The notes under the pieces were generated by a model, which worked only from the letters and a program-made list of their open reading frames with translations, did no database searches and was not told the DNA's origin. Position numbers and translations under genes: made by a program. A stretch of DNA of 23,270 bases, taken from the IMG/VR virus record IMGVR_UViG_2531839662_000011; one strand, given 5' to 3'. Numbering within the stretch: position 1 is the first letter of the stretch; each line of letters starts with the position of its first letter. This stretch comes from a virus (lineage: Duplodnaviria > Heunggongvirae > Uroviricota > Caudoviricetes). Shown here piece by piece: positions 1-23,270 of the stretch.

Positions 1-102
1 ACACCCCGTCAACCTCACTCGTCTGTTACTAATCCTCAACCATCGCCAGACCCCAACACCGTTTCTGCGAGCTAACAGAATTTTTGCCTTACGGTTTTTC
101 AT
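1..102 (-). CDS. small basic protein, 3' end beyond window (MKNRKAKILLARRNGVGVWRWL...)
   Basis: ATG at 102-100 overlaps stop of upstream ORF (ATGA); open to window edge; shares a 20-bp start region with the ORF at 99-275. Confidence 0.3.
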   Translation of the reverse strand, partial: MKNRKAKILLARRNGVGVWRWLRISNRRVRLTGC

Positions 103-275
103 CTTACTGCGTACCCTTTCTTCCGCCTGTTCTGTGACGCGGTGGGTTTACGATTTACGGTAAAAGCCACCTGACCAAATGGATGGAGTACAGCTATCTT
201 ATGGTTGCTGATAACCAGCGACACCATACACACAGGTCGCTGTAAAAGAAGTCGTATTGCTTTACGGTTTTTCAT
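99..275 (-). CDS. small basic protein, 58 aa (MKNRKAIRLLLQRPV...)
   Basis: ATG at 275-273 preceded by GGAGAA; stop TGA 101-99; below ORF-track size cutoff, translated by hand. Confidence 0.35.
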   Translation of the reverse strand: MKNRKAIRLLLQRPVCMVSLVISNHKIAVLHPFGQVAFTVNRKPTASQNRRKKGYAVR

Positions 276-279
276 CGTT

Positions 280-468
280 TCATTCTCCTGTATTTACTAC
301 TGACTCTGTACTGTCAGCCCTGCGGCGCTCCTGAAGTTCCAGCATTGCGGCCCGGAAATCCTGCCACCATTCCTCATCGGCAACGGGGGTGTTCCGCTCC
401 AGCACCTTGTCCGCATCGGCAATCAGTCTGGTCAGACTCTTATCGCTTATTCTGGTTTGCTGGTTCAC
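280..468 (-). CDS. hypothetical early protein, 62 aa
   Basis: GTG start overlapping upstream stop (GTGA), AGGAGG 8 nt upstream. Confidence 0.45.
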   Translation of the reverse strand: MNQQTRISDKSLTRLIADADKVLERNTPVADEEWWQDFRAAMLELQERRRADSTESVVNTGE

Positions 469-755
469 TGCGCCGCCTCCTGCTCATTTTTTTCACTCCG
501 GTATACCAAAATCACGACATCTCCCCGGGTAATTACGCGTGCCGGGTCGCCCTGTTGCATACGGTCAATATCAAAAGCGTCATTAAACGCATTTAGTGCC
601 TTCACGCGCTTGTCTTTGCAGCGACGTTTTTCACATTGTTTAAAGACCGAAGAAATCAACCACCTGAATGACATAAAAGTGATATAGCCATAACCGATAA
701 GCGCCAGACCTGTATTCATGGCTACATCTATCGTTATCGTTTTATCAATGCTCAT
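465..755 (-). CDS. hypothetical early protein, 96 aa, hydrophobic N-terminal segment
   Basis: ATG at 755-753 with AGGAGG upstream; N-terminus NTGLALIGYGYITFMSFRWLISSVF looks membrane-spanning. Confidence 0.5.
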   Translation of the reverse strand: MSIDKTITIDVAMNTGLALIGYGYITFMSFRWLISSVFKQCEKRRCKDKRVKALNAFNDAFDIDRMQQGDPARVITRGDVVILVYRSEKNEQEAAQ

Positions 756-828
756 CGTGTCGCCTCCTGTTTTGCCACTTTAAACGCCCGTAACATCGGG
801 ACCGTTTTACCGGTGATGACGGTTCTCA

Positions 829-975
829 TTAAAAGACCTCCACCGCTCTGATGGTGTACTTCAGGGGCCACAAACAGCGCCGCATCCACAACCCGGCAAT
901 AGCGCGGAACTCCCAGAACCAGCATGTAACAATGATTTTTGCGGTGACTCCGTAGTCATAAAATTCAATATTCAT
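829..975 (-). CDS. small ORF, 48 aa
   Basis: ATG 975-973 with AAGAAGG upstream; hand translation; stop TAA 831-829. Confidence 0.25.
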   Translation of the reverse strand: MNIEFYDYGVTAKIIVTCWFWEFRAIAGLWMRRCLWPLKYTIRAVEVF

Positions 976-1062
976 TTGCAGTTAAACCTTCTTTTGTGAC
1001 GTTCTACGGCGGCTTTCATGGCGTTGTGCACGGTTCTTTTAATAATCCGGCGTCCCGCACTG

Positions 1063-1197
1063 TCATAGAACCGCCACCGGGAACCCCGGATATTTGGGAA
1101 ACTCAACCGCCGCGCTACCGTCATTCATCCTGTATTCGTGGCGTTCTCCGGGAGGCTGGTATATTGCTTCGGTAACACTGAGAAGTTTAAAAGCCAT
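1063..1197 (-). CDS. small ORF, 44 aa
   Basis: ATG 1197-1195 preceded by GGGGAGGG; starts 3 nt after stop of 201-aa gene. Confidence 0.3.
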   Translation of the reverse strand: MAFKLLSVTEAIYQPPGERHEYRMNDGSAAVEFPKYPGFPVAVL

Positions 1198-1199
1198 CG

Positions 1200-1805
1200 T
1201 TACACCCTCCCCAGTGCCAGCGGTCTGTTGCTCTGACCATTAACCCCCTGATGCAGTCTGGCGTTTTTCCTGGCGATAAAACCCGCAGTAGCGGCAAACT
1301 CTGCACCCCGACACGCTTTAGCTGTGCGCATATCCCCGTCGCGCAGTCCCTTAGTGCTGTGCAGGTTCTTTCTGTAAAGCTCAAGGCGGCTTTTTTCTTC
1401 CGGGGAGACGTCATACACCGCAATGACATCACGGGCACCAAAGACCCAGCCTTCGCAGAACTGGTCGCCACGGGCTACCCGCGTGGACGGACCGCAACGT
1501 TTGCAGTGTTTATCCTGATATTTCTTGCGCTCTGCCATCATCTGACGGGAAAGCACATCAAACGCGTAAGCCGCGATTTCCGGGCGGCTGTCAGAGCCAT
1601 AAAAACGCACGTGACGTTTGAGTGAACCAGAAGCCCGGTACTCACCGGAGATGTAACACTCGACACCGAAGGCTTTACAGACCAGGTCACACAGGATGTG
1701 CATATAACGCGGCGGCGTACTGGCATCACTCGGCGCACCCGCGCTGGCAGCTTCCTGAATGTCGAACAATTCAGCGTCGTTTTCGCTGATACCATGCTGG
1801 CGCAT
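1200..1805 (-). CDS. hypothetical protein, 201 aa, contains HCKRCG...FCEGW Cys cluster
   Basis: Long ORF with ATG start in early-operon orientation; protein-like composition; no family recognised. Confidence 0.55.
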   Translation of the reverse strand: MRQHGISENDAELFDIQEAASAGAPSDASTPPRYMHILCDLVCKAFGVECYISGEYRASGSLKRHVRFYGSDSRPEIAAYAFDVLSRQMMAERKKYQDKHCKRCGPSTRVARGDQFCEGWVFGARDVIAVYDVSPEEKSRLELYRKNLHSTKGLRDGDMRTAKACRGAEFAATAGFIARKNARLHQGVNGQSNRPLALGRV

Positions 1806-1922
1806 ATAAACCTGGGCTTTTGCAATAGCGTTAGCGGCTTCTTCCGGGCTTGATGTTCCTCTGGCAAGGCGTAACAGTTTTTGATTTTGGCAATGTATTT
1901 ATCTTTCATGGTCGTCTGAACC

Positions 1923-2105
1923 TCAGCATCCTGAATTCTGAATTACGCAACTTCCGGCACGGCCATCAGGAACGTGGGGAGTTCGTTCTGGCTGCGGTAC
2001 TGAATGAACATCTGCTGTCGATTGAGAACTGGTCGCAAGACGATTAAAACAAACGATTGTCAGATTAATTTCGCGGGCGAACTTTTTTTGCTTAGCGATA
2101 TTCAT
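1923..2105 (-). CDS. hypothetical small protein, 60 aa
   Basis: ATG 2105-2103 immediately downstream of hairpin repeat copy A; weak SD. Confidence 0.3.
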   Translation of the reverse strand: MNIAKQKKFAREINLTIVCFNRLATSSQSTADVHSVPQPERTPHVPDGRAGSCVIQNSGC

Positions 2106-2111
2106 AAATAA

Positions 2112-2185
2112 ACTCTCTCTGATTCAGGCGTAAGCCAGCCCCGGCGGGTTTACGCCATATACCAATAAAATTAAAAACAGACTTA
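2112..2185. repeat. direct repeat copy A (~70 bp) with hairpin GGCGTAA(2127-2133)/TTACGCC(2150-2156) and AT-rich tail
   Basis: Near-identical to 2744-2811: core ATTCAGGCGTAAGCCAGCCC..GGGTTTACGCC then AATAA-ATTAAAAACA. Confidence 0.8.
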
Positions 2186-2731
2186 TTAACTACGACGTTC
2201 AGCTTTCCGGTAATGACGGTCAACAGACTTTACGAACGCCTTCACATCACGGGCAATCGAATCCAGCGGATAATATTCATCCAGCAGTTCCATTCCACTG
2301 AATCGAATCTGAAAAAAATCAGGCTTATCTTTATATGACTCCACCAGGTCAATAAACCGCAACTGACGCGGGAGGGATTCCTGCACACCTGAGATAGTGA
2401 GCAAATCATCTTCAAGGATGTATGCGAGGTCTTCCATATCCTTACAGTCAGACAGCATGGATATTCTTGTCAGTATGTTCCGTGTGGCGATATACAGCGC
2501 TGCTGTGTCATTCGCCATCATGGCGAACAAATCCCCCTGAATATAAGCCCCCTTACTGGCCATAGCATTCCCGGCAATCTGTGCATCAAGTACCACATAC
2601 ATAAAATCGGCAGGTGCTCCCAGATGGCCCAGCAATGATGACGCCCATAACGTTACATTGGTTAACTTCTCAGATGAACGGGTAGCAAAACCTTCAGGAG
2701 TAACAATAAAATCCCAGACTTTATCTTTCAT
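2186..2731 (-). CDS. hypothetical protein, 181 aa, candidate accessory gene bracketed by direct repeats
   Basis: ATG 2731-2729 (track start 2737 is TTG), AAGGGGA upstream; stop TAA 2188-2186; no family recognised. Confidence 0.6.
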   Translation of the reverse strand: MKDKVWDFIVTPEGFATRSSEKLTNVTLWASSLLGHLGAPADFMYVVLDAQIAGNAMASKGAYIQGDLFAMMANDTAALYIATRNILTRISMLSDCKDMEDLAYILEDDLLTISGVQESLPRQLRFIDLVESYKDKPDFFQIRFSGMELLDEYYPLDSIARDVKAFVKSVDRHYRKAERRS

Positions 2732-2743
2732 ATACAAATCCCC

Positions 2744-2811
2744 TTAATTCAGGCGTAAGCCAGCCCGACGGGTTTACGCCTGTTTTAAATAACAATTAAA
2801 AACAAATTAAA
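2744..2811. repeat. direct repeat copy B with hairpin GGCGTAA(2752-2758)/TTACGCC(2774-2780)
   Basis: Fills the gap between stop of 2812-3003 gene and start of the 181-aa gene; matches copy A. Confidence 0.8.
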
Positions 2812-3003
2812 TTAATGCGGTGCTTTCAGTGTTTCGACTTTTACGAAATAAGGCTCGACATTAATTTCAACCACACAACCACATTTAAAATCTCTGGCCG
2901 GTGCAACAGTTTTTACCACCCGACCACCACGCACCGCCTGATGTGCAATGTGCATGAAACGAGTACCAGGCGGATATAACTGATTAAAGCGTTTCGCGTT
3001 CAT
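2812..3003 (-). CDS. hypothetical small protein, 63 aa
   Basis: In-frame ATG at 3003-3001 within track ORF 2812-3129; 20-nt overlap with upstream gene. Confidence 0.4.
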   Translation of the reverse strand: MNAKRFNQLYPPGTRFMHIAHQAVRGGRVVKTVAPARDFKCGCVVEINVEPYFVKVETLKAPH

Positions 3004-3217
3004 GAATCGGCTTCCATCCTTTCTGGTGAGCATTAGCACAGAACTGTGCCCGGTGTTCTGCCCAGATGCGGCGCAGAGTACTACACGGGCTTTGCGCTGC
3101 CTTACGCCACAGCTTTTCAGCCTCGGCATAATCGCCGCGTTGTTCTGCTCTGGACACGCCCAGCGAATACGCCGCGCAACTATTTCCGGCTCTGTACTCT
3201 TTGATATCCTGATGCAT
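2984..3217 (-). CDS. hypothetical small protein, 77 aa
   Basis: In-frame ATG 3217-3215 directly after stop (3221-3219) of upstream 214-aa gene. Confidence 0.45.
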   Translation of the reverse strand: MHQDIKEYRAGNSCAAYSLGVSRAEQRGDYAEAEKLWRKAAQSPCSTLRRIWAEHRAQFCANAHQKGWKPIHERETL

Positions 3218-3218
3218 G

Positions 3219-3863
3219 TTAAACCCCTGCAATATCAAGCGGGATTGCGCGGTATTCATCAGAATCACCGACGCGCTCATACACGCGGATATAGCTTCTG
3301 CTGCCAACCACCTGGACGGCTTCACCAATCAGTTTCATGGCGTTATCCCAGCGTTCCTCCGTAATATCGAGACGACGCAGAGCCAGAACGCGCCCGGTGT
3401 TAATGTTGCCTTCCTTGTCCGTGCTGAATGCCTCGCTGATGATGGCTTTAATTTCAGGGCGTGCACCTTCCGTCCAGTCAGCCAGGCAGTCATCAATCAG
3501 TGCCTTCGCGGTCTGAATGCGTTCATCAAGCGCGATACGGTCCTGCATGGCGCGCTGAATCTTGTAACGCCCGTCAAAGCTGTACAGCGTGATATTCCCT
3601 TTTTTACCGCCTTTCACAGCGCCGTATTTTTTCGCCGACAGGTCAATAAACGCCTGAATATCACCAAAGGCACGTAGTTTCAGTTCACGCAGTGAGGCAG
3701 AGGCAGCAATCACCATCTCCACAAGCTCACCGACCAGCTGCTCACGGTCGCGGTCAATATCTTTGATAAGGCTTTCAGGTGTCATTACGCCACGGGCATC
3801 CACCCAGTAACCTTCAGGTGCTTGAGTTTTCGTGTATTGCTTAACTTTATTTTCAGTCGTCAT
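3219..3863 (-). CDS. conserved Mu-like early protein, 214 aa (possibly DUF3164-like; label from memory)
   Basis: ATG 3863-3861 with GAGGT upstream; protein-like ORF downstream of B; not Gam-like by eye. Confidence 0.6.
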   Translation of the reverse strand: MTTENKVKQYTKTQAPEGYWVDARGVMTPESLIKDIDRDREQLVGELVEMVIAASASLRELKLRAFGDIQAFIDLSAKKYGAVKGGKKGNITLYSFDGRYKIQRAMQDRIALDERIQTAKALIDDCLADWTEGARPEIKAIISEAFSTDKEGNINTGRVLALRRLDITEERWDNAMKLIGEAVQVVGSRSYIRVYERVGDSDEYRAIPLDIAGV

Positions 3864-3892
3864 AATTAAATTACCTCAGTGATATTTACAGA

Positions 3893-4108
3893 TTAATTTG
3901 TGTTATGTGCGCAGGGCGCAGCGTTTTCAGAAAAAATATTCACGCCGTTGTAGTCATTTCTCAGTGCTTCCTTGATAACATCATGCAATCCTGTTGCCAC
4001 CTGAAACTCCCTTTCAGAAGCGCCATCCTTCAAATAACTTCCTGTAATCTGGGTTAAAACCCTGCCTTTTTCATTGGTATAGATAATTACTTCCAACTTA
4101 ACCGCCAT
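3893..4108 (-). CDS. hypothetical small protein, 71 aa
   Basis: ATG 4108-4106 with AAGGAG 6 nt upstream (track start 4129 is TTG). Confidence 0.45.
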   Translation of the reverse strand: MAVKLEVIIYTNEKGRVLTQITGSYLKDGASEREFQVATGLHDVIKEALRNDYNGVNIFSENAAPCAHNTN

Positions 4109-4289
4109 GTTTTTCTCCTTTGAAATCAAACGATTTAAAAATAATTTCGTTCATAAAACAGTGAGTTTTTATGATAATGTCGGAAACCTGCTCTCCCGTG
4201 ACATCAGGCGGCAACTGATACGTCGCGACGGCTTTCTCCGGTTTACCTGGCCTGTCCAGGCTGAAAGTTAATTCAAGCTCCAGTGACAT
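4098..4289 (-). CDS. hypothetical small protein, 63 aa
   Basis: ATG 4289-4287 with GAGGGA upstream. Confidence 0.45.
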   Translation of the reverse strand: MSLELELTFSLDRPGKPEKAVATYQLPPDVTGEQVSDIIIKTHCFMNEIIFKSFDFKGEKHGG

Positions 4290-4299
4290 ATTTCATCCC

Positions 4300-4551
4300 T
4301 CAATGCATTTGTGTTTCTTGAGGAATATACGGACATCCCTGTGCCAGTTGTTTCACGTAGTCATGGTAGATTTGCAGATCAAGCCGTTCATTTCCGTGTT
4401 TCTCCTTCAGAATCGTACAAATAGCGCCAACAGTCCCCAGAGTTCTTGCCGCTTCTTCGAGTGTGGCATTGTCGCCATTTTCCACCCGAATAAGGTTATG
4501 GCACTGGTTATTACCCAGGTCGGTAAATACTATTGTTAATTTCACGCTCAC
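4300..4551 (-). CDS. hypothetical small protein, 83 aa
   Basis: GTG start 4551-4549 with GAGGAA 7 nt upstream. Confidence 0.45.
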   Translation of the reverse strand: MSVKLTIVFTDLGNNQCHNLIRVENGDNATLEEAARTLGTVGAICTILKEKHGNERLDLQIYHDYVKQLAQGCPYIPQETQMH

Positions 4552-4566
4552 TTTTAATTCCTCGTT

Positions 4567-4806
4567 TTATTGCCATACGACGGTACAGCCGTCGATACAG
4601 GACGTTTTAACCACACGACGCAGGCCGCTGAATGTCTGGATGATTTCCGTTACCGGCCATACAGGACCACCCACGGGCGGGCAGGCATAAACCACAGGTA
4701 AACGGTGATGCTGCCCCGTTACACGACCGCCAGTGGTGTGGATGGCCACACGGGCACGGGAACGGACGGCGTTAATGGTCTGCTTGTCCATCGTCTTGCT
4801 CTCCAT
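4567..4806 (-). CDS. hypothetical small protein, 79 aa, translationally coupled to B
   Basis: ATG 4806-4804 overlaps B stop TGA 4808-4806 (ATGA). Confidence 0.5.
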   Translation of the reverse strand: MESKTMDKQTINAVRSRARVAIHTTGGRVTGQHHRLPVVYACPPVGGPVWPVTEIIQTFSGLRRVVKTSCIDGCTVVWQ

Positions 4807-5699
4807 CAGTGAATTAACATTTCTGAATATTTATCAATGGCCTGCACACTGACCGGTGCATCGCTGATATCACAAATCCGGTACACACCGCGCGCCAGCT
4901 TGAACAGACGACGGGCATTACCCAGCGAACGTGTGTAAAGTGCCTCACCAATTTCCGGGTCCGCCGCTTCCGGCATCATGTCTGTGGCAATCTTGTTAAA
5001 ATCTTCCTGCGTCAGCGTATCGCCCAGGTTAAGCGCCAGCGCCACGCGGCTGTATAATTGAGCGAACTCACCACAACGGCCCTTAAGGTTAATCAGAAGG
5101 TGAGGCATACCCGCCAGGACAATCCCGATACCCGCTTTGTCATGCAGACGGCGCAATACCTCCAGTGCACGATAGGGGAGCAGTTCAGCCTCATCCACCA
5201 TCAGCAGACGACCTGACCCACGCAGTTCACGCACACAGGCATCAATCTTCTCGCGAATATCGCCGTGAACCTTTACCCCAAGCTGACGGCACAGTTCATC
5301 GAGTAACTTTCTGGCCGTATAGCCAATATCGGCTTCAATGAGCACTACATCCCGGTTTCTGGCGGCATATTCACTCAGAATCATGCTTTTACCCAGACCC
5401 GCCGCGCCATACAGCACGCAAATATCACACTCCAGATGGGCGTAGGTCAGCACCTCCAGCCCTTTGGCGGCCATGCCGGTGGTGACAAATCGCACTTTAA
5501 TACGGCGGTTGTTTTCCTTTTCCCATTCACGGGTCACAAAGGCAGAAATACGTTCTTCAATATCAGCCATATCGCCCTGATATTTGCCCTGCAAATACTG
5601 GTTGATAACGGCGCTGCTACGACCAATAGCACGGGCAACGTGGGTCTGCGTAAAGCCGCGACGGGCCATTACGTCATTTAATTGCGTAATTAAACTCAT
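4806..5699 (-). CDS. B: MuB-like DNA transposition ATPase (AAA+), 297 aa
   Basis: Walker A LYGAAGLGKS, Walker B LLMVDEAE, N-terminal HTH; immediately downstream of transposase as in Mu. Confidence 0.9.
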   Translation of the reverse strand: MSLITQLNDVMARRGFTQTHVARAIGRSSAVINQYLQGKYQGDMADIEERISAFVTREWEKENNRRIKVRFVTTGMAAKGLEVLTYAHLECDICVLYGAAGLGKSMILSEYAARNRDVVLIEADIGYTARKLLDELCRQLGVKVHGDIREKIDACVRELRGSGRLLMVDEAELLPYRALEVLRRLHDKAGIGIVLAGMPHLLINLKGRCGEFAQLYSRVALALNLGDTLTQEDFNKIATDMMPEAADPEIGEALYTRSLGNARRLFKLARGVYRICDISDAPVSVQAIDKYSEMLIH

Positions 5700-5717
5700 A
5701 ATTAAATACCTTTTAAA

Positions 5718-7532
5718 TTAACGATTATTTGTGCCGTTTTTCTTTAAATTGCGCTCACGGTCAGACACGAATAAATAAAGTTCTTCTTTTTCCTTTTTCT
5801 CCTGACGTTCCAGTCCATATCCCAGATTAAAGTCAGGCTTCTGCGTAATGGCCGGGGTAAGCTCGCGTTTAGCCTCTTCGATTTTCTGCGTGGCCCGTGC
5901 AATGCGGCCCCTGACGCGTTTCTCCAGTTTTTGTTCGATAACTGGTTTAGCGAAGGCATCAACCTTGTTACCGTTCCAGATGGCATCGCAGATATAAGAG
6001 CCATCAGCCCGCCGGACAATGACGCTGTTTGCATCATGAATATCGTAACTGACCCTGACTTCATTCCCGTGCTCTGCGGCCAGCTCATACGAGTAATAAA
6101 TATTGTTGAATAACTGAATTTCCCCGCGAAATGTTTTGCGCGTCACTTCCGGTCTGAACATTTCATGCAGTTCTTCCGGCGACAGGAAATCAATTTCAAC
6201 ATTCTGCTCTTTTATCAGTTTCCGGCGATACGCTGCCGGGCTGTAATATTCGCCATCCTCTTTGCGGGGTAGGCTGCTGTGTGGCCGGTTGTTATAGCGT
6301 CTGACCTCCAGCTCTATGGCGGCCATCAGTTGCTCAAAGGTAGGGATTTCATCCCTCGCCTTAACCTGCCGTTTTGTCAGCTCTTTCCCTTTGTGGGTGG
6401 CCTTAATGGCTGACTGCATAATCCGTTGCTGCATCATTACGGTTTCCTTGTCTGCATCCCTTGCGCAGTACGTCTGGAAACTCAGAGCCACGTCTTTGGG
6501 TATTCCTTTGTTTGCCCGTTCAATCACCCCGCGCCCCTGCGGGTTACCTGGTATCCCCGTGTGATGTTCCACACCCAGCCGGGGCAGAATCCCGGTAATA
6601 TCGGCATCAAGCACCCGGTTTTTTTCACCGCCCCCGTTATCGGAGTAATAAATCAGCGGTATCCCGTGCTGCGCCATGCCGTAACGTAACGCATCAGCAA
6701 CGGCTATCACGTTCTCCGACAGGGACAGTGACCAGCCCACAACAAAGCGTTGCCCCGCATCCATAACCAGCGTCACTTCTGGCCGGAAAATATTGCCGGT
6801 CAGGGGGTTAAACGCGGTCATTTTCATACAGTGACCATCCCCGACCCATACCGCATTAACCGGTAATGATGTCCAGTCGCGCCGCACAAAGGGATTGAGC
6901 GAACGCCAGGCTGAACCGGTGGAGCGGAAACGCTCTTTAACAATCACCGGGACGCTGCTTAACACCCGTCTTACTGCGTGAACTGAAGGCAGTGCCGCCA
7001 GCATTCCCGCATCGTTCGCGTGTTTTTCATGCCACCAGGCTGAAAACTCGCGATACGCATATTCAACGGTCGGGCGCTTCCATGAGCGATAGAACATAAA
7101 GAAATCGCTCAGCCACCAGACCTGCTCCCACGGTGTTCCCTTATGATGATCGGGAGCCAGTAACGCCAGTAACTGATTGGCATCACCGCGCGCCATCAGC
7201 CAGGCGGAATACCATTCCTGTAAACTCCCTGTACTGACGCCAGTCCGTTTACCCTGTCGGGCATTAGCAGTATTACCTGCCACAATAACACGCTCGGGCA
7301 AAGCCTCCTGGCGGATACCATCAACGATGTGTTTTATCGCCGCCGTCCTGGACATTCCTGCGTATTCACGCAGTTTATGCACTTCGGTAGCCAGCAATAT
7401 CCGCGCATCAGCGATGGCCCTTTGCTTGTCGGTCAGTGCCTGGACTTCGCGTAATGCCAGTTCCGGGCATTTGACCATCACCTCCAGTTCATCGCGAACG
7501 GTGACGTTTTTAACTGCCTTCTGCTCAACCAC
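5718..7532 (-). CDS. A: MuA-like DDE transposase, 604-codon ORF lacking the N-terminal domain because of an upstream in-frame TAG
   Basis: Long ORF with Mu transposase-like core (WVGDGHCMKM...DAGQRFVVGW...); track start 7532 is GTG with no SD; same frame as 7590-7760 fragment. Confidence 0.9.
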   Translation of the reverse strand: MVEQKAVKNVTVRDELEVMVKCPELALREVQALTDKQRAIADARILLATEVHKLREYAGMSRTAAIKHIVDGIRQEALPERVIVAGNTANARQGKRTGVSTGSLQEWYSAWLMARGDANQLLALLAPDHHKGTPWEQVWWLSDFFMFYRSWKRPTVEYAYREFSAWWHEKHANDAGMLAALPSVHAVRRVLSSVPVIVKERFRSTGSAWRSLNPFVRRDWTSLPVNAVWVGDGHCMKMTAFNPLTGNIFRPEVTLVMDAGQRFVVGWSLSLSENVIAVADALRYGMAQHGIPLIYYSDNGGGEKNRVLDADITGILPRLGVEHHTGIPGNPQGRGVIERANKGIPKDVALSFQTYCARDADKETVMMQQRIMQSAIKATHKGKELTKRQVKARDEIPTFEQLMAAIELEVRRYNNRPHSSLPRKEDGEYYSPAAYRRKLIKEQNVEIDFLSPEELHEMFRPEVTRKTFRGEIQLFNNIYYSYELAAEHGNEVRVSYDIHDANSVIVRRADGSYICDAIWNGNKVDAFAKPVIEQKLEKRVRGRIARATQKIEEAKRELTPAITQKPDFNLGYGLERQEKKEKEELYLFVSDRERNLKKNGTNNR

Positions 7533-7589
7533 TGCGGGCAGTTGCGTATCTTCCAGGACCTGATGGGTCAGGCGCTTACGTAAAACTTT

Positions 7590-7760
7590 CTACGCTTCAG
7601 CGGGCAGGCAGTCGATGTGATACTCGAATGCTTTTGTGCCTTCACGCTTGCGCTTCCATTCCGGGTGCGTCTCTGTGATCCGATTGAGCGTCCAGCGCAC
7701 CCCCTGAACTGTACCGGGCAAACCAGGAAGACCGGCCAGCTCATTGGCTGGATAAAACAT
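7590..7760 (-). pseudogene. A: MuA N-terminal DNA-binding domain fragment, 56 codons then TAG (7592-7590), in frame with transposase ORF
   Basis: ATG 7760-7758 overlaps ner stop (TAATG); MFYPANELAGLPGLPGTVQGVRW...KAFEYHIDCLPAEA* resembles Mu A N-terminus (ANLPGLPKT...KGGKAIEY...LPVEAK). Confidence 0.7.
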
Positions 7761-7996
7761 TACGCCGCCTTACTGGCATACCGGCTTGGCCAGATCTCCG
7801 CAGGTTCCACACCAATAGCATCGGCTATGATGCGTTCATATTTAGGGCATGAGCGATACAGTGCATTTTTTAAAGAGTCTTTTTTTAGACCAGCGCGTTC
7901 AGAAAGTTCACGCAATGTAAAACCTTTGGTGTGCACAGCGGCAACGATGTACTCGCGGTGCCAGTCTTTGTTCATTACTTCATTTCTAACCATCAT
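7760..7996 (-). CDS. ner: Ner-like DNA-binding regulator, 78 aa
   Basis: ATG 7996-7994 (track ORF extends upstream without support); ...IADAIGVEPAEIWPSRYASK matches Mu Ner C-terminus ...IANALETKPEVIWPSRY. Confidence 0.85.
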   Translation of the reverse strand: MMVRNEVMNKDWHREYIVAAVHTKGFTLRELSERAGLKKDSLKNALYRSCPKYERIIADAIGVEPAEIWPSRYASKAA

Positions 7997-8164
7997 TAGG
8001 TTACCCTTAAAAGTTATCCGTGCGGATAACACCGCCGTGTTATCCCTTCGGATATAAGTATTGATCCACAAATAGAAAATTACAAGCTTTCTTTTCTTAT
8101 TTTGGTGAAAAGAAAGTCTTTTTGTAGAAAGATGTTGTAAATCAATAGATTGCGAGAAAAGAAA
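7997..8164. promoter_or_regulatory. divergent promoter/operator region between ner and repressor with two palindromic operator-like sites
   Basis: GTTATCCG-TG-CGGATAAC at 8013-8030 and TGTTATCCCTTCGGATATAA at ~8037-8056 share the GTTATCC half-site. Confidence 0.5.
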
Positions 8165-8812
8165 ATGAGTAAACAAACCGCCGATGATTTTTCCTTTTCT
8201 CAGAATAGAAAAGAAAGCATTCAGGACAGAATCAAGCAACTGGTTGGCACTAGGAGTCTGCGTAAAGCTACCTCAGACTGGGGGTTGCCGTACTCGACCA
8301 TAAATAACTACTTTGAGAAAGGCACCACTCCCGGCCTAAATGTGGTCGCTACGATAGCAAAATTAGAGAATGTATCACTGGAATGGTTGGTCTACGGTGA
8401 GAGCGAGTGCGATCCAATAATAGAAAAAAAGGTACCTACAGAAGACGTTAACCGCCCAAACACAAGTATTGTCGATGAAATACTAAGGCGAGCTACTCCA
8501 GAAGATAGAGAACGTCTTATTGATATGCTGTGTTGTATTGGCATCAAAGGCGTCTTGGAACGCTTACAACAACCCACCAGGCAAGCTACGCAGGCCGACA
8601 GCGACCTGGACGAACAGGAGAATGCCATCAGAAGCCTAAACATCAGGGAATCGCTTAAAGACGCTATTTGCATGGCATTGGCTGGTAATGAAGAAACTGA
8701 CAAAGAGATTTTGCGACGCATCGAATCTCGTGCACGGACTGGGTCGCCAGGTGGTCAGACCGTTGCCACGCCGGAGCAAGAAACGAAGCCTGTAAGCAAA
8801 AAATCAGCATGA
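8165..8812 (+). CDS. prophage repressor, Xre/CI-type HTH, 215 aa
   Basis: ATG 8165 (track start 8150 is TTG); HTH signature SLRKATSDWGLPYSTINNYFEKG...LEWLVYG; divergent from ner as Mu c is. Confidence 0.7.
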   Translation: MSKQTADDFSFSQNRKESIQDRIKQLVGTRSLRKATSDWGLPYSTINNYFEKGTTPGLNVVATIAKLENVSLEWLVYGESECDPIIEKKVPTEDVNRPNTSIVDEILRRATPEDRERLIDMLCCIGIKGVLERLQQPTRQATQADSDLDEQENAIRSLNIRESLKDAICMALAGNEETDKEILRRIESRARTGSPGGQTVATPEQETKPVSKKSA

Positions 8813-9050
8813 ACGCCTACTGCCTGGTGGGCGCATGCTGCCAACTAACTAGCGACATCCACAACAAGACCAATACAGAAGACGGATAAGAAAGGAACAA
8901 ATCAAGCAAGGTTAAAACGGGTTTTAAAATCTTTTAAAAGGCGATCGCTTTCCTGCACCACCAGATCAAAGTAGTCCAGAATAAAGCGTAAAAAAAGGCA
9001 CTTTTGGTCATTTCTTTCAAAACGATCCAGAATCGGTGAAATCTCTCACA
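8813..9050 (-). other. candidate Mu-like left end (attL region)
   Basis: - strand reads 5'-TGTGAGAGATTTCACCGATTC... from 9050 inward, resembling Mu end TGTATTGATTCAC...; tail-fibre homology of flanking phage stops here. Confidence 0.4.
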
Positions 9051-9399
9051 TCCCGCACCACTCAAGGCTTGCAGGTTCGTCCAGGCTGCTCGGACTCAGT
9101 CCAGAATTGATCACCACCCCACACATCCCCAGTTCACGAAGGGTTTTACCGGGGTATGATTTACAGTCAATCACAATATCCCCGCTGATGAAGCCCTCCT
9201 CCACCGCACCGTCGGAAAAGGGTTCCTGCCCGAATTCGCCGTACAACGATGTCATTGCTGCCATTTCATCCGGCGTGGATGGCAATGCACGCCCGCCCCC
9301 GTCACCAAGCAGAACATGCCGGACGGTCACGGTTTGCCCGTTCTGATATGCTGCTTCAATTTCTGCAGCGCCGGACGTTGTCAGAATCAGTCCATTCAT
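9046..9399 (-). pseudogene. H: tail-fibre gene (P2 gpH / Mu gpS type), N-terminal 117 codons only
   Basis: N-terminus ...LTTSGAAEIEAA...VLLGDGGG...LRELG resembles P2 H ITTAGAAKLAAA...AVGDGGG...MRELG; stop TGA 9048-9046 falls inside Mu-like end. Confidence 0.65.
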
Positions 9400-9986
9400 A
9401 CACCTGCCTCACTCTGCCCGCCTGTGGGCACTGTCTTTGTTGTCACACCGGTACTTCTGATTTTTTCTGTCGCCATCACATAGCCGTAACCAAATCCACG
9501 CCCTGTGCTGTTCCCGTAAACGTGAATACTGAACCAGCTGCGCAGATTTTTGGCACGGAGCACCGCATGCTTCAGATCCTGATGATCATTCATCAGCACC
9601 GGTAAATCTTTCTGCTCCACGTTCAGACGGAAGGTATACGGCTCCCCGGGTGGGGTCTGCTCATACCACTCAACAATCTGCGACCGGAAGGGACTGTCAG
9701 CCAGCGATGCCATCAGCGCCGCTTTAGTCCCTCTGTGGCGGTGGATGTATGCAGCACGTTTTATCGCAGACCGTTTTTCCGCCTCCGTCCAGTGTTCATT
9801 CCAGGTGTCCACCGCCATTTCCCAGGCCAGCCATGGCAGCAATTCAGCAGGACATAAATCGGGATTTTTGACATAGCGGATCAGACATACTGCGATTTCC
9901 GCCAGCATATCACCGGCGGTACTGTCCACCACCCGCTCTGCCCGGCTGGCACTGACCGGCAGTATGCTCCTGATATCGTCATTCAT
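9396..9986 (-). CDS. I: baseplate/tail protein, P2 gpI-like, 196 aa
   Basis: NPDLCPAELLPWLAWEMAVDTWNEHW matches P2 I NPDTCPANLLPWLAWAFSVDRWDEKW; ATG 9986-9984. Confidence 0.85.
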   Translation of the reverse strand: MNDDIRSILPVSASRAERVVDSTAGDMLAEIAVCLIRYVKNPDLCPAELLPWLAWEMAVDTWNEHWTEAEKRSAIKRAAYIHRHRGTKAALMASLADSPFRSQIVEWYEQTPPGEPYTFRLNVEQKDLPVLMNDHQDLKHAVLRAKNLRSWFSIHVYGNSTGRGFGYGYVMATEKIRSTGVTTKTVPTGGQSEAGV

Positions 9987-10893
9987 CAGTTGTCTCCACC
10001 TTATTCAGCGTTACCTTGCGGCACCACGGTGCCTGCCCCATCGCAGGAACGATATCACTGCCCGGAGAGGTCAGATTCACCGTAATCACCCCGGTCTGGT
10101 GAAGGGCACCATCCATGCCAGAACGGGATGCCACCGAGCCAATCAGGTGGACGCTGTCAGTGTATAACTGCAGCGCCTTGCGGGCATTTGCCATAACCAG
10201 TTCACCATCCAGTCCGTAGGGAATATGAATATCCGCCACCACATCGTAGGGAATAATTTCTGCCGTCCGGACACTGACAAAATCCGTCAGGGGACGGGTT
10301 TCATCATCACAGACTGATGCTGCCACCTTATCCAGCAGGGGTTGTGATGCAGTGCCATTTCCGGACCGGGATAACACATAAAGAAAAACACGCCCTTCCT
10401 GTGAATGCGTTTCCGGCCCGTAAGCCTTCACATCCAGCACATCAGGATCAGCACTTTGCGCAAAATAGTGGTACGCATTTTTCGCGCCGGCGGTGCTCAG
10501 CCGTGCCCATGACAACTGGATACGTTCGCGAAAAGCGTCATCATCTTCATACACCGCAGGCGTGGGCGGAATGGTGCTGTCATCTGCCGGGGTAATCACC
10601 AGACGCTGCACCTGAAAATTCGCACCAATCTGATCCAGGTCGTTCCTCCGGGCACTCGCAAGCAATACACCCCGGACAGCATCATTGACCTGCTGGCGCA
10701 TCAGCGCCACGCGAAAAGCCAGCGCCTCTGCCCATTTATACGCCGGATCGGATTCCACCAGGGCCGAAAACAACGTGTCCAGCTCCTGATACTTCGTCAC
10801 TATCTGAGTGACCAGCACAGCAGTGTCCGGCACCTCCACCGCATCCGGTACCGGTATCGCAGACAGATCAATAATTGCCTGAGACGTTGCCAA
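9979..10893 (-). CDS. J: baseplate assembly protein, P2 gpJ-like, 304 aa
   Basis: IIDLSAIPVPDAVE...LVITPADDSTIPPTPAV matches P2 J; TTG start with GAGGAG upstream. Confidence 0.9.
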   Translation of the reverse strand: MATSQAIIDLSAIPVPDAVEVPDTAVLVTQIVTKYQELDTLFSALVESDPAYKWAEALAFRVALMRQQVNDAVRGVLLASARRNDLDQIGANFQVQRLVITPADDSTIPPTPAVYEDDDAFRERIQLSWARLSTAGAKNAYHYFAQSADPDVLDVKAYGPETHSQEGRVFLYVLSRSGNGTASQPLLDKVAASVCDDETRPLTDFVSVRTAEIIPYDVVADIHIPYGLDGELVMANARKALQLYTDSVHLIGSVASRSGMDGALHQTGVITVNLTSPGSDIVPAMGQAPWCRKVTLNKVETTDE

Positions 10894-11224
10894 TTTTTAT
10901 CTCCTCGAGTCGAATCGTATCCTGAGTTTCGTTATTCACCCCGACAAGCGTCAGCCACGCGCTTCCTTCTCCTGTCCACGTCACTTCCACCCGCCGGAGA
11001 GTCAGGCGGGGTTCCCAGCGTTCAAGGGCGGTTACCGTTTCGCGAACAATTCTCACCCGCGTGAAATCATCCTGTGGGTTATCAAGCAGACTGAAAAGTC
11101 TGCTGCCGTATTCCCTGAGCAGGACCCGGCTGCCGGCCGGTGTTGACAAAATATCAGTGACGGACTGGCGCAGATGTTCGTTACCGTGCAGATATCTGCC
11201 GGTGGCTGAATCAATACCAATCAT
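10868..11224 (-). CDS. W: baseplate protein, P2 gpW-like (gp25-like), 118 aa
   Basis: Size, position between V and J, GPW/gp25-like sequence; ATG 11224-11222. Confidence 0.85.
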   Translation of the reverse strand: MIGIDSATGRYLHGNEHLRQSVTDILSTPAGSRVLLREYGSRLFSLLDNPQDDFTRVRIVRETVTALERWEPRLTLRRVEVTWTGEGSAWLTLVGVNNETQDTIRLEEIKIGNVSGNY

Positions 11225-11257
11225 GTTGTTTATTCCGGAAAAAGAACTGAAAGGAGA

Positions 11258-11881
11258 TTACATTTGCTGACCAGGCTGTCCGGTGCTGCCACCACTGTCG
11301 CCCCGGTGATTGTGACCGTTATAGACAATTCTGATTTGACTCATCGTTCCGTGATAATCAGAAACCTCACCACCGACCATCAGATCCGCCTTAACCACCG
11401 CCTCAGCATTCATGGTTGCTTTACCCTGTACGGTCAGGGTATCTGTGATTTCTACCGGACCGTCCAGGGTTCCCCTGCCGGTAATTTTATAGCTGCCGCC
11501 TTCAGCCAGCGTGATGGACAGGGCATTAGCCTGACGGTCGTAACGGATTTCCGTTCCGGTATCAAACAAAATAACATGTTCGTATTCACTGCCCTCAGGG
11601 ACAGGAATGGCGTCAATATTGGCCCCCGGATACACCCGACCGTTACGCAAATCGCCCGCCTCCGATATCACTGTAACGGCATCTCCGGGAGCCGGGTAAT
11701 TACTGACCTGCATGTAGCGCCCGGACTGTACCTGAATCCAGGGCAACGGAGGCGAAAGCACATCCCCGATATCCACCCGAACCATCACCGGGCTACCCGG
11801 GATCACCTCGTCCACCACGCCGCGACGGACCATGTCCGCCACCCTGCGGCGTAACTCTGCCACTTCATCTGCCAGACTCAT
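11258..11881 (-). CDS. V: baseplate spike protein, P2 gpV-like, 207 aa
   Basis: C-terminus YNGHNHRGDSGGSTGQP matches P2 V HTHKHPGDSGGTTGSP; in-frame ATG 11881-11879 (track ORF over-extended). Confidence 0.85.
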   Translation of the reverse strand: MSLADEVAELRRRVADMVRRGVVDEVIPGSPVMVRVDIGDVLSPPLPWIQVQSGRYMQVSNYPAPGDAVTVISEAGDLRNGRVYPGANIDAIPVPEGSEYEHVILFDTGTEIRYDRQANALSITLAEGGSYKITGRGTLDGPVEITDTLTVQGKATMNAEAVVKADLMVGGEVSDYHGTMSQIRIVYNGHNHRGDSGGSTGQPGQQM

Positions 11882-12428
11882 CACCGGTGCCCTCTGTTTT
11901 CCAGATAAGACGATAATCCCGCTCATGTTTCTTGCCGGTTTCCGGAGCTTTCCCCAGCCAGACTTCCTGTAAAGGCGCACCAGCCGGAACCTCGAACGGA
12001 TCTTCTCCGACAGGAATATCCTGTTCAAAAGAAACGCGGAAAACGATGTAGTCATCCAGAAGCCGGTCGAAGGTATCCACCTCAGCATCAATAAAAACAG
12101 CCGGATCAACGTTATCCAGCCCGAACGTGGCCCCCTCAATCCAGTCAGATAAATCCATCGCCAGACAACGGGCAAAAATCTGCGGTTTTGGCACGTTTTC
12201 CGTCTTCCCGGCCCGGTCTGTCACCACAAACAGATCACATTTCAGCGTGACCCGCGTCTGCCCGTCGGCAAACTGAGCCTTGTCCCAGCCCGGTACATCC
12301 ACAAACACGGCAGGCGTCACCAGTTGCGTCACTTTTTCCGGATACTCATCGGCATCTTCCACCCAGGGAATTTGTTTCAGACTGTCAATCACCGCCTGAT
12401 GCCAGGCGCCCATCATCAATGGCTCCAT
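11865..12428 (-). CDS. hypothetical tail-associated protein, 187 aa
   Basis: ATG 12428-12426 overlapping upstream stop; lies between Z-like gene and baseplate V. Confidence 0.5.
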   Translation of the reverse strand: MEPLMMGAWHQAVIDSLKQIPWVEDADEYPEKVTQLVTPAVFVDVPGWDKAQFADGQTRVTLKCDLFVVTDRAGKTENVPKPQIFARCLAMDLSDWIEGATFGLDNVDPAVFIDAEVDTFDRLLDDYIVFRVSFEQDIPVGEDPFEVPAGAPLQEVWLGKAPETGKKHERDYRLIWKTEGTGDESGR

Positions 12429-13006
12429 CACTCCAGCCCCTTAAATACCCGGAATTTCAGTTCATGCTCAAAATTTTTCAGGATCAGTGCTTCCGCATCC
12501 GGAAAAACAAAATCCTCTATACGGTTCAGCATGGCTTCATAAATATCAATTTCCGCTTCACGCACCCTCCGTCGTCCGGATGCCTGTCGGATCAGTATCG
12601 TTTTCCTTTTTGATATACGTCCGTTACGATTTTCCGCTTCGAACTGGTTGATAAAGGCATCATCCGTTGACCAGGTGGTGACAGGCAGGGATTCCCCGGC
12701 AGGTTTAAAACTGATCTCCCGAGCCTTCCTGCGGCTGGAAGCTGGTGCAAAACGCCCCCGCTCATCGCGCAACTGATGGCGTTCGCCGCGTCGTCCCCCA
12801 CTGATGCGTCCGCGCAGATCGCGTACTTTGATGGCGTTCAGACCGAACCATACCTTCGCCTCATCAAACTCATCACCGTTACGACGAATGATAAAATTAT
12901 GCAGAACACGCTTTTTGATCATTTTCTGACTGCGTGGCGCAACCTGTTTTTTAAACTCTGCCAGGGCCTTCATCCGCAGTGCAGACGCGGCTCTTTTCAG
13001 CGCCAC
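12428..13006 (-). CDS. basic tail-completion protein, possibly lambda Z-like, 192 aa
   Basis: Same length as lambda Z, very basic, follows FII; GTG start; N-terminal resemblance from memory only. Confidence 0.45.
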   Translation of the reverse strand: MALKRAASALRMKALAEFKKQVAPRSQKMIKKRVLHNFIIRRNGDEFDEAKVWFGLNAIKVRDLRGRISGGRRGERHQLRDERGRFAPASSRRKAREISFKPAGESLPVTTWSTDDAFINQFEAENRNGRISKRKTILIRQASGRRRVREAEIDIYEAMLNRIEDFVFPDAEALILKNFEHELKFRVFKGLE

Positions 13007-13129
13007 GCCCAGGCTTTACGGATCTGACTTTTTGACCCACCCAGTTTAGCGATAATTTTCAGCACCTCATCTTCATCAATATCGACAACGAGGTTTCGTG
13101 CCAGCCGTCGCTGCCGGGCACTGCTTCGT

Positions 13130-13534
13130 TCATGCTCTCTGACTGCCATAACGTTTACTCGGTCGTTCCGGTGCAGCAGGTGTATTTCTCCCGGGCTCTC
13201 CACGCGCAAGGGTGATGGTAATCACCCCCTGACCCGCAGCGCCTGACTCATCCCAGCCGGGATCGACTACCTGATAGGGTTCGCCGTGGATCATGACCCT
13301 GTCATATTTTTTCAGACCGGCGGCCCATGCGCTCCGGGTAAATAACACGGGCGCAGTATCACGAATTTCGCCGCTGCCAGTGTTCATCCCGGTGTTATCT
13401 GCCGGGGCATCAAAAACGGCACGGATTTTTCTTTCCGTGCCGCCCGGATATATGCTGATTTCCGTCCCCATCGTATCCAGGATGATGTCATCCGCATCAC
13501 TCATGGCCTGATCGAACAGATTATCGAACATCAT
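13130..13534 (-). CDS. FII: head-tail connector protein, lambda gpFII-like
   Basis: MFDNLFDQAMSDADD matches lambda FII MADFDNLFDAAIARADE; ATG 13534 overlaps FI stop. Confidence 0.8.
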   Translation of the reverse strand: MMFDNLFDQAMSDADDIILDTMGTEISIYPGGTERKIRAVFDAPADNTGMNTGSGEIRDTAPVLFTRSAWAAGLKKYDRVMIHGEPYQVVDPGWDESGAAGQGVITITLARGEPGRNTPAAPERPSKRYGSQRA

Positions 13535-13899
13535 CACTCCCGGATTTTTTCTGCCAGACCGTCTGCCAGCAACGCGGGAACTGTGGCTTCATTAACCAGC
13601 ACAACACTGGAGGCCCGGGCAAACATCAACATTTTTCCCGTCACAGCATCACAGGCTGGCATATGCGCCGTTTTCAGCATACGCACCCGGGCGAGTCCCT
13701 GCTCAGAATGCATTCCGTCGCCGGATGCATCGTTGCCCACCTCTTCCTTCCCCGTCTCCTCCCCATCGAATCCAGCGGCCTCCTCCTCCCATTCCGCCAG
13801 ACGCTGCTCAAGATCGGCTTTTGAACCTGAAATATCTGCTTCACGCCCCAGAATCACTGCCAGTTCCTGCAAACGTTCAGTCATCTGCTCTTTTGTCAT
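13534..13899 (-). CDS. FI: DNA-packaging accessory protein, lambda gpFI-like, 121 aa
   Basis: In-frame ATG 13899-13897 with GGGAGAG SD; follows E as in lambda (track ORF over-extended into E). Confidence 0.65.
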   Translation of the reverse strand: MTKEQMTERLQELAVILGREADISGSKADLEQRLAEWEEEAAGFDGEETGKEEVGNDASGDGMHSEQGLARVRMLKTAHMPACDAVTGKMLMFARASSVVLVNEATVPALLADGLAEKIRE

Positions 13900-13916
13900 C
13901 ACATCTCTCCCGTGCG

Positions 13917-13944
13917 CTAAAGAAAAAGGCGGGAATATCCCGCC
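13917..13944 (-). terminator. intrinsic terminator/attenuator just after major capsid gene
   Basis: Hairpin GGCGGGA-ATA-TCCCGCC (13928-13944) followed on - strand by TTTTTCTTT, 6 nt after E stop. Confidence 0.4.
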
Positions 13945-13949
13945 CTGTC

Positions 13950-14978
13950 TTATTTCACCTGAACCACCACAAACGCATCCGGATCCGGCAGCACCATCAA
14001 CGGCGCAGACTGCGTCATTGTATATTCGCAACCAGGATCCCCCACTTCCTCCCAGTGTTTCGGATAACGAATCGCAGAGGTGATCCCTTCACTCAGCGCC
14101 TGATTATCCTGGATTGCGCCATAGCAACGGACGCCCTCCGCCTGAGTGTTTCCCAGAATCAGTGTACCTTCCGGCAGATAACGCTGTTCATCCCCGTTTT
14201 CGTCAACATACGTTGTCTTCGCCACCACGACAGCCAGATCGCCGTACCAGCCCTTAAAGGAAACCACGGAACCCAGGTCTTTCAGTGCGGTTTCCAGCTC
14301 AGATTTGGAGCCACGGCGGGTATCCAGTTTTTCACGGAACAGTTTAAAACCGTTCAGCATACGCCAGACCGTGCCGTCCATAATCGCGATATTGATGGTA
14401 CCGGAAGCAAAATCGCAGTACGCATCAAGATCATGCGTCGGATCAAAGGTGTCAGCATTCTGCTTTGACCATTCGCGTCCGCCAGCCTGCGTAATGTTAT
14501 TGGCGGCAGAACGCCCAAAATCCACTTCCACCGTCTCAAACTGCTCGCCGCTCATAGTGTATTTACCCTGCAGAACAGCACTGACTGCCTGCATTTCTTC
14601 CACCTGCACAATCGCCTGCTCTTCCTGTTTCAGGTTGTCCGTCAGAATACGCAGACGGCGGTAAGCCGGGTCATTAAGGCGGGCCGGATCTTCCCCCGGA
14701 AGACGTTCTACAGCCTGCTGATAATCAAAGCGGTGTTTTGGTTTTACATAACCGGGACGTAACACGCGGGTTTCACCACCACGGCTGCGCAGCACTTTGC
14801 CTGACACCACCGGAGACACATACGCCGCAACCGGTGTTTTGCCGGTAATTTTATCCAGCATGACTTCCTGAGTATGGAAAGTGATCGTGCGACGAAAGAA
14901 CAGCTCAAGAAACAGCGCACGAAATTTCACTTTCTGCTCGGTGTACCCGAGTAACTGACGCGTGGTAAATAACCCCAT
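13950..14978 (-). CDS. E: major capsid protein, lambda gpE-like, 342 aa
   Basis: Collinear similarity to lambda E (e.g. RSRGGETRVLRPGYVKPKH, GNTQAEGVRCYGAIQD, MTQSAPLMVLPDPDAFVVVQ). Confidence 0.95.
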   Translation of the reverse strand: MGLFTTRQLLGYTEQKVKFRALFLELFFRRTITFHTQEVMLDKITGKTPVAAYVSPVVSGKVLRSRGGETRVLRPGYVKPKHRFDYQQAVERLPGEDPARLNDPAYRRLRILTDNLKQEEQAIVQVEEMQAVSAVLQGKYTMSGEQFETVEVDFGRSAANNITQAGGREWSKQNADTFDPTHDLDAYCDFASGTINIAIMDGTVWRMLNGFKLFREKLDTRRGSKSELETALKDLGSVVSFKGWYGDLAVVVAKTTYVDENGDEQRYLPEGTLILGNTQAEGVRCYGAIQDNQALSEGITSAIRYPKHWEEVGDPGCEYTMTQSAPLMVLPDPDAFVVVQVK

Positions 14979-15001
14979 AATTTATATTCCTTCAGAAACA
15001 C

Positions 15002-15030
15002 AAACGGGCCGCATCGCGACCCGTTTTTTC
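15002..15030. other. stem-loop in D-E intergenic region
   Basis: AAACGGG-(11 nt)-CCCGTTT with T-run on + side and U-rich tract on - side. Confidence 0.3.
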
Positions 15031-15047
15031 AGTTAATCACTTCACCA

Positions 15048-15383
15048 TCAGGCGTGGCTGATGGCACTTCCCACAAATGCGTTGGCTTTTTTCACCGCAT
15101 CCACCGAACCAGGCCAGACCAGCGACTCAGTGGCAAACGTACCGCTTTTGTAGTACGTCAGCATGGGCTCGGTCCCGGCAAGCGCCAGAGCCAGCACACC
15201 CACAGCCGTTCCGGCTTTCTGACCATCCCAGACAACCAGTTTTCCGGTGGCGTCATCCACCATCAGTGGCGTCAGTGCAGGTGTGGCAGCACTGATACCA
15301 CTGGTGGCTGTTGCGGTATGCGCCGGATCGCTTCCGGCAAAAATGCGCGCATCTGCACGCTTTTCCGTGGTGGTTTTAATCAT
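15048..15383 (-). CDS. D: head decoration protein, lambda gpD-like, 111 aa
   Basis: GSDPAHTATA...TPLM...KLVVWDG...YKSGTF matches lambda D; ATG with AGGAGG upstream. Confidence 0.85.
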   Translation of the reverse strand: MIKTTTEKRADARIFAGSDPAHTATATSGISAATPALTPLMVDDATGKLVVWDGQKAGTAVGVLALALAGTEPMLTYYKSGTFATESLVWPGSVDAVKKANAFVGSAISHA

Positions 15384-15421
15384 TTTTCAGCCTCCTGATT
15401 TATCTGAATTCCGGATATCGC

Positions 15422-16132
15422 TTACGGCATACTCATCAGCAGGTCTTCCTCACCGCGCCCGGCAGTTCCGCCACCGGAAACCGCACTGGCAGCATGCTGT
15501 GCCATAAAGCGATCAAAAAGTGTTTCCTGTGACGGTTGCGATGCCGCCGGCGCGGCTGCCAGCAGCGTTTTCGCCTGCGCCACCGTCATTCCCGGTTGTT
15601 CTGTCAGTGCCTGTGCAAGTTGCTCGCGCCCTTTTGCCTCCGGCAGCGCCATAATCTGATCGCCGACACTTGCAGAACCAGCAACCGGTGCCGCCGCCAG
15701 TAACGTTTTGGCCTGGTCAACGGTCATTCCCGGCTGTTCAGCCAGCGCCTGCGCGAGTTGTTCACGCCCTTTTGCTTCCGGTAACGCCATAATCTGATCG
15801 CCTGTGCCTGCAGCACCAGCAGCAGGGGCTGCCGCCAGAAACGCTTTCGCCTGCTCCACCGTCATCCCCGGCTGACCTGCCAGCATCTGTGCCAGTTGCT
15901 CACGCCCCTTTGCTTCCGGCAGCCCCATAATCTGATCGCCCGTGCTGTCAGTACCGGCAACCGGCGCAGCTGCAAGCAACGTTTTCGCCTGCTCAACCGT
16001 CATTCCTGGCTGACCTGCCAGCATTTGCGCCAGTTGCTCGCGCCCTTTCGCCTCCTGACAATTCAGGATCCCCATCACGCGCTGATTTTCCTGGGCCACC
16101 GCTTCAGCAACGGTGAGATTTTTAACAGTCAT
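15422..16132 (-). CDS. nu3: Nu3-like scaffold protein from in-frame internal start within C
   Basis: In-frame ATG 16132-16130 preceded by AAGGAG at 6 nt; analogous to lambda Nu3 nested in C. Confidence 0.4.
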   Translation of the reverse strand: MTVKNLTVAEAVAQENQRVMGILNCQEAKGREQLAQMLAGQPGMTVEQAKTLLAAAPVAGTDSTGDQIMGLPEAKGREQLAQMLAGQPGMTVEQAKAFLAAAPAAGAAGTGDQIMALPEAKGREQLAQALAEQPGMTVDQAKTLLAAAPVAGSASVGDQIMALPEAKGREQLAQALTEQPGMTVAQAKTLLAAAPAASQPSQETLFDRFMAQHAASAVSGGGTAGRGEEDLLMSMP

Positions 16133-17038
16133 TGCATTCTCCTTCGTAACAGAGTCATTCAGTACAGAAACCATCACTTCAACGGCATCTGCAGCATTAA
16201 TCAGTTGATCAGCCAGGCCTGCATCAATGCCTGCCTGACCGTCATAAACGGCAGCCTCGGTATTCATCACCGCCTCTGAACTCAGCCCCGTATAAAGCGC
16301 CACCTTGTCGACAAACATCCGGCGGGCCTCATCAATACGGCGCTGAAAATCTGCACGCACACCTGCCGGCAATGCCTGAATACTGTTGCCGTCAACCTTA
16401 TGCTGCCCGGAGTAAATCAGCGTGATGTCCACCCCTTCCTGTGCCAGTTGTTTCTCGTAACTGGTGTGCGCCATCATCACGCCAATCGAACCAATTTTTG
16501 CCGTCTGCGTGACCAGCCGACGGGTACAGGCTGCCGCCAGCAACATGGCGGCTGAACAGGCCATGTCATTACACAGCGCCCACACGGGCTTCTGTTCCCG
16601 CAGACGGTAAATCATGTCAGCACAGTCAAACGCCCCGGCAGCCTGACCGCCCGGGCTGTCGATATCCAGCAAAATGCCGCGCACATCCGGATCATTCACC
16701 GCCATCTGAAGGCGGGCCGTCAGGCCGTCATAGCCAGTCATGCCGGAGTAAGGCCGCAGGGTACCCAGTTTATGCACCAGCGTGCCGCTCACCGGAAGAA
16801 TGGCGATGCCATTCTTCACCTGGTAACTCTTTGCCGGACGCTGACCGCCCGCCATATAGTCAGTCACAGCCAGTTGCATACCATCAGCATCAAGCTGAAC
16901 AGCCTGCTGAGGAACGGCAAGGCTGCCGGCTCCCATCTCTTTACCCAGCGCGCAAAAGAAAACCCGCGCATAGGCGGGTTCCAGTAAAAGCGGCTCATTA
17001 AATGCCATGGCGGCAATATGCGATAAATTACGACGCAT
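15422..17038 (-). CDS. C: head maturation protease/scaffold, lambda gpC-like (S49/ClpP-like), 538 aa
   Basis: Position after portal, protease-like N-terminal half, C-terminal scaffold region with tandem repeats. Confidence 0.9.
   Translation of the reverse strand: MRRNLSHIAAMAFNEPLLLEPAYARVFFCALGKEMGAGSLAVPQQAVQLDADGMQLAVTDYMAGGQRPAKSYQVKNGIAILPVSGTLVHKLGTLRPYSGMTGYDGLTARLQMAVNDPDVRGILLDIDSPGGQAAGAFDCADMIYRLREQKPVWALCNDMACSAAMLLAAACTRRLVTQTAKIGSIGVMMAHTSYEKQLAQEGVDITLIYSGQHKVDGNSIQALPAGVRADFQRRIDEARRMFVDKVALYTGLSSEAVMNTEAAVYDGQAGIDAGLADQLINAADAVEVMVSVLNDSVTKENAMTVKNLTVAEAVAQENQRVMGILNCQEAKGREQLAQMLAGQPGMTVEQAKTLLAAAPVAGTDSTGDQIMGLPEAKGREQLAQMLAGQPGMTVEQAKAFLAAAPAAGAAGTGDQIMALPEAKGREQLAQALAEQPGMTVDQAKTLLAAAPVAGSASVGDQIMALPEAKGREQLAQALTEQPGMTVAQAKTLLAAAPAASQPSQETLFDRFMAQHAASAVSGGGTAGRGEEDLLMSMP
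15530..16054 (-). repeat. tandem in-frame repeat, ~4 copies of 138 bp (46 aa), in scaffold-coding region
   Basis: Unit EAKGREQLAQ(M/A)LA(G/E)QPGMTV(E/D)QAK..LAAAP.AG....GDQIM.LP; in-frame MTV ATG codons at 15589, 15727, 15865, 16003. Confidence 0.85.
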
Positions 17039-18599
17039 CGACTTTTTCTCCCGTTGTCTGTCGGATCTGCTGCTGAAACGTGTCCTTTATCCAGATGGGG
17101 CGGGGAAGACCCGCTGCCTGTCGCTCCTGGCTTTCACGCAGTTGCTGGCGGAAAATCTCCTGATAGTCATCGCCCATCAGGGCCAGCTCTTTCTCATACG
17201 TGCTTAAACCACCTTCAATACGCATCACCGCTTCCTGCACTTCCTTAAGGCCATCAATCGCCATGCGACCGGCACCAATCCACTCGGCACGACACCATCC
17301 GGAACGGGCCTCCCAGAATGAAAAACGGGATTTCGGCGGGCGGATCACACCGCGAATAAGTGCTTCCTCCAGCCAGCAGGCAAACATCTGTGATGCCAGT
17401 CGACTGGCCACAAATTTTCGTTTGCCCATAAAATACCGCCACGACTCATTGGCGGATGCCCTGGCACTGGAATAACTGACCTGTGAATAATCACGGGAAA
17501 GCTGTTCATAGGACACCCCCAGTCCGGCAGCGATGTAACGTAACAGCGCCTTTTCCAGTTCAGAGAAACCATTATCTGCATTCTGCGCTGTCTGCAGATT
17601 CAGTGAATCCCCCGGATAAAGATGCGGAATACGGACCCCGCCCAGCTTTACCGTATTGGTGGCGTAATAACGCGCGTAGCCTTTCATGATGGTGTTCAGG
17701 GGATTTTTACCGCCATCTCCCACCCCGGCGATATATTCAAATGCTTTTTCCGAATCCAGCGTGGATTCAATCGTCGCGGCATACATCGCCCGCACCACCG
17801 CCGACTGCAGTTGCGTGGCCTGCAGTGTGTCGAGCATCTTGAGGCGCTCCATGACAGAATAAAACTGGTTGGCCCCGCGCGTCTGTCCGTCCTCCTGCGG
17901 CTGAAACACATGGATCATTCCCGGTCGCCCGGAGGGCAGCGTCGCCGCAATCCGCGTCCAGTTGCTGACACCGTAACCGGGCCAGTCATCTTCCTGAACA
18001 TGGTAGGCCAGTGCTTTTCCGTACCGGTTGATTTCCACCCCGGCACGCATAAAACGATCGCCGGTACCATAACCGGGTGTACTGACACGTTTCGGGCTGA
18101 TGGTTTTGAATTTCGTCCGGAATAATGACGTGGATTCCGTATCCCATACGGGCTGGACAAAAATTTCACCGTTAAATGTATGAACGCCCACCCCTTCACG
18201 AATAAATTCGGTAAACGAGCGACGCCCCTCCACATCCATCGAACCAAACACCGGATCGCAGAATTCCATCCACGCCGCCTCCACATCTTCAATAAAGGCA
18301 TGTGAATCGGCTTCCGACATCCCCAGCCAGCGCCAGTTGGGCCGGTAACTCAGACGAAACATGTGTCCGACGATATGGTCTTTATGAATTTCAACGGCGT
18401 TTGCGGCAATACCGTTATTGCGGACCAGATCATCCGCACGGGCGTTACCCAGCTGAATGGAAGGTAAGAGCGCCACGTCGGCACTTTCCGGTGCAGGCAG
18501 CCATTCCGCAAGCTGCCCGCCAAATCCGGTACCCCCTCCGGAATACCCCATACTCTGCCGCAGTGGCTGCCCGTGAAGATCCACCAGTTCCCCGTTCAC
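17028..18599 (-). CDS. B: portal protein, lambda gpB-like, 523 aa
   Basis: GYSGGGTGFGGQL...GNARADDLVRNNG matches lambda B; GTG start overlapping W stop. Confidence 0.95.
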   Translation of the reverse strand: MNGELVDLHGQPLRQSMGYSGGGTGFGGQLAEWLPAPESADVALLPSIQLGNARADDLVRNNGIAANAVEIHKDHIVGHMFRLSYRPNWRWLGMSEADSHAFIEDVEAAWMEFCDPVFGSMDVEGRRSFTEFIREGVGVHTFNGEIFVQPVWDTESTSLFRTKFKTISPKRVSTPGYGTGDRFMRAGVEINRYGKALAYHVQEDDWPGYGVSNWTRIAATLPSGRPGMIHVFQPQEDGQTRGANQFYSVMERLKMLDTLQATQLQSAVVRAMYAATIESTLDSEKAFEYIAGVGDGGKNPLNTIMKGYARYYATNTVKLGGVRIPHLYPGDSLNLQTAQNADNGFSELEKALLRYIAAGLGVSYEQLSRDYSQVSYSSARASANESWRYFMGKRKFVASRLASQMFACWLEEALIRGVIRPPKSRFSFWEARSGWCRAEWIGAGRMAIDGLKEVQEAVMRIEGGLSTYEKELALMGDDYQEIFRQQLRESQERQAAGLPRPIWIKDTFQQQIRQTTGEKVDAS

Positions 18600-18805
18600 A
18601 GCCCCACTCCTGCCGGGCCGCGACGCCGTCCGGATACGCCCAGCGCACTTTCCAGCTCTTCAATATACTGACGCAGTTCACCAATCGTCGCCCGCGAATA
18701 CTGAACCTGACGCCCGTCCTTGCTGACGGAAACCACAGCACGTCCGATCATCAGTTCATGTAATGCCCGGCGGGCATCACAAAGCATTTCATGCGTATAA
18801 ACCAT
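18596..18805 (-). CDS. W: head-tail joining protein, lambda gpW-like, 69 aa
   Basis: ARRALHELM.G...VSKDGRQVQY...EL.QYIEELE...RRRGPAG matches lambda W; GGAGGA SD. Confidence 0.85.
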   Translation of the reverse strand: MVYTHEMLCDARRALHELMIGRAVVSVSKDGRQVQYSRATIGELRQYIEELESALGVSGRRRGPAGVGL

Positions 18806-18808
18806 TCT

Positions 18809-20725
18809 TTATCCTCCACTCAGTGCAGCCGCGATTTCTTCCAGACTCATCTCATCGTCGTCCTGCTCATCTCTTCTGGCACGGGCCAGTGCTTCAAGAT
18901 CCAGCTGCCACCGCTGAACTGAAATACGCAGGGCAGCATAGGCATATACCAGGCAGTCGAGGGCTTCGTTGCGTCGCCCTTTTTTATCCCACAGCAGTTT
19001 CACCCTGCCATTAACCACCTTCTCCACCAGCTCTTCCGCCACGATCTGACGCGCCTCTTCTTCCGAAAAAATGTCGGGGTTATCAGGAAAACGGAAGGTG
19101 TACGGGGCGGCTTCACTGGCAGAGACCACTGGCAGGGCAAAACGGGCGTACAGCATTTCCTTGACGGTATCGGAGCCCACCTCACACAAAAACACACCAC
19201 GCTGGTTGCGCTTTTTGGGCATGGTGATCACCGGCTTGCCGTACACCGATGCCCCTTTTATGGGAAGCACAAAAAAAGTGCCGTGTTTCCTTGAACGCTG
19301 ATACACAATGTCCTGGTCGATACCACCGGTATCCCAGCAGACACGGGAAATGGAAATTTCAGTACCGTCAGCATGACGATATTTTTTCCGGATCACCGTA
19401 TCAACACGTTTAAGGGTGTCCTCGTCTTCCGGTCGCCCCATGATAATTTGCTTATCAATCAGAAAGGCTTCTTCGCCGGGAGCCCAGCCCCAGACATAAA
19501 TTTCATAGCGATCTTTCTGGGAGTCGATCCCGGCGGTCAGGTAAACCACCCGCAGGGGAACCTGCGCACCATAGTGGCAGACCTTTTCCAGTAACAACTC
19601 AAAACTCAGCTTTTCTGCCACAGCCTCTTCATAGGGCTCCCCGAGCGTGGTGTTAATAAACGTCTTGACGCCGTTCGGATCCTTCAGCGCATCCAGCCAG
19701 TCATAAACAATCTGTACCCAGGTGGTGAACGGACTATACGCCGTCCAGATGTGGAAAGTGACGGAGCGCGGCGGTGGCATCTCCTCATCGCCGGCGCTGT
19801 AAAATGCCAGGCCGTCGCGCGTCCACATCCCGGTATTGTCACAAATCCAGCGCCCGTCGGTCTGGTCAAGTTCCGACTGCCGGATCACACAGCCATTATG
19901 TTCACACAGGTAATACACCGTTTCCGGTTTACCCTTCTCCCATTTCAGGCCAAATGGCGTCGCATCATCGCCAAACTTCAGATACTGGGCCTCCCCGCAA
20001 TGAGGGCAAGGGACATAAAACCGCATGAAATGCGCTGATTCATTTGCGGCTTTCTCAATCTGGCAGGAGCCTTTAATTTTTGGCGTTGAGCCACGTATGG
20101 ATTTAGGCCATACCGAGCCTTCGATACGCTTATCGCCAAGCAGCGTCGGCGAACCTTCTTTTTCCACATCCGGTTCAAACGAGGAGAGTTCGTCATAGCA
20201 GACCACATCCACAGATTTTTCACGGTAGTTTTTAGCAGCGGCGCCGCCAAGGCACCAGAAACCCACACCGGAGGAAAAACGCTTCAGGGTGAGTGTATTA
20301 TCGCGGTGCTTTCTTCCGAACCATGGAGCCAGCTCCAGCAATGCAGGAACATCCCTGATCGTTGGCTCAACATGAGATTTCATGAAATCTTCTGCAGCAG
20401 AATCTGTTGGCTGAAAAAGCAGACTGTTACGGGATTTATGCTCAATAAAATAAGCCTCCACCCCCAACAGCATTTTGGTGTAACCAACGCGCGCCGATTT
20501 AATCAGATTAACGGTGCGGATCCGGTCATTTCCCATGCTGTTCATAATGGCAAGCTGAAACGGCAGGGTTTCCCATTGTCCGGGAGTGTATGAAGATTCT
20601 TTCGGCAGATAATAATGTTGATCAGCCCACTGAACCGTCGTCAGTGGAACCGGAATATTGAGAGATAAAAGCCCTGTAGCTATCGCACCGGCTGCATTAG
20701 CTGCCTTCTGTGCGTCTGAAATCAT
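18809..20725 (-). CDS. A: terminase large subunit, lambda gpA-like
   Basis: [56 protein letters not shown] match lambda A; start taken at ATG 20725 (track 20767 also possible). Confidence 0.95.
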
Positions 20726-21245
20726 CAATCCACCTGCCCACGTTTTCACCGGCTTTAGCTGCAACATTGGAGGCTTTCGCGATTTCAGTTTTCACCACAT
20801 CAAGGTGTGACGGTGAAATATCCGGATATTTACGCTGTAATGTCAGCGGCACACGTACAAGTATCCCCGAAATCTCCTGTGCCACACGTTGCAGAATGAA
20901 GGTAAACAATTCTGTTTCCAGCACCAGCCCTTCTTCACGGGCATTTTTCAGCTCCTGTGCGTCAGCCTGTGCTTTGGTTAACCGGTAGCGTTCATAGTCA
21001 ATGGTGCCGGGTTGTAAATCTGATTCTGCAGTCGCACGCAAATCTTCCAGTTCTTTGCGGAGCTTTTCGTTTTCGATATCTTTTTCCCGCTGCGCATACC
21101 ACTCAATGGCTTCTGCAGTATTGAACATGGCTTCGATACCTTTGCCTCCCCCCGACAAAACTCTCAGCCCCTGACTTTGCCAGCCAGTGATTGTTCTGAC
21201 ATCGCACTCAAAAATTTCCGCCAGTTTCTTTTTGTTAACCTTCAC
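20697..21245 (-). CDS. nu1: terminase small subunit, lambda Nu1-like, 182 aa
   Basis: [10 protein letters not shown]...RTI..WQ.QG..VL.GGGKG...ENEKLR.E.E.LR...[26 protein letters not shown] matches lambda Nu1; GTG start. Confidence 0.9.
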
Positions 21246-21440
21246 GGCACATATTCCTCACAAAAAGAAGAAAGGATCTCAAAACGCTTTTTTCAGCGAA
21301 AAATCACCGCTGCCAGATCCTTTCTTTTTTTTAAGAAAACTCTATTAAACAACAGGTTAGCCAGAAGAAGAACGGATCTGCTTTTTCCCTGAAAATTTTC
21401 ATAAATAGCGCGTTTTTGCGCGTCCCCAGACCCTCGGTGT
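21246..21440 (-). promoter_or_regulatory. cos site: cosB with R3/R2/R1-like repeats and cosN candidate
   Basis: revcomp of 21381-21410 has CGCTATTTATGAAAATTTTC identical to lambda; GATCC(G/T)TTCTT repeats at ~21363-21380, 21313-21330 (inverted), 21263-21285; cosN candidate ~21415-21440. Confidence 0.6.
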
Positions 21441-21546
21441 TTCAGGTTCCAGAAAGGACCCGTTGAAATGGGAGTAATTATCATTTACACGCTCTAACAC
21501 CTGCATTATCGCAACCCCTCACACAGAAGGGCTGCTGTAATGCCTG

Positions 21547-21945
21547 TTACTCACGAATCAGGCGAGCACTCTTACCATTCATTTCAATACGCGAATACTG
21601 CGGTTTACCATCAATGATGTCTGTCATCACGAACATCTCACCCGGCTGCAGTTCAACTACTGCGCCTTCCGGCAATTTCATGCAGGCAAATACCGGACAA
21701 CCAGGATGACGATCATCTTCTGTTGCTTCCAGCATTGACTCACCAAACCACTCCGTCGTGGCGCGACCATCAGCTGCTTTGTAGTGGATCAAGTACTGGT
21801 TTTCGCCATCCGCATACTGCGCGCGGGCTTTAACCTCACCCCATTCATCACTGATGCGCATCTCCACCAGTTGAGACAACTCAAACTTAAACGGAGCAGC
21901 ATCAGCACCAATTACAATCGGTTTGCTTTCTGTTTTTTCCATCAT
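21547..21945 (-). CDS. hypothetical protein, 132 aa, between lysis region and cos
   Basis: ATG 21945 or 21942 with AGGAGA SD; protein-like composition; no family recognised. Confidence 0.5.
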   Translation of the reverse strand: MMEKTESKPIVIGADAAPFKFELSQLVEMRISDEWGEVKARAQYADGENQYLIHYKAADGRATTEWFGESMLEATEDDRHPGCPVFACMKLPEGAVVELQPGEMFVMTDIIDGKPQYSRIEMNGKSARLIRE

Positions 21946-22116
21946 CGTCTCCTGATATCAAAGCCCGTCGCCGCACCGGGCACTGATCAACATTTGAGTA
22001 TTCGCGGCGACAGAAAGAATTTATTTTATTGAGTAGCCACAAACACAGAATTTCATGCTTTCCGGACGCTGGCGCACTCTTCATTTTTCAGCAAAATATT
22101 CTGCTCTTACAGGCGA

Positions 22117-22293
22117 TCAGTTCTGCAGACACTGCCGAACACCGTCGACAATTTCACAGACCAGAGAAGCGGTATCGAAAAGCTGGCGCGCTTTATCCAG
22201 GCTGACGCATCCCACCAATAAAAAAGGCACCAGTATCGCTACCCATTTCGCCGCCGTTCGCGGCATTCTGTGTGTCCAGTGTTTTCGCGTCAT
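22117..22293 (-). CDS. small lipoprotein, 58 aa (lipobox LLVGC)
   Basis: Hand-translated MTRKHWTHRMPRTAAKWVAILVPFLLVGCVSLDKARQLF...: basic n-region, hydrophobic core, L-V-G-C lipobox; ATG 1 nt after upstream stop. Confidence 0.4.
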   Translation of the reverse strand: MTRKHWTHRMPRTAAKWVAILVPFLLVGCVSLDKARQLFDTASLVCEIVDGVRQCLQN

Positions 22294-22294
22294 A

Positions 22295-22408
22295 TCACCA
22301 CCAACGCACAGCCCAAATCAGAACAGCGACCGCCACAAGGCGAATTGCAAAGGCCGCAGCCCTTGTCAAATCAAGGCTCGCGGGAGTTTCCACTTCAATA
22401 CCTTTCAT
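22295..22408 (-). CDS. small membrane peptide, 37 aa
   Basis: MKGIEVETPASLDLTRAAAFAIRLVAVAVLIWAVRWW: single C-terminal hydrophobic helix; coupled to lipoprotein ORF; weak SD. Confidence 0.3.
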   Translation of the reverse strand: MKGIEVETPASLDLTRAAAFAIRLVAVAVLIWAVRWW

Positions 22409-22504
22409 AATGGACAACCTCAAAAAGAATCTTTTATACTTTCCCACGAGGATTTTCTCCGTACTCACTACTCACAATTTCCTCTCTGACGTGAAAACTC
22501 AAAA

Positions 22505-22547
22505 CCCCGGACTGTTCCAGCAGCCGGGGTTTGTTTTTTTTATTTAC
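22505..22547. terminator. bidirectional intrinsic terminator
   Basis: Stem CCCCGG(22505-22510)/CCGGGG(22524-22529); TTTGTTTTTTTTATTT on + side, TTTTGAGTTTTC on - side. Confidence 0.5.
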
Positions 22548-22821
22548 TGCCCTGGGTGCGGCATCTGGCTATTTCATTCCTGGCTTTACTGTCACCGCGA
22601 CAGATACAACGCACCGTGTCTCCGGTCAACGTGGTAATGTAAGCCTCATCCTCTTTTTCTACCGGAATACATGGAATATCCCCGCCCCGGCAATACTCAA
22701 TTTTTGCTGCAAGATGAGTGTCACGCGGATAGAACTCCAGACGATACATATCTCCCAGGACATGCACTTCCTCAACCTGGCGACCATCTTCAGTTACGGT
22801 AATTTTTTTCAGTGCGTACAT
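22540..22821 (-). CDS. hypothetical Cys-containing protein, 93 aa
   Basis: In-frame ATG 22821-22819 with GGAGGT 5 nt upstream; track start 22890 (TTG) would run through a terminator hairpin. Confidence 0.45.
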   Translation of the reverse strand: MYALKKITVTEDGRQVEEVHVLGDMYRLEFYPRDTHLAAKIEYCRGGDIPCIPVEKEDEAYITTLTGDTVRCICRGDSKARNEIARCRTQGSK

Positions 22822-22848
22822 ACGTACCTCCGTTCTTTCGTTTTTTGA

Positions 22849-22874
22849 GCAATAAAAAAGCCGCTCATGGCGGC
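22849..22874 (-). terminator. short intrinsic terminator/attenuator after endolysin
   Basis: GC stem GCCGC(22860-22864)/GCGGC(22870-22874), 5-nt loop, then TTTTTTATTG on - strand. Confidence 0.35.
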
Positions 22875-22891
22875 CCTGTATGTTTTGCAAG

Positions 22892-23270
22892 CTATCGCTT
22901 CAATTGAAAATGAGGCCCGTCTTTCAGTGTTTTCCAGTCCCCGCCCCATTCGATGGCAGTTCCCAGCTCTGCGGCAGCCTGCTTAAATGCCTGCGCGATT
23001 TTCTCGTACAGAGGCCAGTCCCATGACACCTGGCTGCCAACCCAGGCCACAACATCCACCGCATCACCGGTCAGGTGGCGGCTGTTCATGGTCTGGCTCT
23101 TGCCTTCTGCAACCGGCGGAGGTAATGCCAGAAATGCCGACACAATATCAACCACCCGATAAAGCTTGAGGTTGCTTTCATGCCCCCCTGCAACGGGTAG
23201 ATTTTGCAGCCTTGCCGCAGCAGTCTGGCGATGTACACCTGACAGTGCCGCCAGTTGACTGATATTCAGC
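22892..23270 (-). CDS. endolysin, peptidase M15 family (T5 Lys-like), N-terminus beyond window
   Basis: SRHLTGDAVDV...FKQAAAELGTAIEWGGDW...DGPHFQL matches T5 endolysin SKHITGDAIDF...FEQAGKELGIKLRFGADW...DGGHVEL; frame open to window edge (no stop 23156-23270). Confidence 0.75.
   Translation of the reverse strand, partial: LNISQLAALSGVHRQTAAARLQNLPVAGGHESNLKLYRVVDIVSAFLALPPPVAEGKSQTMNSRHLTGDAVDVVAWVGSQVSWDWPLYEKIAQAFKQAAAELGTAIEWGGDWKTLKDGPHFQLKR

Follow-up and report, generated by a model that had tools for sequence, protein, structure and literature searches.

Two copies of a short hairpin repeat flank a gene for a 181-residue protein in the early region of a Mu-like prophage of Escherichia coli. 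The locus raises the question of whether this gene is an acquired accessory cassette, and what the repeated hairpins on either side of it do. The whole stretch of DNA analysed here (the window, 23,270 bp) is 99.9% identical to the chromosome of E. coli UMNF18. The relevant genes are found within positions 1–8000, all on the minus strand, and constitute the early operon of the prophage, which also holds several small genes and which runs on to GemA, Mor, lysis and head genes in the UMNF18 annotation. The Mu transposase C-terminal domain, the MuB-like AAA ATPase, GemA and Mor confirm the Mu-like early setting proposed in a preliminary description of this DNA. The features are, from high to low coordinates:

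5718–7532 (as listed), minus strand: Mu-type transposase, with Mu-transpos_C and rve domains
4806–5699, minus strand: MuB-like AAA ATPase
3219–3863, minus strand: DUF3164 gene
2984–3217, minus strand: ANR-family gene
2812–3003, minus strand: conserved 63-aa early gene (phrog_5591, function not assigned); the first hairpin is directly downstream of it in relatives
2781–2811, minus strand: AT-rich trailer of the 63-aa gene, TTTAATTTGTTTTTAATTGTTATTTAAAACA, which stays with the upstream gene whichever gene comes next
2752–2780, minus strand: hairpin copy 1, GGCGTAAACCCGTCGGGCTGGCTTACGCC, in which the 7-bp basal stem is invariant and the upper stem weaker
2732–2751, minus strand: TGAAT pentanucleotide (2747–2751) and leader of the 181-aa gene, with Shine-Dalgarno AAGGGGA at 2739–2745; the leader stays with the downstream gene
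2186–2731, minus strand: 181-aa orphan gene, the cargo of the variable cassette (phrog_7741; 181 codons, ATG start)
2157–2185, minus strand: AT-rich trailer of the 181-aa gene, TAAGTCTGTTTTTAATTTTATTGGTATAT, which accompanies this gene in every case
2127–2156, minus strand: hairpin copy 2, GGCGTAAACCCGCCGGGGCTGGCTTACGCC
2106–2126, minus strand: TGAAT (2122–2126) and leader of the 60-codon ORF, with a GAGAGAG purine tract
1923–2105, minus strand: orf60, a putative 60-codon ORF, present or absent jointly with the MKDKY allele of the DUF2786 gene
1200–1909, minus strand: DUF2786/DUF7168 gene, which forms the conserved right flank of the variable site and is interrupted in the window by a 1-nt indel

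The pattern GGCGTAA-N(8-24)-TTACGCC matches the window exactly twice, at 2127–2156 and 2752–2780, while none is expected by chance and none was found in 100 dinucleotide-preserving shuffles of the window. The arms are separated by 15 or 16 nt and TGAAT follows in both copies. Each of the two 80-nt gaps that flank the minus-strand ORF (2731 to 2186) holds one hairpin in the same layout, which on the sense (minus) strand reads stop codon, an AT-rich trailer of about 30 nt, hairpin, TGAAT, 2–4 nt, Shine-Dalgarno sequence and ATG. Within the hairpin and TGAAT core the two copies are identical at 33 of 35 positions, with one substitution and one 1-nt indel, and upstream of the core both include a 16-nt stretch, TGTTTTTAATT(G)TTATT. 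Across the full ~85 nt of the gaps 63 of 86 alignment columns are identical (~73%). The repeats of ~70 bp reported earlier in both gaps are hence real, non-random elements, but to call them near-identical was an overstatement. Folding of the window's hairpins alone gave −12 to −15 kcal/mol; the whole-gap folds were no more stable than shuffles (z of −0.8 and −1.2), and it is the hairpin alone that stands out.

In order to follow the gene through related prophages, we used the 58 of 5,426 complete E. coli genomes that include this Mu-like prophage region, sorted them by the length of their record matched to window positions 1700–3200, and inspected the sequences of eight variants directly. A span of 1502 or 1491 bp denotes presence of the gene, 1953 bp an extra DUF7448 cassette and 686 bp no cassette. 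The 181-aa gene is carried by about 27 of the 58 genomes and missing from about 30, with one ambiguous. Carriers have it alone, with the additional DUF7448 cassette upstream (+451 bp), or with other genes after it; it was found at the same locus in every case, and the most divergent allele (84% identity) occupies the same site. In 15 of the roughly 30 genomes without the gene, the loss is exact: 624/625 bp are missing (878 bp versus 1502) and one hybrid hairpin is left. The single element of strain E423 is such a hybrid, leading from the trailer of the 63-aa gene through the hairpin into the orf60 leader. Relatives in which the 63-aa gene directly precedes orf60 or DUF2786 were also found. By this comparison the 181-aa gene is an acquired, strain-variable and dispensable accessory cassette, as had been proposed, since related prophages occur with and without the segment between single repeat copies. 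Neither universal conservation together with ordinary composition nor a match to a known core function was found.

Pairwise BLAST of the window against seven relatives placed every homology breakpoint inside the hairpin and TGAAT core. At the DUF7448 junction, the left homology stops at +65 from the stop codon of the 63-aa gene and the right homology resumes at +57, which leaves a 9-nt overlap, CGCCTGAAT. The flanks are mosaic, and one pair of genomes is 88.7% identical on the left and 99.5% on the right. Comparison of the loci shows gain, loss and reassortment of cassettes through recombination within the hairpin and TGAAT core.

A scan of viral contigs with the exact pattern yielded 45 prophage loci. 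A similar scan of a genome collection gave 58 matches, most of them chance occurrences in unrelated phyla, and those in Morganella, Citrobacter and Cedecea were kept. A Kluyvera match was regarded as chance because its AT-rich interior is different and no gene starts after its TGAAT. The element directly follows a homolog of the 63-aa gene in Klebsiella phage ST405-OXA48phi1.1 (MK388859) and in Pseudomonas phage VW-6B (MF975721), the latter with TAAAT in place of TGAAT; a search of phage Mu and its close relatives for the element found no match. In all 53 of 53 loci the hairpin lies at most 70–95 nt after the 63-aa homolog, whether or not a cassette is present and with protein identity as low as 34%. 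The copy behind the 63-aa gene is the only one in the B and C lineages, where the next genes are tightly packed or overlapping. The E. coli-type lineage includes zero to three cassettes between this hairpin and DUF2786, in at least 10 arrangements.

No cassette in the related loci lacks a ribosome-binding leader, an AT-rich trailer or a 3' hairpin of its own. The cargo is the 181-aa gene, DUF7448, a 125-aa gene, an 86-aa gene, orf60, or a chimera that begins like the 181-aa gene, with its leader and first six codons, and continues as an unrelated 121-aa ORF. The AT-rich trailer always moves with the upstream gene, as does the hairpin type, and the leader always moves with the downstream gene, which makes leader, ORF, trailer and 3' hairpin the natural unit. 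The hairpins associated with DUF7448 are of types of their own, namely D (GGCGCAGGTAAACAGGTCTGCGCC), F (AGCGCAGGTCGGCAGGCCTGCGCC) and E (GGCGTAAATCGTCAGGGGATTGTTTACGCC, followed by AGATT), and one copy of the element has TGATT as its pentanucleotide. Genes of at least 11 unrelated families begin 13–18 nt after the TGAAT, and the ~35 nt of hairpin plus TGAAT are the only sequence common to the cassettes.

These results bear on the idea that the gene was inserted with duplication of a flanking element, which is too simple: every cassette brings its own 3' hairpin, the DUF7448 cassette has hairpins of different sequence (types D, E and F), and the hairpin behind the 63-aa gene is conserved in 53 of 53 loci with or without a cassette. 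They also bear on the possibility that the repeat has no function and is the passive remnant of a tandem duplication or insertion event. The presence of two copies only in the window, and of a 181-aa gene without assigned function, would fit such a remnant, but the core is identical in prophages of five genera (Escherichia, Citrobacter, Klebsiella, Morganella and Cedecea) and in phage VW-6B, whose surrounding non-coding sequence has diverged beyond alignment, and we consider this explanation very unlikely.

Even where the neighbouring protein retains as little as 34% identity, the basal stem GGCGTAA/TTACGCC and the TGAAT do not vary. Each of the 19 different hairpin sequences (19/19) folds, at −9 to −18 kcal/mol. 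In the D and F types the basal stem is kept through two compensatory pairs (2 of 7 pairs) and the upper stems differ. The element measures 24–31 nt and the spacer between its arms varies from 10 to 17 nt, for which reason a duplex operator for a dimeric regulator was rejected. The upper stem and loop include a partly conserved CGYCRGGG motif. The hairpin is 7–9 nt from the next Shine-Dalgarno sequence, which its fold leaves free, and 18–23 nt from the start codon. Fold energies of sense and antisense strands give no consistent strand preference, the A type favouring antisense and the B, E and F types sense. The element was found in 59 of 5,426 E. coli genomes, at one to four copies each and in this prophage family only; the 58 genomes with the prophage region cover all but one of these 59. 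A REP/BIME, ERIC, MITE/IS or other host repeat was rejected on account of this copy number and restriction.

A promoter or terminator was searched for in both copies. A sigma-70 scan of 2112–2185 and 2744–2811 found no site, and the best −35/−10 matches in 14 different trailers reached at most 8 of 12 positions, several trailers having none, which is no better than in shuffled trailers. An intrinsic-terminator scan of both copies found no site either. On the sense strand the hairpin is followed by TGAAT and the Shine-Dalgarno sequence, and a partial T-run is present on the antisense strand of some copies only; a Rho-independent terminator was rejected as no U-run directly follows the hairpin on the sense strand. 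Rfam returned nothing at gathering score; its sole match, to Lnt RNA and on the other strand, scored 27 bits where 55 are needed (E of 0.2). RNase III processing sites comprise about 20 bp or more of double-stranded RNA, and a site of the T7 early-region type was rejected because the hairpins have 11–13 pairs including mismatches. GGA loops of the CsrA type, examined by eye, are inconsistent across variants and are not claimed, and neither is an RNase E site (RN|WUU) at UGA|AU, also considered by eye. The hairpin sequence was found in no paper of the library searched, the sole match being an unrelated yeast primer.

Morons, as conceived by Juhala and Hendrix for lambdoid phages, carry their own promoter and terminator and usually deviate in composition. 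The 181-aa gene resembles them as an extra, dispensable gene whose two neighbours are next to each other in related phages, with a function that is unassigned or related to the host. It differs in having no promoter or terminator of its own and a GC content within the range of the small early genes. At 45.6% its GC is below the window mean of 51.9% (10.6th percentile of 546-bp windows), and the 63-aa gene has 44.8% and three other small early genes 41–45%. The impression of a gene more AT-rich than its neighbours thus holds weakly, against the window mean, and fails against the small early genes, which have the same or lower GC. With no sigma-70 promoter or intrinsic terminator alongside and a composition ordinary for the early region, the term moron used in the preliminary description does not apply in its strict sense.

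The closest known system is that of the PeSL (promoter-early stem-loop) cassettes of the T4-like phages phi1 and RB49 (Arbiol et al. 2010, PMC2839356; Comeau et al. 2014, PMC4122927), which flank orphan genes and mediate indels and mini-circles. They are found in the hyperplastic regions of T4-like phages and include a strong sigma-70 consensus promoter in the motif (PMC2839356). In both systems a short conserved intergenic motif leads from an AT-rich tract that contains the stop codon through a GC-rich stem-loop to a Shine-Dalgarno sequence and a start codon; both motifs flank orphan genes in a plastic region, and in both, indels or replacements between close relatives end in the motif. Unlike PeSL, the element here has no sigma-70 promoter, occupies one site in one to four copies rather than about 50 per genome, has an invariant stem sequence where that of PeSL is merely G/C-rich, and belongs to a temperate transposable phage whose cassettes are within a single long early operon.

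It could nevertheless be a regulatory cassette of the PeSL type, in which the AT-rich tract and hairpin would be promoter and attenuator, so that each cassette would be transcribed separately and shielded from upstream. Besides the matching layout with its orphan genes and indel sites, −10-like hexamers (TAAAAT, AATAAT) close several trailers immediately ahead of the hairpin, and strong termination by PeSL stem-loops has been reported from a lacZ reporter (PMC2839356). However, the promoter and terminator scans speak against it, and a start about 7 nt past such a −10 would land in the 5' arm and ruin the hairpin in the RNA. We regard a PeSL-type regulatory cassette as rather unlikely.

The reading that we favour, and consider probable though well short of certain, combines a cassette at a recombination hot spot with an element that acts as a putative intercistronic stem-loop. 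The hot spot is found immediately after the conserved 63-aa gene, within the early (transposase) operon that a family of enterobacterial Mu-like prophages shares. Each cassette is self-contained and consists of a ribosome-binding leader, an ORF, an AT-rich trailer and a GC-rich hairpin whose last bases are CGCC, with TGAAT next to it. As the cassettes bring along neither promoter nor terminator, they would be expressed from the early promoter, which would place the hairpin inside the polycistronic early mRNA. There, at the 3' end of a cistron, it may protect and delimit the upstream message while keeping the next ribosome-binding site free. It would act as message punctuation: a protective 3' stem-loop, a processing landmark beside an AU-rich tract and an insulator of the ribosome-binding site. 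The early promoter could thus drive any captured ORF that has no promoter or terminator itself. The element is best read as PeSL-like but promoter-less, a recombination joint that doubles as a putative intercistronic stem-loop. What it would do in RNA or DNA we infer. The alternative named in the preliminary description, in which structures for RNA processing or attenuation recur ahead of genes, would be part of this explanation.

Precedents for such punctuation are the REP stabilisers in malEFG and 5' stem-loops such as that of ompA. Like the REP of malE-malF, the element is a stable intercistronic hairpin that lacks a U-run and is positioned to shield the upstream 3' end; it differs from REP stabilisers in being confined to this prophage group and having no similarity to the REP consensus.

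Two observations fit poorly with a simple RNA view. The basal stem and TGAAT are more invariant than an RNA element needs to be if only its structure counts, and junctions between A-type and D-type hairpins share only the 9 nt of CGCCTGAAT, which is short for ordinary homologous recombination. The invariance points to possible sequence-specific recognition, or to homogenisation through frequent exchange. Invariant core and 9-nt junctions together leave room for a site recognised by a protein, either an RNA operator or a DNA recombination site.

Were the hairpin an RNA operator, it would be bound by a conserved protein of the phage, such as the 63-aa product, or by one of the host, and that protein would govern translation or decay of the next cistron; the action of Mu Com on mom mRNA is a model for this. 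The invariant, specific sequence, with its partly conserved CGYCRGGG in the upper stem and loop, would suit such binding, and so would the fixed 18–23 nt to the start codon and the strict adjacency of 63-aa gene and hairpin, which may however be plain synteny. The Shine-Dalgarno sequence is outside the hairpin and the loop sequence differs in the D, E and F hairpins. The 63-aa protein has a low-confidence model (pLDDT 66.6) without a significant structural match, its best Foldseek matches in the PDB being generic SH3/Tudor-like barrels (best E of 0.7), which is uninformative as to an RNA-binding fold. An operator of this kind seems to us improbable.

Folded single-stranded DNA sites are known from integron attC, IS200/IS605 and REP/RAYT hairpins. 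By analogy, a dedicated phage or host enzyme might cut and join the hairpin and TGAAT, as folded single-stranded DNA or as duplex, which would make the locus one of cassette capture. Consistent with this are the invariance of the basal stem and 3' pentanucleotide across very divergent phages, a spacer of 10–17 nt that fits a hairpin better than a duplex dimer site, the position of the hairpin at the 3' end of each cassette, as in an ORF with its attC, and the joining of unlike hairpins through CGCCTGAAT only. The TGATT copy may be a hybrid of TGAAT and AGATT, but a point mutation explains it equally well. The prophage annotation lists the Mu transposase but no integrase, HUH or tyrosine recombinase; the element does not match the attC core sites RYYYAAC/GTTRRRY and has half the minimum size of attC; and the junction between the six codons and the 121-aa ORF in the chimera lies within the ORF and looks like an ordinary homology-driven exchange. 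We consider a protein-recognised recombination site unlikely. A bolder form of it, in which hairpin and TGAAT would be the dedicated capture site of Mu-like phages, integron-like without an integrase of known kind, with an enzyme that joins cassettes at the pentanucleotide, appears decidedly unlikely; a phage or host enzyme would then read the folded hairpin and keep loading orphan genes into the early operon.

The likeness to integron cassettes is considerable, as both are arrays in which ORFs without promoters each precede an imperfect hairpin, conserved in its outer arms and variable at its centre, with combinatorial content and one upstream promoter (putative in the present case). The differences are that the whole-prophage RefSeq annotation includes no integrase gene, with the Mu transposase as the only recombinase, that the arms GGCGTAA/TTACGCC match each R''/R' core site at 5 of 7 positions (by inspection), and that the hairpin is ~30 nt long versus 57–141 nt for attC. 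The locus resembles an integron array in logic and fails every defining test of one.

Regions of genomic plasticity were described in Pseudomonas Mu-like phages (Cazares et al. 2014, PMC4378225). As at the present site, they hold accessory ORFs (0–6) at fixed positions between conserved genes, mostly in the left early arm, but those phages are not related to this prophage at the DNA level. The full text of that paper includes none of the terms 'hairpin', 'stem-loop', 'intergenic' or 'palindrom'. In these widespread enterobacterial Mu-like prophages, the locus provides an entry rule for accessory genes that is defined by sequence: behind the 63-aa gene, between copies of GGCGTAA...TTACGCC-TGAAT. 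The hairpin could serve as a handle in genomes and metagenomes to search for early-expressed orphan cassettes, candidates for host-takeover, exclusion or anti-defence genes. Modular shuffling at stem-loops, known from lytic T4-like phages, is extended to temperate transposable phages in a promoter-less form, and the unusually invariant stem raises the testable question of what reads it.

The cargo in the window encodes a poorly characterized protein, and the earlier statement that it has no recognisable homolog agrees with searches of Pfam, NCBIfam, PADLOC and the PDB and with an exhaustive HMMER search. Pfam and NCBIfam gave nothing credible, the only NCBIfam line being NusA_Cterm (E of 0.11, 12.6 bits); the PADLOC anti-phage defence HMMs included no family at E ≤ 1, and a PDB profile search gave no match. 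The anti-defence or exclusion role raised in the preliminary description is speculation. In PHROGs the protein matches phrog_7741 only, a family of unassigned function. The 21 clusters that a word-indexed search returned come without exception from E. coli and are at least 84% identical. Among 1.84 billion representatives, exhaustive searching with HMMER recovered only the family itself, one fragment and two weak matches, one of which is an unrelated 445-aa protein. The other, a MucBP repeat protein (Lactobacillus-type), is spurious: identity is 22%, its five repeats inflate the score, and a mucin-binding repeat protein is set against an all-helical query. The AlphaFold2 model is all-helical and of low confidence (pLDDT 47). 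From its sequence relatives, the protein is an orphan restricted to E. coli, with no credible remote relative in these searches. Its early position suggests a non-essential early gene of host or phage interaction as a candidate role, and as a clean orphan found in about half of the carriers, it is an easy target for knock-in and knock-out phenotyping.

The hairpin element of the Mu-like early operon is partly conserved in its interior. In an alignment of all variants (A3), the motif CGYCRGGG extends over the 5′ arm of the upper stem and into the loop. It is carried by hairpin types A, B and E and by the variants of the Pseudomonas phage VW-6B and of Cedecea, among which the opposite, 3′ arm of that stem is variable.

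In loci L046 and L110 (E. coli TUM1881), the gene that follows the homolog of the 181-aa gene is a 121-aa open reading frame. This frame matches the 181-aa gene in its hairpin, its leader and its six initial codons (MKDKVW) and is unrelated to it thereafter. Here the recombination junction is located inside the coding sequence and not in the hairpin. At another locus, L017, the gap preceding the 86-aa gene includes an A-type hairpin followed by TGATT in place of TGAAT; the E-type hairpin next to it has AGATT at this position. The TGATT may reflect a crossover within the pentanucleotide, or it may be a simple point mutation.

A weakly similar sequence is found upstream of an early gene in the P2-like phages PSP3 (NC_005340, 25650–25690; L114) and ENT90, in the order GGCGTAAACCCGCCGGGTATTC...GCCTAAAT, SD, ATG. 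The similarity to the hairpin element is not significant in these two phages (E-values of 0.3–4); the sequence could be a chance resemblance or a decayed relative of the element.

Two further features of the early region are:

1200–1909, minus strand: DUF2786/DUF7168 gene, as two overlapping open reading frames (1538–1909 and 1200–1805)
1923–2105, minus strand: putatively coding 60-codon open reading frame

The first is split in the window by a 1-nt indel relative to the RefSeq record of E. coli UMNF18, which has a single CDS of 236 aa; the indel may be a genuine frameshift or may stem from a sequencing error. The second stays open over precisely 60 codons in 11 distinct sequences, in which the third-position excess is weak (9:5:5). 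It is absent from the UMNF18 annotation, and the annotations of E2348/69 and STEC346 have a pipeline-called 72-aa open reading frame on the opposite strand in its place.

The repressor end of the Mu-like prophage (~8165–8812) adjoins tail, baseplate and head genes of another prophage:

Within ~9046–23270: tail protein I, baseplate J/W/V, FI, major capsid and decoration protein

This adjacency suggests that the Mu-like phage integrated into a prophage that was already resident. In records NZ_OZ547097.1 and NZ_OZ547049.1 (~249 kb), two matches to the Mu-like prophage region and the hairpin were counted as plasmid-borne, and therefore large plasmids also carry the Mu-like element.

Follow-up and report, generated by a model that had tools for sequence, protein, structure and literature searches.

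An in-frame TAG codon splits the putative transposase gene of a Mu-like prophage in Escherichia coli 2.3916, raising the question of whether it records a broken gene, a functional arrangement or an error in the sequence. The window that we analyzed, 23,270 nucleotides long, is the whole contig AFAB02000077.1 of assembly GCA_000194535.2 from that strain. Its GenBank annotation enters the transposase (A) gene as two CDSs, EII49025.1 and EII49054.1. The features of the locus are as follows.

5718-7760, minus strand: complete transposase (A) gene, 680 codons plus stop, broken at codon 57
7590-7760, minus strand: 5' fragment ORF, 56 codons plus TAG (EII49025.1)
7590-7592, minus strand: amber codon TAG, private C-to-T transition at 7592; ancestral codon CAG (Gln57)
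5718-7532, minus strand: downstream 604-codon ORF, from the GTG at codon 77 (EII49054.1)
7476-7478, minus strand: in-frame ATG at codon 95; alone among the downstream starts it has an SD-like GGAGG, 2 nt upstream
4806-5699, minus strand: intact gene for a MuB-like AAA+ ATPase (AAA_22/TniB), downstream of A
7760-7996, minus strand: ner-like gene (HTH_35), its stop overlapping the A start (TAATG); identical in UMNF18
8165-8812, plus strand: repressor gene, CI-type HTH (PF07022); identical in UMNF18
9090-9123, minus strand: left end of the Mu-like prophage, 5'-TGTGGGGTGGTGATCAATTC..., with the end at window position 9123

The reading frame was determined by translating the minus strand from 7760 to 5718, which yielded 681 codons, i.e., 680 residues and the terminal stop, and only one stop inside the frame. 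An earlier note, made from the sequence alone, had described an ATG at 7760-7758 overlapping the ner stop, a 56-codon ORF ending at TAG 7592-7590, and a 604-codon ORF (7532-5718) in the same frame with no stop between 7589 and 7533. Its coordinates and frame proved correct, and so did the proposal that both ORFs belong to one MuA-like gene, as they form a single 680-codon frame that is uninterrupted in relatives. The internal TAG at codon 57 has no counterpart in 13 complete relatives. As it is the single stop in a 680-codon frame that has been kept open in all of them, it is not a chance feature.

To establish what the gene encodes, we ran protein searches on A with Gln restored at codon 57. 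Pfam HTH_Tnp_Mu_1 (PF02316) matched residues 7-141 (E 1.8e-10, above its curated cut-off) and Mu-transpos_C (PF09299) matched residues 534-591 (E 6.8e-17, 61.7 bits versus a cut-off of 21.7), with a match to rve falling below its cut-off. The first 63 residues aligned with MuA domain I-alpha (1TNS; residues 7-64) and with the DNA-binding domain of the Mu repressor; the resemblance of the 56-aa product to the Mu A N-terminal domain, noticed earlier, is thus confirmed by both the 1TNS alignment and the Pfam match. A also aligned with the MuA catalytic core (E about 4e-4). The DDE triad, D308, D374 and E414, is present in the window, its residues being aligned with MuA D269 and D336 or invariant in 33 homologues. 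An AlphaFold model was obtained for an intact, 96%-identical homologue with a 33-sequence alignment (mean pLDDT 72.6). Its best structural match was 4FCY, the Mu transpososome (E 6e-14, 14% identity), 1BCO was matched as well, and its N-terminal domain has a wHTH topology (pLDDT about 83). Read through the stop, the translation therefore aligns with MuA-family proteins over both the core and I-alpha, and has more than 100 homologues in which these parts are fused.

Judged by its sequence, the A gene has the testable defining features of a MuA-family transposase: a PF02316 wHTH, an RNase-H-like DDE core, a PF09299 barrel, a MuB-like neighbor and c/ner-type regulators. The comparison with bacteriophage Mu, for which we used MuA domains I-alpha, I-beta, I-gamma, II and III and the structures 1TNS, 4FCY and 1BCO, showed the same assembly of N-terminal winged helix, helical end-binding region, DDE RNase-H core and Mu-transpos_C barrel. 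As in Mu, A is followed by a MuB-like ATPase gene and preceded by c and ner. The left end of the element, the end that the window covers, begins with TG, and insertion sites are scattered: in other genomes this end is joined to at least 10 different host sequences, the pattern that a transposable phage would give. Unlike in Mu, the repressor is of the CI type and not of the Mu-c type, A is interrupted at codon 57, and its sequence is distant from MuA, as the E value of the core and the 14% identity of the fold alignment indicate.

We then asked how the stop is distributed. Among 5,426 complete E. coli genomes, 59 have the locus, but in none of the 5,426 did the 101 nt surrounding the stop find a 100% match. 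Codon 57 was CAG (Gln) in all 15 E. coli copies that we fetched (83-99.8% identical) and in 7/7 metagenome contigs with the stretch. Thirteen of the fetched copies are complete and have an uninterrupted 2043-nt A gene for a 680-aa protein; the remaining two are destroyed elsewhere in A, one by a deletion and one by an IS1 insertion. Within the collection searched, this contig is the only one with the 56-aa product and the only one with the 604-aa product, and an exact-pattern scan of the GTDB species representatives gave no match. One base change thus made the stop, as the earlier note had proposed, but the ancestral codon was CAG and not the AAG that it had assumed, an ancestor ruled out by the relatives. 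The alignment of the TAG with a Lys codon of Mu A (LPVEAK), which the same note had given, is accurate, the residue being K58 of MuA in the 1TNS alignment. A Dcm (CCWGG) deamination hotspot was also ruled out, as the sequence GCGCAGA around the mutated C has no such site.

The wider family gave the same picture. Homologues in Escherichia, Salmonella, Citrobacter, Yersinia and other genera are 676-691 aa long and have the N-terminal domain in one protein with the remainder. The A/ner region had no Megablast match among 50,697 phage records, and a protein-level search was required to find related phages; in that search isolated phages matched A over residues 1-674 as a single piece. The nearest of them, at 40-49% identity, are Pseudomonas VW-6B, Klebsiella ST405-OXA48phi1.1, Yersinia vB_YpM_Tongde, Mannheimia 3927AP2 and Haemophilus SuMu, whereas A of the E. 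coli prophages in UMNF18 and E2348/69 has 95.7-99.8% nucleotide identity to the window. All of these phages and prophages share the early-region gene order of the window, but their A gene is uninterrupted. The transposase family is under purifying selection, with a dN/dS of 0.20 overall and of 0.37 for codons 1-76, the latter value being inflated by module exchange. Our literature search found no mention of the assembly accession or of the Mu-like prophage of E2348/69.

These data bear on the idea of a natural two-gene arrangement, or of programmed recoding, that would supply a DNA-binding subunit and a catalytic subunit. Two CDSs are indeed annotated in GenBank. However, the stop is absent from 22/22 other copies, from all listed full-length homologues and from the isolated phages, and it lies inside a helix of the predicted domain. 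The earlier note had allowed for active relatives that encode the N-terminal domain as a separate gene; none was found, and the isolated phages and more than 100 homologues have the domain fused. Because the stop is not conserved among relatives, we exclude a natural split or programmed recoding, to which we grant a negligible probability.

The explanation that we favor, with a probability of roughly 0.55, is that the TAG is a strain-private null allele (CAG to TAG at Gln57) that immobilizes the Mu-like prophage of E. coli 2.3916. Nonsense mutations in prophage genes are known and ordinary events, and the public annotation already shows the split. The main difficulty came from comparing the whole prophage with its siblings. 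The window is collinear with E. coli UMNF18 (99.93%), in which the Mu-like phage occupies the same insertion into the tail gene of another prophage. The 9,126 Mu-like bases of UMNF18 are 100.000% identical to those of four other assemblies, and a fifth is identical over the 7,282 bases available. This genotype, with an intact A gene, occurs at three insertion sites, the site of the window being shared by UMNF18 and L029 (and by 12 similar places). Relative to it, the window copy has seven private changes in 9.1 kb, all between 1084 and 7592, which span 6.5 kb of the early operon. In addition to the amber codon they are the following.

7420, minus strand: missense K114R (AAG to AGG) in A; AAG in every relative examined
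7150, minus strand: missense G204D (GGT to GAT) in A; Gly at least 90% conserved in the wider family
7112, minus strand: synonymous L217 (TTG to CTG) in A, private relative to the invariant genotype
3156, minus strand: missense A21V in an ANR-family regulator gene, private
1878-1882, minus strand: 1-nt homopolymer deletion (T5 versus T6 in relatives), a frameshift at codon 11 of a DUF2786 gene
1083-1084, no strand: 2-nt deletion in an intergenic GC-rich hairpin, private

Among the relatives examined, CTG at codon 217 was seen once (L027). The DUF2786/DUF7168 gene (1200-1909, minus strand) is a 236-aa ORF in UMNF18, E2348/69, GF75 and other assemblies; its frameshift either disrupts a second gene of this prophage copy or is a miscall of the 454 type.

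The five substitutions among the seven changes are all transitions. The flanking 13,991 bases contain a single difference private to the window; the private substitutions and the homopolymer indels of that part belong to UMNF18. Seven of the eight private changes therefore fall in 39% of the sequence, with a binomial probability of about 0.008. Clock-like build-up of the seven changes was ruled out by the rates in sibling copies (0 in 9,126 bases) and in the flank (1 in 13,991). Gene conversion by a divergent second copy, or a chimera with one, was rejected as well: the amber and both missense alleles are found in no relative examined, and a donor 83-96% identical would have brought many more differences. 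Candidate causes of the clustering are draft error, a local mutational burst and recombination with an unsampled copy.

The excess of seven changes fits a consensus error at least as well as it fits a null allele. The serious rival, which we hold to be less probable than the null allele, is that the strain has CAG and that consensus or assembly errors in a 2011-era draft (AFAB02) produced the TAG and several, perhaps all, of the other six differences. All seven differences are private to one record, when five other assemblies of the genotype agree perfectly, and the 56-aa product is in no independent assembly. One change, T6/T5, alters the length of a homopolymer, as is typical of 454 data, one substitution is located where two homopolymers (CC/TTTT) meet, and homopolymer indels relative to the sister draft UMNF18 also occur in the flanking prophage. 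On the other hand, four of the five substitutions lie outside homopolymer contexts, and the adjacent 13,991 bases agree with outgroups except at one site, the homopolymer errors there being those of UMNF18. The agreement with outgroups in the flank indicates that the contig is otherwise accurate. An error in the form of a chimeric consensus with a divergent second copy is unlikely, given the absence of the amber and missense alleles from relatives. The seven changes could instead all be real and stem from a local burst of mutation in which the transposase was inactivated, possibly through error-prone repair of a break from abortive transposition. We regard such a burst as improbable; if it did occur, the window would offer a natural snapshot of a transposable prophage becoming locked in.

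If the mutation is real, its effect depends on where it falls in the protein. In the AlphaFold model, the winged helix comprises E2-4, H5-8, H18-31, E36-38, E45-48 and H54-70, and is followed by a low-confidence linker (71-89) and by the next domain, which begins with H90. Codon 57 is predicted to be in the first turn of the last helix of the winged helix, nearly all of which would be lost. The TAG had been described as following the N-terminal DNA-binding domain; according to the model it truncates that domain at its last helix instead. EII49025.1 thus covers the winged helix-turn-helix minus the last helix, and EII49054.1 the end-binding, catalytic and C-terminal domains.

The second of these products, or a shorter 586-aa form of it, is what re-initiation at GTG77 or ATG95, respectively, might provide: a truncated transposase without the enhancer-binding domain, capable of low-level or deregulated transposition from a genuinely mutated gene. 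We consider this unlikely. The DDE residues and the remaining ORF are intact, and GTG77, 57 nt past the stop, falls inside the modeled linker, from where the product would keep every later domain; however, GTG77 has no SD, as the earlier note had said (duplex energy, +0.6 kcal/mol). ATG95 is preceded by GGAGG, but the spacing is just 2 nt, and a start there would cut helix 90-97, the first helix of the next domain in the model. The product would also carry G204D, plus K114R if made from GTG77, at conserved positions. In Mu, domain I-alpha of MuA binds the transpositional enhancer, and MuA without I-alpha retains activity, both in vivo and in vitro, when assayed without the enhancer, whereas efficient transposition in cells requires all MuA subdomains (PMC3362531). 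A restart product could in principle be active; the sequence of this gene gives little reason to expect much activity.

Suppression of the amber codon, or its natural read-through, is a further way in which the transposase might be made. The ancestral residue is Gln, and any product with Gln inserted would be wild type at position 57 and could be a functional full-length transposase. Gln is inserted at UAG both by supE-type suppressors and by near-cognate tRNA-Gln read-through. Nevertheless, natural isolates seldom carry suppressor tRNAs, and UAG is read through at a basal level of about 1% or less. We looked for tRNA genes in the window and found none. The stop occurs in no relative, and there is accordingly no sign of a selected arrangement; moreover, the product would still carry K114R and G204D. 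We therefore judge suppression or read-through very improbable as the explanation of this locus.

Under the favored explanation of a private null allele, translation from the ATG at 7760 would stop after 56 residues and yield a winged-helix fragment minus its last helix, which would probably be unstable. The end-binding, DDE and MuB-interacting parts would remain unmade, save for traces through UAG read-through or weak re-initiation. The early-operon genes downstream of A, B first, may suffer polarity. The prophage would keep its immunity genes but would presumably be unable to transpose or replicate. It would thus be a recently broken copy, neither a regulated nor a domesticated arrangement. 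Of the earlier suggestion of a transposition-defective, fixed and domesticated element, the first part stands as the simplest expected consequence of the sequence; the other two do not, as the allele is on one contig only and siblings at the same site have an intact A gene. What else is visible of the prophage hardly differs from the active genotype, and the decay, if real, is therefore very recent.

Other copies of the transposase gene have been hit independently, whether by a deletion that runs into host DNA, by IS1 inserted close to the 3' end, or by a frameshift or fusion (L006 from Eco_23-3571, L007 from RM9088, and proteins P0079, P0104 and P0133). That A was destroyed by other routes in other strains indicates that such decay is common. 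Loss of a mobility enzyme by point mutation would also liken the prophage to decaying or locked-in prophages in general. The closest parallel is with the classical Aam alleles of Mu, selected in the laboratory in Mu itself, with which the prophage keeps immunity but neither transposes nor replicates unless the mutation is suppressed. A supE-type suppressor returns a Gln-to-amber allele of A to wild type, and by analogy the allele described here would be of that restorable kind. Unlike the laboratory alleles, it is a private allele in the draft genome of a natural isolate of a porcine lineage, and it affects a different Mu-like phage.

The significance of these observations is mainly one of annotation. 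EII49025.1 and EII49054.1 should be taken together as a single transposase gene, which is a pseudogene or, should the base call be wrong, intact, and the prophage of E. coli 2.3916 should not be assumed to be inducible or mobile. Wider interest is limited to the clustering of seven changes within one copy. The identical copies at three sites indicate that the parental phage genotype was recently active in porcine and other E. coli.

Comparison of the related prophages also revealed that the A gene is mosaic. Its first ~35 codons (7655-7760) fall into three types, which vary together with the ner allele (100% versus 38% identity), and residues 36-680 are 88-97% identical across the three N-terminal types (L010, L012 and L015-L017). 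The breakpoint is at the end of the predicted recognition helix and mirrors the Mu/D108 pattern, which suggests recognition of immunity-region sites by the N-terminal domain. The repressor encoded at 8165-8812 is not homologous to the transposase N terminus, unlike the Mu repressor. In a related prophage (L031, 2886-3464), a PF02316 gene occupies the repressor position; with the CI-type gene found here, this indicates that both immunity modules circulate with the same B protein.

The Mu-like element is itself inserted in another prophage (9124-23114), which has lambda-like head and P2-like baseplate genes, with the junction at 9123/9124. The tail gene at the insertion (L020 1-576) is intact in ETEC1738 (1350 nt) and is here reduced to a 354-nt stump fused to the Mu end (9046-9399). 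In the same prophage, the RefSeq portal gene of UMNF18 (L004 29424; window 17421) is frameshifted by a homopolymer deletion, and it is intact in the window and in two other strains; further indels private to UMNF18 near this gene are probably sequencing errors in its record. The contig starts (position 1) inside the Mu-like early/middle region and ends (23270) in lambdoid prophage sequence that recurs elsewhere, suggesting that its ends result from repeat-induced assembly breaks. Window positions 22882-23114 have a second, 94% match in UMNF18.

Follow-up and report, generated by a model that had tools for sequence, protein, structure and literature searches.

A Mu-like phage inserted in the tail-fibre gene of a lambda-head/P2-tail prophage of Escherichia coli

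The 23,270 nucleotides of phage DNA analysed here (the window) span the meeting point of two different phages, and we propose, at a probability of about 0.95, that a Mu-like phage of 37,086 bp integrated by DDE transposition into a resident prophage, at codon 92/93 of its tail-fibre gene. This resident combines a head of the lambda type with a contractile tail of the P2 type. Nothing substantial was found against the transposition reading. A sequence-only reading of the window had already placed a Mu-like phage within the resident tail-fibre gene, and this was borne out by every comparison it had suggested: the Mu-type right end and the in-frame continuation of the fibre gene lie 37 kb to the left in E. 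coli UMNF18, the two ends are flanked by a target duplication, and related strains (TUM9757, ETEC1738) carry the uninterrupted prophage with a full-length fibre. The features of the window are listed in Table 1.

UMNF18, a porcine ETEC strain (NZ_AGTD01000001.1, minus strand), is ~99.9% identical to the window. Because positions 8000-10500 match its chromosome at 100% identity and only ~0.07% of positions differ over the whole window, mainly as homopolymer indels, the window stems either from UMNF18 itself, as a second version of its sequence, or from a strain very closely related to it. Compared with RefSeq UMNF18, the indels (at window ~1083, ~1878, ~17421, ~22412 and 22529-22578) are small and mostly homopolymeric; the 1-bp difference at ~1878 breaks the DUF2786 gene (1199-1909) in the window, and the portal gene (17028-18599) shows the reverse, being whole in the window and frameshifted according to RefSeq.

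A megablast search of window positions 8000-10500 against 5,426 complete E. coli genomes identified 110 genomes carrying the resident prophage. Among the matches listed, which cover 30 of the 110 genomes, all 30 begin exactly at window position 9124, at ~98-99.9% identity. Both intact prophages inspected in detail, TUM9757 and ETEC1738, have an unbroken late operon in the order V, W, J, I, fibre (409 or 449 aa), fibre assembly, sheath, tube, E, tape measure, U, X, D, with the fibre gene lying between gpI and the fibre-assembly gene, before sheath and tube. Homology between the window and the intact prophage ends at 9123|9124 and restarts 37,086 bp away, outside the window. When 49 kb of UMNF18 were compared with the ETEC1738 locus, two arms of at least 99.95% identity emerged, sharing exactly CATC. 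The empty site in ETEC1738 reads GATCATC|CCCAG and the filled site in UMNF18 GATCATC-TGTAAC...CCCCACA-CATCCCCAG, or, at greater length, ...GATCATC-TGTAACTTCG...CCACCCCACA-CATCCCCAG.... Removal in silico of the element and one copy of CATC restored, free of any scar, a fibre ORF of 449 aa that is identical to the intact one at 447/449 positions.

Table 1 Features of the window. Positions are those of the 23,270-nucleotide stretch.
Feature	Position	Strand	Basis or remark
Other early/middle genes of the Mu-like element (DUF3164, ANR-family regulator, DUF2786, others)	1..4805	-	RefSeq UMNF18 annotation
MuB-like AAA+ transposition ATPase	4806..5699	-	AAA_22 and TniB
Mu-type DDE transposase, 680 codons	5718..7760	-	PF02316, rve, PF09299
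Ner-like small HTH regulator	7760..7996	-	PF13693 HTH_35, E 9e-26
Mu-like repressor, CI-type HTH	8165..8812	+	PF07022, E 8.9e-6; RefSeq CDS WP_000043808.1; reads towards the left end
Left end (attL-type), 311 nt	8813..9123	-	terminal 5'-TG at 9123-9122
ATTCTGGAC repeat 3, L3-like	8974..8982	-	nt 143 from the end
ATTCTGGAT repeat 2, L2-like	9025..9033	-	nt 92 from the end
25 codons and TGA from the Mu-like left end	9046..9123	-	tail CGVVINSGLSPSSLDEPASLEWCGM and stop, encoded by element DNA
ATTCTGGAC repeat 1, L1-like putative transposase-binding site	9099..9107	-	TTCTGGAC from nt 18
CATC, left-end copy of the 4-bp target-site duplication	9124..9127	.	second copy next to the right end, beyond the window
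5' fibre fragment, 92 codons, P2 H position	9124..9399	-	PF12571; truncated by the insertion
Baseplate genes V (11258-11881), W (10868-11224), J (9979-10893) and I (9396-9986)	9396..11881	-	Pfam Tail_P2_I, Baseplate_J, GPW_gp25; annotation
Resident head/packaging genes gpE, gpD, S49/gpC, portal, gpW, gpA, Nu1	13950..21245	-	Pfam Phage_cap_E, HDPD, Peptidase_S49, Phage_portal_2, GpA_ATPase/nuclease, Phage_Nu1

The same kind of left end occurs at other places in the species. With the 424 nt ending at window 9123 as the query, 26 E. coli genomes proved to contain related left ends (78-100% identity); in 25 of them the match extends to the last query position, 424 (window 9123), and in the remaining one it ends at 423 (9122). 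Their neighbours differ (tkt, rhsC, phnJ, a PAAR gene, chbG, yfcC, fadR-ycgB, a plasmid methyltransferase, the baseplate of another prophage), and at the eight related loci examined in sequence the DNA outside the equivalent of window 9123 is unrelated from one locus to another. An exact 4-bp direct repeat stands immediately outside TG...CA in each of seven simple insertions: CATC in UMNF18, ATAT in AH19B041, TTCG in JNE21-009, AGGG in 48956, TACT in STEC346, TGTC in 160-11H1 and CATT in M8. Two of these duplications were checked against empty sites, that of UMNF18 (with ETEC1738) and that of M8, whose flanks, joined with a single CATT, match empty sites in other genomes over 300/300 positions (100% identity). 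A duplication of 5 bp with a shifted terminus was also tried and rejected: the fifth base at the left end is always the element's terminal A, and at the seven right ends it is T, A, C, C, A, A and C, agreeing in three cases, in which the flank carries A by chance, and disagreeing in four.

The count of 4-bp repeats comes from the seven simple insertions and leaves out F163 and RM9088. In F163 (NZ_OY754349.1) the 3' part of phnJ, the DNA that follows and the 5' part of an ABC-type phn gene (phnJ-phnL) are missing beside the element, whose right end starts with AG and not TG and has no flanking repeat; the locus looks like a Mu-adjacent deletion, and for these reasons it is unusable for inferring a duplication. 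The RM9088 element (NZ_CP042298.1) is a decaying copy with many insertions of IS1 and of members of the IS66 and IS21 families, one of which lies within the transposase gene; these insertions lengthen the element, and the examined stretch ends before its right end. JNE21-009 (NZ_AP041814.1) provides a second case of a prophage within a prophage for this Mu-like lineage, the TTCG-flanked element (6535-41771 of the examined stretch) lying between the DNA-circularization-protein and baseplate genes of another contractile-tail prophage.

The length of the target duplication varies across transposable phages: Mu duplicates 5 bp, B3 and Leptospira prophages 6 bp (introduction of PMC8705779). Our literature search found no paper on a 4-bp target site duplication of Mu-like phages; a 4-bp duplication is nevertheless not new in this group, since the depositors of LC727895.1 already annotate one for an Sp18-type phage.

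Both elements contain related side-fibre genes that share 299 bp at 84% identity, and the RefSeq assembly of UMNF18 contains homopolymer errors, so that recombination between the fibre genes of two prophages, or an assembly chimera, might be considered as the origin of the junction in place of transposition. We regard either as very unlikely. Both junctions fall exactly at the TG...CA termini that are common to independent insertions, and the direct repeat of 4 bp around the element and its scar-free excision in silico also speak against such an origin. Moreover, the Mu-like element has retained a complete 327-aa fibre ORF of its own, and the identical junction occurs in two sequence versions that differ at ~0.07% of positions. 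The shared 299-bp segment, which is direct, is a possible substrate for a later recombinational deletion. In each prophage a DUF4376 gene comes after a 'prophage tail fiber N-terminal domain' gene (36976-39161 and 46839-48814 of the 49-kb UMNF18 stretch). The first fibre ORF of the Mu-like element has an ATG start at 35372 of that stretch and stays open for 327 codons, to 36355, abutting a YmfQ-family gene; RefSeq flags the gene as 'missing N-terminus' (35621-36355), and the same annotation pattern is seen for the first fibre gene in STEC346.

The termini of the element are 5'-TG...CA-3'. Starting from the left terminus, TTCTGGAC (or a variant with T) occurs at nt 18, 92 and 143, always in direct orientation. 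Copies in the right end stand at nt 18 and nt 40 in direct and at nt 68 in inverted orientation, and TTCTGGACTGA occupies nt 18-28 of both ends. The consensus ATTCTGGAY has three matches in the 23-kb window, all on the minus strand within 8974-9107, a number reached in 0/100 shuffles. In Mu the ends are laid out as L1-gap-L2-L3 and R1-R2-inverted-R3. By analogy, the arrangement found here, with three repeats and a gap between the first and second at the left end, and two adjacent repeats plus an inverted one at the right end, mirrors L1-L3 and R1-R3, and the repeats are putative transposase-binding sites.

The sequence-only reading differed on the exact position of the left terminus, and here it has to be corrected. 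It took the element to end with the TG of TGTGAGAG... at 9050, where TGTGAGAGATTTCACCG (the reverse complement of 9034-9050) indeed starts with TG on the minus strand and adjoins the stop codon of the ORF; the whole 117-aa ORF would then be fibre and the duplication would be the 5-bp TCCCG (9051-9055). This placement retains next to no probability. TGTGAGAGATTTCACCG is present but internal to the left end, by 74-90 nt; the element actually terminates with the TG complementary to 9123-9122, 73 bp further right. Intact prophages lose homology at 9123|9124 and not at 9050, related left ends elsewhere include 9051-9123 and end at 9123, and the first TTCTGGAC repeat (9099-9107) is situated to the right of 9050. 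Moreover, amino acids 93-117 of the ORF are missing from the intact fibre, and the flank of the right end is CATC (the copy at 9124-9127 being its left-end counterpart), not TCCCG. The distance from the repressor stop to the end is consequently 311 bp instead of ~240 bp. The general layout that had been described, with a Mu-like early region to the left and genes of another phage to the right, stands, with the boundary moved from ~9050 to 9123|9124.

The minus-strand ORF from 9399 to 9046, with its 117 aa, is present as described, directly after gpI (PF09684). It is an accidental chimera of 92 fibre codons and 25 codons plus a stop from left-end DNA, since homology to the intact fibre stops at 9123|9124, and it is thus not fibre throughout, as had been assumed. 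The 276 nt preceding the junction correspond to 92 codons, and amino acids 1-92 are identical to the 449-aa fibre of ETEC1738; residues 93-117 have no counterpart there. The N-terminus of the fragment matches PF12571 weakly, below the 23-bit cut-off (E 1.3e-4, 22.4 bits), and the intact 449-aa homologue matches the same domain over aa 4-148 (E 1.5e-14, 54.6 bits), so that the insertion cuts inside the domain. The gene has the place of a P2 gpH-type fibre (PF12571), after gpI and before the tail-fibre assembly gene, sheath and tube, with the difference that only the first 92 of 449 codons are left at the original place and the domain is cut. In UMNF18 the 3' part of the fibre gene follows the right end of the Mu-like element, then the assembly gene, sheath and tube; the remaining 357 C-terminal fibre codons are in frame just past that end and annotated as 'hypothetical protein'. 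Although RefSeq UMNF18 annotates the 117-aa ORF as an ordinary 'phage tail protein' CDS, the notion of a genuine short gene between merely adjacent phage regions, for instance tandem prophages, is scarcely credible given the 409-449-aa fibres of intact relatives at this position, which agree with the earlier expectation of several hundred residues and include no protein of ~117 aa, and the in-frame 357 codons beyond the right end.

The genes to the left of the junction are those of a Mu-type element, which occupies 2158-39243 of the 49-kb UMNF18 stretch and runs ~28 kb past window position 1. Its early genes follow the order repressor, Ner-like regulator, transposase and MuB-like ATPase, the repressor on the plus strand and the other three on the minus strand (Table 1). 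In the transposase, PF02316 (E 6.6e-8) and PF09299 (E 7.6e-17) were detected, and rve falls below the cut-off. A complete Mu-type genome is annotated in UMNF18, comprising the repressor, ner, A, B, DUF3164, GemA/gp16, Mor, holins and an endolysin, the late genes for DUF1804, TerL, the DUF935 portal, a gpF-like head protein, G, the protease and the gpT major head protein, and the tail genes for sheath, tape measure, DNA circularization protein and gp45-48-type baseplate, with the element's own fibre genes last. Codon 57 of the transposase gene (window 7590-7592) is an in-frame TAG in the window and CAG (Gln) in RefSeq UMNF18. If real, the TAG would leave the transposase truncated or dependent on suppression, and the window copy of the Mu-like phage may for that reason now be immobile; the codon may instead reflect a sequencing difference.

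The genes to the right belong to the resident prophage, in which lambda-type head genes are combined with P2-type baseplate genes according to Pfam. Based on Pfam and on the annotation of UMNF18 and the intact prophages, the features of a lambda-head/P2-tail hybrid are present: Nu1, gpA, portal, gpC (S49), gpD and gpE, together with V, W, J, I, sheath, tube, X and D. Upstream of the 117-aa ORF are gpI (PF09684), gpJ (PF04865) and gpW (PF04965). Identity of the head genes to phage 21/lambda-type heads is 75-77%; for the tail part no match was found among deposited phages. An Rfam scan of the whole window gave no hits. Outside the window, at record positions 1347180-1347412, tRNA genes for Lys, Thr and Gly lie immediately upstream of the holin and endolysin genes that adjoin the resident packaging genes; the three tRNA genes probably belong to the resident prophage.

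Several traits relate the inserted element to Mu (and D108), the transposable myoviruses of E. coli: the same order at the left end, with a divergent repressor followed by ner, A and B; an A protein with Mu DNA-binding and Mu-transposase C-terminal domains and a B protein that is an AAA+ ATPase; 5'-TG...CA-3' termini; the layout of the end repeats; and insertion at unrelated sites. At 37,086 bp the genome lies within the 36-39 kb of Mu-like genomes and encodes Mor, GemA, the gpT head protein, sheath, DNA circularization protein and gp45-48 baseplate. On the other hand, it duplicates 4 bp in place of the canonical 5 bp of Mu, its transposase is barely detectable by comparison with MuA (PDB 4fcy/1bcm, E about 3e-4), and gin and mom are not annotated in the UMNF18 element. 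Because of the 4-bp duplication and the weak similarity to MuA we call the element 'Mu-like' and not a close relative of Mu.

The phage collection held no near named relative at the nucleotide level for either prophage, and none of the deposited phages showed nucleotide similarity to the early region of the element. At the protein level, the transposase is 44-48% identical to those of Pseudomonas phage VW-6B, Klebsiella phage ST405-OXA48phi1.1, Yersinia phages vB_YpM_5/6 and Sp18-type phages, and 42-43% identical to those of Mannheimia phage vB_MhM_3927AP2 and Haemophilus phage SuMu. The GemA protein WP_012904642.1 and several other RefSeq proteins of the E. coli lineage have accessions that we take to be of Citrobacter rodentium origin; kinship with the Mu-like prophages of that species is a lead, not a result.

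The Sp18-type Mu-like phages of STEC (e.g. Mu_JNE122137, LC727895.1) offer a close parallel in arrangement, in that there too a Mu-like phage resides within another prophage. For the phage in LC727895.1, which lies inside an Stx1a phage, the annotated 4-bp duplication is at 6089-6092 and 45430-45433, and its transposase is 44.7% identical to that of the element, placing the two in the same broad clade. The Sp18-type phages nonetheless represent another lineage with end sequences TGTAACC...GCTATA, and their host prophage is an Stx lambdoid phage, as opposed to the lambda-head/P2-tail phage here, with a different target gene. In closed genomes of STEC CC119, six of ten Mu-like phages lie within mobile elements, including Stx phages (PMC10132054). 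Random transposition has been shown for the C. rodentium Mu-like prophages CRP28, CRP49 and CRP99, whose insertion scars are short direct repeats of 3-7 bp (PMC3072379). No paper describing the UMNF18 insertion was found in the literature search.

Judging from the biology of the Mu family, transposition of the element would have begun with assembly of the transposase on the end repeats. The 3'-OH ends would then have been joined to target phosphates 4 nt apart in the fibre gene, in a strand transfer with staggered cuts, and gap repair would have produced the CATC duplication.

The insertion leaves the resident heads and the V, W, J and I genes upstream, and puts a distance of 37 kb between the head and baseplate genes, on the one side, and the remainder of the fibre gene, fibre assembly, sheath, tube, tape measure, U, X and D, on the other. 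The resident baseplate is thus separated from the other tail genes, as had been supposed, because sheath, tube, tape measure and D lie beyond the Mu-like element in UMNF18. The resident prophage would no longer be able to make its own fibre and, with the fibre broken and the genes from fibre assembly to D moved 37 kb downstream, would very probably be unable to form infectious particles. The element and the resident late operon have the same orientation, and a search of the 311-nt left end for a terminator-like site found none, so that read-through from the resident operon into ner-A-B is possible. That resident late transcription in fact runs antisense through the Mu-like repressor and sense into ner-A-B, so that induction of the resident would trigger the Mu-like phage as a hitch-hiker, seems to us improbable.

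For annotation, the outcome is that RefSeq has a fusion artefact in its 117-aa 'phage tail protein' and the remainder of the fibre in its 359-aa 'hypothetical protein' past the right end. Prophage-calling tools would report either three fragments or a single 80-kb 'prophage' at a locus that actually contains two phages, one of which disables the other. Mu-like phages within other prophages are to be expected because transposition is near-random, and they have already been reported; the UMNF18 case is a well-resolved, ordinary example of a documented phenomenon and raises no new biological question. The exact ends, the repeat layout and the 4-bp duplication are now available for a poorly described enterobacterial Mu-like lineage, and with these defined, other copies of the lineage are therefore easy to delimit.

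What the first reader, a model, noticed from the sequence alone, without database searches (positions are those of the whole stretch)
9046..13006. Mosaic late region: lambda-type head module joined directly to a P2-type baseplate module with no sheath, tube or tape-measure genes between
Seen: after FII and a Z-like gene come a 187-aa unknown gene and then P2-like V, W, J, I and H. P2 places baseplate and fibre genes before sheath and tube, so the missing tail genes are expected downstream of H, now displaced by the Mu-like insertion. The 187-aa gene at the module joint has no recognised family and may be the adaptor between a lambda-type connector and a contractile tail.
Basis: partly seen in the sequence, partly recalled or inferred. 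Interest (0 to 1): 0.45.

Follow-up and report, generated by a model that had tools for sequence, protein, structure and literature searches.

The report
Lambda-head, P2-tail prophage split by Mu
This is an ordinary, already documented kind of hybrid prophage (lambda-type head, P2/pyocin-type contractile tail) whose "mystery" 187-aa gene is the tail terminator (collar) ring, and whose missing sheath, tube and tape-measure genes sit intact on the far side of a 37-kb Mu-like prophage inserted in the tail-fibre gene.

Summary
On the minus strand the order is E, FI, FII, a Z-family gene, a 187-aa gene, then P2-type V, W, J, I and the first 92 codons of H.

- **Source.** The window is at least 99.9% identical to E. 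coli UMNF18.
- **The 187-aa protein.** It is not an orphan. A 130-sequence family profile matches the pyocin R2 collar PA0615 (PDB 6U5F) full length at E 7.5e-34. Its predicted fold hits that collar first, then the terminators of Mu, T5 and lambda (gpU). It is the tail terminator, in the gene position that gpU holds in lambda, and the functional counterpart of P2 gpR without belonging to the gpR or gpS families.
- **The Z-like gene.** It falls in the same PHROG family as lambda gpZ. Here a 1-nt deletion at 13007 splits it.
- **Precedent.** The order FII–Z–Collar–V–(PAAR)–W–J–I is already published for Wolbachia phage WO.

This is a member of a known kind and of low interest.

The parts
13950..14978 (-). 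Major capsid protein, lambda gpE type (last large gene of the lambda-type head module, which runs from Nu1 at 21245 down to here)
   Evidence: Pfam Phage_cap_E E 7.8e-66; 59% identical to lambda E over 341 aa
13534..13899 (-). DNA-packaging protein FI
   Evidence: Pfam Packaging_FI 1.5e-13, phrog_92 1.4e-32
13130..13537 (-). FII-type head-tail joining (head closure) protein. It is the head-side partner of the tail terminator.
   Evidence: Pfam Phage_attach 6.3e-13, phrog_82 'head closure Hc1' 8.8e-30. 33% identical to lambda FII and 32-36% to the FII-position proteins of phages yong2 and Chris1.
12997..13149 (-). N-terminal 50 codons of the gpZ-family tail completion gene, cut off from the rest by a frameshift
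   Evidence: Matches residues 1-47 of the intact 240-aa protein of ETEC1738. PGAP annotates it as a separate 50-aa hypothetical protein in UMNF18.
13007..13007 (.). Site of a 1-nt deletion (C4 to C3 on the + strand) that frameshifts the gpZ-family gene
   Evidence: Pairwise alignment with ETEC1738. It is the only indel in a coding region between 9124 and 21245.
12428..13006 (-). C-terminal 192 codons of the gpZ-family tail completion protein (240 aa when intact)
   Evidence: phrog_27 6.3e-23. The full-length relative scores 1.7e-28 over profile positions 4-194, and lambda gpZ is in the same PHROG at 3.2e-69. No Pfam match, no PDB sequence match and no fold match.
11865..12428 (-).
   Evidence: PDB 6U5F collar PA0615: E 0.23 with the single sequence, 1.1e-3 with an 8-sequence profile, 7.5e-34 full length with a 130-sequence profile. 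Still 9e-17 after removing every member that BLAST-hits PA0615. Foldseek top hits are 6u5j and 6u5f (collar), then the terminators of Mu, T5 and lambda (gpU).
11258..11881 (-). Baseplate spike, P2 gpV type
   Evidence: phrog_9992 1.3e-23. 26% identical to P2 V and 53-55% to the V proteins of yong2 and Chris1. Overlaps the terminator gene by 17 nt.
10868..11224 (-). Baseplate wedge, gpW/gp25 type
   Evidence: Pfam GPW_gp25 1.6e-15; 38% identical to P2 W
9979..10893 (-). Baseplate wedge, gpJ type
   Evidence: Pfam Baseplate_J 3.3e-21; 40% identical to P2 J
9396..9986 (-). Baseplate protein, gpI type
   Evidence: Pfam Tail_P2_I 8.5e-36; 34% identical to P2 I
9124..9399 (-). First 92 codons of tail-fibre gene H (449 codons when intact)
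   Evidence: Nucleotides 1-276 of intact H from ETEC1738 match here at 100%. Nucleotides 273-1350 match 37 kb away in UMNF18. phrog_4618 'tail collar fiber' 5.9e-20.
1..9123 (-). Left (c-end) part of a Mu-like transposable prophage inserted in H. Contains repressor 8150-8812 (+), ner-like 7760-7996 (-), transposase A 5718-7760 (-) and B ATPase 4806-5699 (-).
   Evidence: PGAP annotation of UMNF18. The element starts TG and ends CA, with repeated TTCTGGAC motifs at both ends. All other E. coli matches stop at window 9124.

Best explanation
The region is the neck-plus-baseplate part of the single late operon of a lambdoid temperate myovirus prophage of E. coli. In intact relatives it is integrated next to potB.

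**Parts.**
- The head is lambda-type: Nu1, A, W, B, C, D, E, FI, FII.
- The tail is a P2/R-pyocin-type contractile tail, laid out in P2 order: V W J I H G, then sheath, tube, E/E', tape measure, U, X, D.
- Between head and tail lies a three-gene neck cassette in lambda's own order, FII – Z – terminator. Lambda's gpU is replaced by a contractile-tail terminator of the pyocin R2 collar (PA0615) / Mu gp37 kind. This is the 187-aa protein.

**Inferred mechanism.**
1. The tail is built on the V/W/J/I/D baseplate.
2. Tube and sheath grow along the tape measure.
3. A hexamer of the 187-aa terminator caps tube and sheath, with help from the gpZ-family completion protein.
4. That ring is the surface onto which the FII-closed lambda-type head docks, as FII docks on gpU in lambda.

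**State of this copy.** The prophage is dead. A 37-kb Mu-like prophage has transposed into codon 92-93 of H, pushing the remaining tail genes 37 kb away. The Z-family gene carries a frameshift. Similarity to the intact prophage stops upstream of the lysis genes.
For: **Shown**
- Gene identities and order.
- Intact relative with H, G, sheath, tube, E, E', tape measure, U, X and D, plus Q, RusA and replication P upstream.
- The same downstream genes, as identical protein accessions, beyond the Mu-like element in UMNF18.
- Insertion junctions.
- 73 of 5,426 complete E. coli genomes carry at least 80% of the region. Only one carries the Mu junction.
- Terminator identity by sequence profile and by fold.
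- Z-family membership by PHROG.
- The FII–Z–terminator–V block is conserved at 32-55% in Hafnia phage yong2 and Citrobacter phage Chris1. Their terminase and portal are only about 24% identical to the window's.
- Genes overlap or lie within about 35 nt of each other from FII to H. Promoter-like sites are not above the shuffle expectation, which fits one read-through late transcript.

**Inferred**
- Hexameric capping of tube and sheath, from PA0615 in the pyocin R2 structures and from P2 gpR.
- FII docking on the terminator, from established lambda biology (FII–gpU).
Against: - The AlphaFold model of the 187-aa protein is only moderate (mean pLDDT 62), so the fold match is supporting evidence rather than decisive on its own.
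- No physical evidence here shows that FII contacts this terminator.
- The Z-like protein has no Pfam hit. hhalign against the single lambda gpZ sequence found nothing. No solved or named predicted structure matches its model. Its assignment therefore rests on PHROG profile membership and gene position.
- No intact relative has been shown to produce particles.
Confidence: 0.9

Rival explanations
1. The 187-aa protein is a new, family-less adaptor evolved specifically to bridge a lambda-type connector and a contractile tail.
For: No Pfam hit. PHROG 1072 is labelled 'unknown function'. PGAP calls it hypothetical.
Against: - It shows full-length profile homology to the solved pyocin R2 collar PA0615, at E 7.5e-34 and still 9e-17 in a leave-out test.
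- Its fold hits tail terminators from many phages.
- R-pyocins are known (my own knowledge) to have no head, so the family is not specific to head joining.
- The WO homologue is already described as Collar.
Confidence: 0.03
2. The Z-like and 187-aa genes are diverged members of the P2 gpS and gpR sequence families, which would make the whole tail including the neck straightforwardly P2-derived.
For: - They sit just upstream of V, as R and S do in P2.
- P2 gpR is a tail terminator (phrog_65) and gpS a tail completion protein (phrog_26), so the functions correspond.
Against: - hhalign of the 130-sequence family against P2 gpR and gpS gives probabilities below 1%.
- There are no Pfam gpR or gpS hits.
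- The PHROGs differ: 1072 versus 65, and 27 versus 26.
- The gene order is completion then terminator, as in lambda (Z, U), and not terminator then completion as in P2 (R, S).
Confidence: 0.05
3. The head-to-baseplate adjacency results from a deletion or assembly rearrangement that removed sheath, tube and tape-measure genes from between them.
For: This genome is visibly rearranged: a Mu insertion in H, and loss of similarity to the intact prophage at 23114.
Against: - The same adjacency is found in 73 complete E. coli genomes, in P2 itself and in phage WO.
- Genes overlap across the junction: FII/Z by 20 nt, Z/terminator by 1 nt, terminator/V by 17 nt.
- The sheath, tube and tape-measure genes are present downstream.
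Confidence: 0.01
4. The tail genes function as a domesticated headless tailocin (R-pyocin-like) rather than as part of a phage.
For: The terminator belongs to the pyocin collar family, and the tail gene order matches the P2/R-pyocin type.
Against: - A complete lambda-type head and packaging set is co-linear with the tail genes in relatives, together with FII and Z, which serve head joining, and with Q, replication and lysis genes.
- In this genome the fibre gene H is split and Z is frameshifted, so even a tailocin would lack fibres.
Confidence: 0.04

Closest known systems
[quoted passage not shown]
   Same: - The gene order is the same: lambda-family A, W, portal, C, D, E, then FII-position gene, Z, Collar, V, W, J, I.
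- The window proteins are 30-44% identical to WO Collar, V, W, J and I.
- Both Z proteins fall in phrog_27 and both collars in phrog_1072.
- The WO Collar is already linked in print to the R-type bacteriocin collar and to Mu gp37.
   Different: - There is no PAAR gene between V and W here.
- The host is E. coli, with lambdoid Q/RusA/P early genes rather than the WO serine recombinase and eukaryotic association module.
- In the WOVitA1 record no fibre or sheath genes follow I, and the WO paper treats tail and tail-fibre genes as separate modules. Here H, G, sheath and tube follow I directly, as in P2.
Pseudomonas aeruginosa R2 pyocin collar PA0615 (PDB 6U5F, 6U5J)
   Same: - Full-length sequence-profile homology.
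- Best fold match.
- Similar length: 171 versus 187 aa.
   Different: - Direct pairwise identity is about 20%.
- A pyocin has no head, so PA0615 has no head-closure partner. Here the protein follows FII and Z and presumably receives a head.
Bacteriophage P2 late genes (R, S, V, W, J, I, H, G, FI, FII, E, E', T, U, D)
   Same: - The tail-gene order is the same, with completion and terminator genes immediately before V and with sheath, tube and tape measure after the fibre genes.
- Identity is 22-49% for V, W, J, I, H, G, sheath, tube, U, X and D.
   Different: - The head genes are lambda-type rather than P2 Q/P/O/N/M/L.
- The neck proteins come from other families: phrog_27 and phrog_1072 instead of phrog_26 (gpS) and phrog_65 (gpR).
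- X lies between U and D here, not next to the lysis genes.
- The genes are packed as one operon behind a Q antiterminator, instead of four Ogr-activated operons.
Bacteriophage lambda FII – Z – U neck genes
   Same: - The order of head closure, tail completion and tail terminator directly after FI is the same.
- FII is 33% identical to lambda FII.
- Z is in the same PHROG as lambda gpZ.
- The terminator shares the gpU fold class.
   Different: The terminator belongs to the larger contractile-tail type (187 versus 131 aa). hhalign against gpU gives only a weak N-terminal signal at 19% probability. It is followed by a spike gene rather than a tube gene.
Hafnia phage yong2 and Citrobacter phage Chris1 (isolated temperate phages)
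   Same: Among isolated phages these have the closest homologues of the terminator (48-51%), Z (42-43%), V (53-55%) and FII (32-36%), in the same order FII–Z–terminator–V.
   Different: - After V come sheath, tube, tape measure, U, X and D, and only then W, J, I, H and G.
- The head has a Clp-protease-annotated gene of about 640-690 aa where the window has C, D and E.
- Terminase and portal are only about 24% identical to the window's.

Membership tests
Tail terminator, pyocin R2 collar PA0615 type (phrog_1072) | Full-length sequence homology to PA0615 | tested here: met
   Profile of 130 family members, with the window protein as first row, against PDB: 6u5f_A at E 7.5e-34 over 1-170 versus 1-164 of 171. 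Still 9.2e-17 after removing all 113 members with a BLASTP hit to PA0615. The 8-sequence profile gives 1.1e-3 and is co-linear.
Tail terminator, pyocin R2 collar PA0615 type (phrog_1072) | Tail-terminator fold | tested here: met
   Foldseek of the AF2 model against PDB gives 6u5j_A at 1e-6 (TM 0.55/0.62), then the Mu terminator (9khy, 9lj8), T5 p142, lambda gpU and T4 gp15. The model is only moderate, with pLDDT 62.
Tail terminator, pyocin R2 collar PA0615 type (phrog_1072) | Forms a hexameric ring capping the tube and the last sheath layer | not testable with these tools
   Needs cryo-EM or biochemistry of particles from an intact relative.
P2 gpR tail terminator family (phrog_65, Pfam P2_Phage_GpR) | Sequence-profile similarity to P2 gpR | tested here: not met
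   hhalign of A2 against P2 gpR gives probability 0.7%. No Pfam hit. P2 gpR is in phrog_65 and the window protein in phrog_1072.
P2 gpS tail completion family (phrog_26, Pfam Phage_tail_S) | Sequence-profile similarity to P2 gpS, for either the 187-aa or the Z-like protein | tested here: not met
   hhalign of A2 against gpS gives probability 0.7%. The Z-like protein falls in phrog_27, not phrog_26. BLASTP finds no hits.
Lambda gpZ tail completion family | Sequence-profile membership together with lambda gpZ | tested here: inconclusive
   Met at PHROG level: phrog_27 scores 6e-23 for the window copy and 1.7e-28 for the full-length relative, and lambda gpZ scores 3e-69. Not met with Pfam Minor_tail_Z, where 1 of 24 homologues reaches E 0.021. 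Not met with hhalign against the single gpZ sequence. The gene position after FII matches lambda.
Lambda-type head module | Nu1, A, W, B, C, D, E, FI, FII homologues in lambda order | tested here: met
   All nine give BLASTP hits to their lambda counterparts at 33-66% identity and are co-linear.
P2-type baseplate and tail module | V, W, J, I, H, G followed by sheath, tube, E/E', T, U, D, homologous to P2 and in P2 order | tested here: met
   BLASTP identity to P2 is 22-49% for V, W, J, I, H, G, FI, FII, U, X and D. The order is shown. Only V, W, J, I and the 5' end of H lie inside the window.
Mu-like transposable prophage (the insertion) | repressor/ner/A/B gene order, TG...CA termini and a 5-bp target duplication | tested here: inconclusive
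   The gene order and the Mu transposase C-terminal domain annotation are present. The termini are TG...CA with repeated end motifs. The exact duplication is only 4 bp (GATG); a 5-bp duplication would require one mismatch.

The most novel reading that the evidence does not exclude
The FII – gpZ-family – PA0615-type terminator trio may be a portable neck cassette that travels with contractile tails and sets which heads can dock on them. It is seen here behind a lambda-type head, in yong2 and Chris1 behind a head with only about 24%-identical terminase and portal, and in WO behind a lambda-family head. If FII-type head-closure proteins bind PA0615-type terminators as they bind gpU, this would give a simple and testable rule for head-tail compatibility. 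It would also give a handle for putting heads on tailocins.
Probability: 0.3. Interest if true: 0.35.

Novelty: new member of a known kind. Interest (0 to 1): 0.13.

Why it matters
The practical value is mainly in annotation.

- A gene labelled 'hypothetical' by PGAP and 'unknown function' in PHROGs (phrog_1072) can be named a tail terminator of the pyocin-collar type. The family has 358 representative clusters at E ≤ 0.001.
- The neighbouring gene can be named a gpZ-family tail completion protein.
- The locus shows that lambda-type heads and P2/pyocin-type contractile tails are joined through the ordinary lambda-style trio of head closure, completion and terminator. No special adaptor is needed.
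- It is a clear example of one prophage disabling another by transposing into its tail-fibre gene.

None of this changes current understanding. The same architecture is already published for phage WO.

Tried and rejected
- **Megablast of 9046-13540 against the phage collection.** No match, so no sequenced isolated phage is close at the DNA level.
- **Single-sequence and shallow-profile PDB searches.** These gave only borderline collar hits (E 0.23 and 1.1e-3). The deep profile from the representative-library search was needed.
- **Z-like protein.**
  - PDB profile search returned only spurious designed-repeat and ribosomal hits.
  - Foldseek against PDB found nothing below E 0.08.
  - Foldseek against BFVD found only unnamed 188-aa viral proteins, best E 2.4e-4.
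  - hhalign against the single lambda gpZ sequence found nothing.
  - Only the PHROG profile links it to gpZ.
- **hhalign of the terminator family against P2 gpR, P2 gpS and lambda gpU.** No signal for gpR or gpS; a weak signal for gpU at 19% probability.
- **Literature search for 'lambda-like head' plus 'P2-like tail'.** No papers. A search on UMNF18 prophages found nothing about this element.
- **Rfam scan of the whole window.** No RNA family. No tRNAs.
- **Programmed frameshift in the Z-like gene.** Considered and rejected, because the gene is a single 240-codon ORF in relatives and its cluster has 1,223 member sequences.
- **PGAP's 'frameshifted' portal flag in UMNF18 as a second lesion.** Considered and rejected, because the window's portal region is identical to ETEC1738, where the gene is annotated intact.

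Full report
**Source and layout**

The window is an E. coli chromosomal segment.
- Positions 9046-14978 are 100% identical to E. coli UMNF18, a porcine ETEC strain (NZ_AGTD01000001.1).
- Positions 1-10280, which include the Mu-like part (1-9123), are 99.92% identical to the same record, with 5 substitutions and 3 gap positions. The window therefore comes from that strain or a near-identical genome or assembly.
- All genes of the finding are on the minus strand and are transcribed from high to low coordinates.

**Checking the observation**

Pfam and PHROG scans give the following assignments.

| Gene | Coordinates |
|---|---|
| Major capsid E | 13950-14978 |
| FI | 13534-13899 |
| FII head-tail joining / head closure | 13130-13537 |
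| phrog_27 'tail completion or Neck1' | 12428-13006 |
| phrog_1072 'unknown function' (no Pfam) | 11865-12431 |
| V | 11258-11881 |
| W/gp25 | 10868-11224 |
| J | 9979-10893 |
| I | 9396-9986 |
| Tail-collar fibre N-terminus | 9046-9399 |

BLASTP against lambda and P2 proteins taken from their GenBank records shows:
- Nu1, A, W, B, C, D and E are 49-66% identical to lambda. FI is 40% and FII 33%.
- V, W, J and I are 26-40% identical to P2.

**Where the missing tail genes are**

- 73 of 5,426 complete E. coli genomes hold at least 80% of 9046-14978. In 72 of them the match starts at window 9124.
- In one of these, ETEC1738, the prophage is uninterrupted. Its gene order is:
  1. Q antiterminator, tRNAs, holins and endolysin.
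  2. Nu1 to FII.
  3. A 240-aa and a 183-aa 'hypothetical' protein.
  4. V, W, J, I, H (449 aa) and a fibre assembly protein.
  5. Sheath, tube, E, E', a 552-aa tape-measure-position protein, U, X and D.
  6. A second fibre gene pair, then potB.
- In UMNF18 itself H is split:
  - Nucleotides 1-276 of H lie at window 9399-9124.
  - Nucleotides 273-1350 lie 37,086 bp further on.
  - That remainder of H is followed by the same fibre-assembly, sheath, tube, E, E', tape-measure-position, U, X and D proteins, with identical protein accessions.
- The intervening DNA is a complete Mu-like prophage. It carries repressor, ner, transposase, B ATPase, Mor, head genes and its own sheath, tape measure and baseplate. 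Its termini are TG...CA with repeated TTCTGGAC motifs at both ends.

P2 itself has the order R, S, V, W, J, I, H, G and then FI, FII, E, T, U, D. Baseplate genes directly after the neck genes is thus the normal P2 layout.

**The 187-aa protein**

*Sequence evidence*
- A single-sequence search of PDB sequences already put 'Collar PA0615' (pyocin R2, 6U5F/6U5J) first, at E 0.23.
- An 8-sequence profile of close homologues raised this to 1.1e-3.
- An exhaustive HMMER search of 1.84 billion representative proteins found 358 family members at E ≤ 1e-3.
- A profile of 130 of them, with the window protein as first row, matches PA0615 over its full length at E 7.5e-34.
- This is not circular. No member is more than 35% identical to PA0615. 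After removing all 113 members with any BLASTP hit to PA0615, the remaining 17 sequences, which include the window protein's closest homologues, still give E 9e-17 over the full length.

*Structural evidence*
- An AlphaFold2 model of modest quality (pLDDT 62) was searched against PDB.
- It hits the pyocin collar first (E 1e-6). The next hits are the phage Mu terminator (9KHY, 9LJ8), T5 p142, lambda gpU, the GTA terminator and T4 gp15.
- A few family members also hit Pfam Phage_Mu_Gp37 and Phage_tail_terminator.

*Relation to P2*
- The protein is a tail terminator.
- It is not a member of the P2 gpR or gpS sequence families. hhalign gives probabilities below 1%, and the PHROGs differ.
- A 2026 preprint on the P2 virion structure identifies gpR as the P2 tail terminator and compares it with PA0615. 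The 187-aa protein is therefore the functional counterpart of gpR.

**The Z-like protein**

- Lambda gpZ, the WO 'minor tail protein Z', the yong2 protein in the same position and the full-length E. coli protein all fall in phrog_27.
- The full-length form is 240 aa, and homologues are 218-240 aa.
- In the window a 1-nt deletion in a C4 run at 13007 splits it into a 50-codon and a 192-codon ORF.
- With the N-terminus restored, the PHROG match extends from profile positions 38-194 to 4-194.
- Beyond the PHROG there is no support. There is no Pfam hit, no PDB sequence or fold match, and no hhalign signal to the single gpZ sequence.
- I therefore call it gpZ-family with moderate confidence.

**Where the module joint is**

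- The order FII – Z – terminator is lambda's own order, FII – Z – U. The terminator has been exchanged for the contractile-tail type.
- In Hafnia phage yong2 and Citrobacter phage Chris1 the block FII – Z – terminator – V is conserved at 32-55% identity. Their terminase and portal are only about 24% identical to the window's, and their remaining tail genes are in a different order.
- The neck cassette therefore travels with the tail. The evolutionary joint lies around FI/FII, not at the 187-aa gene.
- Genes overlap or nearly abut: Z/terminator as TGATG, terminator/V by 17 nt, W/J by 26 nt. Promoter-like sites are not enriched.
- Together with the Q gene upstream in the intact relative, this points to a single lambda-style late transcript rather than P2's Ogr-activated operons. 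This step is inferred.

**Comparison with what is known**

- Wolbachia phage WO has a lambda-family terminase, W, portal, C, D and E, followed by an FII-position gene, Z, a phrog_1072 protein, V, PAAR, W, J and I.
[quoted passage not shown] They already link the Collar to the R-type bacteriocin collar and to Mu gp37 by HHpred.
- The window's terminator is 30% identical to the WO Collar.
- The E. coli prophage is thus a further member of a documented architecture.

**Functional state here**

- H is interrupted after codon 92.
- The Z-family gene is frameshifted.
- Similarity to the intact prophage ends at window 23114, upstream of where the lysis, Q and replication genes should be.
- In UMNF18 the neighbouring genes there are a DUF1441 gene and a chromosomal LPS phosphatase gene.
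- This copy cannot make virions.

**Verdict**

It is right about the displaced tail genes and about the head and tail types. It is wrong that the 187-aa protein lacks a family or is a special adaptor.
- This is a new member of a known kind and of low interest.

Noticed in passing
window 13007 (between 12997-13149 and 12428-13006, minus strand): A 1-nt deletion in a C4 run, relative to ETEC1738, frameshifts the 240-codon gpZ-family gene. The other 71 uninterrupted matches are likewise at least one base longer over this stretch. It is shared with the RefSeq UMNF18 record. I could not tell whether it is a real mutation or a homopolymer sequencing error.
   Followed up: partly
window 7590-7592 (minus strand), inside the Mu-like transposase gene 5718-7760: The window has an in-frame TAG at codon 57 of the Mu-like transposase, where the RefSeq UMNF18 record has CAG. 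Over window 1-10280 the two differ by 5 substitutions and 3 gap positions, while 9046-14978 is identical. The window is therefore not exactly the RefSeq sequence, and its Mu-like element may be unable to transpose.
   Followed up: partly
window 9121-9128, and L002 38239-38247: The Mu-like element is flanked by an exact duplication of only 4 bp (GATG). The 5-bp duplication expected for Mu would require one mismatch.
   Followed up: partly
window 23114-23270: Similarity to the intact prophage of ETEC1738 stops abruptly at 23114, inside or next to the gene upstream of the small late genes. In UMNF18 the next genes are a DUF1441 gene and an LPS core heptose(II)-phosphate phosphatase gene, rather than endolysin, holins, tRNAs and Q. 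This suggests recombination or inversion between prophages.
   Followed up: partly
window 15547-16055 (minus-strand gene C, 15422-17038): The C / scaffold-protease gene contains 3.7 tandem copies of a 138-nt unit (about 46 aa, '...EAKGREQLAQ.LA.QPGMTV.QAK.LLAAAP...'). This makes it 538 aa against 439 aa for lambda C.
   Followed up: no
window 13926-13946 (minus strand): A strong GC-rich hairpin followed by a T-run lies 4 nt after the stop codon of capsid gene E. It is a terminator-like structure inside the late operon and might raise capsid mRNA abundance or stability.
   Followed up: no
L001 8434-10409 and L002 45839-47814 (outside the window): After gene D the prophage carries a second fibre gene pair (prophage tail fiber N-terminal domain protein plus DUF4376 protein) in addition to H and G. 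The Mu-like prophage carries a similar pair.
   Followed up: no
window 11865-12428; PHROG phrog_1072: There is an annotation gap. phrog_1072 is labelled 'unknown function' and PGAP calls the gene hypothetical, although a solved homologue (PA0615, PDB 6U5F) exists. The family has 358 representative clusters at E ≤ 0.001.
   Followed up: yes

Follow-up and report, generated by a model that had tools for sequence, protein, structure and literature searches.

A candidate o-spanin-like lipoprotein and an optional membrane peptide at the distal end of a P27-like prophage late operon

Near the end of the 23,270-nt stretch of DNA analysed here (the window), two short minus-strand ORFs encode a 37-residue membrane peptide and a 58-residue lipoprotein, and they are best explained as the last genes of the late (lysis) operon in a P27-like/lambdoid prophage carried by Escherichia coli UMNF18. 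Both had been proposed from the bare sequence as a coupled peptide and lipoprotein lying between endolysin and cos (herein referred to as the original prediction), where lambdoid phages carry spanins or morons. This prediction is partly upheld: the two genes are real at the minus-strand coordinates given below (the ORFs are read directly, match PHROG families and are under purifying selection), the locus does lie where a lambdoid late operon has its spanins or morons, and an overlapping plus-strand ORF was rightly set aside, whereas the functional pairing of the two products is not sustained. The features of the locus are the following:

22055..22489, plus strand: 144-aa ORF, an antisense shadow of the two minus-strand genes and not a gene (stops in homologues)
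22117..22293, minus strand: 58-aa prolipoprotein of phrog_7528, putatively o-spanin-like and the terminal lysis-cassette gene (profile match, alignment, pN/pS)
22120..22209, minus strand: predicted mature lipopeptide of 30 aa, CVSLDKARQLFDTASLVCEIVDGVRQCLQN (alignment, composition, AF2)
22210..22293, minus strand: predicted signal peptide, residues 1-28 (alignment of 26 sequences; n-region pN/pS 0.21)
22294..22303, minus strand: coupling junction, TGG-TGG-TGA-t and then ATG, with the last two Trp codons and stop of the peptide gene
22295..22408, minus strand: 37-aa tail-anchored peptide with a single TMD, phrog_4493 (ORF, PHROG E 7e-16, pN/pS 0.26)
22418..22421, minus strand: GAGG Shine-Dalgarno-like motif, 9 nt 5' of the peptide ATG, read from sequence
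22505..22532, minus strand: intrinsic-terminator-like hairpin with U-run, 3' of the 93-aa ORF and 5' of the peptide gene
22540..22821, minus strand: hypothetical protein of 93 aa, rich in Cys (phrog_33497), which resembles a moron inserted between the endolysin remnant and the peptide gene
22892..23270, minus strand: chimeric ORF, a DUF1441/Nu1-like N-terminus joined to the C-terminal 73 residues of an M15 endolysin, running off the window

Conservation places selection on the minus strand. The 37-codon peptide frame has a pN/pS of 0.26, indicating purifying selection, and the lipoprotein frame a pN/pS of 0.19, with variation among 49 homologues dominated by the third codon position (36 sites vs 21 and 14); the other frames of the lipoprotein gene show no constraint, so that no i-spanin frame is embedded in it or overlaps it. 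The plus-strand ORF, by comparison, is interrupted by stops in 45 of the 49 homologues, shortened to 36 aa in phiP27 and without a family match in Pfam, PHROG or NCBIfam, as would befit the antisense artefact that it had been taken for. The choice of start codons was likewise borne out for both genes. A 57-aa version of the peptide beginning at GTG was rejected because the 20-codon extension is unconstrained (pN/pS 0.80) and carries a stop in the copies found in an Rz context, and the 49-aa form of the lipoprotein that PGAP calls (present on 104 contigs) was rejected as probably truncated, since codons 1-9 of the 58-aa frame are constrained (pN/pS 0.15) and 4 of the 49 variants have no Met at codon 10.

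The membrane peptide (MKGIEVETPASLDLTRAAAFAIRLVAVAVLIWAVRWW) matches the phrog_4493 profile across residues 1-37 (E 7.4e-16), and the exact peptide is present on at least 1000 contigs. Its hydropathy reaches a maximum of 2.05 at residues 16-35 (Kyte-Doolittle, 19-residue window), and the TMD is C-terminal with just three residues after it, so that the peptide cannot be a type II i-spanin. The single nucleotide that had been noted between the two ORFs is present (TGA-t-ATG) and recurs in 79 of 80 loci, that is, in all those where the peptide motif could be located; 75 of these junctions stand before the lipoprotein, two before truncated copies of it and two before Rz-like genes, and the same junction precedes Rz in other prophages. 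The final codons and stop of the peptide gene contain a GGTGGT motif resembling a Shine-Dalgarno sequence for the next gene, and from this anatomy we infer translational coupling, in which the stop and last Trp codons of the peptide gene would provide the ribosome-binding site of whichever spanin-slot gene follows.

The lipoprotein ORF is the sole lipobox ORF within the 23-kb window and matches a single significant PHROG, phrog_7528, annotated as "unknown function" (E 1.2e-34, residues 1-58 of a 60-position profile); it has no Pfam match at E <= 1. As originally described, it carries a lipoprotein signal and two further cysteines: a long, conserved, basic n-region (MTRKHWTHRMPRTAAKW) is followed by a 12-residue h-region and the lipobox L-V-G-C29 with Val at +2, and lipidation is predicted. 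All 26 aligned sequences have G28 and C29, and Cys46 and Cys55 are invariant even when divergent homologues are included; the h-region of the window copy lacks two residues (A-L) found in all 25 homologues aligned with it. The mature part is predicted to be helical, with a net charge of -1 and no proline, and AF2 models the lipoprotein as a single long helix with low confidence (pLDDT 65). The C-terminus (...VDGVRQCLQN) is polar and contains no TMD.

The surroundings of the two genes in the window are rearranged. The neighbour that had been read as an endolysin is so in part: its last 73 codons are those of an M15 peptidase, preceded by about 52 DUF1441/Nu1-like codons, such that only query residues 53-125 of this chimeric ORF matched M15 endolysins, and the intact M15 endolysin lies about 1.5 kb past the end of the window. 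Between this remnant and the peptide gene stand the 93-aa phrog_33497 ORF, which is missing from the minimal cassette, and the terminator-like hairpin (-19.2 kcal/mol, with a z-score of only -1.6), through which late transcripts would need Q antitermination to pass. No minus-strand promoter was detected ahead of the pair in the window, and expression of the pair from this copy is uncertain because of the chimeric endolysin remnant, terminator and moron upstream. Scans of both small proteins and both neighbouring ORFs against Pfam, NCBIfam and PADLOC gave nothing significant, nor did an Rfam scan of positions 21200-23270 give a match.

Elsewhere the arrangement is compact. Every IMG/VR locus that reaches far enough upstream encodes Phage_holin_8, Phage_holin_3_7 and an endolysin, and then the lipoprotein, usually 0-15 nt after the endolysin; only 14 nt separate the M15 stop from the lipoprotein in about 41 of 80 fetched loci, and the stop of a GH108 endolysin overlaps the lipoprotein ATG in L067 and L188. 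In about half of the cassettes the peptide stands ahead of the lipoprotein; a dependence of the lipoprotein on M15-type endolysins was rejected, since GH108 enzymes also precede it. Five divergent homologues looked up after a profile search all lie directly after an endolysin, in cassettes with either Phage_holin_3_1 or holin_8 plus holin_3_7, and on lambdoid, Mu-like and myovirus-like contigs; P27-like contigs complete the range of backgrounds in which the lipoprotein cassettes occur. Small ORFs downstream in the divergent loci were considered as i-spanins in reversed order and rejected, as they encode soluble proteins; the exception is a 144-aa type II membrane protein about 245 nt after the lipoprotein, in the L185 lineage only. 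A contig search with the 3TM holin recovered only two loci and added little diversity.

Recognisable spanins are absent from these cassettes. In 158 loci, tblastn returned no match to lambda-type Rz/Rz1, GER2 Rz or mEp390-type spanins, and, apart from the lipoprotein itself, a lipobox recurs only in a Bor-like ORF encoded on the opposite strand. No spanin is annotated in the complete phage phiSTEC1575-Stx2k, where a 141-aa lipoprotein near Q is the one further lipobox ORF with good support. The slot itself is a spanin slot in related phages: mEp390, HK639 and Seifer have the same holin families and an endolysin, with an i-spanin and an o-spanin coming next. In GER2, which has Rz/Rz1, the lipoprotein homologue is a pseudogene with four in-frame stops; the argument for mutual exclusion of the lipoprotein and spanins consists of this one pseudogene case together with the lack of matches.

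The distribution of the peptide differs from that of the lipoprotein. About half of the lipoprotein cassettes do without it, the lipoproteins of L015 (with the peptide) and L018 (without it) are identical, and the same peptide lies 1 nt upstream of a complete lambda-type Rz/Rz1 in Stx-type prophages and precedes classical spanins in E. coli prophages by the thousand; the interval from rrrQ to rzpQ in the K-12 Qin prophage has no named homologue. On these sequence comparisons, the peptide appears to be an optional accessory gene 5' of spanin-slot genes and not an i-spanin. It would be a separate inner-membrane peptide on which the function of the lipoprotein does not depend, and it may modulate timing or membrane events. 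The peptide, which thousands of prophages of E. coli, Shigella and Salmonella carry, Stx phages among them, may be an unrecognised lysis factor, which might act with whichever outer-membrane-disruption gene comes next.

One member of the lipoprotein family has been listed as a spanin before. On computation only, Kongari et al. (2018; BMC Bioinformatics 19:326) assigned the phiP27 homologue to a singleton family of "separated" o-spanins, with a 30-residue periplasmic part that is 83% helical; it is the shortest o-spanin they list, and the shortest combined case (62 residues) belongs to the same family. The window lipoprotein is 90% identical to it and shares the lipobox, the 30-residue helical mature part and the position downstream of an endolysin. 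The i-spanin that they assigned to phiP27 is a 64-aa ORF with a TTG start. Neither the window nor most cassettes contain this ORF; it belongs to no PHROG family, and a 90-aa ORF antisense to it does match one, phrog_36812 (E 5e-20). From its sequence, this partner looks spurious, and the lipoprotein family therefore appears to lack an i-spanin.

Comparison with other lysis systems yields partial likenesses. The window lipoprotein resembles lambda Rz1/Rz (PF06085/PF03245) in being a predicted outer-membrane lipoprotein at the end of a lysis cassette with conserved periplasmic cysteines, and the same 37-aa peptide gene precedes both kinds of gene; however, it shares no sequence homology with them and matches no Rz-like spanin PHROG, it contains no proline where the mature 40 aa of Rz1 contain ten, and it is too short to span the periplasm, consistent with the original view that this is not a classical Rz/Rz1 pair. 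The short spanins of mEp390 (gp51/gp52) and HK639 (gp70/gp71; phrog_1026/phrog_1275) likewise follow Phage_holin_8, Phage_holin_3_7 and an endolysin and include an o-spanin annotated at about 50 aa with two cysteines, but their cassettes encode a clear 91-aa type II i-spanin, and tblastn detected no homology between the window lipoprotein and mEp390-type spanins. Of the features expected of an o-spanin, the lipoprotein thus has a predicted outer-membrane signal, the lysis-cassette position and available periplasmic cysteines, which might form intermolecular disulfides; it lacks a cognate type II i-spanin with a coiled-coil domain, and the combined length is too short. With unimolecular spanins of the T1 gp11 type it shares the N-terminal lipobox but not the C-terminal TMD.

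Colicin lysis or bacteriocin release proteins (BRPs; PF02402) and entericidin B (PF08085) are lipidated products of precursors of about 45-52 aa, with mature forms of about 27-35 aa, that need no partner to permeabilise or lyse the envelope, which BRPs do via outer-membrane phospholipase A. They are the closest precedent for a stand-alone lytic mini-lipoprotein, although only size and lipidation (predicted here) are alike: the window protein has no match to them at E <= 1, and its two conserved cysteines and helical character are not BRP features. The family's plasmid matches fall only in prophage-like stretches of four plasmids, with no colicin gene under the matches. Spanins are replaced in phiKT by gp28, the "disruptin", a small protein for outer-membrane disruption that is described as a cationic antimicrobial peptide (bioRxiv 10.1101/515445), whereas the window protein has a lipoprotein signal and a net charge of -1.

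The genes are real and constrained, their synteny holds and spanins are absent from the surveyed loci, and we consider it probable that the lipoprotein is an o-spanin-like outer-membrane lysis protein that works without a canonical i-spanin and ends the late operon, the peptide being optional. The 58-aa product would be exported by Sec, processed by Lgt and LspA and, judging by sorting rules for Val at +2, delivered by Lol to the outer membrane, whose inner leaflet would hold it as a helical lipopeptide of 30 residues, with its two invariant cysteines in the periplasm. Presumably expressed late, as the constant fourth member behind the holin(s) and endolysin, it fills the slot that i-/o-spanins hold in related cassettes, so that its most likely role is in the last step of lysis: it would breach or destabilise the outer membrane once the endolysin has removed peptidoglycan. 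The classical spanin fusion mechanism does not apply, because no i-spanin is present and 30 residues, even with the 16 at most that the peptide could add, are too short for the periplasm. The lipoprotein might instead destabilise the outer membrane directly, as colicin-release or entericidin mini-lipoproteins do, form a disulfide-linked oligomer or rely on the holins or the host for a partner. No i-spanin was found in the lipoprotein cassettes, an observation that tells against the o-spanin-like explanation, as do the lack of proline and of homology to Rz1 or Rz-like spanin PHROGs, the low-confidence AF2 model and, in comparison with disruptin, the slightly anionic mature part. A bolder version, which we offer only tentatively, is that a stand-alone 30-residue lipopeptide may breach the outer membrane as a third kind of disruptor besides spanins and the cationic disruptin, and that the peptide may itself be a lysis factor.

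The original prediction of an unusual spanin pair was on the right track for the lipoprotein, given the listing by Kongari et al. (2018) and the census of gene contexts, and misplaced in taking the peptide for its partner. A minimal two-component spanin, with the peptide as inner-membrane and the lipoprotein as outer-membrane subunit fusing the membranes like Rz/Rz1, would suit the adjacency, translational coupling, i-then-o order and spanin slot of the two genes, and very short spanins were accepted for phiP27 (Kongari et al. 2018). We nevertheless regard it as very improbable, because the C-terminal TMD leaves the peptide without a periplasmic C-terminal domain, the combined periplasmic length (at most 46 residues) falls below that of any spanin in the same survey, an identical lipoprotein occurs with and without the peptide, which about half of the cassettes lack, and Rz/Rz1, which the peptide also precedes, needs no extra subunit. 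More improbable still, and barely credible, is a small toxin module or a coding function for the plus-strand ORF; small hydrophobic peptides do resemble type I toxins and the 144-aa ORF exists, but it is broken in nearly all homologues, neither PADLOC, Pfam, NCBIfam nor Rfam offers a match, and the peptide is coupled to lysis genes and not to an antisense RNA or antitoxin.

The remaining alternatives concern the lipoprotein itself. It is unlikely, in our estimation, to be a regulator that sets lysis timing, restrains the endolysin or holin or protects the envelope until triggering: the tight coupling to endolysins of both M15 and GH108 types, the unusually conserved n-region and the continuing emergence of accessory lysis factors such as LambdaSo Lcc6 would fit such a role, but it would leave these cassettes without any outer-membrane-disruption function, and sorting by Val at +2 would place the protein away from the holin and the cytoplasmic endolysin. 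Rather unlikely, too, is a moron product like Bor, Cor or Llp, which would merely sit at the end of the late operon and serve in superinfection exclusion, receptor masking or serum resistance. Morons classically lie between the lysis genes and cos, the window pair lies behind a terminator and beside other morons, and receptor blocking is known from small lipoproteins with disulfides, T5 Llp for example. Against this, the gene shares the strand of the late genes and in most relatives follows or overlaps the endolysin stop so closely that there is no room for a promoter of its own, a minus-strand promoter being undetected upstream in the window as well; no homology to Bor, Cor or Llp families was found in Pfam or NCBIfam, and the slot is kept in phages whose backbones are unrelated and whose tails and receptors differ. 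The exclusion lipoprotein that the original prediction had entertained, like its toxin module, thus gained no positive support.

Phages are considered to need spanins almost universally to lyse Gram-negative hosts, and in about 13-15% of phages none has been identified. If the lipoprotein alone carries out the outer-membrane step, the accepted need for a membrane-bridging complex would change, and phage and lysin engineering would gain a very small outer-membrane-permeabilising module; the family offers a compact, testable three-gene cassette of holin, endolysin and 60-aa lipoprotein. The present analysis corrects a published computational spanin call for phiP27 and draws attention to a gene for a small membrane peptide, unannotated yet highly prevalent, that lies between R and Rz in Stx-type prophages, in which lysis timing governs toxin release. 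A literature search, including by sequence and accession, found no experimental study of any member of the lipoprotein or peptide families. The phrog_7528 lipoprotein family itself is found in Enterobacteriaceae only, where 339 of 5426 complete E. coli genomes carry it, as do phages converting for Stx2e and Stx2k.

Re-reading the sequence bore out both ORFs of the original prediction, a short peptide followed by a lipoprotein, in their description and coordinates, and they stand in the following gene order.

Features at the right-hand end of the window, read along the minus strand
22892-23270+ (-), chimeric ORF at the window edge, running off the window
22540-22821 (-), 93-aa Cys-rich hypothetical gene, phrog_33497, a moron-like insert
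about 22505-22532 (-), hairpin plus U-run, terminator-like
22295-22408 (-), 37-aa peptide ORF, phrog_4493 (PHROG match E 7e-16)
22117-22293 (-), 58-aa lipoprotein ORF, phrog_7528 (PHROG match E 1e-34)
21547-21945 (-), 132-aa hypothetical gene, phrog_1935 (PHROG match E 1.5e-70)
then (-), cos region, Nu1-like small terminase (20697-21245) and large terminase

The peptide, MKGIEVETPASLDLTRAAAFAIRLVAVAVLIWAVRWW, comprises a 16-residue polar head, a single hydrophobic segment (Kyte-Doolittle maximum of 2.05, residues 16-35) and a 3-residue tail. One base separates its TGA from the lipoprotein ATG, and its final two Trp codons and stop (TGGTGGTGA) form a Shine-Dalgarno-like motif for the lipoprotein gene. 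The lipoprotein, which is the sole lipobox ORF in the entire window, has a basic n-region, a 12-residue hydrophobic core, the lipobox L-V-G-C29 with Val at +2, and two further cysteines (Cys46 and Cys55). Both ORFs match function-unknown PHROGs (phrog_4493 and phrog_7528), and the same family searches returned no match for the overlapping 144-aa plus-strand ORF (22055-22489), which had been suspected of being an antisense frame. A comparison of 49 distinct DNA homologues shows constraint on the lipoprotein frame (pN/pS 0.19; variable sites at codon positions 1/2/3, 21/14/36), and the plus-strand frame is interrupted by stops in 45 of the 49, its ORF spanning only 36 aa in phiP27; the conservation check named in the original prediction favors the lipoprotein.

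The 37 peptide codons are likewise constrained (pN/pS 0.26). A 57-aa peptide model, used by some annotators, was rejected: its 20-codon upstream extension has a pN/pS of 0.80 with all codon positions equally variable, and peptide copies that precede Rz have a stop within it. Since lipoprotein codons 1-9 have a pN/pS of 0.15 and codon 10 is non-Met in 4/49 variants, the 58/60-aa lipoprotein is, on codon constraint, the correct form, and the annotated 49/51-aa form is probably an N-terminal truncation. The exact peptide occurs in at least 1000 contigs and the 49-aa lipoprotein form in 104, annotated without exception as hypothetical, putative transmembrane or lipoprotein.

The lipoprotein gene is a conserved terminal member of lysis cassettes, because its position after the endolysin holds both in census loci and in divergent homologues, and it moves among phage backbones and among holin and endolysin types. 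A word-indexed search gave 131 lipoprotein clusters (typical length 60 aa), those with names belonging to Enterobacteriaceae (Escherichia, Salmonella, Citrobacter, Cronobacter), with G28-C29, C46 and C55 invariant in the alignment; in the window copy two codons (A-L) of the h-region are deleted, a change shared with ETEC1732 among the fetched loci. In a context census of 80 IMG/VR loci, with neighbors placed by tblastn, every locus whose upstream DNA is long enough has Phage_holin_8 (PF16931), Phage_holin_3_7 (PF05449) and an endolysin ahead of the lipoprotein, the endolysin being either Peptidase_M15_4 or GH108 plus PG_binding_3. The commonest layout (about 41/80 loci) lacks the peptide and runs from the M15 stop through 14 nt to the lipoprotein ATG; in two loci, L067 and L188, the GH108 stop overlaps that ATG. 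A profile search run in full over 1.84 billion representatives recovered only 22 proteins, and divergent members retain the long basic n-region, the lipobox and two further cysteines. All five divergent homologues looked up lie directly 3' of an endolysin, and the gene follows Phage_holin_3_1 plus M15_4 (L182, L183), Phage_holin_3_1 plus GH108 (L185, L186), holin_8, holin_3_7 and M15_4 on a contig that also encodes baseplate and sheath proteins (L184), and holin_8, holin_3_7 and GH108 on a Mu-like contig with GemA, Mor and Portal_Mu (L188).

The signal peptide (22210-22293, -) carries a 17-residue basic n-region (RKHWTHRxPRxAAKW) that is constrained like the mature part (pN/pS 0.15-0.21) and retained in several divergent homologues, conservation that is unusual for a signal peptide. 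Downstream of the lipoprotein in many loci lies the 132-aa protein (21547-21945, -), without a TMD or signal peptide, whose C-terminal part reappears as a separate short PHROG and within a truncated pseudogene beside Rz in locus L004.

The lipoprotein also holds the position of the outer-membrane-disruption function, and probably holds that role, on four grounds. No lambda-type Rz/Rz1, GER2-type Rz or mEp390-type spanins were detectable in 158 lipoprotein loci, where the one other lipobox ORF that recurs is Bor-like and lies on the opposite strand. In mEp390 and HK639, whose holin pair is the same (about 40% identity), the endolysin is directly followed by an i-spanin of 91 aa and an o-spanin with an annotated length of about 50 aa (phrog_1026 and phrog_1275), and in Seifer a membrane protein plus o-spanin fill this slot. 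The Stx-type phage GER2 has Rz/Rz1, with the 37-aa peptide upstream, and four in-frame stops make its unannotated lipoprotein homologue (L088 2980-3180) a pseudogene. Finally, no spanin is annotated in the complete phage phiSTEC1575-Stx2k, whose only other well-supported lipobox ORF encodes a 141-aa lipoprotein near Q. One divergent lineage (L185 3461-3895) encodes, about 245 nt 3' of the lipoprotein gene, a 144-aa protein whose TMD is N-terminal, the only i-spanin-like candidate found near any family member.

Kongari et al. 2018 (PMC6139136) class the phiP27 spanin as two-component and "separated"; its combined periplasmic length (62 residues) is the shortest among the spanins they list, and both of its subunits are singleton families. 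The supplementary coordinates of that study map onto our phiP27 locus (L002), and the window lipoprotein is homologous to its o-spanin (51 aa, periplasmic part of 30 residues, 83% helical; PMC6139136). The listed i-spanin, a 64-aa TTG-start ORF (L002 3537-3731, -), is missing from the window and most cassettes, matched no PHROG family and lies antisense to a 90-aa ORF (3475-3747, +) matching phrog_36812 (E 5e-20); for these reasons the i-spanin call is probably spurious. The o-spanin label is a reasonable, purely computational call, and our literature search found no experimental work on peptide or lipoprotein. Of the suggested unusual spanin pair, the spanin-like character is partly supported for the lipoprotein, by slot position and phiP27 homology; it would be an o-spanin-like lysis protein that lacks an i-spanin.

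The peptide is not the lipoprotein's obligate partner, because an identical lipoprotein occurs with it (L015) and without it (L018); since the peptide also precedes Rz/Rz1, the proposed functional pair is not supported. Among the 80 nearest IMG/VR loci, 75 carry the closest peptide variants 1 nt upstream of the lipoprotein. Slightly different variants (...IRIVAIAVLVWAIRWW) precede, likewise by 1 nt, lambda-type Rz genes in which Rz1 is embedded, in cassettes of Phage_holin_2_1 plus Phage_lysozyme; for one such variant the collection has 2585 indexed blocks. The constant TGGTGGTGAnATG junction suggests translational coupling of the peptide to the next gene, whichever it is; the peptide is very widespread, unstudied and apparently coupled to spanin genes. 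Its topology excludes a type II i-spanin. It is one of a recombining group of small peptides with tail anchors (phrog_4493, 1115, 3246, 4906, 12997), zero to three of which separate the endolysin from the gene in the spanin slot. Those of 44-50 aa (phrog_1115, 3246, 4906, 12997) vary in number before Rz or the lipoprotein (stretches at L004 2589-3055, L005 2768-3202 and L055 3662-3996), and one, P0151, is a chimera of two such peptides.

The stretch from the terminator-like hairpin to the peptide showed no minus-strand promoter, from which we infer late, Q-dependent transcription of both genes; a sigma-70-like match (22411-22440, +; TGGACA, 18-nt spacer, TATACT; 10/12) is directed away from the peptide start, and such matches are about as numerous in the region as in shuffled sequence. 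Translation of the lipoprotein would be coupled to that of the peptide; the product would then be exported by Sec, processed by Lgt/LspA/Lnt at Cys29 and, given Val at +2, sorted by Lol to the outer membrane, with Cys46 and Cys55 becoming oxidized in the periplasm. A helical structure is predicted for the mature 30-mer, which is proline-free, slightly anionic and of moderate amphipathicity (hydrophobic moment reaching 0.67), and which is too short to bridge the periplasm. Outer-membrane destabilization after peptidoglycan removal is the best-supported role; a regulator or a moron product is a possible alternative. Stand-alone lytic mini-lipoproteins have precedent in colicin-release proteins and entericidin B; we found no homology of the lipoprotein to either and no colicin gene under its plasmid matches.

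The window is 100% identical to the porcine ETEC strain E. coli UMNF18, the only one of 5426 complete genomes with its right-hand junction. The presumed endolysin beside the two ORFs proved to be an in-frame chimera (22892-23270, -; PGAP, DUF1441 family protein) of DUF1441/Nu1-like codons, about 52 of them in the window, and the last 73 M15 peptidase codons. An intact holin-holin-M15 cassette lies about 1.5 kb beyond the window end (L190 4193-4597), separated from it by an antisense Ais-like phosphatase moron. Peptide and lipoprotein are therefore behind a recombination scar in UMNF18, and their expression there may be affected. The 93-aa gene, present in some cassettes only and flagged as frameshifted in UMNF18 (PGAP), is flanked by terminator-like hairpins (22857-22877 and about 22505-22532); in the ETEC1732 locus (99.6% identical), the cassette is uninterrupted save for this gene.

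Follow-up and report, generated by a model that had tools for sequence, protein, structure and literature searches.

A small accessory gene carried behind an intrinsic-terminator-like hairpin in the late region of a lambdoid Escherichia coli prophage

In phage lambda, the late genes follow the arrangement pR'-qut-tR', and Q-modified RNA polymerase reads through intrinsic terminators at which the unmodified polymerase stops. The stx genes of Stx phages also sit behind tR'. Small additional genes of lambdoid phages, of the HK97 gene 15 type, were reportedly defined as morons by Juhala et al. in 2000. By definition, a moron has its own promoter and terminator, which allow expression from repressed prophages (PMC3594210; Cumby, Davidson & Maxwell 2012). 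Here we describe a 93-aa gene whose setting recalls each of these arrangements. Like a moron, it is a single small "more on" gene that lies between conserved late genes (after Q, endolysin, head or tail genes) and is shuffled horizontally. Like the genes downstream of lambda tR', it lies immediately behind a predicted intrinsic terminator in a presumably Q-controlled late operon and, like spanins (Rz/Rz1) and other lysis accessories, it can be found directly downstream of an endolysin gene. The reading that we prefer, with a probability of roughly 0.6, is that the gene is part of a promoterless, mobile accessory cassette, which sits in the Q-dependent late operon of an E. coli prophage of the lambdoid kind (phiP27 / phiSTEC1575-Stx2k-like).

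The window, by which we mean the whole 23,270-nt stretch of DNA that was analysed (IMG/VR record IMGVR_UViG_2531839662_000011), comes from a lambdoid E. coli prophage, of which it is the late region, and is read on the − strand. Its identity is 99.6% to the chromosome of UMNF18, a porcine ETEC strain, and 99.4% to ETEC1738. In the prophage of ETEC1738, the closest intact relative, the gene order is Q, four tRNA genes, two holin genes, an M15 endolysin gene and the 93-aa gene, followed further on by terS and terL. The original prediction described the 93-aa gene as a moron-like unit insulated by a terminator on either side, directly after the endolysin. The features of the locus are collected in Table 1.

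Table 1. Features of the 93-aa gene and its surroundings in the window.
Feature	Position	Strand	Remarks
Chimeric ORF, running off the window end	22892..23270	−	DUF1441/terS fragment (to about 23102) joined to the 3'-terminal 73 codons of an M15 endolysin gene (23117-22895)
T1, intrinsic-terminator-like hairpin AGGGCCGC-CATGA-GCGGCUUU	22857..22877	−	Consensus scan and folding
T6 run of T1	22859-22854	−	Overlaps the 3' arm of T1
Shine-Dalgarno sequence GGAGG	22827..22831	−	5 nt 5' of the ATG; sequence read directly
93-aa CDS (MYALKKITV...), phrog_33497	22540..22821	−	ATG at 22821, stop at 22542-22540
T2, strong bidirectional terminator AAACCCCGGCUG...CAGUCCGGGGUUUU	22501..22532	both	Consensus scan and folding
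57-aa ORF, phrog_4493	22468-22295	−	C-terminal hydrophobic anchor
58-aa lipoprotein ORF, phrog_7528	22293-22117	−	LLVGC lipobox
132-aa ORF, then Nu1-like terS and terL		−	Beyond the lipoprotein ORF

The 93-aa ORF is a real gene under purifying selection. It was found as predicted, with its start codon behind a strong Shine-Dalgarno sequence, and equivalents of the latter (AAGGA, GAGGA or AGGAG) precede the gene in all homologous loci. The protein matched phrog_33497, a PHROG family that carries no functional annotation, over its entire length (residues 1–93 on profile positions 1–95 of 95; E 4.2e-56). We collected 51 homologues in prophages of Enterobacterales, from E. coli, Salmonella, Edwardsiella, Hafnia, Proteus, Providencia and Xenorhabdus. 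Among 26 distinct alleles, variable sites were distributed 26/23/65 over the three codon positions. The phrog_33497 alignment is strongly conserved at MYALK, GRxVEE, LGxMYRLEF and DEAYITTLTGDTVRxICRG. A longer ORF of 116 aa, starting with TTG at 22890, was rejected, as all homologues begin with MYALK behind the Shine-Dalgarno sequence. The family is small: a profile search of 1.84 billion representatives returned 23 matches, 17 of them at E ≤ 1e-10, and at 50% identity the family comprises about 20 clusters (1.8 billion representatives).

The cysteine contexts emphasised in the original prediction are present in the window protein and in the E. coli clade. They are not a trait of the family, in which only Cys74 is common. 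This position is semi-conserved, being Cys in 44 and Ser in 16 of the 61 distinct homologues, and about half of them have other residues in place of Cys44, Cys51, Cys72 and Cys87. A metal-binding or disulfide motif was therefore rejected, as four of the five cysteines lack conservation.

To the 5' side of the gene, the predicted short GC hairpin with a T-run, T1, is present on the − strand. In the window, this copy is unremarkable by itself, since it is of moderate stability (−11.1 kcal/mol, z = −1.75). Its distribution is more informative. A GC hairpin precedes the 93-aa gene in 49 of 49 distinct 5' flanks, which together contain 33 distinct hairpin sequences. A T-run follows directly in 31 of these 33 variants and is degenerate in two from Providencia (L017 and L087); in all loci examined, the T-run begins 28–44 nt 5' of the ATG. 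T1 and the gene are thus co-inherited in all of the loci studied, which span at least five genera as well as an Aeromonadaceae MAG. Among the matches listed, no M15 gene was followed by the same hairpin without the cassette.

The T1 stem also shows compensatory change. The arms read GGTCGC/GCGGCC, GGTCAC/GTGGCC, GATCGC/GCGGTC, CCTCGC/GCGGGG and GGCTGC/GCAGCC in different loci, and GCCGC/GCGGC in the window. In an alignment of 30 variants, 91% of the cells were paired. A few rows were scored as unpaired solely because of their 3- or 5-nt loops, and each of these rows folds on its own. Four of the eight stem pairs change on both sides, and cells with a double change numbered 17, versus 3.2 in shuffled alignments (0/500 shuffles). 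When the pairing partner was slid as a control, pairing fell to 18–65%. T1 therefore has the hallmarks of an intrinsic terminator, namely a GC stem-loop followed by a U-run and maintained by compensatory change, from which we infer that it terminates transcription.

Terminator prediction had been proposed as a check on both hairpins, and the consensus scan picked up T2 as well as T1. T2 folds strongly on the − strand (−20.1 kcal/mol, z −4.05) and on the + strand (−21.3 kcal/mol, z −4.7), where it has a U8 tail, and is on these grounds truly bidirectional. The strong bidirectional terminator of the original prediction was thus confirmed as a hairpin, but it is not specific to the gene. The identical 32-nt element occurs 3' of an endolysin gene in E. 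coli genomes from which the 93-aa gene is missing, and T2 is therefore an element of the phage backbone. A hairpin 3' of the gene is found in most loci and is absent from the Providencia loci. Two further strong terminator-like hairpins lie on the − strand in the structural-gene part of the window, at 15026–15002 (11 pairs) and 13946–13926 (9 pairs), so internal terminators are not unique to the 93-aa gene.

These last findings bear on the possibility that the hairpins are recombination scars or generic linkers between modules, devoid of a regulatory role, and that the gene is transcribed like any other late gene. Such a reading draws on the sharing of T2 with empty sites, on the other hairpins of the late operon, and on the established lambda biology by which Q-modified polymerase ignores terminators anyway. 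The maintenance of T1 by compensatory change across genera and contexts is, however, unexpected for a neutral scar, and we regard this explanation as highly improbable.

The ORF that precedes T1 in the window is not an intact endolysin gene. Residues 1–52 of this ORF correspond to a small terminase subunit of the DUF1441/mEp460 type (99.4% nt identity to phage mEp460 terS), and residues 53–125 come from the C-terminal end (73 residues) of an M15 peptidase. UMNF18 carries, 1.1 kb upstream of this ORF, a complete holin-holin-M15 set; about 225 bp of the M15 gene are duplicated, and the M15 part of the chimeric ORF is 95% identical to the intact copy. An opposite-strand gene annotated as LPS core heptose(II)-phosphate phosphatase sits between the two M15 copies. 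The arrangement in UMNF18 (L003 4517–6379) and the window looks like a hybrid junction between two prophages. The statement that the gene lies directly after the endolysin thus fails for the window, where the ORF is a relic made of a terS fragment and an M15 end, but holds for intact relatives, as an intact M15 gene lies directly 5' of the 93-aa gene in ETEC1738 and about 55 other genomes. In UMNF18, a tyrosine integrase gene lies beside a phage-borne tRNA-Lys/Thr/Gly cluster upstream of the holin genes (L003 1605–3398). The same place in ETEC1738 is occupied by Q and four tRNA genes, suggesting a further insertion or rearrangement in the UMNF18 prophage.

We then compared about 100 related loci and tallied the upstream neighbours of the 93-aa gene in 55 distinct contexts. 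The most frequent neighbour was phrog_4298 (17 contexts), followed by an M15_4 endolysin (11), the Q antiterminator (6) and a GH108 endolysin (4). Rarer neighbours included a MuF-like head morphogenesis gene (2), an M15_3 endolysin (1) and a tail terminator gene (1). Overall, the gene has at least seven kinds of upstream neighbour, including three endolysin families. Downstream, it is followed by several holin families, the 57-aa protein, a scaffold protein or a major tail protein.

About 80% of the contexts adjoin holin or endolysin genes, and in most of them the 93-aa gene, itself a late-operon gene, is directly after an endolysin or directly before a holin. It might accordingly be thought to encode a lysis accessory or regulator, such as a cytoplasmic modulator of holin timing or endolysin activity. 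Yet the endolysins that accompany it come from three unrelated families and the holins from several, and it also occurs after the MuF-like head gene and the tail terminator gene. It is absent from phiP27 and from the prophage of E. coli A41 despite the same kind of lysis cassette, and among about 230 genomes that contain the M15 3' end of the window, the cassette is contiguous with it in only 56. Moreover, no transmembrane segment, signal peptide or lipobox is visible in the protein, and the match to a known lysis accessory protein that was sought in Pfam, PHROGs and NCBIfam did not appear. On balance, this explanation appears improbable to us. More broadly, a lysis or structural (virion) role is unlikely, because the gene accompanies different lysis systems, close relatives do without it, and it is also found in head and tail modules.

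The limits of the mobile unit were apparent from comparison of the window with about 20 loci that have unrelated flanks. Homology starts at 22864–22860, where 22864 is the first base of the 3' arm of T1, and ends at 22490–22523. The mobile unit therefore begins inside the hairpin. A pair of E. coli loci illustrates the empty and the filled site. In A41, the order is holin, holin, GH108, a spacer of ~100 nt, T2 and the 57-aa gene. Locus L039 shares GH108, T2 and the 57-aa gene with A41 but carries T1 and the 93-aa ORF between GH108 and T2. The cassette is rare: 79–109 of the 5426 complete E. coli genomes contain it, as does a single one of the 50,697 deposited phage genomes, that of phiSTEC1575-Stx2k.

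According to the reading that we prefer, the cassette proper would consist of a terminator hairpin with its T-run, an A-rich leader of about 30 nt, a Shine-Dalgarno sequence and an ORF of 77–110 codons, with no promoter of its own. In the lineage of the window, it would have taken the place of a spacer of roughly 100 nt that ran from the stop codon of the endolysin gene to T2, the resident bidirectional terminator at the end of the lysis genes. Insertion at this site, upstream of T2, would explain why the gene seems insulated on either side. Similar terminator sequences on the two flanks could then provide short homologies for swapping the cassette between phages or positions. Two kinds of junction are of interest here. 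In locus L042, the cassette and a lipoprotein gene meet at a GGTGCCTTTTTTATTG common to both, and in Proteus two similar hairpins flank the 93-aa gene and are nearly identical in L096. These junctions suggest that the terminators may double as recombination joints. A hairpin-bounded element of the IS200/IS605 kind was also considered and was rejected: the downstream hairpins are unrelated between genera, and a transposase relationship is absent.

The most frequent upstream neighbour raises the possibility of a two-gene module, in which the hairpin would be the terminator of phrog_4298 or an intercistronic attenuator and the window would hold a remnant that lacks the partner. The phrog_4298 product is a 68-aa Cys/His-rich protein (YYVHT..GDxEVH..GCxHMP..NGCYWCCxxCHTS; e.g., L043 3715–3918, L009 4717–4929 and L023 3717–3926). 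Its gene lies directly upstream of the 93-aa gene in 22 loci (E. coli, Proteus, Providencia, Edwardsiella and the Aeromonadaceae MAG), with a fixed distance of about 65–79 nt from its stop codon to the ATG. It lies downstream in two further loci, and in L043 it is preceded by a promoter-like site. Nevertheless, phrog_4298 is absent from the window and from 84 of 108 loci, and the hairpin stays with the 93-aa gene where phrog_4298 is missing, after Q, endolysin, head and tail genes. It may simply be that one hot spot for accessory genes receives both. We consider a true module to be quite improbable.

The question of how the gene is expressed separates the promoterless cassette from a classical moron, that is, an autonomous unit transcribed from its own promoter in the repressed prophage for the benefit of the lysogen. 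The 93-aa gene resembles a moron in that it is present or absent among close relatives and changes position. A terminator-like hairpin 3' of the gene in most loci and a slightly lower GC content are more ambiguous signs. The GC gap is small, the gene being 48.7% GC, the window 51.9%, the adjacent M15 fragment 58.3% and the next genes 50.7%. Against this reading, a consensus scan of 21000–23270, which weak or non-sigma-70 promoters would escape, found no sigma-70-like site on the − strand, the coding strand of the gene. There is no room for a promoter in the cassette because the T-run starts 28–44 nt before the ATG and, with homology starting inside the hairpin, an upstream promoter is not carried along. 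T1 would, in addition, stop transcription from any promoter further upstream. Unlike a moron, then, the gene has a predicted terminator upstream and a downstream terminator that, in E. coli, belongs to the backbone; expression from a repressed prophage appears unlikely from this layout. As the definition demands both a promoter and a terminator of the gene's own (PMC3594210), we judge the classical moron to be a rather improbable description.

Of the moron-type unit originally predicted, what stands is an optional and shuffled passenger of the late operon, absent from phiP27 and A41. What does not stand is its autonomy, as the consensus scan found no promoter and the cassette has no room for one. 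The cassette is a variant of the moron or accessory-cassette kind and not a strict member of it; in its mode of action it would be closer to a gene located behind a tR'-type terminator. In this sense the 93-aa gene is a well-characterised hypothetical gene and a fairly ordinary moron-like passenger, not a surprise.

Under the promoterless-cassette reading, the predicted terminator directly upstream points to dependence on Q-modified late transcription and not to expression from the repressed prophage. Thus, the 93-aa gene is most likely expressed only by Q-antiterminated late transcription. T1 would block ordinary RNA polymerase, so that the protein would be made only under Q-modified, terminator-resistant transcription and would be a late lytic product rather than a lysogenic-conversion factor. 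A likeness to lambda is seen in Proteus, where about 55 nt lie between the stop codon of Q and the hairpin, which is preceded by the extended −10-like element TGGTATATT. This hairpin sits where a tR'-type terminator would be expected, an assignment made by position. The terminator of the window differs from tR' in that it stands inside the operon, downstream of the lysis genes, instead of close to the promoter.

If this inference holds, not all "morons" are expressed in the lysogen: some accessory genes would move together with a terminator that precedes them and would need antitermination. The arrangement would provide tight late-only expression, and terminators would serve as portable recombination joints. 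It would also affect the annotation of accessory genes in prophages as candidates for lysogenic conversion or virulence; the 93-aa gene is probably neither. One may go further and propose that terminator and gene represent a distinct class of promoterless, "Q-gated" cassettes, in which T1 fully silences a host-harming product in the lysogen and supplies the short conserved homology (GGYCRC-loop-GYGGCC-T6-ATT) for hopping from terminator to terminator among different phages and operon positions, and in which the 93-aa beta protein, whose fold recurs only in uncharacterised proteins of virulent and jumbo phages, is a new late effector that targets the host or its defences. We put this forward as a speculation that is unlikely to hold.

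The structure prediction that had been suggested for the 93-aa protein yielded a confident AlphaFold2 model (pLDDT 88, pTM 0.75) with seven beta strands and one C-terminal helix, which is variable and basic. The protein is hydrophilic (GRAVY −0.56), with no hydrophobic segment visible in its sequence. Its core is acidic (pI about 5), and its C-terminal tail is basic and varies in length. It is thus predicted to be a soluble, cytoplasmic all-beta domain. Consistent with this model, the earlier view that the protein is not an i-spanin and contains no transmembrane segment appears to hold. Unlike Rz/Rz1, it has no visible transmembrane segment, lipobox or coiled-coil periplasmic domain, and its gene is neither linked to one lysis system nor indispensable in relatives.

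Pfam, NCBIfam and PADLOC scans of the protein returned zero informative matches, and the AlphaFold2 model had no match among solved structures. In a Foldseek search of BFVD, the matches were exclusively uncharacterised phage proteins of 80–110 aa (E 1e-4 to 1e-3, TM 0.6–0.7) from unrelated phages, of rV5-like, T5-like, Felix-like and jumbo types. The modelled fold is thus widespread in phages, and a role is known for none of its members. A match to polyubiquitin in a PDB profile search (E 5e-12) was an artefact, in which nine repeats of about 4 bits, each with an E of about 500, were summed; two long multi-stretch matches in the representative search (P0063 and P0064) likewise consist of many weak repeated stretches. 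Our guess, which is weakly held, is that the protein is made late and binds some component of the host or of a defence system. The family, being confidently folded and having no structural or functional precedent, offers a clean target for a knockout and an expression test.

A side observation concerns Xenorhabdus locus L008, where a gene whose product has Tad2-like and DUF7823 domains (3773–4558) separates Q from the 93-aa gene. Each is followed by a terminator-like hairpin of its own, and a tRNA-like 3' end (…GGTTCGATTC…CCACCA) directly precedes the hairpin. The slot between Q and the holin gene looks like an array of accessory or anti-defence genes; that a Tad2-like anti-defence gene occupies the same slot is a mere hint toward a defence role.

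Further minor observations relate to the DNA beyond T2. The 57-aa and 58-aa ORFs are 1 nt apart, at the place expected for spanins, and are far too short, with the wrong topology, for Rz/Rz1. The signal-peptide part of the lipoprotein gene (about 22240–22205, − strand; also L042 3940–3975 and L043 3508–3540) contains a hairpin followed by T6 (…TACTGGTGCCTTTTTTATTGG). In the 60-aa allele, the scan scores this hairpin as a terminator; in L042, it is the exact joint to the 93-aa cassette. The only result of an Rfam scan of 21000–23270 was a sub-threshold ylbH (E 0.9). The best sigma-70-like match of the whole window, TGGACA-18-TATACT (10/12), lies on the + strand at 22411–22440 and faces into the U8-tailed + side of T2 (22501–22548). 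Together, this site and T2 could give rise to an antisense RNA of ~100 nt (no Rfam match) over the 5' end of the 57-aa ORF.
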